From Frankiales bacterium (GTDB taxonomy: Bacteria; Actinomycetota; Actinomycetes; Mycobacteriales; SCTD01), in the NCBI GenBank assembly GCA_031416735.1, contig JANOTZ010000070.1:1-49599 (forward strand): DNA of 49,599 nt, in the 5' to 3' direction. The position numbers and the translations under genes were made by a program. The stretch's first letter is position 1, and each line of letters begins with the position of its first letter. The notes beneath the pieces were generated by a model that worked only from the letters and a program-made list of their open reading frames with translations, made no database searches and was not told the DNA's origin. This document shows positions 1-49,599 of this stretch, piece after piece.

Positions 1-389
1 ACCTCGGCGGCGGCGAACGCGATCTCCCGGGAGTAGCGCAACACCGCCTCGCGCAGCTCCTGCTCATGGCCGGGCTCAGCGAGGGTCGGGACCTTGTCCT
101 CCAGGACGGCGACCACGACCCGGATCAGCTGCACGGTCTGCTTCAGGCTCACGGCCCTGGTCAGCTCACGCGGCGCCGCGCTGAACACGTCCGGGGCCTC
201 GGCCTGGGCGGTGGAGGCGGTCTTCAACCAGGTGGTGAAAGCCCCGATCCCAGCCTGTACGACGAGTCCCACGTCCGCCCGCTGCGAAGGGGGCAGGGCG
301 GTGAACCACGGCAACGCGTCCATCTGCTGCACGGCTTCGGTACCCAGGCGGGAGGACGCCCGGCGTACCCGTTGCCAGGTGGTCGCCAC
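1..389 (-). CDS. PucR-family transcriptional regulator, N-terminal part only (gene continues past the left edge)
   Basis: Edge-truncated, so absent from the ORF track. Minus-strand frame from GTG at 389 is open to position 1: VATTWQRVRRASSRLGTEAVQQMDALPWFTALPPSQRADVGLVVQAGIGAFTTWL...APRELTRAVSLKQTVQLIRVVVAVLE...LREAVLRYSREIAFAAAE. Pattern recalled from N-termini of actinobacterial PucR-type regulators. Start codon tentative. Confidence 0.5.
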   Translation of the reverse strand, partial: MATTWQRVRRASSRLGTEAVQQMDALPWFTALPPSQRADVGLVVQAGIGAFTTWLKTASTAQAEAPDVFSAAPRELTRAVSLKQTVQLIRVVVAVLEDKVPTLAEPGHEQELREAVLRYSREIAFAAAE

Positions 390-398
390 GCCGGAAGG

Positions 399-794
399 CT
401 AAGCCCTGAAGCTGCGACTCCGGCCGCGGAACACGGCCACGACCTCGTCGCCTCGCGTGACCCTCACGTCGTACACGCCCGATCGACCCTGTCGGACGAC
501 CTCAGCGGCGGTCGCCACCAGCTCCTCCCCCAAAGCCACGGGGAGGAGGAACTCGACGTCCGCACCCGCCGCAACCGTGGGCGGGCCGTGGGTGTTGCAG
601 GCGAAGGCGAAGGCCGTGTCGGCCAGCAGGAACAGGTAACCGCCGTGGCAGATCCCGTGCCCGTTGGTCATGTCGGGCCGCACGGTCATGGTCGCGGTGG
701 CCGCACCGACCGCAACCCCCGAGATCTCGATGCCCAACGACCTGGTCGCCAGGTCGTTGGCCAGCATCCGGGCGGCCTGCTCGTCAGCACTCAT
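399..794 (-). CDS. paaI: PaaI-family hotdog-fold acyl-CoA thioesterase
   Basis: 131 aa ORF. Full-length resemblance to PaaI thioesterases, including the MTNGHGICHGGYLFLLADTAFAFACN core and C-terminal VAVFRGRS. Confidence 0.85.
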   Translation of the reverse strand: MSADEQAARMLANDLATRSLGIEISGVAVGAATATMTVRPDMTNGHGICHGGYLFLLADTAFAFACNTHGPPTVAAGADVEFLLPVALGEELVATAAEVVRQGRSGVYDVRVTRGDEVVAVFRGRSRSFRA

Positions 795-827
795 CGGCCT
801 GACCGTACGGCCCCGCGCTCTCCCGGG

Positions 828-1397
828 CTACGCGACCTTGATGGCGGAGACGTCGAACTCCAGGTTGATCTTCTCGCTGATGAGGACCCCACCGGTCTCC
901 AGGACCGCGTTGTATTCGATGCCCCAGTCCTTGCGGTTGAGGGTGGCGCGGCCTTCGAAGCCGGCCCGCAGGTTGCCGTACGGGTCGGTGGCGGTGCCGG
1001 TGTGCTCCCAGGTGAGGGTCACCGGCTTGGTCACGCCCTTGAGGGTCAGGTGACCGGTCATCTCGAGGACCCCGTCGGCCTTGGCGGTGACCGCGGTGCT
1101 GACGAACCTGCCCTCCGGGTAGGTGGCCGCGTCGAAGAAGTCGTTGGTGCGCAGGTGCTCGTCGCGCTGCGTCTGTCCGGTCGCGATGCTGGCGATCGAG
1201 AACGTGACGTTCGCGGTGCTGCGGGTGGGGTCCTCGAAGTCCAGGAAGGCGCTGCCCTCGAACTGCTCGAAGGAGCCGCGGACCTTGGTGACCATCGCGT
1301 GGCGGGCGGTGAAGCCCAGCCGGGTGTGGGTGATGTCGAGCGTGTAGTCGCCGGTCAGGTCGGTCGCCGTGGTGGTGGTCGTCGTTGTCGTGGTCAT
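828..1397 (-). CDS. YceI-family protein
   Basis: ORF 828..1439. ATG at 1397 chosen because GAAGGAA lies 7 nt upstream (189 aa). YceI-like pattern GDYTLDITHTRLGFTARHAMVTKVRGSF...GHLTLKGVTKPVTL...INLEFDVSA. No signal peptide. Nine consecutive Thr after Met1. Confidence 0.85.
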   Translation of the reverse strand: MTTTTTTTTTATDLTGDYTLDITHTRLGFTARHAMVTKVRGSFEQFEGSAFLDFEDPTRSTANVTFSIASIATGQTQRDEHLRTNDFFDAATYPEGRFVSTAVTAKADGVLEMTGHLTLKGVTKPVTLTWEHTGTATDPYGNLRAGFEGRATLNRKDWGIEYNAVLETGGVLISEKINLEFDVSAIKVA

Positions 1398-1529
1398 GGT
1401 GGGTTTCCTTCGCTCGGTGGTTGTTGCTGTTGCAACCAACGCTACCGCTCTTTTATTGCATGTTCAAGTATTGCGTTAGCAAGGGTCGCCCGCACCAGGA
1501 GGCGAGAAGCCCCTGGCTAGGGTCTGGCC

Positions 1530-2288
1530 ATGGGACTTTTCGACCTGACAGGCAAGCGGGCACTGGTCACCGGTGGCACCCGGGGCATCGGGCTGATGAT
1601 CGCGCGGGGGCTGCTCGACGCCGGCGCGTCGGTGACGATCAGCTCACGGAACGCCCAGGCGTGTGAGGACGCGCGCGCCGAGCTGGCCGGTCACGGCGAC
1701 GTGCTCGCCGTACCGGCTGATCTGGCGACGGAGGCGGAGTGTCTGCGGTTGGCGGGCACCGTCGAGGGTCCGTTGCACATCCTGGTGAACAACGCCGGTG
1801 CCACCTGGGGGGCGCCGCTGGAGGAGTTCCCCGCGTCGGCGTGGGACAAGGTGCTCGACCTCAACCTCAAGAGCCCGTTTTTCCTTACCCGGGCGCTGCT
1901 TCCGCGCCTCGAGGAGGCGGCCAGCGCAGAGGACCCGGCGCGGGTCATCAACATCGGGAGCATCGACGGGCTCAGGGTTCCCGCCCTGCCGACGTACTCC
2001 TACTCCACGAGCAAGGCTGCACTGCACATGCTCACGAAGGTGCTCGCGAAGGAGCTCGGGCCGCGGCACATCACGGTGAACGCGGTGGCGCCCGGGCCGT
2101 TCGCGTCCAAGATGATGGCCGCCACCCTGGATGCGTTCGGCGACGCCATCGCGGCCGCCGCCCCCCTGGGTCGGATCGGCCGACCCGACGACATGGCCGG
2201 GGTAGCGGTGTTCCTCGCGAGTCGCGCCGGGTCCTATGTGACCGGCGCGATCATCCCCGTCGACGGGGGCATCGCGACCACCGTCTAG
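1530..2288 (+). CDS. SDR-family oxidoreductase (FabG/RhlG-like)
   Basis: 252 aa. TGGTRGIG Rossmann motif, NNAG, catalytic YSTSKAAL (YxxxK), PGPF. Confidence 0.9.
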   Translation: MGLFDLTGKRALVTGGTRGIGLMIARGLLDAGASVTISSRNAQACEDARAELAGHGDVLAVPADLATEAECLRLAGTVEGPLHILVNNAGATWGAPLEEFPASAWDKVLDLNLKSPFFLTRALLPRLEEAASAEDPARVINIGSIDGLRVPALPTYSYSTSKAALHMLTKVLAKELGPRHITVNAVAPGPFASKMMAATLDAFGDAIAAAAPLGRIGRPDDMAGVAVFLASRAGSYVTGAIIPVDGGIATTV

Positions 2289-2494
2289 CCGTGCCGCCGC
2301 GCGAAGCAGGCCCGGCACAACGCCGTGGTCGTGCCGATGAGGCGGTAGAGCGGGGCTTGGCGCAGGCAACCGTCGCACGAGTGATCCAGGTGCGGAACCG
2401 GGCCAGTCAGGTCGATGGTCATACCCAGTTCTTCGGCGTGCCGCGCATCCCGTCACGCACCCATGCGGACCCACTGTGCGGTCCCCCGGATGGC

Positions 2495-2992
2495 CTAGAG
2501 GAACGGGGCCGTCGAGCCCCCCAGCGCGATGGCATCCATCCCCAATTTGGCGTGGTCCCAGGAGCGGGTGCGCTCCACGTCGACCCGCACTGCCACCCGC
2601 TTGTGGAGCATCATCTCGACGAACGGCCGCATCTCCTCGGTGTACGGGCCGGTGTAGCGCTCCCACACACTGACGCCGACGGCCCACAGCGCATCCGGGT
2701 CGTCCACCACGACCCCGCGGCCCTCGAGCGAGACGCCCTTGAGCTGGTCGTAGGTGTGGCCGCTCTCGACGAGCACCGTGATGCGCGGATCGCGCCCGAG
2801 GTTGACCGCCTTCTGCGAGCGGCCCTTGGTCTCGAACCAGATCACTCCGTCGATGACGGCGTACCACATCGCCACCAGATGCGGCATGCCGCTCGGGCCG
2901 ATCGTGGCCATCGTCGCGGTGCGTTGCTGGGCGATGAAGGCCTCGATCGCCTCGTCGGTCATGGTGATCTGTGCGCGCTGGTTGGTCCCCAT
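2495..2992 (-). CDS. PPOX-class (pyridoxamine 5-phosphate oxidase fold) protein, probable F420/FMN-dependent
   Basis: ORF 2495..3055. ATG at 2992 taken (165 aa), alternative ATG at 2962. Split-barrel pattern ATIGPSGMPHLVAMWYAVIDGVIWFETKGRSQKAVNLGRDPRITVLVE. Confidence 0.75.
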   Translation of the reverse strand: MGTNQRAQITMTDEAIEAFIAQQRTATMATIGPSGMPHLVAMWYAVIDGVIWFETKGRSQKAVNLGRDPRITVLVESGHTYDQLKGVSLEGRGVVVDDPDALWAVGVSVWERYTGPYTEEMRPFVEMMLHKRVAVRVDVERTRSWDHAKLGMDAIALGGSTAPFL

Positions 2993-3017
2993 GCCGGGAA
3001 GATAACAGGAACGTGTT

Positions 3018-3812
3018 CTAGCAGACCAGCCTGGCCGCGGCCGCGAGTCGCCCACGCAGGAGCGCGGCCTCCTCCGCGAAGCCCCGCTGGTCCACCACGT
3101 AGGCCTCCCGGCCTGCCGCCGTCTCGATCGGCACGGGCGTCAACCCCAACAAGGAGAAGTCGTACGGCGAAGCCCGCATGTCGAGGATCCGGACCCGGCG
3201 GGCCAGGTCGAAGCCGTCGGCGACGAGCTCAGCCGGTATCCAGGGCGACAGCTTGTAGGACCACTTGTAGAGATCCATGTTGGCGTGCAGACAACCGCCC
3301 TGCTCCAGGTCCGCCTGGTCCTCGCGCCTGGGCTGCAGGACGTTCAGCGGGCGGGCTGCCGGCGTGAAGAAACGAAAGGCGTCGTGGTGCGAGCAGCGCA
3401 GCGGCTGCGCCTCCACGACGGCCGCGGTTCCCTTGTCCCCCAGGCGAAGTGGCCACTCACGGTGGCGTGGCTCGTCGCGGTAGACCATCGCCCACTCGTG
3501 CAGGCCGAAGCACCCGAACTGCGGCGGGCGGGCGGCGGTCCGGTCGAGCAGGTCGACCACCCAGGTGGCCGTCGACGCGGCCCGCTCCGGGACCTCGAGC
3601 CAGGGCTGCTCACCCGGGAAGTCCTCGAGCCGCACCCCCACCCCCGGGCTCCAGCGCCGCAGCCGCGCCGGCCGGTGCGAGTAGTAGGTGAACAAGAAGT
3701 CCTCGACCGGATGCTTCTCCGCCCGTCCCGCCCGCTCCCGATGACCTGCGGTCCACCCGTCCACGCGCTCCTCATGGGCCCTGGTGCGGGCCTCCCACTC
3801 GGAACGTCTCAT
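3018..3812 (-). CDS. Conserved actinobacterial protein; family usually auto-annotated as 3-methyladenine DNA glycosylase (function unverified)
   Basis: 264 aa with coding-type composition. Signature HPVEDFLFTYYSHRPARLRRW recalled from that family. I cannot verify the activity. Confidence 0.6.
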   Translation of the reverse strand: MRRSEWEARTRAHEERVDGWTAGHRERAGRAEKHPVEDFLFTYYSHRPARLRRWSPGVGVRLEDFPGEQPWLEVPERAASTATWVVDLLDRTAARPPQFGCFGLHEWAMVYRDEPRHREWPLRLGDKGTAAVVEAQPLRCSHHDAFRFFTPAARPLNVLQPRREDQADLEQGGCLHANMDLYKWSYKLSPWIPAELVADGFDLARRVRILDMRASPYDFSLLGLTPVPIETAAGREAYVVDQRGFAEEAALLRGRLAAAARLVC

Positions 3813-3836
3813 CCCATCAGTGTCAGGGCTTCAGCG

Positions 3837-4625
3837 TCAGGGCTTGAGGCGGGCCCGCAGCTCGGTCCATCGACCCAGGCGGGTGATGACCGTCCCGAAG
3901 GCCGGCGCGTCCGGTCGGGCCGCCGTCCACTCCTGGAACGCCCCCGGGCTGTCCCCCACCCCGCTGGCAAAGAACTCCCGCATGCAGGCGGCCAACTCGT
4001 CGTCGGTCCAACGACGGATCTCACCCTCAGGCTTGGTGCGGAGCGGGGTCGGGATGCCGGCGGCACGGCAGGCCGCCAGCCAGGTGCCGTAGCGCGCAAC
4101 CACCTCCGTGGCCGGCGGGTGCGCGAGCGGATCGCGATGAGTGTCCCAGTAGTGGCGGGACACCGGCACGGGGCCTCGTGCGTAGGTCGTCCGGCCGCGC
4201 TCACTCGCCATGAGCTGCAGGCCAATGAGGATCCCGGTGTCGGAGTAGCGATCGCGCATGGTGGGGCGCTTCGTCAGCCGATGCTGGTCCTGGTCCCACA
4301 GCGCGGCCCGGACCAGCGTCGTCGTGACCCCGAACGCTTGGGCCACCTCGGACACCGAGGCGCTGCCGGCGTGCCGCAGGTAGAGGTGGATCTTCTCGCC
4401 CAACTCCTTGCGCTCCTGGGCGGACTTGATCGGGCGCCGGCGGAGTGGCTTCGGGACCGGCAGGCCGGACCGGATGAAGACGCTCTTGGCCAGCGACAGC
4501 GTGAGGCCCACACCTTCGGCGGCCTCCTCGAGCGTCTGGCCCTTGGCCATCCGCTTCTGCAACCGGGCCAGGTGCGGCTCGGGCAGCGGCTTGGTGCGTC
4601 GGGTCCACAACGTTCGCTCGGTCAT
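3837..4625 (-). CDS. HTH-containing protein with two homing-endonuclease-associated-type repeats, no nuclease domain
   Basis: ORF 3837..4697. ATG at 4625 chosen because the upstream codons are AT-rich and atypical. Two HTH-like segments (GQTLEEAAEGVGLTLSLAKSVF; ASVSEVAQAFGVTTTLVRAAL). Two C-terminal repeats of the form W..xxxxxxP....vvarYGtW..A...AG / RWTDDELAACMREF...GAFQEW......PAFGTVITRLGRWTELRARL. Confidence 0.6.
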   Translation of the reverse strand: MTERTLWTRRTKPLPEPHLARLQKRMAKGQTLEEAAEGVGLTLSLAKSVFIRSGLPVPKPLRRRPIKSAQERKELGEKIHLYLRHAGSASVSEVAQAFGVTTTLVRAALWDQDQHRLTKRPTMRDRYSDTGILIGLQLMASERGRTTYARGPVPVSRHYWDTHRDPLAHPPATEVVARYGTWLAACRAAGIPTPLRTKPEGEIRRWTDDELAACMREFFASGVGDSPGAFQEWTAARPDAPAFGTVITRLGRWTELRARLKP

Positions 4626-4719
4626 GAGCTCATTGTTGTACGTCGAGAGCATCAGGTGTGGGGGTTGTGTGGATGCATCTCTGTGCTGCGAAAACACAAT
4701 CTAGTGCCGCAACGCAGAA

Positions 4720-4743
4720 CAGCACCCGCTGGGGAGGGTGCTG
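4720..4743 (-). terminator. Candidate stem-loop downstream of the 4789..5376 membrane-protein gene
   Basis: CAGCACCC (4720-4727) / GGGTGCTG (4736-4743): perfect 8-bp stem with an 8-nt loop, 46 nt past the stop codon. No clear U-tract. Confidence 0.3.
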
Positions 4744-4788
4744 TCCTGGGTTCCTTGCGGTCAGATCAACCGCTGCCTCGCAGTCAGA

Positions 4789-5376
4789 TCAACTGGCGGG
4801 CATCTTCTCGGGGTGCCAGCCCGGGACGTGGACCGTCGCGTCCTGCGGTGTGCGGCCGGCGTGCAGCAGACCGAGCAGACCGAGGAACATCAGGCCCAGA
4901 CCTGTGCCGAGCGCAATCCAGGCGGCGATGAAGGCAACGTAGGCCATTTTGCCGAAGGCGTAGGCGTTGAGCAGCAGGCCGCGGAGCGTCTCACCGCGGA
5001 AGGAAGTCTGCACCAGCCCTTGGAGCTTGGTGTCCGTCGGGTTCGCCCTCGACTTCGCCGAGAGCTCTGAGTACGTCAGGCCACCGGTCGACGCAGCCAG
5101 GTGCACCGCGATGAAGTGGTCGGCGTAGGCCTTCGCCTGCTCGCCGTTGACGAGCTGCTGGCCTTCGTACTTGGTGAGGTAGGGCTTGATCGCCGGGTCG
5201 TCGAGCGCACCGGTGCTGGCCTTGGGAATGAAGATCTTCTGCGCGGTCAGCTGGGTGCGCACGTTGTCATCGATGAAAGTGTTGGCCCAGAACAGCAGCC
5301 CGGAGGCCGCGAGCAGGACCGCCGCGATCACCAATCCGGCGGTTGACACCAGAACGTCAAAACTCTTGCGACGCAT
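4789..5376 (-). CDS. Conserved two-TM membrane protein of unknown function
   Basis: 195 aa. N-terminal TM (LVSTAGLVIAAVLLAASGLLFW) and C-terminal TM (VAFIAAWIALGTGLGLMFLGLLGLL) flank a domain of about 130 aa. Confidence 0.75.
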   Translation of the reverse strand: MRRKSFDVLVSTAGLVIAAVLLAASGLLFWANTFIDDNVRTQLTAQKIFIPKASTGALDDPAIKPYLTKYEGQQLVNGEQAKAYADHFIAVHLAASTGGLTYSELSAKSRANPTDTKLQGLVQTSFRGETLRGLLLNAYAFGKMAYVAFIAAWIALGTGLGLMFLGLLGLLHAGRTPQDATVHVPGWHPEKMPAS

Positions 5377-5496
5377 GATCCTTCCCTTCGCTTGGGCAAC
5401 ACCGTCGGTCGCCTGACTTCCATCTCATCAAGGTGATCGCCTGCGTATCAGGGGGAAAGGTCACCAAGCATCCGGGCCGAAAGACCCCCCTTGCCG

Positions 5497-6405
5497 TCAC
5501 TGCTCGGACGAGTGACGCAGCCGCTGGTGAATCTCGCGGCGCGCCTGGCCGGCCCGCACCACCACCACGGGGCAAGGGGCTCGCTCCGCGACGGAAACGC
5601 TGGTCGAGCGAAGCAAGAAACTGGTGAGCGCCGTGTGACCTCGGGAGCCGACGACGAGCAGGTCCGTCGGCCGAAGCGCGCCGAGGAGCTGGTCGGCCGC
5701 CTGGCCGATCAACAGGCAGGCATGCACCTCGAGGTCGGCGCCACCTGCCTCCGCCACCTGCTGCTCGACCGCCGCCATCAGATCGTTCCGGGGCCCCTGG
5801 GCCTTGCATCGCAAGGCCGGGGGAAGTCTGTCGACCGAGGGTGCGACCACGACCGCCGTGAGAGCGCAGCCCCACTCGCGGGCCTGGGCGGTGGCCCAGG
5901 AGAGCGCCGTCAGGGCGGCGGGTGAGCCGTCGAAGCCGACCATGACGCGACTCGACTGCCTGTCCAGATGTGCGGTGTGGGGCACAACGGCCACCGGCGC
6001 CCTGGATCGGTGCAGACACGCACCGCTCACCGATCCCAGGACACCCCGCACCAAGGCGTTGCCGCCACGACAGCCGACGACCAGCAGAGCGGCGGAGTCG
6101 GCGGCGGCCAGCAAGGCCGAGGCCGGGTCCGACTCGATGACGCGAGTGCGTGCCGACACCCGGTCGCTGCCAGGCACGCGTTCCCGGGCCCTGGCCAGGG
6201 CGGAGGCGGCCCGCACCTCTGCCTGTTCACGTGCCGCCCGAAGGCGTTCCGGGAACAGCGCAGGGGGGAACTCGCCGTACAAGGGAACGGGGTAGGCGTG
6301 GACGGCCTCCAGGGGAAGTCCGCGCCGGACCGCTTCGTCCAGGGCGAAGTCGAGCGCCGGTTCCACGTCGGCGCCACCGTCCACCCCGACGACGATGATC
6401 CTCAT
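5497..6405 (-). CDS. Universal stress protein, tandem USP domains (USP-1)
   Basis: 302 aa. Two USP units, each ending in a LLVVG(C/S)RG...G(S)V...AP(V/C)(A/P)VVVV-type ATP-binding motif. Lies 26 nt downstream of the Acg-1 gene on the same strand. Confidence 0.9.
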   Translation of the reverse strand: MRIIVVGVDGGADVEPALDFALDEAVRRGLPLEAVHAYPVPLYGEFPPALFPERLRAAREQAEVRAASALARARERVPGSDRVSARTRVIESDPASALLAAADSAALLVVGCRGGNALVRGVLGSVSGACLHRSRAPVAVVPHTAHLDRQSSRVMVGFDGSPAALTALSWATAQAREWGCALTAVVVAPSVDRLPPALRCKAQGPRNDLMAAVEQQVAEAGGADLEVHACLLIGQAADQLLGALRPTDLLVVGSRGHTALTSFLLRSTSVSVAERAPCPVVVVRAGQARREIHQRLRHSSEQ

Positions 6406-6431
6406 GCTGGCCTCTGCACCGATGGGCCCCT

Positions 6432-7451
6432 TCAGACTCGGGCGATCGTGCTGCCGGGGTGGCGGCGAGGGGTGGGAAGCACCTCTCCCCCGACGCCGAT
6501 ACGCAGCACCAACTGGGGAACGCCGTCGAGTGCGAACTGCTCCCGCAGTTGATGACGCATCGCACTCTCCTCCACCGGCTGGTTCAGGTAGGACGCATTC
6601 GCTCCGGCGGCCGTCGCTCGGAGGAGCACCGCAGCGAGCGCGCGGCCGGCGGCCAACCAGTCAGGCTGTTGGTCAGCGGGCGTGCACAAGATTCCGATAA
6701 CCGGGTCGTCCGGACCTGGCCGATCCTGGGCGGGGCGGGACCGGGTGCTGGAGAAGTCACGCTGGACGAACTCGGCCCGGTAGGAGGCGCCCGGGCCACG
6801 GGTGTGGTCGCTCGGCACCCCGTCCTGCCGGGAGTCGCCCGGTTCGCGCAGCCAACGGGCGAGCTCCGCGTCGACCTGCCCTCGCTGCACGAGCAACCGG
6901 TCGGCGCGCTCGACCAGGGCGGCCAAGCTCGACCGGTCGCCAGCGGTGCTGACCAGCCGGAGGGATGCTCCCTCGGCGGCCGCGGCCGACTGCAACTGGA
7001 AGGGCAGCGCAGGCGGGAGTTGTTCGCGGTCGAGCGGGCCTCGATCGGTGCGACGCAGTGGTATCGCGTCGAGCAGCCGACGGTCGTCCTCAGTCGTGCC
7101 CCAGGTGCCGGCCTCCTCGAGCTGGGCCAGGAACTCGCCGGTTGCGTCGGCGCTGACCGCGACGCGCGGCTGATGGCCGAGGGCCCGAGCCGCAACGCAA
7201 GCCAGGTGAATGGCCGCGCCGCACGAGATCACCATCTCGCGGCGATGCGGGTCGGTCTCCGGGAGCATCCGCGTGGGGTCGGTCCAGAACTCGAGCGTCT
7301 CGTCGTGCAGCAGGAAACGCCAGGGCTGCGAGTTGTGCTTCGAGGGGGCCCAGCCGGCCACCGCCGCGTACCACCCGAGCCGGGTCGCGACGTCCGCGGT
7401 CGCATCCGGTACGGCCGCCCAACGGTTGGCGCTGCTCAGTCGGATGGTCAT
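6432..7451 (-). CDS. Acg-family nitroreductase-like FMN-binding protein (Acg-1)
   Basis: ORF 6432..7673. ATG at 7451 (MTIRLSS) is preceded by GAGGAGGAG (339 aa). APSKHNSQPWRF motif and overall length typical of Acg/Rv3131/Rv3127-type proteins. The upstream 74 codons overlap the dosR promoter and are rejected. Confidence 0.88.
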   Translation of the reverse strand: MTIRLSSANRWAAVPDATADVATRLGWYAAVAGWAPSKHNSQPWRFLLHDETLEFWTDPTRMLPETDPHRREMVISCGAAIHLACVAARALGHQPRVAVSADATGEFLAQLEEAGTWGTTEDDRRLLDAIPLRRTDRGPLDREQLPPALPFQLQSAAAAEGASLRLVSTAGDRSSLAALVERADRLLVQRGQVDAELARWLREPGDSRQDGVPSDHTRGPGASYRAEFVQRDFSSTRSRPAQDRPGPDDPVIGILCTPADQQPDWLAAGRALAAVLLRATAAGANASYLNQPVEESAMRHQLREQFALDGVPQLVLRIGVGGEVLPTPRRHPGSTIARV

Positions 7452-7600
7452 TTCTCCTCCTCGACGCACCCGGAGTCGGCAGGGTGGCGTCCCCGCACAG
7501 CCTGCGAGATCACCGCGCCCGCACCTAGAGGCCAAGGTCCCGGACCGGCAGGTCGGTGGTCCGGCCCTCAGAGGCCCCGAGACCTGGCATCCTTGGCCGC

Positions 7601-8272
7601 ATGGATGTTGCGGAGCCACTGAGGGTTTTTCTGCTCGACGATCACGAAATCGTGCGCCAGGGACTGAAGGCACTCCTCGAGAGCGAGCCCGACCTGGTCG
7701 TCGTCGGAGAGGCGGCCACCGCCCAAGAGGCCTTGGCTCGGGTGCCGGCTCTGCGCCCCGACGTCGCGGTGCTCGACGTGCGACTCCCCGATGGGGACGG
7801 GATCACCGTCTGCCGCGAGCTGCGATCGACGCTGCCCGATCTGGCCTGCCTCATGCTCACGTCCTTCGGGGACGACGAGGCGTTGTTCAGCGCGATCATG
7901 GCGGGTGCGGCCGGCTACGTCCTCAAGCAGATCAGGGGAAGTGACCTCGTCGGCGCGGTCCGCACGGTGGGCCGCGGCGGCTCACTGCTCGATCCGCAAG
8001 CGACCACCCGCCTCCTGAACCGGATGCGCACGGAGGCCACCCGCAAGGACCCGCTCGACGTGCTCACCGATCAGGAACGGCGCATCCTGGACCTTATCGG
8101 CGAGGGCCTGACGAACCGGGAAATCGGCGCCCGGATGTTCCTGGCCGAGAAGACCGTCAAGAACTATGTCTCCTCGGTGTTGAGCAAGCTGGGACTCGTG
8201 CGACGCACGCAGGCAGCCGTGCTGATCGCCGAAATGCGCATGGGTGACCGCAGTGGTGACCTTCGGCCCTGA
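7601..8272 (+). CDS. dosR: NarL/LuxR-family response regulator, DosR(DevR)-like
   Basis: ORF 7556..8272. ATG at 7601 taken (223 aa). Near-colinear with recalled M. tuberculosis DosR: VFLLDDHEIVRQGL, RPDVAVLDVRLPDGDG, LTDQERRILDLIGEGLTNREIGARMFLAEKTVKNYVSSVLSKLGLVRRTQAAV. Confidence 0.9.
   Translation: MDVAEPLRVFLLDDHEIVRQGLKALLESEPDLVVVGEAATAQEALARVPALRPDVAVLDVRLPDGDGITVCRELRSTLPDLACLMLTSFGDDEALFSAIMAGAAGYVLKQIRGSDLVGAVRTVGRGGSLLDPQATTRLLNRMRTEATRKDPLDVLTDQERRILDLIGEGLTNREIGARMFLAEKTVKNYVSSVLSKLGLVRRTQAAVLIAEMRMGDRSGDLRP
8255..8271. promoter_or_regulatory. Candidate DosR-type site variant (GGTGACCTTCGGCCCTG) overlapping the dosR stop, upstream of PPOX-2
   Basis: Identical 17-mer to 22405-22421. 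Preceded by a second GGTGACC at 8243-8249. Lies 36-52 nt upstream of the PPOX-2 ATG. Confidence 0.3.
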
Positions 8273-8306
8273 CGCGCACCTGCTGTCCCCGCGCATCCTT
8301 CGCTGC

Positions 8307-11402
<3,096 letters not shown>

Positions 11403-11406
<4 letters not shown>

Positions 11407-12305
11407 CCGCAACCCTTCAGGCGATCGTGGTGGGGGTCGACGCCACGGTCCCCTCCGAACGCGCCCTGCAACGCGCCCTGCTGGAGGCGCACCGATCCAG
11501 CGCTGAGTTGCGGGTGGTGCATGCCTGGACCACCCCCGTCTGGACCGGTGGATTGCCCGGGTTCGACTACAGCGATCTCGCCTCCCCGACCGACAGCGAG
11601 AAGTTCGCCCAGGAACTGGTGGAGGAGCTGGTGGCCAAGGTCCTGTCCCCTGCGCCCCACACCCCTCCGGCCAGGGTGCGCACCGAGGTGCGCCACGGCG
11701 ATCCTGGGCACGTGCTGGTCCGCGCCTCGCAGGACGCTTCGCTCGTCGTGGTCGGAGGCAGAGGGCATGGCTACGTCACGAGCGCCCTGCTGGGCTCGGT
11801 GACGGACTACGTGGTGCACCACTCCCACTGCCCGACCATGGTCGTGCCCGAGACCGGCCCACCTGCCGGGCTCTTCCGGCAGATCATCGTCGGCGTCGAC
11901 GGGTCGCCGAGTTCGCGCGCAGCCCTTCGTTGGGGCGTGGAAGAAGCCCGACGGCACGACTGCCCCGTCATCGCGCTGCACGCCTGGTTGATCACCACCC
12001 TGCCCGGGCGCACCCCGGGCGAGGACCGCCACGGGCCCGCCCCGTTCGAGACCGAAGCACGCCAGTGGCTCGAGCGGGAGGTCGCCGAGGTCACTCCGGA
12101 CGCCGACGTCGGGATCGCGCTTACGCACGGCGGCACCACGTGGGCGCTGCTCGAGATGGCCGGACCCGACGACCTCCTGGTGCTCGGGTCCCGAGGGCGA
12201 GGGGGGTTCGCCAGTCTGGTGCTCGGATCGACTGCCACGCAGTGCTCCAGGCATGCCCGTGGGGTGGTCGTGGTGGTCCGCGCCGGGCCGGCCTCACCGT
12301 CATGA
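11403..12305 (+). CDS. Universal stress protein, tandem USP domains (USP-2)
   Basis: 300 aa. GTGA overlap with the Acg-2 stop. Motifs LVVVGGRGHGYVTSALLGSVTDYVVHHSHCPTMVV and LLVLGSRGRGGFASLVLGSTATQCSRHARGVVVVV. Confidence 0.9.
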
Positions 12306-12898
12306 GGGCGCTCCGCGCCCTGCCCCGCGTTCTGCCCCGCGCCCTGGGCTCTCTCGACCGGGCCGGCAGGAAGGTTCCGGCCACCGCAGCGGCGGGCGTC
12401 AGGTTCGTGACGAGAAGTGCCATCACCAACGCCCGTCGGTCCATCAACGACCTGACCACAGCCGGGGACGACCGCCGGGACCTGGTCAGCGGCCTTGAGA
12501 CCGCGTCCGTGCCCGGTGATGTTGCCCGCCTGTCAACAGCGGAGTGCCACGAACTCCTGGCGACAAAGTCGGTGGGGCGGCTCGCCTACATCGCCCGTCC
12601 CGGAGTCCCCGACATCGTCCCCGTCAACTACGTTGTCGACGGCAACGCGGTCCTCGTACGTTCCGCCCCCGGCCCCAAGCTCCAGGCAGCCGAACGGGGA
12701 GAGATGCTGGCCTTCGAAGTGGACGAGATCGATGGGGCCACCCACACCGGCTGGAGCGTCGTGGTCAGCGGTGTGGGCCGACGTCTCGCACCCGAGGAGC
12801 ACGATCGCTCACCCGAGCCTGGCCCTTGGGCCAACGGTCCTCGCCGTCACCTCCTGCGGATCGACCTGCGCCGCATCTCCGGCCGGCGGCTGTTGTAG
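12302..12898 (+). CDS. Pyridoxamine 5-phosphate oxidase-fold protein (PPOX-3) with N-terminal extension
   Basis: ORF 11930..12898. ATG at 12302 taken because it forms an ATGA overlap with the USP-2 stop (198 aa). Domain LSTAECHELLATKSVGRLAYIARPGVPDIVPVNYVVDGNAVLVRS...LAFEVDEID...GWSVVVSG. The first 75 aa or so are basic and low-complexity, so the true start may be later (for example GTG 12509). Confidence 0.7.
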   Translation: MRALRALPRVLPRALGSLDRAGRKVPATAAAGVRFVTRSAITNARRSINDLTTAGDDRRDLVSGLETASVPGDVARLSTAECHELLATKSVGRLAYIARPGVPDIVPVNYVVDGNAVLVRSAPGPKLQAAERGEMLAFEVDEIDGATHTGWSVVVSGVGRRLAPEEHDRSPEPGPWANGPRRHLLRIDLRRISGRRLL

Positions 12899-12998
12899 GT
12901 CGCAGGTCACTGTTGTGAGTCGCCGACCACTCGGCCCTTGGTGGCCCTACTGGCGGCTCGGCGCGGCGCCGGGCGGCCATCTGACCTGACCCGGCACG

Positions 12999-13868
12999 AT
13001 GCGTGCCATGCACCTCACCCGCCGACAGCTGCTGTTGCTCGGAGCGGGTGTGGGCGCGAGCGCTGTGGTGGGGGTCGCATCCACAGATGAAGGCACCCAG
13101 CTGGTTGACCGGCTCAACCCGCCGCGCGGTGCGGTGCCCGATGGACCCACCGGCCCCGTCGTGCGCGGGGTGCTGCAGTCGCGAGCGCGCGGCCGGGAGG
13201 TCCGGTGGGCGGTCGCATACCCGCCGGGCTCGCTGCCCGGCGCGGCCCTGCCCGTCGCGCTCGTCCTCCACGGGCGGTCGGGCGACAGCGGCCAGGCGTT
13301 CGGGTCGCACGCCTTGCACCACTTCCTCGCCGACGCGGTGCGTACGGGCACCCCACCGTTCGCGCTGGCCTCCATCGACGGCGGGGACCACACCTACTGG
13401 CACCGTCGGGCCGATGGGGATGACCCGCAGGCCATGCTCCTGGAGGAGTTCCTTCCGCTGCTCAAGCAGCGGGGCCTCAGCACTGAACACTTCGGCCTCA
13501 CCGGATGGTCGATGGGCGGGTACGGAGCTCTGCTGCTCGCGTCCCGTTGCCCGGAGCGCGTCAAGGCTGTCGCGGTCGATGCTGCTGCGCTGTGGCGCCG
13601 TGCCGCCGACACCGCCCCTGGAGCCTTCGACAATGCAGCGGACTTCGCGGGGCACGATGTGCTTGGACAGCTCGAACGGCTGCAGGGCCTGCCGTTGAGG
13701 GTCGGCTGCGGGCACTCGGACCCGTTCATCGCCACCAACAGAGCTCTCGTGAAGGCACTGCCGCAGACCGAGCACGCCTTCCCGCGAGGCGGACACAACA
13801 CAAGGTGCTGGAACCTGCTGCGACCTGGCGACATGCGCTTCCTCGGCCGCCACCTCTCCGCGACGTAG
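12999..13868 (+). CDS. Secreted alpha/beta-hydrolase, putative esterase family
   Basis: 289 aa. Tat-like signal MRAMHLTRRQLLLLGAGVGASAVVG. Nucleophile elbow GWSMGGYG. C-terminal GGHNTRCW. Confidence 0.8.
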   Translation: MRAMHLTRRQLLLLGAGVGASAVVGVASTDEGTQLVDRLNPPRGAVPDGPTGPVVRGVLQSRARGREVRWAVAYPPGSLPGAALPVALVLHGRSGDSGQAFGSHALHHFLADAVRTGTPPFALASIDGGDHTYWHRRADGDDPQAMLLEEFLPLLKQRGLSTEHFGLTGWSMGGYGALLLASRCPERVKAVAVDAAALWRRAADTAPGAFDNAADFAGHDVLGQLERLQGLPLRVGCGHSDPFIATNRALVKALPQTEHAFPRGGHNTRCWNLLRPGDMRFLGRHLSAT

Positions 13869-13954
13869 CCGTTGTACCGAGTCGTTCTCGGGTGTCTCGG
13901 CGTGAGGCGCTGGCATCCTCCTCGGCCTTGAGTAAAGAGGCCCGCTTCAGCACG

Positions 13955-14287
13955 TCACTGCGGCTTCCCCGCGACGTCGTGCACGCGGACGAAATCACGC
14001 AGGGCCGTCGAGAGCCCCAGGACGAGCTGGCGATCAGCGTGGCTGAGGCACAACCCTCGGTCGCTCCAGGAGAGCGCCCACCCGTGCGGGTCCACATCAC
14101 GTTCGAGGAGTTCGAGCAGCAACTCCCGTCGCTGCTGCAGGGTGGCGGCCTCATGATCAGTCTGCAGCGCGATCCGGAAGAGCAGCTCCGAGAGCGTCAA
14201 GGCGCCGAGCTCGTTCAGGAGGCGATCGAGCGCTAGCGCCACGGGTGCGAGGTACACATCACTCGTGTCGTGCGGGAGGTCGGGCAC
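13955..14287 (-). CDS. Hypothetical protein (110 aa)
   Basis: ORF 13955..14611. GTG at 14287 is preceded by AAGGAGAGAGCC (strong SD). The helical, Leu-rich sequence has coding-like composition. No family recognised. The upstream 108 codons are Arg/Gly/Cys-rich and rejected. Confidence 0.5.
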   Translation of the reverse strand: MPDLPHDTSDVYLAPVALALDRLLNELGALTLSELLFRIALQTDHEAATLQQRRELLLELLERDVDPHGWALSWSDRGLCLSHADRQLVLGLSTALRDFVRVHDVAGKPQ

Positions 14288-14368
14288 GGCTCTCTCCTTG
14301 TCGTGGTCCGCGGAGTTCACCGCAGGTGCTGTCAGGATCACCGTCCACGAAATCCGCTTCGTGGCACA

Positions 14369-14382
14369 GGGTCCTAGGTCCC
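14369..14382. promoter_or_regulatory. Candidate DosR-type site GGGTCC-TA-GGTCCC
   Basis: 14-mer of the same length as the DosR core (GGGACT-WW-AGTCCC). The right half matches 5/6. Lies 82-95 nt upstream of the 14287 start. 13/14 identical to the reverse complement of 43339-43352. Confidence 0.3.
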
Positions 14383-14440
14383 GTCGGGAGGAGGCGTCGG
14401 CCCTCCACGTCACCCCAGATCCACGTGCATGGCGTCCGCA

Positions 14441-14455
14441 CGGACCAAAGGTCCC
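14441..14455. promoter_or_regulatory. Candidate DosR-type palindrome GGACC-AAA-GGTCC upstream of the Pat operon
   Basis: CGGACCAAAGGTCCC. Its reverse complement GGGACCTTTGGTCCG matches the 10381 site at 13/15. Lies about 110-125 nt upstream of the Pat start. Confidence 0.35.
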
Positions 14456-14567
14456 TACCTGGCGGGTCTTCTGCCGCTGACCCCGCGGCCTGCACGCACC
14501 TAGCGTCGGACCTGCCACCACTGGCGCGGATCGCCGTGCCCGCCGTGCCCGCCGAAGGGAAATGCAC

Positions 14568-17264
14568 ATGAGGACCCTCGCTACCCCCACCGAGGCCGAC
14601 GTCCTGCTCATCGACGGGTCGATCGCGCACCTCCGTCCGGTCGGGCCGGCTGACGAAGCCGGGTTGCACGAGCTCTACGACCACGTGTCGGACCGGACTC
14701 TGTACCTGCGTTTCTTCACTGCCGGCCGCAGGTCAGCCGATCAGGACATCGCCAAGCTCGTCCGCAGCGACCCCGACCAACATGCCGCGCTCCTTGTGGT
14801 GCTCGCCGGTCGGGTGGTGGCCGTCGCGGGGTACGAGCGACTGGACGACCCCACCCAAGCCGAGGTCGCCTTCGTCGTCGACGACTCCTGCCAGGGTCTC
14901 GGCATCGGCACCCTGCTCTTCGAGTATCTGGCGTCCGCGGCCGCCGCACGGGGAGTCATCCGGTTCGTCGCCGAGACGCTCTTCGAGAACGCGCGGATGC
15001 TCCACGTGTTCCGGGACGCCGGCCTGCCCGTCTCGACCCGGTTGGACAGCCACGGCACAGTCCACGTCGACCTTCCGCTCTCACCGGACGAGCACTACCT
15101 GGACGTCGTCGGCGAGCGGGAGCGGATCGCGGGAACCGCCTCCCTCCGCCGGGTGCTCGCCCCCACGTCCCTGGTCGTGGCCGGCGCCGGTGCCAACCCC
15201 GACGGCCTGGGGCATCAGGTCTTCGCGAACCTCGTGGCAGGAGGCTTCACGGGTGCTTTGGCGGCCGTCAACCGCAGCGGAGAGAGCATCTGCGGCTTAC
15301 CGGCCTACCGGTCCTTGTCGGAGGTGCCCGGGCCGATCGATCTGGTCGTCATCGCCGTACCCGCATCTGGGGTGCTCGAGGTGGCTCGGGCCGCAGCAGC
15401 ACAGGGAGCGGCCGGGCTCGTCGTCATCACCGCCGGGTTCGCCGAGGCCAGCCCCGCTGGGCTGGCGCATCAGGCCGAGCTGCTGTCGATCTGCCGGGCC
15501 GGAAGCATGCGGCTGATCGGTCCCAACTGCATGGGGGTCGCGAACACTGCTGTGGCGATGAACGCGACGTTCTGCTCCACCCTCCCGCCGCCAGGAGGGC
15601 TCTCGCTCATGTCGCAGTCCGGTGCGGTCGGCATCGCCACCCTCGCCTACGCGGCACGTACGGGTGTCGGTCTTGCGTCCTTCGTGTCAGCGGGCAACAA
15701 GGCAGACGTGTCGGGCAACGACCTGCTGGCCTACTGGGAGACCGACCCGGCAACCAGGGTGTGCGCGCTCTACCTCGAGTCGTTCGGCAACCCACGCAAG
15801 TTCGCGCGCATCGCGGCGAGGGTCGGACGGCTCAAGCCCATCGTCGCGGTGAAGTCGGGCCGCTCGGTCTCCGGATCGCGAGGGGTCGCCTCGCACACGG
15901 CCGCCGCGGCGACACCCGACATCGCCGTAGACAGTCTCTTCACCCAGGCCGGCGTGATCCGGGTCGATTCCCTTGCTGAGCTCTTCGATGTCTCCACCCT
16001 GCTGGACCGGGCCCCACTGCCCCGCGGACGGCGGGTCGCGATCATCGGCAACAGCGGCGGCCCCGGGGTACTGGCCGCCGATGCATGCGAGGGGGCCGGG
16101 CTGCTCGTGCCTGCACTGGAACCGCACACTCGCGAACGGCTTGCGGCACTGTTGCCGCACGGCGCGGCGGTCGCCAACCCGGTCGACCTTCTCGCCGGCG
16201 CGGACGCGGCGACGTTCGAGGCGGCTTTGCGAGCTCTCCTCGACGACGACGGAGTCGACGCCGTCATCACCGTCTACACGCCGGTGCGCGCCGGTGCCGC
16301 CGACCTGATCGCGGCGGCAATCGTCCGCTGTCGGGCCGACCACCCGGACCTCCCGATCGTGGCGGTTTTCCTCGGCATCGACGAGATGCCCTCCCCGCTG
16401 CGAGACGATGCCGGTCGACCTTCCCTGCCGTACTACGCCTTTCCCGAACCGGCTGCCCGGGCGCTCGCCGCCGTGGCCGGGTACGCCGAGTGGCGCACCA
16501 GTCAGGTCGGGAGCATGCCTCAGCTGGACGGCATCGACCGACGGGTCGCGACCGAGATCGTGGACAGTGCCCTGACCGCGAACCCCGACGGGTGCTGGCT
16601 CGACGCTTCCCGGGCCGTCGACCTCGTCCGCAGTTATGGAGTGCACGTCGCACCGGTGATCGGCGTCTCCGATGCCAAGGAGGCCGCTGCGGCGGCAGCC
16701 AGACTCGGAGGGGCAGTCGCCCTCAAAGCAGCAGCGGGCGCCCTCGTGCACAAGACCGACCGGGGTGGGGTCCGACTGGGTCTTTCGACACCGGAGGAGA
16801 CGCGCGTCGCTTTCGGCGAGATGTCGGCCCGCCTGGGCGACGACATGGGTGGTGCCGTCGTGCAGGCCATGGTCGAGCAAGGGGTGGAGACGGCGATCGG
16901 TGTCGTGTCGGACCCACAGTTCGGGCCACTGGTGATGTTCGGTCTCGGCGGTGTCGCCAGTGACCTGCTGGCTGACCGCGCTTTCCGGCTGCTCCCTCTC
17001 ACGGTCGCGGATGCCGCAACGCAGATCCGGTCCCTGAAGGCCGCCCCGCTGCTCTTCGGCTATCGCGGGACCCCGCGCTGTGATGTCGCGGCACTCGAGG
17101 AGATGCTGCTCCGCATCGCAGCACTGGCCGACGACTTTCCTGAGCTCGCGGAACTCGATCTCAATCCCGTCGTCGTCACCGCCGACGGTGCGATCGCCGT
17201 CGATGTGAAAATCCGGCTGGCTCCGGCTGAACCGACCTTCCCGCTGCTCCGTCGCCTGCGATGA
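14568..17264 (+). CDS. Pat-type protein acetyltransferase: N-terminal GNAT fused to ADP-forming acyl-CoA synthetase-like domains (CoA-binding, ligase-CoA, ATP-grasp)
   Basis: ORF 14562..17264. The second ATG at 14568 has better spacing to GAAGGGA. GNAT core VVDDSCQGLGIGTLLFEYLASAAAARG. CoA-binding LVVAGAGANPDGLGHQVFANL...AVNR. RLIGPNCMGV. C-terminal ATP-grasp VALKAAAGALVHKTDRGGVRLGL. Confidence 0.85.
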   Translation: MRTLATPTEADVLLIDGSIAHLRPVGPADEAGLHELYDHVSDRTLYLRFFTAGRRSADQDIAKLVRSDPDQHAALLVVLAGRVVAVAGYERLDDPTQAEVAFVVDDSCQGLGIGTLLFEYLASAAAARGVIRFVAETLFENARMLHVFRDAGLPVSTRLDSHGTVHVDLPLSPDEHYLDVVGERERIAGTASLRRVLAPTSLVVAGAGANPDGLGHQVFANLVAGGFTGALAAVNRSGESICGLPAYRSLSEVPGPIDLVVIAVPASGVLEVARAAAAQGAAGLVVITAGFAEASPAGLAHQAELLSICRAGSMRLIGPNCMGVANTAVAMNATFCSTLPPPGGLSLMSQSGAVGIATLAYAARTGVGLASFVSAGNKADVSGNDLLAYWETDPATRVCALYLESFGNPRKFARIAARVGRLKPIVAVKSGRSVSGSRGVASHTAAAATPDIAVDSLFTQAGVIRVDSLAELFDVSTLLDRAPLPRGRRVAIIGNSGGPGVLAADACEGAGLLVPALEPHTRERLAALLPHGAAVANPVDLLAGADAATFEAALRALLDDDGVDAVITVYTPVRAGAADLIAAAIVRCRADHPDLPIVAVFLGIDEMPSPLRDDAGRPSLPYYAFPEPAARALAAVAGYAEWRTSQVGSMPQLDGIDRRVATEIVDSALTANPDGCWLDASRAVDLVRSYGVHVAPVIGVSDAKEAAAAAARLGGAVALKAAAGALVHKTDRGGVRLGLSTPEETRVAFGEMSARLGDDMGGAVVQAMVEQGVETAIGVVSDPQFGPLVMFGLGGVASDLLADRAFRLLPLTVADAATQIRSLKAAPLLFGYRGTPRCDVAALEEMLLRIAALADDFPELAELDLNPVVVTADGAIAVDVKIRLAPAEPTFPLLRRLR

Positions 17265-18271
17265 CAACCCATCGCGTGAGTGCTCCCGGGCCCAGACTGA
17301 GCTCCCGGTTCAGCGACGACGTGGTGCGCCACCTCATCACGACTGCCGGGCGTGCTCCGTCACTGCACAACAGCCAGCCCTGGCGATTTCGGCACGACGG
17401 CGAGGAGCTCGAGCTCCTCATCGATCCTCAACGCGCACTGCGGGTGTCGGATCCGGCCGCCCGTGAGCTTGTCCTTGCGTGCGGGGCGGCGCTCTACAAC
17501 CTCCGCATTGCCTTGCGTTGCGAGGGCCTGGTGCCCCACGTCGACCTCACACCCGCCTCGGGTGACCCGCTCCTGCTCGCCCGGATCACCGCGAAGCCAG
17601 GACCCGATCCGACGGCCGACGAACTGCGCCTGCTCGGGGCGGTCGCGCACCGGCACACCCACCGGCACGGGTTCGCGCAACGACCGCTGTCAGGCACCTT
17701 GGTCGCTGCGCTGGAAGCCGACGTCGCGGCGGAAGGCGCCCGACTGGTCTGGATCGACGCGCCCCAGCAGGTCCGAGCCGTCGCTGAGCTTGCGCTGCAG
17801 GCCGGCGAGCGCCAGAGCGCCGACCCTGACTGGCAGGCCGAGATCGCTCGCTGGGTGGACGATGAGACCGGGACAGGTCGGCGAGACGGCATCCCGACCA
17901 CCGCTCTTCCCGACGCACCCCCGCACCCAGGAACCGACCGACTCCCCCCTCGGCAGTTCGGCGTCAACGTTCCACGTGGTGCGTCCAGTCCCAACGGAGC
18001 GGGTCGGATCGCCGTACTCGTCACCCCGCAGGACGGACTCATCGACTGGGTCGCTGCCGGCCAGTCACTGCAACGGATGCTGTTGCGCGGCACCCTCGAC
18101 TGGGTGTTCGCCCGTTATGCAACCGCCCCGCTGGAGGTGCCAGACCTGCGCCAGGCGTTGCGCGACACCCTCGAGCTTCGGGATCATCCGCAGATGATGC
18201 TCGAGCTCGGGCACGCAGGATTCACCCGTCCGACTCCACGGCTGCCCGCCGACGAGCAGCTGGATCGATGA
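17261..18271 (+). CDS. Acg-family nitroreductase-like protein (Acg-3)
   Basis: 336 aa. ATGA overlap with the preceding stop. [12 protein letters not shown] motif. Colinear with Acg-1 and Acg-2. Confidence 0.88.
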   Translation: MTTHRVSAPGPRLSSRFSDDVVRHLITTAGRAPSLHNSQPWRFRHDGEELELLIDPQRALRVSDPAARELVLACGAALYNLRIALRCEGLVPHVDLTPASGDPLLLARITAKPGPDPTADELRLLGAVAHRHTHRHGFAQRPLSGTLVAALEADVAAEGARLVWIDAPQQVRAVAELALQAGERQSADPDWQAEIARWVDDETGTGRRDGIPTTALPDAPPHPGTDRLPPRQFGVNVPRGASSPNGAGRIAVLVTPQDGLIDWVAAGQSLQRMLLRGTLDWVFARYATAPLEVPDLRQALRDTLELRDHPQMMLELGHAGFTRPTPRLPADEQLDR

Positions 18272-18669
18272 TCGACGTCGACCTGACAACGATCCGCATG
18301 TTCGTCCATGTCCTGGCCGCCACCATCTGGGTCGGTGGTCAGCTGACCCTGGCCGCCCTGGTGCCCGTGCTCCGGTCGGTGGGGGGTGACGCTCCGAGGC
18401 TCGCAGCCCGGCAGTTCAACCGGATCGCCTGGCCTGCCTACGCAGTGCTGATTGTCACCGGCGCCTGGAATGCCGTCGCCGATCGGGAGGAGCTGCACGG
18501 TAGTTATGCCACCACGTTCACGATCAAGGTCGCGGTCGTGGCCGCCTCGGGTGTGACCGCCTTCTGGCACACCCGCGCAACAATACCCTCCCGGGTTGCC
18601 CTCACGGGAGCGCTCACCGGCCTGACGGCACTGGTCGCGCTCTTCCTGGGCATCGTGCTGGCGGGGTGA
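18268..18669 (+). CDS. Small 4-TM membrane protein, CopD-like
   Basis: 133 aa. ATGA overlap upstream. TM1 carries His (MFVHVLAATIWVGGQL). RQFNRIAWPAYAVLIVTGAWNA resembles the CopD-family RFS...TG motif. Four predicted TM helices. Confidence 0.7.
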   Translation: MIDVDLTTIRMFVHVLAATIWVGGQLTLAALVPVLRSVGGDAPRLAARQFNRIAWPAYAVLIVTGAWNAVADREELHGSYATTFTIKVAVVAASGVTAFWHTRATIPSRVALTGALTGLTALVALFLGIVLAG

Positions 18670-20129
18670 ACGCCGTCGTCGTGGAGACGCACTCCTCGAC
18701 CCTGTTCTTCGTCGACGGCTTGGTCTACAAGCGCAAGAAGCCCCTGGACCTCGGCTTCTGCGATTTCCGGACCCGCGAGGCTCGCCTCGCCGCCTGCGTG
18801 AACGAGGTCCGGTTGAACCGTCGCCTCGCGCCGGACGTCTACCTCGGCGTCTCCGACGTCCTCGGCACCGACGGTAAGCCCTGCGACCACCTCGTGGTGA
18901 TGCGTCACCTGCCGGATGACCGCCGCCTCGCGACCCTGGTCACCGGCGGAGCGGACGTCGAAGCCGCGCTCCGCGAGGTAGCGGTGCAGCTCGCGGACCT
19001 GCACCGGACGTCGCCGGCTCCCATCGCCCTTCGCGACCTCGCCCGCGGAGCCAGCCTGCAGCACTTGTGGGACGTGGGCTTGGATGCGTTGTGCGCCTTC
19101 CCCGATCTCGTCCCTGAGCCCGTGCGGGACAGGACCCGCGAGCTCGCCTCCCGGTGGCTGGCGGGGCGCGAACCCCTGCTCGCCCCGCGGGCCGAGACGC
19201 ACGTCTTCGACGGACACGGCGATCTGCTCGCCGACGACATCTTCGTGATGGAGGACGGCCCCCGGATCCTCGACTGCCTCGAGTTCGACGAACACCTGCG
19301 GGTGGGCGACGGCATCGCCGATGCCGCGTTCCTGGCGATGGACCTGGAGCGACTCGGCGCCCCCACAGCGGCGCGGACCTTCCTCGACGCCTACGAGCGT
19401 GCTGCGGGTGACCATGCTCCCGCGTCGCTGGAGGACCTGTACCTGGCCTACCGGGCCCACGTCCGGTGCAAGGTGTCCTGCATCCAGGCCCGGCAGCACG
19501 CCGACCCTCACGTCATAGCTCGCGCAGGTCAGCTGGCCGACCTTGCGTTGGCGCATCTCGAGCGGGCGCGGATCCGCCTCGTCCTGGTCGGCGGGCTTCC
19601 GGGCAGCGGCAAGACGACCCTGGCAGCAGGCCTCGCGACCGACACCGGCTGGACGCATCTGTCCTCTGATGTGACGCGCAAGCATCTGGCTGGGGTCGAC
19701 ACCACTGCCCACGAACGCTTCCGAAGCGGGCTCTATGCCCCCGAGATGACGGAACGCACCTACGAGGCACTGCTCACGGAGGCCCGCACAGCCTTGTCCC
19801 TGGGTCGCAGCGTCGTCCTCGACGCCTCGTGGGTCGACCAACAGTGGAGGGCGCGAGCGCGGGCTCTCGCCGAGGAGGTGTACGCCGACCTCGTCGAGCT
19901 GGAGTGCGTCGTCGCGGCGGACGTCGCGGAGGCGCGCATCCTGCGACGGGTCTCCACCAGCTCCGATGCGACGCCGGCGATCAGGCGCCAACTGGGTGCC
20001 GTCGCCGACCCGTGGCCCGAAGCCGTCACTGTCGACACCCAGGGCTCACCCGCCAGCACGCAGGCGACGGTCCTGGGCCTTGCCGGCTGGCACCCCAGCG
20101 ACCGGCTGTTGTCCGCCCGGCGGAGCTGA
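18666..20129 (+). CDS. Bifunctional aminoglycoside-phosphotransferase-fold / P-loop ATPase protein (Rv2004c-like)
   Basis: 487 aa. GTGA overlap upstream. N-terminal kinase-fold pattern (VYKRKKP..., HGDLLADDIF). C-terminal Walker A LVGGLPGSGKTTLA. Confidence 0.8.
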   Translation: MNAVVVETHSSTLFFVDGLVYKRKKPLDLGFCDFRTREARLAACVNEVRLNRRLAPDVYLGVSDVLGTDGKPCDHLVVMRHLPDDRRLATLVTGGADVEAALREVAVQLADLHRTSPAPIALRDLARGASLQHLWDVGLDALCAFPDLVPEPVRDRTRELASRWLAGREPLLAPRAETHVFDGHGDLLADDIFVMEDGPRILDCLEFDEHLRVGDGIADAAFLAMDLERLGAPTAARTFLDAYERAAGDHAPASLEDLYLAYRAHVRCKVSCIQARQHADPHVIARAGQLADLALAHLERARIRLVLVGGLPGSGKTTLAAGLATDTGWTHLSSDVTRKHLAGVDTTAHERFRSGLYAPEMTERTYEALLTEARTALSLGRSVVLDASWVDQQWRARARALAEEVYADLVELECVVAADVAEARILRRVSTSSDATPAIRRQLGAVADPWPEAVTVDTQGSPASTQATVLGLAGWHPSDRLLSARRS

Positions 20130-20171
20130 GCAACCGGCCGCTGTCTGTCCGGCGGAGCTCAGCAGCCCCGG

Positions 20172-20702
20172 TCAGATGAACAGGAGCTGCGCTCCCGCCG
20201 TCTTCCCGATGAAGTCGGCGGCGCTGATGATGCCCTCGACGTCGTCACGCAGGTCGGTCTCGGTGAGGTGGTTCATGTCAGCGGACATCCGGCAGGCCCA
20301 CAGGTGCCCGCCAGCAGCGACGATCTGGTCGAGGAAATCAGGCACCTCGGGCACCCCGGCGTCCGCGATCTGCTTCTTCAACAGTTTCGTCGCCATGGCG
20401 GTCATCCCCGGCAGCGGGGCGAGCGCCTGGGGAAGCCTCAGATCGCCGACGGGGAGGTGCATCGCCGCGTTGCCGACCGGGCTGAAGGCCAGATCGTTCA
20501 TCCTCGACTTCGTGATCATGTCGAAGCCCCAGAACGTGAAGAACAGCTGGGTCTCCACACCCTCACCCAGGGCGGCGTTGGCCAGGATCAGACCCGGGTA
20601 GGCCATGTCGAGGTTGCCCTTCGAGCAAATGATGGCCAACTTGCGGCCGCTGTCATCGTCGAACGACGGCACGATCGCCGGAGATGTCTCGGTCAGGGTC
20701 AT
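20172..20702 (-). CDS. DsrE/DsrF-like sulfur-relay family protein (COG2210 type)
   Basis: ORF 20172..20873. ATG at 20702 preceded by GAAGGAGA (176 aa). KLAIICSKGNLDMAYPGLILANAALGEGVETQLFFTFWGFDM and conserved Cys in HLWACRMSADM. Confidence 0.8.
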   Translation of the reverse strand: MTLTETSPAIVPSFDDDSGRKLAIICSKGNLDMAYPGLILANAALGEGVETQLFFTFWGFDMITKSRMNDLAFSPVGNAAMHLPVGDLRLPQALAPLPGMTAMATKLLKKQIADAGVPEVPDFLDQIVAAGGHLWACRMSADMNHLTETDLRDDVEGIISAADFIGKTAGAQLLFI

Positions 20703-20715
20703 CGTCAGATCTCCT

Positions 20716-21030
20716 TCACACACAGCCGCGAGGCTTGGGCAGCCCGGCGATGTAGGCCATCTTCTTCGCCGGCTTCTTCGGGAACAACGTGAACTGCTCC
20801 TTGACAGGGATCCCGCCCACGGTCTGCACCCGACGGGTCGTCGCAGTCTCACCCTGCGTCGGGTAGTCCTCACGCAGGAACCGGATCACCTTCCAGTGCT
20901 CGACTGTCAGGGCGATGCCGATCTGGGCGGCAAGCACCTCTGCGAGGCTCTCGTTCCACTCGGCGTATTCGGTCAGGAAGCCCTCGTCGTCGACGTGGAC
21001 CTGATGGCCACTGAGCTCGGTCACGGGCAT
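20716..21030 (-). CDS. TusE/DsrC/DsvC-family sulfur-relay protein (single C-terminal Cys)
   Basis: 104 aa. AAGGAGA RBS. FLTEYAEWNESLAEVLA...HWKVIRFLREDY and C-terminal GLPKPRGCV. There is no second Cys 11 residues upstream, so it is TusE-like rather than canonical DsrC. Confidence 0.85.
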   Translation of the reverse strand: MPVTELSGHQVHVDDEGFLTEYAEWNESLAEVLAAQIGIALTVEHWKVIRFLREDYPTQGETATTRRVQTVGGIPVKEQFTLFPKKPAKKMAYIAGLPKPRGCV

Positions 21031-21043
21031 GTCGCGTTCTCCT

Positions 21044-22279
21044 TCAGGACTCTTGGTGCTTGCCGGCCATGGACATCAGTGCGGGTACTGGCATCGATCG
21101 CCCAGGCAGCAGCAGATGCCAGTAGGCCCACCGGAAGCCGAGCTTTCCCCAGTGGTTCATGTGGCTCTCCTCGAGCAGGGTGAACGGACCGATGCCCGGC
21201 ACGGGGTACCTACCCGGCAGCGGTTCAGTGTCATAGTTGAAGTCGATCAGCAGCCCCTTGCCGCGGCCCGACTCGATGAAGCAGTTGGCGTGCCCATCGA
21301 ACGAGTGCGTCATGGGGCGGCCCTCGACGTGGTCGAGGAAGTTCTCCGCGAACAGCTCCACCGCGAAGTGGGCAGCCGACCCCGCCTTGGAGGTGGGGAT
21401 GTTGGACGCGTCGCCGAGGACAAAGATGTTGTCGTGCGCCGTGGACCGCAGGGTGTGCTTGTCGACGGGCACATAGTTGAGCTCGTCGCCGAGGCCCGAT
21501 CGGGCGATCAGGTCAGCGCCCATGTTCAGCGGCACGGTGACGAGGAGGTCGAAAGGCACTTCGCGTTCGTCCATCGAGACAAGCATCTTCGCCTCAGGGT
21601 CAACCCGGTCGATCACGAAGTCGCCCTCCAGAGCGATCTCCCGGTCGGTGAGCATGTCGCCCAGATGCTTCGAGGCGATCGGCTTGGTGAAGGCGCCTTC
21701 AAGGGGGGTGACGTAGGTGATGGCAACCCGGTCGCGCATCCCTCGTTCGGCGAAGAACGCGTCGGCTAGGAAGGCAAACTCGAGGGGCGCGACAGGGCAC
21801 TTGATGGGCATCTCGACGATGTGCACGACGAGACGGCCGCCCTCCCACGTCGCGAGCTTGTCGCGCAGCGCGATGGCGCCTTCCAACGTGTAGAAGTCGA
21901 AGATGCTGTTACGCCACTCCCCCTCCAACAGGCCAGGCGTCTGGTCGGGTCGCGGCGAGGTGCCGGTCGCGATGACCAGGTAGTCGTACGGGAGTGCCCG
22001 GCCGTCGGCAAGCAGGACCTGCTGGGCATCCGGATCGACCCGGTCGATCCCTCCCAGCACCAACTCGACACCCTCCGGCACGAAGCGGTGTCGCGACTTG
22101 ACCAGCTCCTCCGGCTCGTAGACCCCGAATGGCAGCAGCAGCAGGCCTGGCTGATAGAGGTGGTCGTCGTCCTGGTCGACCACCGTCATCTTCCACTGCG
22201 CACGGTCCAGTCGGTGTCGCAACTTGTTGACCGCCATCGTGCCGGCCGTTCCTGCTCCCAGGACCACCAGTCGCCTCAA
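21044..22279 (-). CDS. sqr: Sulfide:quinone oxidoreductase-like FAD-dependent disulfide oxidoreductase
   Basis: ORF 21044..22444. TTG at 22279 is preceded by GGAAGGA 6 nt upstream and gives MRRLVVLGAGTAGT (411 aa); alternative GTG at 22312. Candidate redox Cys in IKCPVAPLEF and GHANCFIE. VLGDASNIPTSKAGSAA FAD motif. Confidence 0.7.
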   Translation of the reverse strand: MRRLVVLGAGTAGTMAVNKLRHRLDRAQWKMTVVDQDDDHLYQPGLLLLPFGVYEPEELVKSRHRFVPEGVELVLGGIDRVDPDAQQVLLADGRALPYDYLVIATGTSPRPDQTPGLLEGEWRNSIFDFYTLEGAIALRDKLATWEGGRLVVHIVEMPIKCPVAPLEFAFLADAFFAERGMRDRVAITYVTPLEGAFTKPIASKHLGDMLTDREIALEGDFVIDRVDPEAKMLVSMDEREVPFDLLVTVPLNMGADLIARSGLGDELNYVPVDKHTLRSTAHDNIFVLGDASNIPTSKAGSAAHFAVELFAENFLDHVEGRPMTHSFDGHANCFIESGRGKGLLIDFNYDTEPLPGRYPVPGIGPFTLLEESHMNHWGKLGFRWAYWHLLLPGRSMPVPALMSMAGKHQES

Positions 22280-22404
22280 CGCAGTTCCTTCCGTCGTGAC
22301 GATCTTGTCCACCCTGACGGCCGAGAGGGAGGGCCGAACGTCCCCACCCGACGGGCCGATGAGCCCGCAGGCGCCCACCCCCGTGCGGACTCGACACCGA
22401 CAGA

Positions 22405-22421
22405 GGTGACCTTCGGCCCTG
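22405..22421. promoter_or_regulatory. Candidate DosR-type site variant in the sqr / narK divergent promoter
   Basis: GGTGACCTTCGGCCCTG, identical to 8255-8271 (20 of 21 identical when the flanking CAGN is included). Lies 68-84 nt upstream of the narK start. Confidence 0.3.
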
Positions 22422-22488
22422 CCAGACACCGACAAGGTTCGCAATCCTCAACGGGTCGGCAATCCCGCCAACCCGCATGAGCTGAGGT

Positions 22489-23715
22489 GTGATGTCCACG
22501 GCCCACAATGGCGCCAACACGGGCAGCGGACCCCGCCCGGAGGTGATGCTCGTTGTCGCCGCGCTCGGGTTCGCTGTGAACTTCTGGGCCTGGGCCCTGC
22601 TCAGCCCCTTGGCGATCCGTTTCAGGAACGAGTTGGACCTCTCGCCCTTCCAGCAGGCACTCGTGGTCGCCGTTCCCGTCCTTGTCGGCTCTCTCGGGCG
22701 CATCCCCGTCGGCGCGATGACCGACCGCTACGGCGGCCGCATCATGTTCCCGGCCGTCTCGCTCACCACCGTGGTCCCCGTGTTGTTCCTGGGGCTGGCC
22801 GGTCACAGCTCCTTCGCCGGGCTGCTCATCGGCGGCTTCTTCCTCGGGGTCGGCGGCACCGCCTTCGCGGTCGGGGTCCCCTTCGTGAACGCGTGGTTCC
22901 CCCCGGAACGCCGCGGCCTGGCCATCGGCGTCTTCGGCATGGGGATGGGCGGCACCGCGATCAGCGCCCTCACCACCGTCAAGCTCGCCAACTCCAGTGG
23001 CCTCAAGGCCCCGTTCCTGCTCACTGCCGCGGTCCTCGTCGCCTACGCGGCGCTCGCCGCCGTGGTGCTGCGGGACTCACCCCTTCGGGTCCCCAGCAGC
23101 GGTTCCGCTACGGCACGGCTGCGCCAGGCCCTCCAACTCAGGGTGACCTGGCAGGCCGCGGCCCTCTACTCCATCGGCTTCGGGGGTTATGTCGCGTTCT
23201 CCGTCTACCTGCCGACCTACCTCAAGAACGCCTACAGCCTGACCCAGACCGATGCGGCCAACAAGATGGCCGGCTTCGTCGTGCTGGCGGTCCTCATGCG
23301 CCCGGTGGGTGGGTGGCTGTCCGACAGATTCCAGCCCACCAGCGTCCTGGCGGCCGCCTTCGGCACCGTCGCCGTCGCGGCAGCGGTCCAAGCAACCACC
23401 CCGGACCTGTCACCGGTGGGGACAGCGGCTTTCCTCGTGATGGCGGCAGCCCTCGGCGCCGCCAGCGGCGGCATCTTCGCGCTGGTGGCCCAGCTCACCC
23501 CCGCCGACAGAGTCGGCTCGGTGGCCGGTCTGGTCGGTGCCGCAGGAGGTCTGGGCGGCTTTATCCCGCCGCTGTTGATGGGGGCGGTCTACGGCAGCTC
23601 GGAAGACTACGGACTCGGGCTGGCGCTGCTCTCCGGGGTCGCCGCCGTGACCCTGGTGTTCACCCTCACTGCGGTGCGGCGCACCCAGGACCTCGCCCGG
23701 CGCCAGCATGCCTGA
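22489..23715 (+). CDS. narK: MFS nitrate/nitrite transporter (NarK/NNP family)
   Basis: 408 aa, 12-TM profile. Sequence pattern and position directly upstream of narG in an overlapped operon. Confidence 0.85.
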   Translation: MMSTAHNGANTGSGPRPEVMLVVAALGFAVNFWAWALLSPLAIRFRNELDLSPFQQALVVAVPVLVGSLGRIPVGAMTDRYGGRIMFPAVSLTTVVPVLFLGLAGHSSFAGLLIGGFFLGVGGTAFAVGVPFVNAWFPPERRGLAIGVFGMGMGGTAISALTTVKLANSSGLKAPFLLTAAVLVAYAALAAVVLRDSPLRVPSSGSATARLRQALQLRVTWQAAALYSIGFGGYVAFSVYLPTYLKNAYSLTQTDAANKMAGFVVLAVLMRPVGGWLSDRFQPTSVLAAAFGTVAVAAAVQATTPDLSPVGTAAFLVMAAALGAASGGIFALVAQLTPADRVGSVAGLVGAAGGLGGFIPPLLMGAVYGSSEDYGLGLALLSGVAAVTLVFTLTAVRRTQDLARRQHA

Positions 23716-24133
23716 CATCACGCCCCTCTCCTCGCGGGGCGACATCGACGTGCTGCTCACCTCGTTCTACGAAGGCGCCCTGGTCGATGACCTGCTCGGC
23801 CCGGCCTTCCGGCACGCCCAGTTGGATCTGCGCACCCACCTGCCCCGGATCGGCGACTTCTGGGAACGCACCCTGCTCGCGACCGGTCGTTACGACGGCC
23901 AACCGATGGTGACCCACCGTCGTCTGCACGACACCTTCCCGCTCACGCCGCCGATGTTCGCCCGCTGGCTCGAGCTCTGGCGGGACGCGGTGGACAGCCG
24001 CTTCGACGGGGCCAACGCCACCCGTGCGAAGGACACCGCGCAGCGCGTCGCCGACGCCCTGCAGCGCCAGTTCCACGACGGACGGACGCTGCTGCAGATC
24101 GGGCACTGCCAGGCTGAGGGAGAGCGCACATGA
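23708..24133 (+). CDS. Group III truncated hemoglobin
   Basis: 141 aa. FYEGALVDDLLGPAF...HLPRIGDFWERTLL..GRYDGQPMVTHRRLH..FPLTPPMFARWLELW matches the recalled trHb-III (Ctb-like) pattern. Overlaps narK by 8 nt and narG by 4 nt. Confidence 0.8.
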   Translation: MPDITPLSSRGDIDVLLTSFYEGALVDDLLGPAFRHAQLDLRTHLPRIGDFWERTLLATGRYDGQPMVTHRRLHDTFPLTPPMFARWLELWRDAVDSRFDGANATRAKDTAQRVADALQRQFHDGRTLLQIGHCQAEGERT

Positions 24134-27100
24134 GTGGCAAGCAGAGCGGCCCGGGGCTCGACGGGGGACTGAGCGATGCGCTCATTCGGGCCGGACGCCA
24201 CTTCCGCAAGGGCGAGGTGTCCGCCGATCACAGGACCCTGCACCAGATCGGCGGCCGTGAAGCGGACAGTTTCTATCGGGACCGTTGGAGCCACGACAAG
24301 GTCGTCCGGTCCACCCACGGCGTCAACTGCACCGGATCGTGCTCGTGGAAGGTCTACGTCAAGGACGGCATCATCACCTGGGAGTCGCAGCAGACCGACT
24401 ATCCCTCCGTCGGTCCAGACAAGCCGGAGTACGAGCCCCGCGGCTGCCCCCGCGGCGCCGCCTTCTCCTGGTACACCTACTCCCCCACCCGCGTCAGATA
24501 TCCCTACGTGCGCGGGGTTCTGCTGCAGCTGTTCCGCGAGGCGAAGGCGCGGCGCAACGGCGACCCGGTGCTCGCCTGGGGCGACATCGTGTCCAACCCC
24601 CTGCTGGCAAAGCACTACAAGAACGCCCGCGGCAAAGGCGGCCTGGTGCGCGCCACCTGGGACGAGGCGATCGAGCTCGCGGCGGCCGCACACGTCTACA
24701 CGATCAAGACTTACGGACCCGACCGCGTCGCCGGTTTCAGCCCGATCCCGGCGATGAGCATGGTCAGCCACGCTGCCGGCGCCCGCTTCTACACCCTGCT
24801 CGGCGCACCTCTGCTGTCGTTCTACGACTGGTACGCCGACCTCCCGGTTGCCTCCCCGCAGGTGTTCGGCGACCAGACCGACGTACCCGAGTCGGGTGAC
24901 TGGTGGGATGCCACCTACCTGATGCTGTGGGGCAGCAACGTCCCGGTCACCCGCACCCCGGATGCGCACTGGATGACCGAGGCTCGCTATCGCGGGCAGA
25001 AGGTCGTGGTGTGTTCGCCGGACTACTCCGACGCCACCAAGTTCGCGGACGAGTGGTTGGCCCCGTCGCCGGGCACCGATGGCGCGCTCGCCATGGCGAT
25101 GGGGCATGTGCTGCTGCGCGAGTTCTTCGTCGAGCAGACCACTCCCTACTTCGAGAGCTACGTCAAGCGCTTCACCGACCTGCCTTTCCTCATCCGGCTC
25201 GAGGAACGCGGGGACGGCACCTACGTGCCGGGCAAGTTCCTCACCGCCCACGACCTCGGCCACACCTCCGAGCATGCGCAGTTCAAGACGGTCCTGCTCG
25301 ACACGGAGACCCGTGACCCGGTCGTCCCGCACGGCACCCTCGGCGACCGGTTCGGCCCCGACGGTGCAGGCCGATGGAACCTCGAGCTGGGCAACACCAA
25401 CCCCCTCCTCACCCTGTACGGCGAAAGGCCCGTCCCCGTCTCGCTCCCCCGCTTCGACACCCCCGACGGATCCGGTCTCGTCATCGAGCGGGGTGTGCCG
25501 GCCATGACGGTGGGCGGGCACCTCGTCACCACCGTCTTCGACCTGCTTCTCGCGTCGTACGGAGTCGGGCGCGACGGCCTGCCCGGGGTGTGGCCCACCG
25601 GGTATGACGACCCGTCCTCACCGTGCACCCCTGCGTGGCAGGAGGAGATCACCGGTGTGCCCGCGCACAAGGCGGAACGGATCGGCCGGGAGTTCGCGCA
25701 GAACGCCGTCGACTCCAAGGGCCGCTCGATGATCATCATGGGGGCCGGCACCAACCATTACTTCCACTCCGACACGATCTACCGCGCGTTCCTGGCCCTC
25801 ACGACGTTGACCGGGTGCCAGGGCGTGAACGGTGGCGGCTGGGCGCACTACGTCGGCCAGGAGAAGGTGCGGCCTCTGACCGGCCACCAGATCCTGGCTA
25901 TGTCGACCGACTGGCAACGGCCGCCGCGGCAGATGATCGGCACCGCCTACTGGTATCTCGCCACCGGTCAGTGGCGCTACGACCCGTTCCAGGTGGACGT
26001 GTTCGCCTCGCCGACCGCGGCACCCGGCTTCCGCGGGATGACGACGGTGGACGTGCTGGCCCAGTCCGCCCGGCTCGGGTGGATGCCGTCGTATCCGACG
26101 TTCAATGTGAACCCGCTGGACCTCGGCGACGCGATCGTGGAGTCCGGAGAGACCCCGTCGAAGTACGTCACCGACGGCATCGCGAACGGCCAGATCTCCT
26201 TTGCCGTCGAGGATCCCGACGCGGCGGAGAACTTCCCGCGGGTGCTGACGGTGTGGCGGGCGAACCTGCTCGGCTCGTCCGGCAAGGGCAACGAGTACTT
26301 CATGAAGCACCTGCTCGGCGCGGAGAGCTCGCTGCGGGCGGAGGAAGCACCCGAGGAGCTGCGGCCCCGCGACGTGACGTGGCGGGAGGAGGCGCCCGAG
26401 GGCAAGCTCGACCTGCTGCTGGCGCTGGACTTCCGGATGACGTCGACCACGCTGTTCGCCGACATCGTCCTGCCCGCCGCGACCTGGTATGAGAAGCACG
26501 ACCTGTCGAGCACCGACATGCACCCGTTCGTCCACGCGTTTAGCCCGGCCATCTCGCCGCCGTGGCAGACCCGCACCGACTTCGACATCTTCCTCACTTT
26601 GGCGCAGGAGGTCAGCCGACAGTCGGAGGGACATCTCGGCAAGCGCACCGACCTGGTCGCGACGCCGCTGGCCCACGACACACCCGACGAGATGTCCCTG
26701 CCCTCAGGCATTGTGCGGGACTGGCGGGCCGACGGCAGCACCCCGATACCCGGGGTCAACTTCCCGAAACTCGCCCTCGTCGAGCGCGACTACACCCAGA
26801 TCGCCGCCAAGATGGGCGCCCTCGGACCGCTCGCGAGCAGCCTCGGGGCGACCACCATGGGGGTGACCTATGACCTTACCCAGCCGGTCGACTACCTGCG
26901 GGCCAAGACCGGGGCCGTCGGGGGGGGGGTGGCGGACGGACGGCCCCGACTGGACCGGGACGTGCACATGTGCGAGGCGATCCTGGCGCTGGCACCCACG
27001 ACCAACGGTCACCTTTCGGTGCAGGGCTTCCGGACCCTCGAGAGGCGCACCGGCACGGCGCTGGTCGACCTCGCCGCGGAGCACGAGGGCAAACAGATCA

Positions 27101-27822
27101 CCTTCGCCGACACCCAGGCCGGCCCGACTCCGGTGATCACCTCACCGGAGTGGTCGGGGTCCGAGCACGGTGGCCGTCGCTACTCGCCCTTCGTCATCAA
27201 CGTCGAGCGTTCCAAGCCCTGGCACACCCTCACGGGGCGGCAGCACTTCTTCGTGGAGCACGACTGGATGACGGCCTTCGGGGAGCAGCTCAACGTCTTC
27301 CGCCCCCCTCTCGACATGCAGGGGATGTTCGCCGAACCTGAGCTCGGCCACATCGACGAGCTCGGCGTGACGGTTCGCTATCTGACGCCGCACTCGAAGT
27401 GGTCGATCCACTCGGAGTACCAGGACAATCTGTTCATGTTGAGCCTGTCTCGTGGCGGCCCGACGATCTGGCTGAGCAACAAGGACGCGGACAAGGTCGG
27501 CATCAACGACAACGACTGGGTCGAGGCGGTCAACCGCAACGGGGTCGTGGTGGCCCGGGCCATCGTCAGCCACCGGATGCCCGAGGGAACGGTGTTCATG
27601 CACCACGCGCAGGAGCGGACGATCGACGTCCCGATCGCCGAGACGAGCGGCAAGCGCGGTGGCATCCACAACTCCCTGACCCGCCTGCTCATGAAGCCGA
27701 CCCACCTGGCAGGCGGCTACGCACAGATCAGCTACGCCTTCAACTACCTCGGGCCGACCGGGAACCAACGCGACGAGGTCACACGGATCCGCCGCCGGTC
27801 GCAGGAGGTGGACTACTCGTGA
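24130..27822 (+). CDS. narG: Respiratory nitrate reductase alpha subunit
   Basis: 1230 aa. N-terminal HGVNCTGSCSWKVYVKDG FS0 cluster motif. Typical NarG length and sequence throughout. Confidence 0.97.
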   Translation: MSGKQSGPGLDGGLSDALIRAGRHFRKGEVSADHRTLHQIGGREADSFYRDRWSHDKVVRSTHGVNCTGSCSWKVYVKDGIITWESQQTDYPSVGPDKPEYEPRGCPRGAAFSWYTYSPTRVRYPYVRGVLLQLFREAKARRNGDPVLAWGDIVSNPLLAKHYKNARGKGGLVRATWDEAIELAAAAHVYTIKTYGPDRVAGFSPIPAMSMVSHAAGARFYTLLGAPLLSFYDWYADLPVASPQVFGDQTDVPESGDWWDATYLMLWGSNVPVTRTPDAHWMTEARYRGQKVVVCSPDYSDATKFADEWLAPSPGTDGALAMAMGHVLLREFFVEQTTPYFESYVKRFTDLPFLIRLEERGDGTYVPGKFLTAHDLGHTSEHAQFKTVLLDTETRDPVVPHGTLGDRFGPDGAGRWNLELGNTNPLLTLYGERPVPVSLPRFDTPDGSGLVIERGVPAMTVGGHLVTTVFDLLLASYGVGRDGLPGVWPTGYDDPSSPCTPAWQEEITGVPAHKAERIGREFAQNAVDSKGRSMIIMGAGTNHYFHSDTIYRAFLALTTLTGCQGVNGGGWAHYVGQEKVRPLTGHQILAMSTDWQRPPRQMIGTAYWYLATGQWRYDPFQVDVFASPTAAPGFRGMTTVDVLAQSARLGWMPSYPTFNVNPLDLGDAIVESGETPSKYVTDGIANGQISFAVEDPDAAENFPRVLTVWRANLLGSSGKGNEYFMKHLLGAESSLRAEEAPEELRPRDVTWREEAPEGKLDLLLALDFRMTSTTLFADIVLPAATWYEKHDLSSTDMHPFVHAFSPAISPPWQTRTDFDIFLTLAQEVSRQSEGHLGKRTDLVATPLAHDTPDEMSLPSGIVRDWRADGSTPIPGVNFPKLALVERDYTQIAAKMGALGPLASSLGATTMGVTYDLTQPVDYLRAKTGAVGGGVADGRPRLDRDVHMCEAILALAPTTNGHLSVQGFRTLERRTGTALVDLAAEHEGKQITFADTQAGPTPVITSPEWSGSEHGGRRYSPFVINVERSKPWHTLTGRQHFFVEHDWMTAFGEQLNVFRPPLDMQGMFAEPELGHIDELGVTVRYLTPHSKWSIHSEYQDNLFMLSLSRGGPTIWLSNKDADKVGINDNDWVEAVNRNGVVVARAIVSHRMPEGTVFMHHAQERTIDVPIAETSGKRGGIHNSLTRLLMKPTHLAGGYAQISYAFNYLGPTGNQRDEVTRIRRRSQEVDYS
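26920..26929 (+). repeat. Homopolymeric G10 tract inside narG
   Basis: gtc-GGGGGGGGGG-tg encodes V-G-G-G-V. Position confirmed by codon arithmetic from the overlapping ORF 26870..27136. Confidence 0.9.
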
Positions 27823-29498
27823 AGGTCATGGCGCAGCTGGCGATGGTGATGAACCTCGACAAGTGCATCGGCTGTCACACCTGCTCGGTCACCTGCAAGC
27901 AGGCGTGGACCAATCGCAGCGGCGTGGAATACGTCTGGTTCAACAACGTGGAGACCCGACCTGGGCAGGGCTACCCCCGGACCTACCAGGACCAGGAGCG
28001 CTGGCAGGGCGGCTGGATGCTCAACAAGCGCGGCCGGCTGACGCTGCGGGCGGGCGGCCGGATCAAGAAGTTGCTCAGCATCTTTTCCAACCCGCTGTTG
28101 CCGTCCATCAACGACTACTACGAGCCGTGGACCTACGACTACGAGACGCTCACGAACGCGCCGTCCCAGAAGCACAGCCCGGTCGCCCGCCCGAAGTCCC
28201 TTATCTCCGGCCGGAACATGAAGGTGCAGTGGTCGGCCAACTGGGACGACGACCTCGGTGGTGGACCCCACCTCACGCAGGAGGACCCGGTCCTGCAGAA
28301 GCTGAGCGAGAAGATCACGCTCGACTTCGAGCAGACCTTCATGTTCTACCTCCCGCGGATCTGCGAGCACTGCCTGAACCCGGCCTGCGCGGCTTCCTGC
28401 CCCTCCGGTGCGATCTACAAGCGCAGCGAGGACGGCATCGTGCTCGTCGACCAGGACCGCTGCCGCGGCTGGCGGATGTGCGTCACGGGCTGTCCCTACA
28501 AGAAGATCTACTTCAACCACAAGACCGGCAAGGCCGAGAAGTGCACCTTCTGCTATCCCCGCGTCGAGGTCGGGCTCCCGACCGTCTGTGCCGAGACCTG
28601 CGTCGGCCGTCTCCGCTACATCGGGGTCGTGTTGTACGACGCGGACAAGGTCCTCGAAGCGGCGAGTGTGGCGGACGACAGGGACCTCTACCGCGCGCAA
28701 CGCGATGTCTTCCTGGACCCCACCGACCCCGCCGTACAACGTGCTGCGGAGGCGGCCGGGATCCCGCGGGACTGGATCGAGTCGGCGCAGCGGTCCCCGG
28801 TCTGGGCGCTGATCAACCGGTTCGAGGTCGCGCTGCCGCTGCATCCGGAATACCGCACCTTGCCGATGGTCTGGTACATCCCGCCGCTGTCCCCCGTCGT
28901 CGACTCGCTGTCCGGCACCGGTCACGACGGCGAGAACGCCGGCAACCTCTTCGGGGCCATCGACACTCTGCGGATCCCGATCGCCTATCTGGCAGAGCTT
29001 TTCACCGCCGGTGATCCCGGGCCTGTGCGGGACGTTCTTGCCCGACTAGCCGCGATGCGCTCCTTCATGCGCGACATCAACCTGGGACGCGAGCCCGATC
29101 TCAGCATCCCTGACGCGGTGGGGATGACACCCGAGGACATCGAGGACATGCACCGGCTCCTCGCGATCGCGAAGTACGACGAGCGGTACGTCATCCCCAC
29201 AGCGCACGCTGAGGGACGTGACCCGCTCCAGCTGGCGCACTCCCTCGAAGAGCTCGCCACCGAGTGCTCGCTGGACTACGACGGCGGCCCCGGCATGGGC
29301 GCCTCCGGTCCGTTCGGGGAGTCCTCCGGCGGTCCCGTCCCTGTCGCGGTCGAGAACTTCCACCTGCTCAAGCAGCGACAGCGGTCGGACACCTTCCTCG
29401 ACCCCTCCGGGCGGGAGCGCGTCAACCTCCTCAACTGGGACGGCAACGGTGGCTCCTACCTGCCACCCCCCGACGAGACCGAGGGAGAGCCGACGTGA
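27819..29498 (+). CDS. narH: Respiratory nitrate reductase beta subunit
   Basis: ORF 27399..29498. GTG at 27819 forms a GTGA overlap with narG and gives MKVMAQLAMVMNLDKCIGCHTCSVTCK, the same N-terminal spacing as E. coli NarH (559 aa). Further Fe-S motifs CEHCLNPAC..CPSGAIYKR, CRGWRMCVTGCPYKK, CTFCYPRVE. Confidence 0.97.
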   Translation: MKVMAQLAMVMNLDKCIGCHTCSVTCKQAWTNRSGVEYVWFNNVETRPGQGYPRTYQDQERWQGGWMLNKRGRLTLRAGGRIKKLLSIFSNPLLPSINDYYEPWTYDYETLTNAPSQKHSPVARPKSLISGRNMKVQWSANWDDDLGGGPHLTQEDPVLQKLSEKITLDFEQTFMFYLPRICEHCLNPACAASCPSGAIYKRSEDGIVLVDQDRCRGWRMCVTGCPYKKIYFNHKTGKAEKCTFCYPRVEVGLPTVCAETCVGRLRYIGVVLYDADKVLEAASVADDRDLYRAQRDVFLDPTDPAVQRAAEAAGIPRDWIESAQRSPVWALINRFEVALPLHPEYRTLPMVWYIPPLSPVVDSLSGTGHDGENAGNLFGAIDTLRIPIAYLAELFTAGDPGPVRDVLARLAAMRSFMRDINLGREPDLSIPDAVGMTPEDIEDMHRLLAIAKYDERYVIPTAHAEGRDPLQLAHSLEELATECSLDYDGGPGMGASGPFGESSGGPVPVAVENFHLLKQRQRSDTFLDPSGRERVNLLNWDGNGGSYLPPPDETEGEPT

Positions 29499-30142
29499 GC
29501 CGCCGTAGGGGAACCGTCACCGACGGGGACCGCACGATCGCCCTTCAGGCAGCCTCGCTGCTCCTCGGCTACCCCGACGCCGACCTCTACGCCAAGCTGC
29601 CACTGCTCCGCGACGCCGCCGGCCTGCTGCCCGAAGCGGCGGCAGGCCCCCTTCTGGCCATGGTCGCCCACCTGGAGGGGATCTCCCAGCAGGAGGCGGA
29701 GCGGGCCTACGTGGACCTGTTCGATTTGCGTCGCCGCTGCTGCCTCTATCTGACCTACTACGCCTACGGCGACACCCGCAAGCGCGGCATGGCGCTGCTG
29801 CGCTTCACCCATGCCTACAAGGGATCCGGGTCGACCTTGATCAGTGAGGAGCTGCCGGACCACCTGTCCGTCGTGTGCGAGTTCGCGGCCAGCGCGAACC
29901 TCGCCTCCGGGCTTCGCCTCCTTGCGGAGAACCGCGCTGGTCTCGAGCTGATCCGGATGGCGCTCGCCGACCTGGACTCGCCGTACACGCGGGCGTTGGA
30001 CCTGGTGCGCGCCGTCCTGCCGGACCCGGCGCCCCGCGACCTCGACAAGGCGTTGGAGCTGGCCCGCTCCGGTCCACCTGAGGAGGAGGTGGGGCTCGAG
30101 CCGTTCGCCCCGCCGGAATACATGGGAGCGACCCGCCGATGA
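29495..30142 (+). CDS. narJ: Nitrate reductase molybdenum cofactor assembly chaperone
   Basis: ORF 29264..30142. GTG at 29495 forms a GTGA overlap with narH (215 aa). NarJ-like pattern LLGYPD...YVDLFD...CLYLTYY..GDTRKRG...PDHL, and position between narH and narI. Confidence 0.9.
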   Translation: MSRRRGTVTDGDRTIALQAASLLLGYPDADLYAKLPLLRDAAGLLPEAAAGPLLAMVAHLEGISQQEAERAYVDLFDLRRRCCLYLTYYAYGDTRKRGMALLRFTHAYKGSGSTLISEELPDHLSVVCEFAASANLASGLRLLAENRAGLELIRMALADLDSPYTRALDLVRAVLPDPAPRDLDKALELARSGPPEEEVGLEPFAPPEYMGATRR

Positions 30143-30885
30143 GCACCACCGACCTGCTGCTGTGGGTGATCGTGCCGTATGTCAGCATCGCCGTCTTCAT
30201 CGGCGGGCACGTCTGGCGCTACCGCTACGACAAGTTCGGCTGGACCACCCGCTCCAGCCAGCTCTACGAAAAGCGCCTGCTGCGCCTGGGTTCTCCGCTG
30301 TTCCACTTCGGGATGCTCGGGGTGATCGGGGGCCATGTCGTCGGACTGCTCGTCCCCGCGTCGTGGACCGAGAAGGCCGGGGTCCCCGACTCGGCGTATC
30401 ACGCGATGTCCCTCATCCTCGGCACTCTCGCCGGGGTCGCCACCGTCCTGGGCATGGCCATCTTGATCTACCGGCGGCGCACCGTCGGACCGGTGTTCAG
30501 TGCCACCACCAAGAACGACAAGGGCATGTACGTCGTCCTCGGCGCGACGATCCTCGCGGGCCTGCTCACGACGGTGCTCACCAACGTCACCGGAAACGCC
30601 CACGACTACCGGGAGACCGTGGCGCCGTGGTTCCGCTCGGTCCTGTCCCTGCAGCCGGACACCGACCTGATCACGGCTGCCCCGTGGGGGTTCCAGGTGC
30701 ACGTGCAGCTTGCCTGGCTGCTCTTCGCGGTCTGGCCCTTCACCCGACTGGTCCACGTCTTCTCCGCACCCATCGGCTATCTCACCCGTCCCTACATCCC
30801 GTACCGCTCACGAGGTGAGACCGGTCTCGGCCTGCAGGGCGCACGTCGCGGGTGGGAGCGCGTGGGAGCGGGCGACACGTCATGA
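30139..30885 (+). CDS. narI: Respiratory nitrate reductase gamma subunit
   Basis: 248 aa. ATGA overlap with narJ. 5-TM profile with WRYRYDKFGWTTRSSQLYE and heme-ligand His residues. Confidence 0.95.
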   Translation: MSTTDLLLWVIVPYVSIAVFIGGHVWRYRYDKFGWTTRSSQLYEKRLLRLGSPLFHFGMLGVIGGHVVGLLVPASWTEKAGVPDSAYHAMSLILGTLAGVATVLGMAILIYRRRTVGPVFSATTKNDKGMYVVLGATILAGLLTTVLTNVTGNAHDYRETVAPWFRSVLSLQPDTDLITAAPWGFQVHVQLAWLLFAVWPFTRLVHVFSAPIGYLTRPYIPYRSRGETGLGLQGARRGWERVGAGDTS

Positions 30886-32597
30886 GCCTGGCGCCTGACC
30901 GGGAGCAGACGGCACCCACCTCCCCGCTGCTGGAGCGGATCCGCTCGTGCGTCATCGGTGATGCGGAGGTGCTCGACGGTCCCTACGGACCGCACCGAAT
31001 CACCTACGCGGACTACACCGCCTCAGGTCGGGCGGTGAGCTTCCTCGAGGACTTCATCCGCGAGGAGGTGCTGCCTCGCTACGCCAACACCCACACCGAA
31101 AGCTCGGGTACCGGGCTGCAGACCACCAGGTTGCGGGAGGACGCCCGCCAGGTCATCCACTCCGCTCTCGGTGGAGACGAGGAGACGGTGGTCATCTTCA
31201 CCGGCTCGGGGGCCACCGGAGCCATCGCCAAGCTGGTCGCCATCCTCGGTCTCCGACTACCAGCCGAGCTGGACGAGCGCTACCAGCTCTCGGACCAGAT
31301 TCCCCCACAGGAACGGCCTGTGGTCTTCATCGGGCCCTATGAGCATCACTCCAACGAGTTGCCGTGGCGGGAGTCCATCGCCGACGTCGTGGTGATCCCT
31401 GAGGACCCCGACGGACACGTCGACGCCGACCGTCTCGAGGTGGAGCTCCTACGGCACGCCGATCGTCCGCTGCTCATCGGAAGCTTCTCGGCGGCCTCCA
31501 ACGTGACCGGCATCCGGACCGACACGGACGGGATTTCGGCGCTGCTGCACCGGCACGGAGCGCTGTCGTTCTGGGACTACGCCGCCGCCGCGCCCTACAC
31601 GCCGATCGCGATGGGTGGGCCCGCCGACGGACCGTCGTACAAGGACGCCGTTTTTGTCTCGCCGCACAAGCTCATCGGTGGGCCGGGCTCCCCGGGGGTG
31701 CTCGGCGTGCGTCGGGAGCTGGTGCGTAACCGGGTGCCCACGGTGCCGGGAGGGGGCACGGTCGCCTACGTCAACCCGACAGAGCAGCAGTACCTCACCG
31801 ATCCGGTGGCCCGGGAGGAGGGTGGCACTCCCGAGATCATCGGTGCCATCCGCGCCGGGTTGGCCTTCGGGCTTAAGGAGGCGGTCGGGACCGACCTGAT
31901 CGCAGCCCGCGAGGAGTGGCTCTGGCAGCGGGCTCTCGGTTCGTGGCGTGGCGACTCGGGGATCGACATCCTCGGAGACACCGACGCTTCGAGGCTGTCC
32001 ATCGTCTCCTTCGTCATCCGGCACGGCCGCGGCTACCTGCACCACAACTTCGTGGTGGCCTTGCTCAACGACCTGTTCGGCATCCAGGCGCGCGGCGGGT
32101 GCTCCTGCGCCGGGCCCTACGGGCATCGGCTGCTCGGGATCGATCTCGAACGGTCGCACGCCTTTCAGGCCGAGATCACCAAGGGGTGCGAGGGCCTCAA
32201 GCCGGGTTGGACCAGGATCAACTTCAACTACTTCATCTCCGCCGCCACCTGCGACTACCTCATCGCCGCCGTGCACCTCATCGCCGGTCAGGGGTGGAAG
32301 CTGCTCACCGACTACACCTTCGACCCTGCCACCGGCCTGTGGCACCACCGGTCCGCACCGGTCGACCCACCACTGCGGCTCACCGACCTGCACTACGACG
32401 CGTCCGGCACGTTGCACTACCCGCGCGTGCACCGCCACGTCGGCGAAAACGCCTACCCGGTCTACCTGGAGCGGGCGCGGAGCCTGTTCGCCGGTCGCTC
32501 GGACAGCCCCACCTGGAACGGCGACGAATCCACTGGACTTGCCGAGGACTTCGAGTCGTTGCGCTGGTTCCCGTTGCCTGCTGCCTGCCTGCGCTGA
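30882..32597 (+). CDS. Aminotransferase class V-fold PLP-dependent enzyme (cysteine desulfurase-like) with C-terminal extension
   Basis: ORF 30852..32597. ATG at 30882 forms an ATGA overlap with narI (571 aa). ADYTASGRAVSFLEDFIREEVLPRYANTHTE, FTGSGATGAI, SPHKLIGGPGSPGVLGV (candidate Schiff-base Lys). Confidence 0.8.
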   Translation: MSLAPDREQTAPTSPLLERIRSCVIGDAEVLDGPYGPHRITYADYTASGRAVSFLEDFIREEVLPRYANTHTESSGTGLQTTRLREDARQVIHSALGGDEETVVIFTGSGATGAIAKLVAILGLRLPAELDERYQLSDQIPPQERPVVFIGPYEHHSNELPWRESIADVVVIPEDPDGHVDADRLEVELLRHADRPLLIGSFSAASNVTGIRTDTDGISALLHRHGALSFWDYAAAAPYTPIAMGGPADGPSYKDAVFVSPHKLIGGPGSPGVLGVRRELVRNRVPTVPGGGTVAYVNPTEQQYLTDPVAREEGGTPEIIGAIRAGLAFGLKEAVGTDLIAAREEWLWQRALGSWRGDSGIDILGDTDASRLSIVSFVIRHGRGYLHHNFVVALLNDLFGIQARGGCSCAGPYGHRLLGIDLERSHAFQAEITKGCEGLKPGWTRINFNYFISAATCDYLIAAVHLIAGQGWKLLTDYTFDPATGLWHHRSAPVDPPLRLTDLHYDASGTLHYPRVHRHVGENAYPVYLERARSLFAGRSDSPTWNGDESTGLAEDFESLRWFPLPAACLR

Positions 32598-32660
32598 GGA
32601 GCCCCCGCCCGCGCAGGTGAGAAGCCGAGCAGTCGACGCTGAGAAGCCCCCGCCGCGCGG

Positions 32661-33053
32661 TCAGTCGATGAGCACCTGCACCGAGGGAGGGTGGGTCAGC
32701 GAGTTGTGCACCGTGCAGTGCGAGGCCACGGCGAGCAGCGCGGCCCTGCGCTCGGCGGGCACGGCGTCGGACACCGTGACTCGCAGCTGCACGTCACTGA
32801 CCCGAGACGGGCTCTTCCCCATGTCGAACGAGGCCGTCACGCCGAGCCCTTCGACCGGCAGGTCGTGTCGCGTGAGATAGCGGCGGGCATAGTGCGCGAC
32901 GCAGGTCGCGAGCGAGGCGATGAACAGCTCCGTCGGCGTGGGGGCGGTGTCCTCGCCTCCGTCCTCGATCGGCTGGTCCACGGTCAGGGTGTGCCGGCCC
33001 ACGTCGATGGCGAACCGGTCACCATCAAGATGTCGCACCGCGACGCTGCTCAT
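32661..33053 (-). CDS. OsmC-family peroxiredoxin-like protein
   Basis: ORF 32661..33104. ATG at 33053 taken (130 aa). Two conserved Cys contexts: ELFIASLATCVAHY and ASHCTVHNSL. Confidence 0.85.
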   Translation of the reverse strand: MSSVAVRHLDGDRFAIDVGRHTLTVDQPIEDGGEDTAPTPTELFIASLATCVAHYARRYLTRHDLPVEGLGVTASFDMGKSPSRVSDVQLRVTVSDAVPAERRAALLAVASHCTVHNSLTHPPSVQVLID

Positions 33054-33109
33054 ATCTGCTCCTTGGGAACGGGCGGCAGGTGACGCTCCGTCGCCTGCCT
33101 CCACGCTAG

Positions 33110-33520
<411 letters not shown>

Positions 33521-33755
33521 GACGGCTGACGTCAACGGCACGGCCACACAGACGTTGCGATCCCGACCGCCACCGGAGAGCGCCGCCTCCTTTCGGCTCG
33601 GCACTCTGCCCGGTGCGGCCACCCTTCGCCGTACCCGCCGCCCGTCGGTTCCTCGCTGCGTCTGCTCTTCCGGCCACGTCAACCGGGTAGCTGAGCAGAC
33701 GTGAGGAACTTGGCCGCCGCCGGAGAACGCCGCCTCCCGCGATGTCCTCGTTCTT

Positions 33756-33816
33756 GATCCACGGAACCCGCACAGCCCTCAAAGGGCGATTTCACGCTGT
33801 GCGCGTTCCGTGGATC
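33756..33816. repeat. Long inverted repeat (21-nt arms, 20/21 complementary) with 19-nt loop in a noncoding gap
   Basis: GATCCACGGAACCCGCACAGC (33756-33776) versus GCTGTGCGCGTTCCGTGGATC (33796-33816). No flanking U/T tract on either strand. Confidence 0.85.
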
Positions 33817-33990
33817 ATGGGGGGGAGGGGTGAGGTGAGGTGACGGCTGTTGCCCGCCGAGAACGACATGTCAAGACGCGCACGTCCAGGCCGCTCAGGC
33901 ACATGGGTTCCGCTCATCCGGCCTATCAGCCGCAGTCACCACGACCTGAGACTCCGCGACGCACACGAAACGGCGCGGAGCCTCCGGGTG

Positions 33991-34218
33991 TCAGCCCTTC
34001 CGGGCAGCCAACCGGTCGATGACGAGCGAGGCCGGACAGGCCCCGGTCGCCACCATCAGGAGCTGGTTCGCACCGACAGCCGCGGTGAGGAGCAGGAACC
34101 AGGGGCTCACGACGGCGGCGAGGATCGCGCTGAGCAGCGTCATGGTGCCGGCAAGGGCGAACAGGATGCGCTCTTTGTGCCACCGGGTGGTGGCGAGACA
34201 GGCAGCGGGGGCAGTCAT
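33991..34218 (-). CDS. DUF2892 / YgaP-like small membrane protein
   Basis: ORF 33991..34296. ATG at 34218 preceded by AAGGAG (75 aa). RWHKERILFALAGTMTLLSAILA...NQLLMVATGACPASLV is the recalled YgaP-TM-domain pattern. Confidence 0.75.
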   Translation of the reverse strand: MTAPAACLATTRWHKERILFALAGTMTLLSAILAAVVSPWFLLLTAAVGANQLLMVATGACPASLVIDRLAARKG

Positions 34219-34280
34219 CGGGTACTCCTTCGAGGGCTTCGGGCGGGGCGGGTGGGGCCGGGGCGGTCCGGGTGCGCACC

Positions 34281-34312
34281 GGCACGGGCGGGCCACTCGG
34301 CCCGCCCGTGCC
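34281..34312 (-). terminator. Perfect 14-bp-stem hairpin 6 nt downstream of the MMPL stop codon
   Basis: GGCACGGGCGGGCC-ACTC-GGCCCGCCCGTGCC. GC-rich stem without a U-tail, as is common in actinobacteria. Lies about 63 nt upstream of the DUF2892 start. Confidence 0.55.
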
Positions 34313-34318
34313 AGACGC

Positions 34319-36478
34319 TCAGTGCGAGAACTTCACAGCCGGCAGGACCTTGGCCAGCCACTTGGGCACGTGCCAGGCAGCGCGCCCCGTCAGCCTCATG
34401 AGCACCGGAAGCAGCAGGAGCCGGACCAGGGCGGCATCGAGCAGGACCGCCACCCCCAGGACGATGCCCATCTCCCGGGGAGGCAGGGGTCCGGACAGGG
34501 CGAAGGTGAAGAACACCGCCACCATGACCCCGGCAGCCGCGAAGATCACCCTGCCGGAGTGGGCGATGCCACCGATCATGGCTTCCTTGGCGTCGCCTCT
34601 GCGCTCCCAGTGCTCCTTGGCGCTGGCCAGGAGGAACACGGTGTAGTCCATCGAGATCGCGAAGATCATGGCGAAGAAGAACACCGGTCCCCAGGCGTCG
34701 AGGAAGCCTTGCGACTCGAAGCCCAACAGGTCCGAGCCGATCCCGTCCTGGAAGATCCACTTCGAGACACCGAAGGCGGCTGCCGTCGCCAGCAGGCTGG
34801 TGGTCACACCGAGGAGGGCGAGCAGTGGCGCCCTGAGCACGACCAGCAGCAGCACGAATCCGAGTGCCAGGACCACGCCCACCACGAGCGGCGTCTTGTC
34901 GGAGAGCAGCTGCTCGAGATCGTGGTTCTCCGCGGCCGCACCACCTATCAGCGTGCCGCTCGGCAGCTCGAGGCGCAGCCGGTCGATGGTCGCGCCCAGC
35001 TCCGGGTTGGACGGGTCGACCGTCGGCATCGCCTGGATGAGGGCCAGGTCGCCCACCTTGTTGAGCTGAGCCGGCATGACTTGTGCCACACCTTCATCTG
35101 CCTTGAGCGCTGTCGCCACGGCCGTGCTGTCGCCAGCGGGCGTCACGACCTGCAGGGCGCCCGGGGCTCCCTTGCCGAAGCCCTGCTGGACCAGGTCATA
35201 GCCCTGCCGCGACGAGTCGCTGGTGGGCACCACCTTGATCGAGGGCATGCCGGTCTTGAGTGACAGCACCGGAAGGGCGAGTGCCACCAGGGCGACGAGG
35301 GCGACGAGCCCGAAGACCACCGGCCGCTTCCACAGCCGCTCGCCCCACCGGGCGAAGCGCGCCGAGCGGTGCTCGCCGCTGTGGACCCACGGGAGCGACA
35401 GCGCGTCGACCCGGTCGCCGAGCTTGGCCAGCACCGCGGGCAGCAGCGTCAGGCTGGCGCCGAGCACGAACAGGACAGCCAACATGATGCCGACGGCCAT
35501 CGACCGGAAGGCGGGGGAAGGCACGAGAAGGACGGCCGACAGCGAGATCAGCACGGTCAGGCCGGAGAACAGCACCGCCTTTCCTGCCGTGTCCATCGTG
35601 GTCGCGACGGCATGGGGGGTGTCCTCCTTGGAGCCAAAGTGCGCGGCCCGGAAGCGGACCACGATGAACAGCGCATAGTCGATGCCCAGGGCAAGGGCGA
35701 ACATCATGGCGAAGTTCATCGCCCAGATCGAGATGTCCGTGACCTGGGTCCCGAGGTACAGCGAGCCGGCCGCCGCAATCAGGCCGATGATGGTCAGCAT
35801 CAGCGGAAGCCCCGCGGCGACCAAGGAGCCGAAGGCCAGGACCAGGATCGCCATGGTCACCGGCCAGCTGATCAGCTCAGACTTCATCATCGCGTCGCGG
35901 TTGGCGGTGTTGAAGTCCGACCACAGCGTCGAGGAGCCGGTCATGGCCAGCGTGACACCGTCGCCGCTCAGCCCCCGGATCTCCTCCTTGAGATCGTCCG
36001 CGGCCCGCACCATGTCGTTCGGTCCGGCTGCGGCACCCCCTTGGATGAGGGCATACCGCCCATCGGGCGAGATCGTCATCCCTGGCTGGGGCGGGGTTAC
36101 CGACGAGACCCGAGGGTCGGCCTTCAGTAGCGCGACGGCCTGGCTGATCCTGGTGGCCGCCGCTGGACCGGTGACCGGGCCGGCGTCGTTGTGGACCACC
36201 ACCTGCAGGGCGCTGCTGGAGTAGCCCCCGAACTGCTGGTCGACGAGCTCCCGGGTCTGCACCGACTCGGAGCCACTGGCCTCCCAGCCCGCTCCGGCCA
36301 ATGCGTGCTCCACCTTCGGAGCGAAGATCCCCAGTCCGATGCCGATGACGGCCCAGAGGACGAGAACGACGCGGAGGTGCGTCGAGGTCCAGAGCCCCAC
36401 CCGCCCCAACGGGCCGTAGGCGTGGGCGGGAGACGGCTGCAAGGGCGGCGTCGGCTGGCGTTGAGTGAGGTCGGTCAT
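34319..36478 (-). CDS. MMPL-family RND-type transporter
   Basis: ORF 34319..36568. ATG at 36478 taken (719 aa), start uncertain by a few codons. Two 6-TM bundles with large loops. Typical MMPL motifs (LPLMLTIIGLIAAAGSL..., GIDYALFIVVRFR, ISMDYTVFLL). Confidence 0.9.
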   Translation of the reverse strand: MTDLTQRQPTPPLQPSPAHAYGPLGRVGLWTSTHLRVVLVLWAVIGIGLGIFAPKVEHALAGAGWEASGSESVQTRELVDQQFGGYSSSALQVVVHNDAGPVTGPAAATRISQAVALLKADPRVSSVTPPQPGMTISPDGRYALIQGGAAAGPNDMVRAADDLKEEIRGLSGDGVTLAMTGSSTLWSDFNTANRDAMMKSELISWPVTMAILVLAFGSLVAAGLPLMLTIIGLIAAAGSLYLGTQVTDISIWAMNFAMMFALALGIDYALFIVVRFRAAHFGSKEDTPHAVATTMDTAGKAVLFSGLTVLISLSAVLLVPSPAFRSMAVGIMLAVLFVLGASLTLLPAVLAKLGDRVDALSLPWVHSGEHRSARFARWGERLWKRPVVFGLVALVALVALALPVLSLKTGMPSIKVVPTSDSSRQGYDLVQQGFGKGAPGALQVVTPAGDSTAVATALKADEGVAQVMPAQLNKVGDLALIQAMPTVDPSNPELGATIDRLRLELPSGTLIGGAAAENHDLEQLLSDKTPLVVGVVLALGFVLLLVVLRAPLLALLGVTTSLLATAAAFGVSKWIFQDGIGSDLLGFESQGFLDAWGPVFFFAMIFAISMDYTVFLLASAKEHWERRGDAKEAMIGGIAHSGRVIFAAAGVMVAVFFTFALSGPLPPREMGIVLGVAVLLDAALVRLLLLPVLMRLTGRAAWHVPKWLAKVLPAVKFSH

Positions 36479-36488
36479 GCCCTCCATA

Positions 36489-36504
36489 ATACCCATGGGG
36501 GTAT
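36489..36504. promoter_or_regulatory. Candidate CsoR-family operator 1 (ATACC-N6-GGTAT) overlapping the MMPL 5-prime end
   Basis: ATACCCATGGGGGTAT. Perfect 5+5 palindrome, AT-rich half-sites in very GC-rich DNA, 11-26 nt upstream of the MMPL start. Confidence 0.5.
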
Positions 36505-36559
36505 CCCGTATTCCCTTCGGGCCGCCTCGAAGGGGGATCGTCCCCCCTGCGAACGGCAT

Positions 36560-36575
36560 ATACCCCACGCGGTAT
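36560..36575. promoter_or_regulatory. Candidate CsoR-family operator 2 (ATACC-N6-GGTAT) upstream of the DUF302 operon
   Basis: ATACCCCACGCGGTAT. Perfect 5+5 palindrome, 39-54 nt upstream of the ATG at 36614. Confidence 0.5.
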
Positions 36576-36613
36576 CATCACAGTCACGTCCGCCACCTCG
36601 AGAAGGAGCGACC

Positions 36614-37003
36614 ATGAGCTACGGAATGGCCATCACCGTCCCCCTGCCGTTCGCCGAGACCGTGGAGCGAGTCCGCGAAGCGCTGCAGGACCAGGGTTTC
36701 GGGGTCCTCACCGAGATCGATGTCACCGCCACCCTCAGGAGCAAGCTCGGCGAGGAGATCGAGGACTACCTCATCCTCGGCGCCTGCAACCCCTCGCTCG
36801 CCCACCGGGCGTTGGGCGTGGACCGCAGCATCGGGCTGCTGCTGCCCTGCAACGTCGTGGTGCGTGGCACCGACAGCGGCACCCTGGTGGAGATCGCCGA
36901 CCCGGCGATGCTGGTGGGTGTGACCGGAGACGGCCTTCTGGAGCCCGTCGCCGGCGAGGCTCGTCAGCGGCTCGACCTGGTCATCGCCGCGCTCGGCGGC
37001 TGA
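36614..37003 (+). CDS. DUF302 domain protein
   Basis: ORF 36191..37003. ATG at 36614 preceded by GAAGGAG (129 aa). VREALQDQGFGVLTEIDVTATLRSKLGEEIEDYLILGACNP...LLLPCNVVV is the DUF302 pattern. Confidence 0.85.
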   Translation: MSYGMAITVPLPFAETVERVREALQDQGFGVLTEIDVTATLRSKLGEEIEDYLILGACNPSLAHRALGVDRSIGLLLPCNVVVRGTDSGTLVEIADPAMLVGVTGDGLLEPVAGEARQRLDLVIAALGG

Positions 37004-37089
37004 CCGACCCTGACAAGAGGGTACGAAAGTCCCTGGTGGTTGACAGCCGGGCGCGCCACCGTGAACACCAGGAAGAGAAGAGGGCGGCC

Positions 37090-37314
37090 ATGATGTGGGT
37101 CGACGGTGGCGGTTGGGTCTGGATGACCTTGATGATGCTGGGCTTCTGGGCCCTGCTGATCTTCGGCGGCGTGGCGCTCTACCGGGCCACCCGCCAGCCG
37201 GGTGGCACTCAGCAGAACGAGGCGCTGCACCTGCTGGACGCGAGGTTTGCGCGCGGCGAGATCGACGATGAGGACTACAGCCGGCGCCGCGCCCTTCTGC
37301 GCTCCGGCAACTGA
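37090..37314 (+). CDS. SHOCT-domain membrane protein
   Basis: ORF 37036..37314. ATG at 37090 taken (74 aa). One TM (WVWMTLMMLGFWALLIFGGVALY) followed by LLDARFARGEIDDEDYSRRRALL (SHOCT motif). Confidence 0.75.
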   Translation: MMWVDGGGWVWMTLMMLGFWALLIFGGVALYRATRQPGGTQQNEALHLLDARFARGEIDDEDYSRRRALLRSGN

Positions 37315-37326
37315 GGCGGCCCCGTC

Positions 37327-37875
37327 ATGGAAGTTGCCCGTGCCTACCTCCTTGCGGGGGCGGCCACGGTGGCGATGACCGCGTTCTCCGTGGGCACTGT
37401 CGCCGTGACCGACCCGAGCCCCTGGCCCCAGCACCACTCCTCATGGCGGCCTGGCGGCGGAGACCCGGGTTGCGACGTTCCCCCGCTGGCCGGGCGCCGC
37501 GTGATGGTCCAGCTCCAAGACCGCCGCACTCGAGCCGACACGATGTCGCTGCGGGTCGCGCCCCGGACGGTCCCCTCCGGCACGGTCAGTCTGCTGGCGC
37601 TCAACCGGGGAGGGCGAGCCCACGAGCTCGCGGTCTTCCCGTTGTCGGAGGGCCAACGGGCCGGACAGCGTGCCCTTCGTGGCGATGACCGGATTGACGA
37701 GCGCGGCAGCCTCGGCGAGGCGACTCCCACCTGCGGACTGTCGACGAGTGACGTCATCGCCGCTGGCGCCTCCGGCTGGCTTACGCTCACGTTGAGGCCG
37801 GGCCGCTACGAGTTGCTCTGCAACTTGCCTGGCCACTACCGAGCCGGGATGTCCTCGGTGCTCGAGGTGAAGTAG
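37327..37875 (+). CDS. Cupredoxin-like copper-binding protein (type-1 Cu ligand set)
   Basis: 182 aa. N-terminal signal/anchor. HELAVFP plus CNLPGHYRAGM supply a His ... Cys-x3-His-x4-Met ligand pattern. Confidence 0.7.
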   Translation: MEVARAYLLAGAATVAMTAFSVGTVAVTDPSPWPQHHSSWRPGGGDPGCDVPPLAGRRVMVQLQDRRTRADTMSLRVAPRTVPSGTVSLLALNRGGRAHELAVFPLSEGQRAGQRALRGDDRIDERGSLGEATPTCGLSTSDVIAAGASGWLTLTLRPGRYELLCNLPGHYRAGMSSVLEVK

Positions 37876-37891
37876 AGAAGGTCAGACAGAG

Positions 37892-38509
37892 ATGGCCGTC
37901 GAGGACCTCGAAGGGCTCTGGGAAAGCGTCTTCCGGACAAAGGACCCGACCCTCCTCAGCTGGTACGAGCCCCAGCCGTCCGCCACGCTGACGCTCTTCG
38001 CGGACGCCGGAATCGGACCGGGAGCCGCGGTGGTCGATGTCGGGGGCGGTGCCTCGACCCTGGTCGACGTGTTGCTGGACAGAGGTTTTCGCGACGTCAC
38101 AGTGCTCGACATCTCCCCAGCTGCGCTGGATGTGGCGCGCGCGCGAACGGGTCACCTCACCGGCTCCCACTGGATCGTCACCAACCTCCTGCAGTGGGAC
38201 CCCGGCAGGCAGTACGACGTCTGGCACGACCGGGCGGTCTTCCACTTCCTCATCGAGCAGCGTGATCGCGATCGCTATCGGCAGGTGCTGTCCGCGGCCC
38301 TGCGCCCAGGGGGGCACGTCGTGATCGGCACCTTCTCACCGCGTGGTCCGACCAGCTGTTCCGGGCTTCCCGCCGCCCGCTACGACGCTGACCAACTGAG
38401 CGCAGAGCTCGGAGAGGAGTTTCAGGTTCTCGCGTCCCGGGTCATCCCGCACACCACACCCGACGGGCGGCAGCAGGAGTTCACCTGGGTCGCCGCGCGC
38501 CGGTTGTGA
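37892..38509 (+). CDS. Class I SAM-dependent methyltransferase
   Basis: 205 aa. Motif I VVDVGGGASTLVDVLLDRG. DISPAAL. Post-I acidic residue. Confidence 0.85.
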   Translation: MAVEDLEGLWESVFRTKDPTLLSWYEPQPSATLTLFADAGIGPGAAVVDVGGGASTLVDVLLDRGFRDVTVLDISPAALDVARARTGHLTGSHWIVTNLLQWDPGRQYDVWHDRAVFHFLIEQRDRDRYRQVLSAALRPGGHVVIGTFSPRGPTSCSGLPAARYDADQLSAELGEEFQVLASRVIPHTTPDGRQQEFTWVAARRL

Positions 38510-38518
38510 GCAACGCCG

Positions 38519-39769
38519 TCAGGACAGAGCGGCGGCGAACTTCACCGGGTCAAAGGTGACGGAAGCATCGAGCACCCGACCGTCGAGGCGAAGCTCGGGC
38601 GTCCCGACGTTGCCGTCCCGGGACGCGCGGTCGTCGACGACCCCGGCCCACCGTGCGTACTTCTGGGTCTTCACCGCCTCCTTGAAGGTGGTGCTCTCCA
38701 GGCCCACCCCGGCACCGAGGTCCAGCAGGTCCGCCACCGTGTAGCCGCCGGTGTGCTCCTGCGGCTGGTGGGCGAACATCGTCTCCAGGTACTCGACGAA
38801 CCGACCCTCGTCAGCTGCCGCCCCGAGCGCCGCCACCGCGCGCACCGACTCCGGTCCGAGGAAGCTGCGCATCCGGTAGTCCACGCGCACCGTCCCCTGC
38901 GCGACGGCCTGCGCGAGCACCGGACCGCTGACCTCCTCGAACCGCGCACATGCCGGGCACTGTGGATCCTCGAAGACCACGAGCTGGTGCTTCGCGGTCG
39001 GCGAGCCGACGAGCACCCCGCCGGCCGATGTGACGCCCGCCGGGACCTGAAGCTCCCCCGACGCCTTTGATGTGCCGTCCACGGTCATCCCCAGCACCGA
39101 GGCGAGCACGACCAGCACGACGGCGACAAGCCGGTGCATCCGCAACCGTTGCTCCACCCTCGCCTGTACGGCGGAATGGCGGGCCATCAGGGCGCGGTGC
39201 CGTCGCTGCTCGGTGGCGGTGGCGGTGGCGGTGGCGGTGGCGGTGGCCGTACTCGCTGGGAGGGGGGGTGCGGGCGAGGGGTCGAGCGCCATCCGGGACC
39301 GTCCGAGGACCGCGACCCCGATGGCCACCGCAAGCAGGGCGCCGTCGCGCATCAGCTCCAGGGCGAACTTGGGGTCGTCGGTCGGGCCACCACCGCCGAA
39401 GCAGCCACAGTCGATCTTCAGGCCGCGGGCCGCGGCGCTCACGATGCCGACGAAGAACATGCCCATCAGCACCGCGGTGAGGGAGGCGGAGAGACGGACG
39501 GCCACCCCGAGCAGCAGCAGCACCGCGACCGCCAGCTCGAAGGCAGGAAGGGCATGGCCGACCGGCACAGCGAGCCACTCGGGCAGCAGCTGGTAGGCAC
39601 GGACCGCCCGGACCGTCGCCGCCGGATCACCGATCTTGGTGAGGGCGGCGTAGCCGAGGACCCCTGCGAGCAGGATCCGGCCGGCTAGCGACAGCCAGCC
39701 GAGGAGATCGAAGGAGGGCTTGCCATCCACGGGAGGGGCGGCTGTGCGGGTTGGGGCACTGGTGGTCAC
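38519..39769 (-). CDS. MauE/DoxX-like membrane domain fused to DsbA-type thioredoxin-fold oxidoreductase
   Basis: 416 aa. N-terminal 4-TM with CGCFGG motif. (Ala-Thr)6 linker. One further TM. C-terminal FEDPQCPACARFE (CxxC) DsbA-like domain. Confidence 0.8.
   Translation of the reverse strand: MTTSAPTRTAAPPVDGKPSFDLLGWLSLAGRILLAGVLGYAALTKIGDPAATVRAVRAYQLLPEWLAVPVGHALPAFELAVAVLLLLGVAVRLSASLTAVLMGMFFVGIVSAAARGLKIDCGCFGGGGPTDDPKFALELMRDGALLAVAIGVAVLGRSRMALDPSPAPPLPASTATATATATATATEQRRHRALMARHSAVQARVEQRLRMHRLVAVVLVVLASVLGMTVDGTSKASGELQVPAGVTSAGGVLVGSPTAKHQLVVFEDPQCPACARFEEVSGPVLAQAVAQGTVRVDYRMRSFLGPESVRAVAALGAAADEGRFVEYLETMFAHQPQEHTGGYTVADLLDLGAGVGLESTTFKEAVKTQKYARWAGVVDDRASRDGNVGTPELRLDGRVLDASVTFDPVKFAAALS
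39212..39247. repeat. Perfect hexanucleotide microsatellite (GGTGGC)6 inside the MauE-DsbA gene
   Basis: Encodes (Ala-Thr)6, residues 175-186 on the minus strand. Coordinates agree with codon arithmetic from the ORF track. Confidence 0.95.
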
Positions 39770-39804
39770 GGGTTTCTCCAGGAAGTCGACCGCGGGGCCG
39801 GTGC

Positions 39805-40494
39805 TCAGCGAGCGACGGGGCCGCGCAGGTAATGGACGGAAGGGCGAGCGGGCGGAACGAACCCGACCCGGGGCGGCCCCCTTCGGTGCACGGCGCCGCC
39901 GACGTCCCGCCCCGCACCGGGTGCGATCGTCGTCCTCTCACCGAGGCAGGGCTGGCGCAGGATGTAGGGCGGCCTGGTCACCCTGAGTGGGGCGACACCC
40001 GGGAGGACCTTCCCGATCGCCCTGGCGAGCACCTCCGCCAACCCTTGGAGGGCGCCCTGAGCGGCCTTCCAGGAGGCCGCGAAGACCAGAGCGGTGCCGG
40101 CCTGGACGGCGAGAAGCAGCCAGCCCGCTTGGGCAGTGAGGGCGGCGAGCCCGCCTCCATGCGTCGGCATGGGCACGGCCGGGCAGCAGACCAGTCCTGC
40201 CGCACCCCCGTTCCCGAAGCTGCCGGTGGTGGCGACCGACACGAGCAGGTGTCCCAGGACCTGGGTGGCAAGCAGCAGGCCGAACAGCAACGACAGCCGC
40301 CGGCGACGGCGGGTCAGCGGCCAGAACAGGAGGGTCAGCAGCACCAAGACAGCGACAGTGCTGGCCAGACCTGGGGCGGCACTGTCGCTGTCGGCCCGAA
40401 GGACCTGCGCCGTGCTGACGGCCATCGTGGCGGCGAGCAGCGCAAGAACTGCGCGCATCAGCCCCAGCAGCTCAGCCACCACTCTCCTAGTCAC
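39805..40494 (-). CDS. Hypothetical membrane protein
   Basis: 229 aa. Several hydrophobic helices. HLLVSVATTGSFGNGGAAGLVCCPAVPMPTH segment. Lies 35 nt upstream of the MauE-DsbA gene on the same strand. No family recognised. Confidence 0.5.
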   Translation of the reverse strand: MTRRVVAELLGLMRAVLALLAATMAVSTAQVLRADSDSAAPGLASTVAVLVLLTLLFWPLTRRRRRLSLLFGLLLATQVLGHLLVSVATTGSFGNGGAAGLVCCPAVPMPTHGGGLAALTAQAGWLLLAVQAGTALVFAASWKAAQGALQGLAEVLARAIGKVLPGVAPLRVTRPPYILRQPCLGERTTIAPGAGRDVGGAVHRRGPPRVGFVPPARPSVHYLRGPVAR

Positions 40495-40594
40495 CAGTAT
40501 CGGTCAGAAACCTGCTTCCTCCTTGAGCATCGGCAGGTTGTGGCGAAGAGGTAACACCAAGGTGGACAGGTCAGCAGTGCCGTGGGGCCCAGGG

Positions 40595-42370
40595 TCAGAC
40601 TCGGAGAGTCACCGCAGCAGGGGGCGTGTCCGGGACGACCGGCGGCTTGCCGAGCACGAGGAACGCTTCCGCGCGCAGCGCAGCGAGGGCGACCCGCGGC
40701 AGCTCCCGGGTGCCGGGATAACAGAGGTAGCGAGGGACCCACTCCGGCGCGAACTTCGCGTTGAACCGGTACAGCTGCTCGATCTGCCACCACCTGGAAC
40801 CCAGGAGCAGGACACGTCGCCAGGCCCGCGCGATCGGACCCGCACCAAGCTCTGCACCGCGCTCCAGAGCTGAGCGGAAGACCGCGAAGTTCAGCGACAC
40901 CCGGTGCACCCCGACCGCCGGCGCGGCGTGGAGGAGCGCGACAATCATGGCCTCGTTGACGCCGTTGTCGGCCTCACGATCGCGTCGCATGAGGTCCAAC
41001 GACAGGCCGGTCTTCCCCCACGGCGCGAAGTGCAGCAAGGCCCGCAGCTCACCGGTCTCGTCCCGCGCCGTGACCAGGACCGCGTCCCGGTCGCGCGGGT
41101 CACCGAGGCGACCGAGCGCCATCGAGAATCCGCGCTCCACCTCCCCCGCCCGCCACTGCTGCGACGCCTCGCGGACGGTGCGCCAACCCTCGGCGTCGAC
41201 GCTGCCAGCTCGCCGTACCTCGATCCGGTATCCCGCCCGCTCCACCCGGCTGACCGCCTGACGGACACCACGCATCGACCGTCCTTCCAGGCTGAACGCA
41301 GCGACGTCGACGACCGCCTCATCGCCGAGCTCGAGGACGTCGAGTCCGGCCTTGGACCAGTCGCCACCGGCCCGCTCACCGCAACCCATGACCGCCGGCA
41401 CCCACGCATGGCGGGCCGTCGCCGACAGGAAGGCTTCGATCGCCTGGGGCCAGGCATCCGGGTCGCCCAGGGGATCTCCCGCCACGAGGGCGACCCCACC
41501 CACCACCCGATAGGAGATGGCGGCACGCGCCGTGGGGGAGGTGACCAGATCGCGGTCGTCCCGGGTGGCGAACCATCCCAGCGAGTCATGCTCTCCGTGC
41601 TCCGCGAGCAGCCGGACCAGCGTCGCCTCCTCGTCCGCGGTGCGAGAGGGGTGCTTGCGCGGTCGGGCCAGCAGCATCACCAGCACCGCGATCAAGGTGA
41701 TGGCGCCGAGCCCTGCAAGGACCGAGGGGACGAGCTTGCCGGCATCGGGCTCGTGGAAATTCAGGGGCCCGCGAACCCCGACGAGTCCGAGAAGGACGTG
41801 GTGAACCCGTCGACCCAGCGAGGGCTCCCCCACCAGCTCGTCGTTGTTGGTGAGCAGCAGAAGCAGACCGAGACCGACGTCGAGCACCGACAGACCGAGC
41901 AGCCAGGGCAAGGTCCGATAGCGCCGCCCGCCTTCGGTCGCGGCGCCGAACTCTCGGCGGGTGACCAGCAGCAGGACCGCGAGCCCGGCGGTGAGGGTGG
42001 CCTCCTCGACGTCGAGGCCCTTCAACAGGTGCAGGGCGGTGGCGGCCACCGACACCCCGAGACCAGTGGCCCAGGCGGCGCGCTGTCGGCGGCGCAGACC
42101 CGCGGCGAGCAGCATCAACGCGATTCCCGCGGCCGCGGTGGTGCCCGCGGCGAGACTGGTGGTGGTGCTGCCGACCACGTCGGTGAGTCTGATCAGCCGA
42201 CCACGTTGGGCGGGCAGCAAGGCGCTCAACACGGAGAGCAGGCCGACGAGCCACACGACGAGCGCGACCACTCTCGGGACACTTTCGCCACTGCGCTGCA
42301 GCGCCGCGACCCAGGCCGCGCCCGAAGACTCGGTGACGTGCCTCTTGCCCGAGCCTGCGCTCACATCCAC
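40595..42370 (-). CDS. MprF/LysX-type phosphatidylglycerol lysyltransferase-domain (DUF2156) membrane protein
   Basis: 591 aa (GTG start). N-terminal multi-TM region. C-terminal domain with GDPLGDPDAW...RGFSMALGRL...LHFAPWGKTGLSLDLMRR...NGVNEAMI...YRFNAKFAPEWVPRYL. Confidence 0.8.
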   Translation of the reverse strand: MDVSAGSGKRHVTESSGAAWVAALQRSGESVPRVVALVVWLVGLLSVLSALLPAQRGRLIRLTDVVGSTTTSLAAGTTAAAGIALMLLAAGLRRRQRAAWATGLGVSVAATALHLLKGLDVEEATLTAGLAVLLLVTRREFGAATEGGRRYRTLPWLLGLSVLDVGLGLLLLLTNNDELVGEPSLGRRVHHVLLGLVGVRGPLNFHEPDAGKLVPSVLAGLGAITLIAVLVMLLARPRKHPSRTADEEATLVRLLAEHGEHDSLGWFATRDDRDLVTSPTARAAISYRVVGGVALVAGDPLGDPDAWPQAIEAFLSATARHAWVPAVMGCGERAGGDWSKAGLDVLELGDEAVVDVAAFSLEGRSMRGVRQAVSRVERAGYRIEVRRAGSVDAEGWRTVREASQQWRAGEVERGFSMALGRLGDPRDRDAVLVTARDETGELRALLHFAPWGKTGLSLDLMRRDREADNGVNEAMIVALLHAAPAVGVHRVSLNFAVFRSALERGAELGAGPIARAWRRVLLLGSRWWQIEQLYRFNAKFAPEWVPRYLCYPGTRELPRVALAALRAEAFLVLGKPPVVPDTPPAAVTLRV

Positions 42371-42404
42371 CTGATCCCACTGCTCGCCCCGGACTCCACC
42401 TGCC

Positions 42405-42448
42405 GGACGAAAGCATGCCTCATCGGGTCGGCGAGATGGCTTTCGTCC
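42405..42448. repeat. Perfect 10-bp inverted repeat with 24-nt spacer between csbD-like stop and mprF-like start
   Basis: GGACGAAAGC (42405-42414) / GCTTTCGTCC (42439-42448). Confidence 0.8.
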
Positions 42449-42497
42449 AAGCGGGGGAGCCCGGGGCAGCGGGCTGGCTGGCGCTAGGTGAACAGAC

Positions 42498-42668
42498 CTA
42501 CTTGAAGACGTCCTTGACCTTCTCGCCGGCCTGCTTCAGGTTGCCGCTGACCTGGTCCTTCTTGCCCTCGGCCTGCAGGCTGTCGTCGCCCGTGGCCTTG
42601 CCGAAGGCTTCCTTGGCATCGCCAGCAAGCTCCTGGCCCTTGTTCTTCATCTTGTCGATGGCGCTCAT
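42498..42668 (-). CDS. CsbD-family general stress protein (56 aa; below the ORF-track length cut-off)
   Basis: Hand translation: MSAIDKMKNKGQELAGDAKEAFGKATGDDSLQAEGKKDQVSGNLKQAGEKVKDVFK*. GGGAGAT lies 4 nt upstream of the ATG. Classic CsbD pattern. Confidence 0.8.
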   Translation of the reverse strand: MSAIDKMKNKGQELAGDAKEAFGKATGDDSLQAEGKKDQVSGNLKQAGEKVKDVFK

Positions 42669-42776
42669 GCTGATCTCCCGTCCGCGGAAAAGCGATTCGG
42701 CGGGCGCCGAACCACCGATCCCCTACCCCGGAGCTCGCGTTCCAAGCACCGTCGATTCCCGACGCCAGCAACACCT

Positions 42777-43226
42777 TTAGTTGAGGCGGTCCGGGACGAT
42801 CTCGGGGACCCGGGTCTTGCGTGGCTTGATCGCAGCATCGAGGAAGGACCCGAGGCTCTGGTCGGTGACGGAGGCCCGCAGCTCGTCGAGCACCAGCAGG
42901 CGCTTCGCCTGTTGGTCGCGCAGGTCGTTGAGCTCCACGACGAGTGCGTCGATCCGCTCGGACAGCGAACTGACCGCGCGGACCTCTGCGTCGATGGAGC
43001 CGAGGTAGGTCCGCAGCCCACCGGCGAGGTCGATGGTGCCGGCCGCCGGTGCGGTCGCCATCACCTCATCGGGGGCGGACCGCCGTACAGGAGTCGAAAC
43101 CGCCTTCCGGGCACGCGCGGGCTTCGCCGTCGACCTGGTGGCCTTCGCCGTCGACTTGCTGGGCTTGCGAACTGCGCCCTTGGTTGCGGCCTTGGGTGCG
43201 GCCTTGCGGGGAGGGGGCATGGTCAT
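42777..43226 (-). CDS. Hypothetical protein with Lys/Ala/Pro-rich histone-tail-like N-terminus and coiled-coil C-terminal half
   Basis: ORF 42777..43604. ATG at 43226, or 43220 (GAAAGGGA upstream); 149 aa. PPPRKAAPKAATKGAVRKPSKSTAKATRSTAKPARARKAV followed by a heptad-like helical region. Confidence 0.6.
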   Translation of the reverse strand: MTMPPPRKAAPKAATKGAVRKPSKSTAKATRSTAKPARARKAVSTPVRRSAPDEVMATAPAAGTIDLAGGLRTYLGSIDAEVRAVSSLSERIDALVVELNDLRDQQAKRLLVLDELRASVTDQSLGSFLDAAIKPRKTRVPEIVPDRLN

Positions 43227-43338
43227 CCCTTTCGTTGCGCTCGGAGCGTTCACGCCTACGTGATAGTCGCAGGATCTGGCCTCCACTGCCCGCGGGCGAG
43301 AAATTCGGGACGTTCGTGGTGCTCCGGCACGCACCCTC

Positions 43339-43352
43339 GGGACCTCGGACCC
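43339..43352. promoter_or_regulatory. Candidate DosR-type site (reverse complement GGGTCC-GA-GGTCCC) upstream of USP-3
   Basis: Lies 81-94 nt upstream of the USP-3 ATG. A further TTCGGGAC half-site sits at 43304-43311. Confidence 0.3.
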
Positions 43353-43432
43353 GGTGCGGGGTGTCGTGCGGCCCTGCCGGTCGAGCTTCCTGATGGAACA
43401 GGCTGGACATCCGAGACGAAAGGAGTTGGGCC

Positions 43433-44335
43433 ATGCGCGAGATCGTGGTGGGCGTCGATGCCTCGGTCGCCTCCGAACGGGCCATGGACTGGGCCTTAGG
43501 TGAGGCGCAGAGTTCGGGACGCCCTGTCCGGGCGGTCCATGCCTGGAGCACACCCCTCTGGACGGGCGTTGGTCCCGGGTTCGGACCCATAGCGCTCGGT
43601 ACACCGACCGACGGCGCCGAGATCGCCAAGGGGTTGTTGGAGGATCTGGTCGCCAAGGGACTGAGCCGCTGCCCGTCGGGTCCTCCGGTCACGGTGCATC
43701 CGGAGTTGCGGGCCGGCGACCCGGGCCGAGCCCTGGTCAGCGCCTCCGAGGACGCCGGACTCCTCGTCGTCGGTGGCCGAGGCCACGGCTTCGTCAGGAA
43801 CGCTGTGCTGGGATCGGCGACGTCGTACGTCCTGCACCACGCGCAGTGCCCGGTGATGGTGGTGCCGGAGACCGGCCCCCCACGTGCTCGAATCGCGCGG
43901 GTCATCGTCGGGGTGGACGGCTCCCCGAGCTCGCGCACCGCCCTCCGGTGGGGACTGGACGCGGCTCGACGCGCGGACTGCCCCCTCATCGCACTGCACT
44001 GCTGGCTCCTCACGACTCTCCCGAGCCGGCCGCCGATGCAGTACGTGCCGCCGCTGTCGGCATACGAGTCCGAGGCACGCTCGTGGCTTGAGCAGGAGGT
44101 GACCGCGGCCTTGCCGGACACGCAGCAGATCGACGTACACACTGAGCTGTCGCACAGCGGCGCCGCCTCAGGGCTGCTGGACATGACCCTGGCTGATGAC
44201 CTTCTCGTCGTCGGCTCCCGCGGCCATGGAGGCTTCGCCAGCCTCGTGCTCGGTTCTGTGGCGACCCAGTGCTCCCGGCACGCGCGTGGCGTGGTCGTGG
44301 TGGTGCGGGCGGACCAGGAACGCCTGGACCAGTGA
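43433..44335 (+). CDS. Universal stress protein, tandem USP domains (USP-3)
   Basis: 300 aa. GAAAGGAG RBS. LLVVGGRGHGFVRNAVLGSATSYVLHHAQCPVMVV and LLVVGSRGHGGFASLVLGSVATQCSRHARGVVVVV. Close paralogue of USP-2. Confidence 0.9.
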   Translation: MREIVVGVDASVASERAMDWALGEAQSSGRPVRAVHAWSTPLWTGVGPGFGPIALGTPTDGAEIAKGLLEDLVAKGLSRCPSGPPVTVHPELRAGDPGRALVSASEDAGLLVVGGRGHGFVRNAVLGSATSYVLHHAQCPVMVVPETGPPRARIARVIVGVDGSPSSRTALRWGLDAARRADCPLIALHCWLLTTLPSRPPMQYVPPLSAYESEARSWLEQEVTAALPDTQQIDVHTELSHSGAASGLLDMTLADDLLVVGSRGHGGFASLVLGSVATQCSRHARGVVVVVRADQERLDQ

Positions 44336-46968
44336 TCGTGGACGAGCGGCTGGCTGCCGGGCAGATCCCGTGGAACTCCGACCCGGCTGTGACGGCGCGG
44401 GGCCTCGGGACCAACACCGTCTCCGGGCTCGAGGTGGACGAGGCGCGTCGCCGACTGGCACAGGGCCGCAACGTGCTCCCGACCTCGTCGCCACCCTCGT
44501 TGTGGGCGCTCGTGCTGGAGCAGCTCCGCGAGACCATGATCGTCGTCCTGATCGTGGCGGCCGTCTTCACCACGATCGTCGGCGATCTGGCCGACACCCT
44601 GGTCATCGCGATCGTCGTCACCCTGAACACGACCCTCGGCGTTGTGCAGCAGCGGCGCGCCCAAAGGTCGATGTCGGCGCTCAGGTCCCTGGCGGCTCCC
44701 ACCGCCCGGGTGGTGCGGTCAGGCAGGACCTACCTGATCTCGGCCGAGGAGGTCGTCCCTGGCGACCTGCTCGCCGTGGAGGCGGGAGACCTGGTGCCCG
44801 CGGACGGCCGACTCCTTGTGGCCGAAGGACTCGAGGCCGACGAGGCTCCGCTGACGGGTGAGTCGCTGCCGGTCGTCAAGGACGTCCCGCCCTGCCCCGA
44901 GGACAGCCCCGTCGCCGACCGCCCGTCCATGCTGCACGCCGGCACGCTGGTCACCCGAGGCCGGGCCCGACTGCTGGTCACGAGCACCGGGAGCCAGACG
45001 CAGGTCGGCCAACTGGCCCGGCTCCTCGTCACGACGGTGTCGCCACCCACACCGCTGCAACGCCGCCTCGCCCGCTTCGGACGGCAGGTGGCAACGGTCA
45101 CGGTGGGCCTGTGCCTGGTCGTCCTGGCGCTGGGTCTCCTGCAGGGGCAGGACCTGGAAACCATGGTGCTCACCGCGATCAGCCTTGCTGTCGCCGCCAT
45201 CCCCGAGTCGCTGCCCGCGGTGGTCGTGCTGTCACTGGCAATGGCTGCGCAGCGGATGGCACGGCACGCGGCGGTGGTCCGCACCCTGCCTGCCGTGGAG
45301 GCTCTCGGCGCCGTCACCGTGATCGCGTCGGACAAGACGGGGACCCTCACCGAGGGGGCCATGTTCGCCACCGGCTTCTGGACCACGGACGGGGCGGTCA
45401 CTGCGGTCGGTCAGGGCTACGCACCCGACGGCGCCCTGCAAGGAAGTGCCGCAGCCATCGCAGCCGGCGACCCGTTGTTGCGGGCGATCGTGCTGTGCAA
45501 TGACGCCCGGCTCGTCGAGGCACACGGCGACTGGTCGGTCGCCGGTGACCCGATGGAAGGCGCTCTGCTCGCGTTGGGCGCGAAGGGCGGGCACCGCACC
45601 GCAGCCCTCCACGACCAGTGGCCGCGCCTCGCCGAGTACGGCTTCGACCACACGCGCGCCCGGATGACGACGGTGCACAGCACACCGGACGGCCACGTGA
45701 CCGTGCTGTGCAAAGGCGCACCCGAGGTCCTGCTCGATCTGGTCGACGCGGACCCGTCGCTGGCTGCGCTGATGCGGGAACAGGTGGTCGACATGACGGC
45801 GCGGGGCCTGCGGGTCCTTGCCGTCGCCCATGCCGATTGCTCCGGTGTGCCGGATGGCGTGGAGGAGGCCGAACGCCCCCTGTCCCTGCTCGGGCTGGTG
45901 GCGCTGCACGACCCTCCGCGCGCCGCTGCCGCCGCAGCGGTCGCGAGCTGCCGGACCGCAGGCATCGTCCCGATCATGATCACCGGAGACCACCCAGCAA
46001 CAGCCGCCGCCATCGCCCGCACCCTCGGCATCCTCGAGGAAGGGGGCCTCGTGGTGACCGGAAGGGACATCGACGCCGGCCTCCCCCCGGAGAGCCTCAA
46101 GGACATCCGCGTCTATGCCCGTATCGCCCCGGAGCAGAAGCTGGCGATCGTGAACGCACTGCGCGACGCCGGTGAGGTCGTGGCCATGACGGGCGACGGG
46201 GTCAACGATGCGCCCGCGCTGAGACGCGCCGACATCGGGGTCGCGATGGGCCGCAGCGGCACCGAGGTCGCCCGGCAGGCCGCCGACCTGGTGCTTGTCG
46301 ACGACAACTTCGCCACGTTGGTGGCGGCGGTCGAGGAGGGACGTCGGGTCTACGACAACGTCCGCCGATTCCTGCTGTATGCCATGTCCGGGGGCTTCGC
46401 GGAAGTGCTCCTCATGCTCGCTGGCCCGGCCGTCGGCATCCCGCTTCCGCTTCTCCCCGCGCAGATCCTGTGGGTCAACATGCTGACCCACGGCCTCCCT
46501 GGTGTGGCCCTGGGCGCCGAGCAGGCCGAGGACGACGCACTGCACCGACCGCCACGCGACCCGGAGCAAGGGGTGCTCGGTGACGGGCTCCTCGTCCGCA
46601 TCCTGTGCCTGGGGCTGCTCGTGGCCTGTGTGTCGCTGGGCGTCGGCGTCTGGGCGGAGAGCAATGGCCGGCCGTGGCAGAGCATGGTGTTCGTCACGCT
46701 GACCCTCCAGCAACTGGGCATCGCCCTGGTTCTGAGGTCACAACAGCGCTCGATATTCACGGTCGGCCTGCGCGGCAACCCCTTGCTGCTGGGGTCGCTC
46801 GTCCTCAACCTTTTCCTGCTCTGGCTGGCCATCGCTTGGGGACCTCTGTCGAACCTGCTCGGAACGCGTCCGCTGGCCTGGCAGGAGATCGGCGTGTGCC
46901 TCGCCGCCGCCGTGGCAGCACCGGCCTTCGTCGAGGCCGCCAAGGCCTGGCACCGGGAGAGCCGATGA
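44332..46968 (+). CDS. P2-type cation-transporting P-type ATPase (CtpF/SERCA-like)
   Basis: ORF 44269..46968. GTG at 44332 forms a GTGA overlap with the USP-3 stop (878 aa). [22 protein letters not shown] motifs all present. Confidence 0.9.
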
Positions 46969-47220
46969 CTGACGACGAGCTCACCCGGCTGGACGCCTGG
47001 TGGCGGGCCGCGAACTACCTGTCCGTCGGGCAGATCCACCTGCTCGACAACCCGCTGCTCCGCGCGCCGCTCCGACCCGAGCACCTCAAGCCCCGACTAC
47101 TCGGACACTGGGGTACGACGCCCAGGTTGACGTTCTGCTAGGGCCACCTGAACCTGGTGATCCGCGCCCGCGGTGTCGAGGCCCTGTACGTCACCGGCCC
47201 GGGCCACAGCGGTCCCGGCA
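46965..47220 (+). pseudogene. xfp: Phosphoketolase remnant: about the first 85 codons only, with an in-frame TAG
   Basis: ATGA overlap with the ATPase stop. [84 protein letters not shown] matches the conserved Xfp N-terminus. TAG at 47139-47141 sits where a Tyr is expected. The homology ends abruptly near 47220, whereas a full enzyme is about 800 aa. Confidence 0.85.
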
Positions 47221-47313
47221 TGCTTCGACACCGCCTTCCACGCGACGATGCCAGCCTCGGCCGCGACCTACGCGCTGCCGAGGGAGTGGCGTGAGCGGCA
47301 CCGGGCCGACTGA
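47221..47313 (+). pseudogene. ackA: Acetate kinase internal fragment (about 27 codons)
   Basis: A different frame from the xfp remnant: CFDTAFHATMPASAATYALPREWRERH, then RAD*. The FDTAFH..MP...YA.P motif is diagnostic of AckA around residue 150. Both the N- and C-terminal parts are missing. Confidence 0.75.
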
Positions 47314-47318
47314 AGCTT

Positions 47319-48947
47319 TCAGGCGTCGCTCGAGACCATGCCGTGCACATAGGCGAAGGCCGTCGCAGCGGCTCTCGTGGAGACACCCGCCTTGGTGAAG
47401 ATGTTGGACAGGTGCCGAGCGATCGTCTTGTCGCTCAGGAACAACGCCGCGGCGACCTCCTTGTTGGTGTGGCCGGCGGCGACCAGCAGCAGAACCTCGG
47501 CTTCCCGCGCGGTGAGCCCCGCAGGCAAGGCGGTGACCAGGCTCCGGAGGTTGCGGGCGTCGAGACCTACACCGAGGGCGTCGAAGAGCAGACGGGCAGC
47601 GGTGAAGGCCGCGGCGGCGCCTGGCTCGTCACCGCTGTCATGACAGGCCTGGCCGAGCAGGGTACGGGCGGTCGCTATCTCGTAGGGGACGCTGAGGTCG
47701 GTCCAGCGCGCGACAGCGAGGCGCAGCGTTGCGCAGGCGGCGGCGTCGCGTTGGGCGAGCTGGACCCGGCCGCGGACGGACAGGGCCGCGGCCTCCAACC
47801 CGATGCTGTTGAAGGCGTGGGCGATGGTCTCGAGCTCATCGGCGGCTGCGGTGGCGGAGCCAAGATCCCCTGCTGCGATGGCGATCTGCGCCCGAGCAGG
47901 CAGCATCCTGGCGCGAGCGAGACGGTTCCACCCGGCACCCTCGAGTGCCTCGGTGATGATGGCGGTGGCTACGTCCGCGCGTCCTTGCGCGAGGCGGAGG
48001 AGCGCGACACCGGCCCGTGGTTGGCCGCAGAGCCGGTCGGCCTGGAGGAAGGCGGCCTCGGCGCCGTCGAGGTCGCCGAGCCGCCGCCGGATGTCGCCGA
48101 TCTCAACCCAGGCCGCAGCCGCGTTGGGCAGGTTGATGCCGTCCAGCTCAGTGCACGCACGTGTCGCCTCGGCCTCAGCCTCGACCCACCGCCCGCGCCA
48201 CTGCAGGGCGGTCGCATGATGGACACGGCACAGGCCAGGGAACACCGCGAAGGGGTGCCTCTCCGCCCACCGCGCGGTCGCCACCGCCCACTCGGCAGCG
48301 CGGCTGTGGTCGGCCAGCTGCTCACAGGCGCTGATCAGGCTGCAGTAGACCTTCCCCGTCGAGTACGGCGAAAGCCGGCCGTCCAGGACGAAGAGCATCG
48401 CCTCGTCGAGCAGCGCCAGCCCGTCGCCGGGTCGACCCTGGTCGATGAGCACCCGGCCCGAGGTCTGCAGTGCCTCGGCCTCCAGATCGGCGTTCCGCAA
48501 CCGGCGACCAAGGCTGACGCCACGTTCGGCGAGCTCGGCAGCGACGTCCAGATCGCCTCGCCCGTGGGCCATCTCCGCCTCGCGCAGCAGCAGGGCCCCG
48601 AACTCGGCGCAGTCCTCGTCGGCGTCGAGTGCTCGTCGGGCCCGCCGCAGCCACCCGCCGGCGATGGCCGGGCTGGCGCGGAAGCAGTGGTGCTCATACA
48701 GCCACACCGCGCACTGCCCGGCCCGCCGATCGTCGCGCAGCTCGTCGTACAGGGCATAGGCCCGCTCACGAGCCTCGACGCAGTCGTCGAGCCGGCCGAG
48801 CCACCAGGCCGCGTCGGCCAGCAACTCGAGACGTTCCGCCTCCAACGTTGCCTCGGCGGTCTGGGCGCCGGCTCCGTTGAGCACGTCGAAGCAGGCTTGC
48901 CAGTCCTGCCGTGCCCGGGTAGCCCGGGCCTCGGTGAGCCACTCCAC
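47319..48947 (-). CDS. LuxR-family transcriptional regulator with TPR-like helical repeat region
   Basis: 542 aa. C-terminal LTAREAEVLLLVAAGHTNKEVAAALFLSDKTIARHLSNIFTKAGVSTRAAA. Long Ala/Leu-rich repeat region upstream. No Walker A seen. Confidence 0.85.
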   Translation of the reverse strand: MEWLTEARATRARQDWQACFDVLNGAGAQTAEATLEAERLELLADAAWWLGRLDDCVEARERAYALYDELRDDRRAGQCAVWLYEHHCFRASPAIAGGWLRRARRALDADEDCAEFGALLLREAEMAHGRGDLDVAAELAERGVSLGRRLRNADLEAEALQTSGRVLIDQGRPGDGLALLDEAMLFVLDGRLSPYSTGKVYCSLISACEQLADHSRAAEWAVATARWAERHPFAVFPGLCRVHHATALQWRGRWVEAEAEATRACTELDGINLPNAAAAWVEIGDIRRRLGDLDGAEAAFLQADRLCGQPRAGVALLRLAQGRADVATAIITEALEGAGWNRLARARMLPARAQIAIAAGDLGSATAAADELETIAHAFNSIGLEAAALSVRGRVQLAQRDAAACATLRLAVARWTDLSVPYEIATARTLLGQACHDSGDEPGAAAAFTAARLLFDALGVGLDARNLRSLVTALPAGLTAREAEVLLLVAAGHTNKEVAAALFLSDKTIARHLSNIFTKAGVSTRAAATAFAYVHGMVSSDA

Positions 48948-48993
48948 GCCCGACAGGCTCCCACCGATCAGCGGCGGTTGGCGACCTGGCCGT

Positions 48994-49365
48994 CTATTTC
49001 GCGGGGGACAGCTGGGCGGCGAGATGCTCGAGCACGGGCCCGATCTCGGCCGTCGGGCTGAACTCGAGGAACGTCACGCCCTCATCGGTCCAGCCGGTGT
49101 GCCCACCCGGCCAGTAGTAGACGTCCCCGGCGGAGCTCAGCTCCTCGGTGCCGTCGGCGTAGCGCAGGCGGATCGAGCCGGCCAGCACATATCCCCAGTG
49201 CGGGCAAGGGCAGAGGTCGCCGGGAAGTCCCTTGAGCAGTGGGGTGAAGTCGACGCCCGGGGGCAGGTCGATGTGCCGGGCGAGCACGTCGCCGCCCTCG
49301 CTGGAGCGGGTCAGGATCCCGTCGACCTTGAGCTCGATGGGCATGCCGTCGATGGGTGTGCGCAT
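48994..49365 (-). CDS. Cupin-domain protein
   Basis: ORF 48994..49425. ATG at 49365 preceded by GGGAGGA (123 aa). CPCPHWGYVLAGSIRLRY..G........GDVYYWPGGH pattern. Confidence 0.7.
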   Translation of the reverse strand: MRTPIDGMPIELKVDGILTRSSEGGDVLARHIDLPPGVDFTPLLKGLPGDLCPCPHWGYVLAGSIRLRYADGTEELSSAGDVYYWPGGHTGWTDEGVTFLEFSPTAEIGPVLEHLAAQLSPAK

Positions 49366-49599
49366 GGTGTGTCCTCCCGATCCTCGCCAGGCGTTTCCTG
49401 GCGAGCCGATCGTCGGCGGCACCACGCCTCCCCCGCATCGGACGGTCGGACCAACTCACCTCTCGGCGTTATGGGTGAAATGCACCATGCCGCTTCGGCT
49501 CTTTGGTCGAGGCAGCGGATGCGAACTCGTGGTGGAGTGACGCAGGATCGACGCATGCCCGTTGACCGTCGGCCCCAGCAGACCTGGGACGACGAGTTG

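Follow-up and report, generated by a model that had tools for sequence, protein, structure and literature searches.

A probable lineage-specific operon of the DosR regulon combines four island genes in a Frankiales bacterium

The DosR regulon of Mycobacterium tuberculosis and the OsdR island of Streptomyces coelicolor are mirrored in gene content by a 49,599 nt contig of a Frankiales bacterium, JANOTZ010000070.1, analysed here over its whole length and referred to as the window (PMC5069765, PMC10034137). That DosR jointly controls the Acg, Rv2004c and USP families is already established. The nearest named relatives of the host, a high-GC actinobacterium, are Mycobacteriales and Frankiales MAGs. 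We describe four overlapping genes in the window that are probably a single operon, specific to this lineage and belonging to the DosR (DevR/OsdR) regulon for hypoxia and nitric-oxide stress; they are located inside a large DosR island.

The island extends over roughly 45 kb. Within it, a DevR/DosR orthologue and a GAF-GAF-HisKA_3 kinase are encoded 4 kb from the operon. The orthologue (7556–8272, forward strand; true start probably near 7616) is the presumed activator of the operon; it scores 262 bits to structure 3c3w and shares its recognition helix, FLAEKTVKNYVS, residue for residue with M. tuberculosis DevR. The sensor kinase (8647–10212, reverse strand) is of the DosS/DosT type, with a GAF-GAF-HisKA_3-HATPase_c profile architecture; a longer kinase ORF running to 10941 was rejected as spurious. 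A pyridoxamine-phosphate-oxidase-like gene (8244–8663, forward strand) lies between the two, and this regulator-oxidase-kinase core is conserved, being found also in surveyed loci L014, L171 and L173. Two sister operons pair Acg paralogues with tandem USP genes. On the forward strand (10453–12305), the Acg paralogue at 10453–11406 overlaps the USP gene at 11403–12305 by GTGA, with a Dev-box-like site at 10381; on the reverse strand (5497–7370), divergent from dosR, the Acg paralogue (6432 to about 7370) is followed by a USP gene at 5497–6405. With the forward-strand gene at 43433–44335, these account for the three tandem-USP genes that the initial annotation placed in the island. Because three Acg paralogues, the USP genes, narK-narGHJI and a gene for a CtpF-like P-type ATPase lie near the DevR orthologue and its kinase, the island is, judged by its sequence, of the classical DosR/OsdR type. 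The dormancy context proposed from the gene families is thus real, and the regulator and DosS-like kinase, 4–7 kb upstream, had been missed.

As in the described regulons, a DevR orthologue with the same recognition helix and a GAF-GAF kinase accompany clustered Acg, Rv2004c-type, tandem USP, nitrate transport and reductase, CtpF-like ATPase and pyridoxamine-phosphate-oxidase-like genes, together with promoter-region palindromes of the form GGGxC-N4-GxCCC. The window differs in its gene order and in carrying three Acg paralogues, two of them coupled to USPs. It also encodes a CopD-like membrane protein and a fusion of an acetyltransferase with a synthetase, and a sulfide module, made up of sulfide:quinone reductase (SQR), DsrE2 and DsrC, is embedded in the island.

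All four ORFs of the operon are intact, lie on the forward strand and are separated by zero intergenic DNA. Gene 1 (14562–17264, 900 aa) has an alternative ATG at 14568, which was chosen by gene callers in an identical 898 aa protein (P0241); gene 2 (17261–18271, 336 aa) encodes an Acg-family FMN-binding nitroreductase-fold protein, gene 3 (18268–18669, 133 aa) a CopD-like helical membrane protein, and gene 4 (18666–20129, 487 aa) an Rv2004c-type dual kinase-like protein. The three 4 nt stop/start overlaps previously claimed were all read in the sequence, as ATGA at 17261–17264, ATGA at 18268–18271 and GTGA at 18666–18669. The start of gene 3 is backed by its homologues, which are constant at 133 aa and align from residue 1, and that of gene 4 by Rv2004c-type homologues aligning from residues 1–3. 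The gene 2 start is open to more doubt, since alignment to the family model begins no earlier than residue 25 and there is an in-frame GTG 15 nt further on. Same-strand 4 nt overlaps occur at no fewer than three other junctions in the window (11403, 24130 and 30139); such overlaps, being common there, favour an operon yet are unremarkable taken alone. Co-transcription of the four genes, as the initial annotation proposed, is plausible, given the lack of intergenic DNA and a common upstream region with two Dev-box-like sites; promoters internal to the coding sequence may offer an alternative route to expression.

That upstream region (14290–14561, about 270 bp) shows no codon bias and carries a distal palindrome, GGGTCCTAGGTCCC (14369–14382, 193 nt upstream of the first ATG), and a proximal one, GGACCAAAGGTCCC (14442–14455, 120 nt upstream), each with one mismatch to a search pattern that is itself loose. 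Of the 34 window sites with no more than one mismatch, ten are in non-coding DNA, which makes up 9.4% of the sequence (binomial p about 8e-4): two are upstream of the operon, one is upstream of the Acg-USP operon, and three are in the SQR/narK divergent region. At two mismatches, the window-wide count showed no enrichment (59 sites observed, 79 expected). The upstream regions of acetyltransferase orthologues at 17 loci contained 21 Dev-box-like boxes against about five expected. A sigma-70 consensus scan did not find a promoter, and no intrinsic terminator was found after gene 4. Our data are consistent with a model in which transcription most likely starts in the non-coding region with the two palindromes: the GAF-domain kinase would phosphorylate the neighbouring DosR orthologue, which would probably activate the operon, and the four proteins would then be made by coupled translation.

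The family assignments of genes 2 and 4 were borne out. Gene 2, predicted to encode an Acg-type FMN protein, matches the NCBIfam Acg model NF047509 (261 bits against a cut-off of 199) as well as the MsAcg structure 2ymv, to which it aligns end to end at similar length, as expected of the Acg/Rv2032/Rv3131 family. It is the third Acg paralogue in the window and is only about 34% identical to the others (34% to that at 10453–11406); its partners here are an acetyltransferase and a membrane protein rather than a USP. Gene 4 combines an APH-like domain, bearing an HGDLxADD loop, with a C-terminal P-loop kinase domain matched by AAA_33 in profile searches. Its AlphaFold model is confident (pLDDT 93.5), and in structure comparison the N-terminal part matches APH, choline-kinase and MTR-kinase folds, and the C-terminal part gluconate-kinase and PNK folds. 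The protein is likened by type to Rv2004c and MAB_3902c, which share its two-domain plan, a length of about 490 aa and a DosR island setting with adjoining Acg and USP genes; it differs from them in its catalytic-loop variant, and would be a dual kinase-like protein. Weak streptomycin phosphotransferase activity has been reported for Rv2004c, as cited in PMC8701281, and may not be its native role.

Profile searches gave gene 1 the domain order GNAT, CoA_binding, Succ_CoA_lig, Ligase_CoA_2 and ATP-grasp_5, the architecture of a type II, class I-alpha lysine acetyltransferase with an N-terminal GNAT and a complete ADP-forming acyl-CoA synthetase module. The same plan, with an NDP-forming synthetase-like module of about 700 aa, is found in Streptomyces lividans PatA, and the match of the two GNAT domains (4nxy, E = 9e-23) supports the earlier GNAT-first, Pat-type assignment. 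Unlike PatA, the gene 1 protein retains the catalytic synthetase histidine, has no noted C-terminal collagen-like GPS motif, and is linked genomically to DosRS rather than to acetoacetyl-CoA synthetase control. Its acetyl-CoA motif (Q111-G-L-G-I-G), alpha-subunit His445 (SHTAA) and beta-subunit His730 (HKTD) are all kept. The ADP-forming acyl-CoA synthetases (ACD; 8wzu, 9y43 and 4xyl) share the five-subdomain module and both histidines, but not the fused GNAT, and their alpha motif reads SHTGSLAG where gene 1 has SHTAAAATP.

These features raise the possibility that gene 1 mainly encodes an ADP-forming acetyl- or acyl-CoA synthetase, one that supplies ATP through substrate-level phosphorylation once respiration has failed; the GNAT would then be a regulatory or self-modifying appendage and the operon partners incidental. 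True ligases match the synthetase module better (8wzu, 381 bits; 9y43, 341 bits) than does Escherichia coli PatZ (293 bits), which has Asn at the phosphohistidine position where gene 1 has S-H445-T; S-H-T is kept by 104 or more of the 120 closest homologues, and some relatives carry the NCBI name 'bifunctional acetate--CoA ligase family protein/GNAT'. Moreover, acetyltransferase orthologues often have as neighbours the genes for phosphoketolase and acetate kinase (L169, L171, L172 and L086), which provide a second way of deriving acetate and ATP from acetyl units. However, gene 1 does not reach the NCBIfam equivalog cut-offs (440 against 567 for TIGR02717; 441 against 1300 for NF045493), SHTAA replaces the canonical SHTG, synthetase domains in acetyltransferases of types I and II are, according to reviews, inactive (PMC8556138) and without the catalytic histidine, and the acetyl-CoA motif is intact in 113 of the 120 homologues, which speaks for a working GNAT as well. 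We hold a mainly metabolic role to be a tentative possibility, somewhat on the unlikely side. The product is predicted to combine a GNAT with a probably active ADP-forming synthetase, and could convert acetyl-CoA to acetate and ATP, acetylate lysines according to acetyl-CoA supply, or both.

The four-gene order was found elsewhere in none of 63 informative loci anchored on Rv2004c-type genes, each with at least 5.6 kb of upstream DNA in which the other three genes were sought, and in none of 84 loci anchored on the membrane-protein gene; a conserved, linked unit is therefore not upheld, absence of the arrangement from related genomes being an outcome that the initial annotation had itself named as refuting. 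What recurs is co-occurrence at the level of the island. Neighbourhoods reaching 10 kb from the Rv2004c-type genes of 80 species contained, with varying order and strand, USP (43), DosR-like regulator (25), Acg (24), GAF kinase (22) and acetyltransferase (11) genes, and acetyltransferase orthologues usually adjoin DosR/DosS genes (as a pair in L170–L173). Shuffled pairs recur as well: Acg overlaps the acetyltransferase gene by 4 nt in L170, in the opposite order, immediately precedes the Rv2004c-type gene in L016, L055 and L064, and comes before the membrane-protein gene in L085–L087, while an acetyltransferase-USP pairing occurs at six of 16 other acetyltransferase-homologue loci (L024, L041, L071, L130, L169 and L171).

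Such pairings, with the translational coupling at all three junctions, could reflect a dedicated module: USPs, or DosR, would be modified by the acetyltransferase and the dual kinase in response to acetyl-CoA and ATP status, and Acg and the membrane protein would have accessory or redox-sensing roles. MsPat acetylates a USP (PMC8556138), and acetylation of DosR at K182, a residue conserved in the window's regulator, abolishes DNA binding (PMC5999986). A series of acetyltransferase, Acg and membrane-protein genes is present in L086, but there the first two have decayed and only the last is intact. The absence of the four-gene order from the surveyed loci and the mostly unrelated contexts of the membrane-protein gene make this model quite improbable, as does the fact that phosphoketolase, acetate kinase and USP genes, rather than the other three families, follow the nearest long-contig relative of the acetyltransferase (80% identity). 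Nevertheless, the recurring adjacency of Acg to its three partners could mean that a reading of parallel functions underrates a real functional link.

Gene 3 resembles CopD (PF05425) in being a helical membrane protein with a first-helix histidine and a conserved R-x-F-N...T-G-x-W-N motif. The CopD-like character, histidine and RF..TG motif claimed for it therefore stand, whereas membership does not: it matches only the C-terminal half of CopD, at 28.6 bits against a Pfam cut-off of 32.1, and is also below the NCBIfam cut-off. It further differs in size (133 aa against about 300 aa) and in lacking copC or a copper-operon context, and comparison with solved folds gave no match. His14 and His101 are invariant, and the product would be a small membrane protein with two such histidines. 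Among the 84 loci the gene has no fixed neighbour. A further reading is that the juxtaposition is island shuffling devoid of functional meaning, the membrane-protein gene in particular belonging with the sulfide module (DsrE2, DsrC and type III SQR) rather than with genes 1 and 2. That module lies 43 nt downstream of the operon, in convergent orientation; in L085, a DsrE2-DsrC-SQR cluster adjoins a cysteine-desulfurase-like gene, after which come Acg and the membrane-protein gene, and sulfide-module or CsoR-like genes are near its homologues in L112, L113, L119, L157 and L166. Yet the sulfide link is seen in only about six of the 84 loci (Acg in about seven), and in the window the gene overlaps both neighbours by 4 nt. 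We consider this explanation unlikely.

Overall, we favour a lineage-specific DosR operon whose products would be best regarded as four stress functions that are induced together and come from the shared gene pool of such islands, rather than as successive steps of a single pathway. The most interesting by-product of the analysis is the retention of His445 in gene 1, which is at odds with what reviews say of Pat enzymes. The operon itself represents a local reshuffling of known actinobacterial DosR-island genes, rather than a conserved four-part machine.

The operon occupies positions 14562-20129 of the forward strand and comprises four ORFs: a 900 aa acetyltransferase (gene 1; 14562-17264), an Acg-family protein (gene 2; 17261-18271), a 133 aa membrane protein (gene 3; 18268-18669) and a 487 aa Rv2004c-type protein (gene 4; 18666-20129), which overlap at ATGA (17261-17264), ATGA (18268-18271) and GTGA (18666-18669). 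The G+C content of the window is approximately 69 %, and codon-position G+C backs the coding status of all four ORFs. Gene 1 has two ATG codons, at 14562 and 14568, and an identical 898 aa database protein starts at 14568; homologues aligning from residues 1-3 back the starts of genes 3 and 4, and for gene 2 the start is less sure. The 4 nt overlaps are not very unusual in the window, because three further same-strand junctions (11403, 24130 and 30139) are of the same kind. A scan of 14200-20300 returned no sigma-70 consensus promoter and no intrinsic terminator, and Rfam models had no match anywhere in the window. A tandem 32 nt direct repeat (20097-20160, 81 % identity) runs across the gene 4 stop codon and takes up most of the 42 nt that separate gene 4 from the convergent DsrE2 gene.

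The operon lies within a DosR island. A NarL-family regulator gene (7556-8272) encodes a DevR orthologue that scores 262 bits against Mycobacterium tuberculosis DevR (3c3w), with VraR as the runner-up at 152 bits; its recognition helix, FLAEKTVKNYVS, is identical to that of M. tuberculosis DevR, including K182, and K179 and N183 are likewise identical in the two proteins. The regulator gene is followed by a pyridoxamine-phosphate-oxidase-like gene and a convergent GAF-GAF-HisKA_3 sensor kinase gene (8647-10212, reverse strand; two GAF_2 domains, HisKA_3 and HATPase_c), forming a core at 7556-10212. The 5′ part of a longer reverse-strand ORF, 8647-10941, was rejected on codon bias and on the presence of a real Acg gene on the other strand, and the kinase gene itself probably begins near 10212. 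Two Acg-USP operons flank the core, one with an Acg paralogue (6432 to about 7370, reverse strand) followed by a tandem USP gene (5497-6405, reverse strand), and the other with a forward-strand Acg paralogue (10453-11406) joined by a GTGA overlap (11403-11406) to a tandem USP gene (11403-12305). Both of these Acg genes are full-length (271 and 277 bits, respectively, against NF047509), and the window holds three Acg paralogues in total, two of them 34 % identical, together with three tandem USPs. The third tandem USP gene (43433-44335, forward strand) is immediately followed by the gene for a CtpF-like P-type ATPase, which it may overlap (43433-46968), an arrangement reminiscent of ctpF in the M. 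tuberculosis DosR regulon.

Beyond the operon lie a reverse-strand sulfide module (DsrE2, DsrC-like and type III sulfide:quinone reductase; 20172-22315), then narK, a weak globin-like ORF and narGHJI (22489-30885); SufS-like, OsmC and CsoR-like repressor genes are also present in the window, and no phosphoketolase or acetate kinase gene was seen there. Against NF049943, a ‘selenoprotein subtype’ model, the sulfide:quinone reductase reaches 635 bits. The 141 aa ORF between narK and narG (23708-24133, forward strand), which overlaps narG by 4 nt, has a weak truncated-globin match that falls below the cut-off (Bac_globin, E = 0.007). The gene content of the window matches that of the M. tuberculosis DosR regulon and the Streptomyces coelicolor OsdR island (PMC5069765), and in M. 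abscessus the adjacent Rv2004c orthologue, nitroreductase and USP genes are predicted core regulon genes (PMC10034137).

In a reverse-strand ORF upstream of the operon (13955-14611), codon bias extends no further than about 14260-14290, and on this ground its 5′ part was rejected; approximately 270 bp of DNA upstream of the operon are therefore non-coding. This DNA holds GGGTCCTAGGTCCC (14369) and GGACCAAAGGTCCC (14442), each with one mismatch; both are similar to GGGAC-N4-GTCCC, the DevR box, and to AGGGCCGATCGGCCCT, the OsdR box (PMC5069765). With the loose search pattern that we used, two-mismatch sites were not enriched across the window (59 observed versus 79 expected), and enrichment emerged only when non-coding DNA was compared with coding DNA and in a cross-locus test of upstream regions. 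The non-coding 9.4 % of the window contains 10 of the 34 one-mismatch sites (P about 8e-4), and these ten stand before plausible regulon members. Across 17 loci, the regions upstream of acetyltransferase orthologues contain 21 such sites where about 5 would be expected, and the usual distance to the start codon is 50-190 nt. The predicted control of the operon by DosR is therefore likely. Three Dev-box-like sites (22331, 22353 and 22406) are also located between the sulfide module and narK, and the Dev-box-like 14-mer GTGACCTTCGGCCC occurs in two identical copies, one where dosR ends and the oxidase-like gene starts (8256-8269) and one in the intergenic region between the sulfide:quinone reductase gene and narK (22406-22419).

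The product of gene 2 is an FMN protein of the Acg family (NF047509 over residues 25-332 of 336, 261 bits with a cut-off of 199) that matches the MsAcg structure 2ymv (E = 4e-23). The gene 3 family is large (more than 4,200 matches) and constant in length, with His14, His101 and an R-x-F-N...T-G-x-W-N motif that are invariant or nearly so. Likeness of gene 3 to CopD stays under the curated cut-offs (Pfam PF05425, 28.6 versus 32.1; NCBIfam NF033808, 27 versus 195), and a precomputed PF05425 match is present in many of its homologues; its structure model is confident and helical, and a fold search of the model against the PDB reached only E = 1 at best, with no solved fold relative. Gene 4 appears to belong to the Rv2004c family, as inferred from its architecture, the source names of its relatives and its DosR-island context, and an exact-sequence look-up returned nothing. 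Its structure model (pLDDT 93.5) matches APH, choline-kinase and methylthioribose-kinase folds in the N-terminal part (including 3dxq, 6ctz and 2pu8), and the C-terminal domain is an AAA_33 P-loop kinase (85 bits) with Foldseek matches that include 2rhm, 4eun and 1knq. Its HGDLxADD and LDCxEFD loops are invariant.

A conserved four-gene unit found no support in the genome collection. Starting from Rv2004c-type genes of 80 species (at most 67 % identity), none of the 63 loci with at least 5.6 kb of upstream DNA carried acetyltransferase, Acg and membrane-protein genes upstream, and Acg alone was upstream in four. Within 10 kb and in any orientation, the neighbours in the 80 species were USP (43), DosR-like regulator (25), Acg (24), GAF kinase (22), ATPase (19) and acetyltransferase (11) genes, with no membrane-protein gene; phmmer likewise found no match to the membrane protein in any ORF of 84 Rv2004c-anchored loci. 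A survey of 84 loci anchored on the membrane-protein gene itself revealed no conserved neighbour, with Acg adjacent in about seven and sulfide-module or CsoR-like genes nearby in about six. The commonest small neighbour in that survey (cluster C1), considered as CsoR-like, is actually cupin-like and has no relation to the genes of the window. In a 65 %-identical relative (L081), an ORF at 9579-10004 overlaps the Rv2004c-type gene by 4 nt; it was rejected as an equivalent of the membrane-protein gene because its sequence resembles what is left of the N-terminal part of a PEP-utilising enzyme (pyruvate phosphate dikinase-like), a gene type also found in the S. coelicolor OsdR island.

The survey anchored on the acetyltransferase covered five contexts. 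In three of them (L171, L172 and L173) the regulator, oxidase-like and convergent GAF kinase core of the window recurs (about 6900-13900), and the acetyltransferase gene lies inside it, divergent from the regulator and between it and the oxidase-like and kinase genes; phosphoketolase and acetate kinase genes are nearby in two of the three. An 80 %-identical acetyltransferase relative (L169) heads a one-strand series of acetyltransferase, phosphoketolase, acetate kinase and USP genes. In several DosR islands, phosphoketolase/acetate kinase genes stand beside acetyltransferase orthologues, at 4223-7627 in L169, 749-4191 in L171, 741-4186 in L172 and 3964-4377 in a further locus, L086. In a Pseudonocardiales MAG, regulator and kinase genes are followed by an Acg gene that overlaps the acetyltransferase gene by 4 nt, the reverse of the window order. 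Positions 2632-3946 of L086 hold acetyltransferase fragments (aa 2-160, 445-468 and 595-625) and the C-terminal 130 aa of Acg, directly followed by an intact membrane-protein gene, beyond which lies a phosphoketolase gene; the acetyltransferase-Acg-membrane-protein series appears to be decaying there. The genes thus form an island pool and move as a set, Acg being the most promiscuous neighbour, and the four-gene order is private to the lineage of the window.

The organization of the operon is thus best read, and with fair assurance, as a DosR-activated and translationally coupled unit in which four independent members of the hypoxia gene pool would have been brought together. The initial annotation instead suggested a USP-directed acetylation and phosphorylation switch, a proposal that gains from the adjacency of acetyltransferase and USP genes, from the coupling of Acg to the acetyltransferase, and from published work in which MsPat acetylates a USP and DosR is acetylated at K182 (PMC8556138, PMC5999986), but that sits poorly with the absence of a conserved gene order and with a membrane-protein gene that roams freely; we consider it improbable.

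Gene 1 has the same type II, class I-alpha architecture as PatA of Streptomyces lividans (PMC6456759, in which this class is defined), with a GNAT domain (residues 24-155) followed by a complete synthetase module (201-886; CoA_binding, Succ_CoA_lig, Ligase_CoA_2 and ATP-grasp_5). The GNAT domain matches the PatA GNAT structure 4nxy, and its acetyl-CoA motif of the Q/R-x-x-G-x-G/A type (Q111-G-L-G-I-G) is kept in 113 of 120 homologues. The synthetase part scores 381 bits against a true ligase (8wzu) and 293 bits against Escherichia coli PatZ; it stays under the NCBIfam equivalog cut-offs (TIGR02717, 440.5 versus 567; NF045493, 441 versus 1300). S-H445-T of gene 1 lines up with the SHTG motif of 8wzu, 9y43 and 2csu, His445 falling on the phosphohistidine, a position taken by Asn in E. 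coli PatZ. The S-H-T triplet is kept in at least 104 of the 120 closest homologues, mostly as SHTAA, within a subfamily-specific SHTAAAATP motif. The beta-subunit His730 is also present; the alpha and beta parts of the module are complete, each with its catalytic histidine, as in ADP-forming acyl-CoA synthetases (ACD).

According to a recent review (PMC8556138), the catalytic histidine is absent from type I and II acetyltransferases, which leaves their synthetase-like domain inactive. With that histidine retained, the gene 1 subfamily departs, as judged from sequence, from the textbook description. A live ADP-forming synthetase is plausible given the conserved phosphohistidine and the phosphoketolase and acetate kinase neighbours; that this would be the primary role of gene 1 is a tentative suggestion, and such a role would not exclude acetyltransferase activity. 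An extension of this idea is that the SHTAA GNAT-synthetase fusions form a distinct, DosRS-linked bifunctional subfamily. Under hypoxia, such enzymes would convert acetyl-CoA to acetate and ATP and would draw on the same pool to acetylate co-encoded USPs or the conserved K182 of DosR, closing a feedback loop between carbon/energy status and the dormancy regulon, with Acg as a recurrent, translationally coupled partner. We regard this full scheme as unlikely.

All of the families, and the type of island, are already known, and the four-gene operon is a further permutation of a familiar stress island, with an order that is not a conserved unit. A by-product of following up the initial annotation is the DosRS-linked GNAT-synthetase subfamily with a retained catalytic histidine, and our search of the open-access literature found no report connecting DosR with ADP-forming or NDP-forming synthetases. 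Outside mycobacteria, DosR/DosS pairs are repeatedly flanked by genes for a GNAT-synthetase that is apparently catalytically competent, often with phosphoketolase and acetate kinase genes near by. The pattern suggests that the ancestral hypoxia response included the making of ATP from acetyl units by substrate-level phosphorylation, and possibly also acetyl-CoA-dependent protein acetylation, and it makes the GNAT-synthetase a concrete candidate for an enzyme linking acetylation to DosR.
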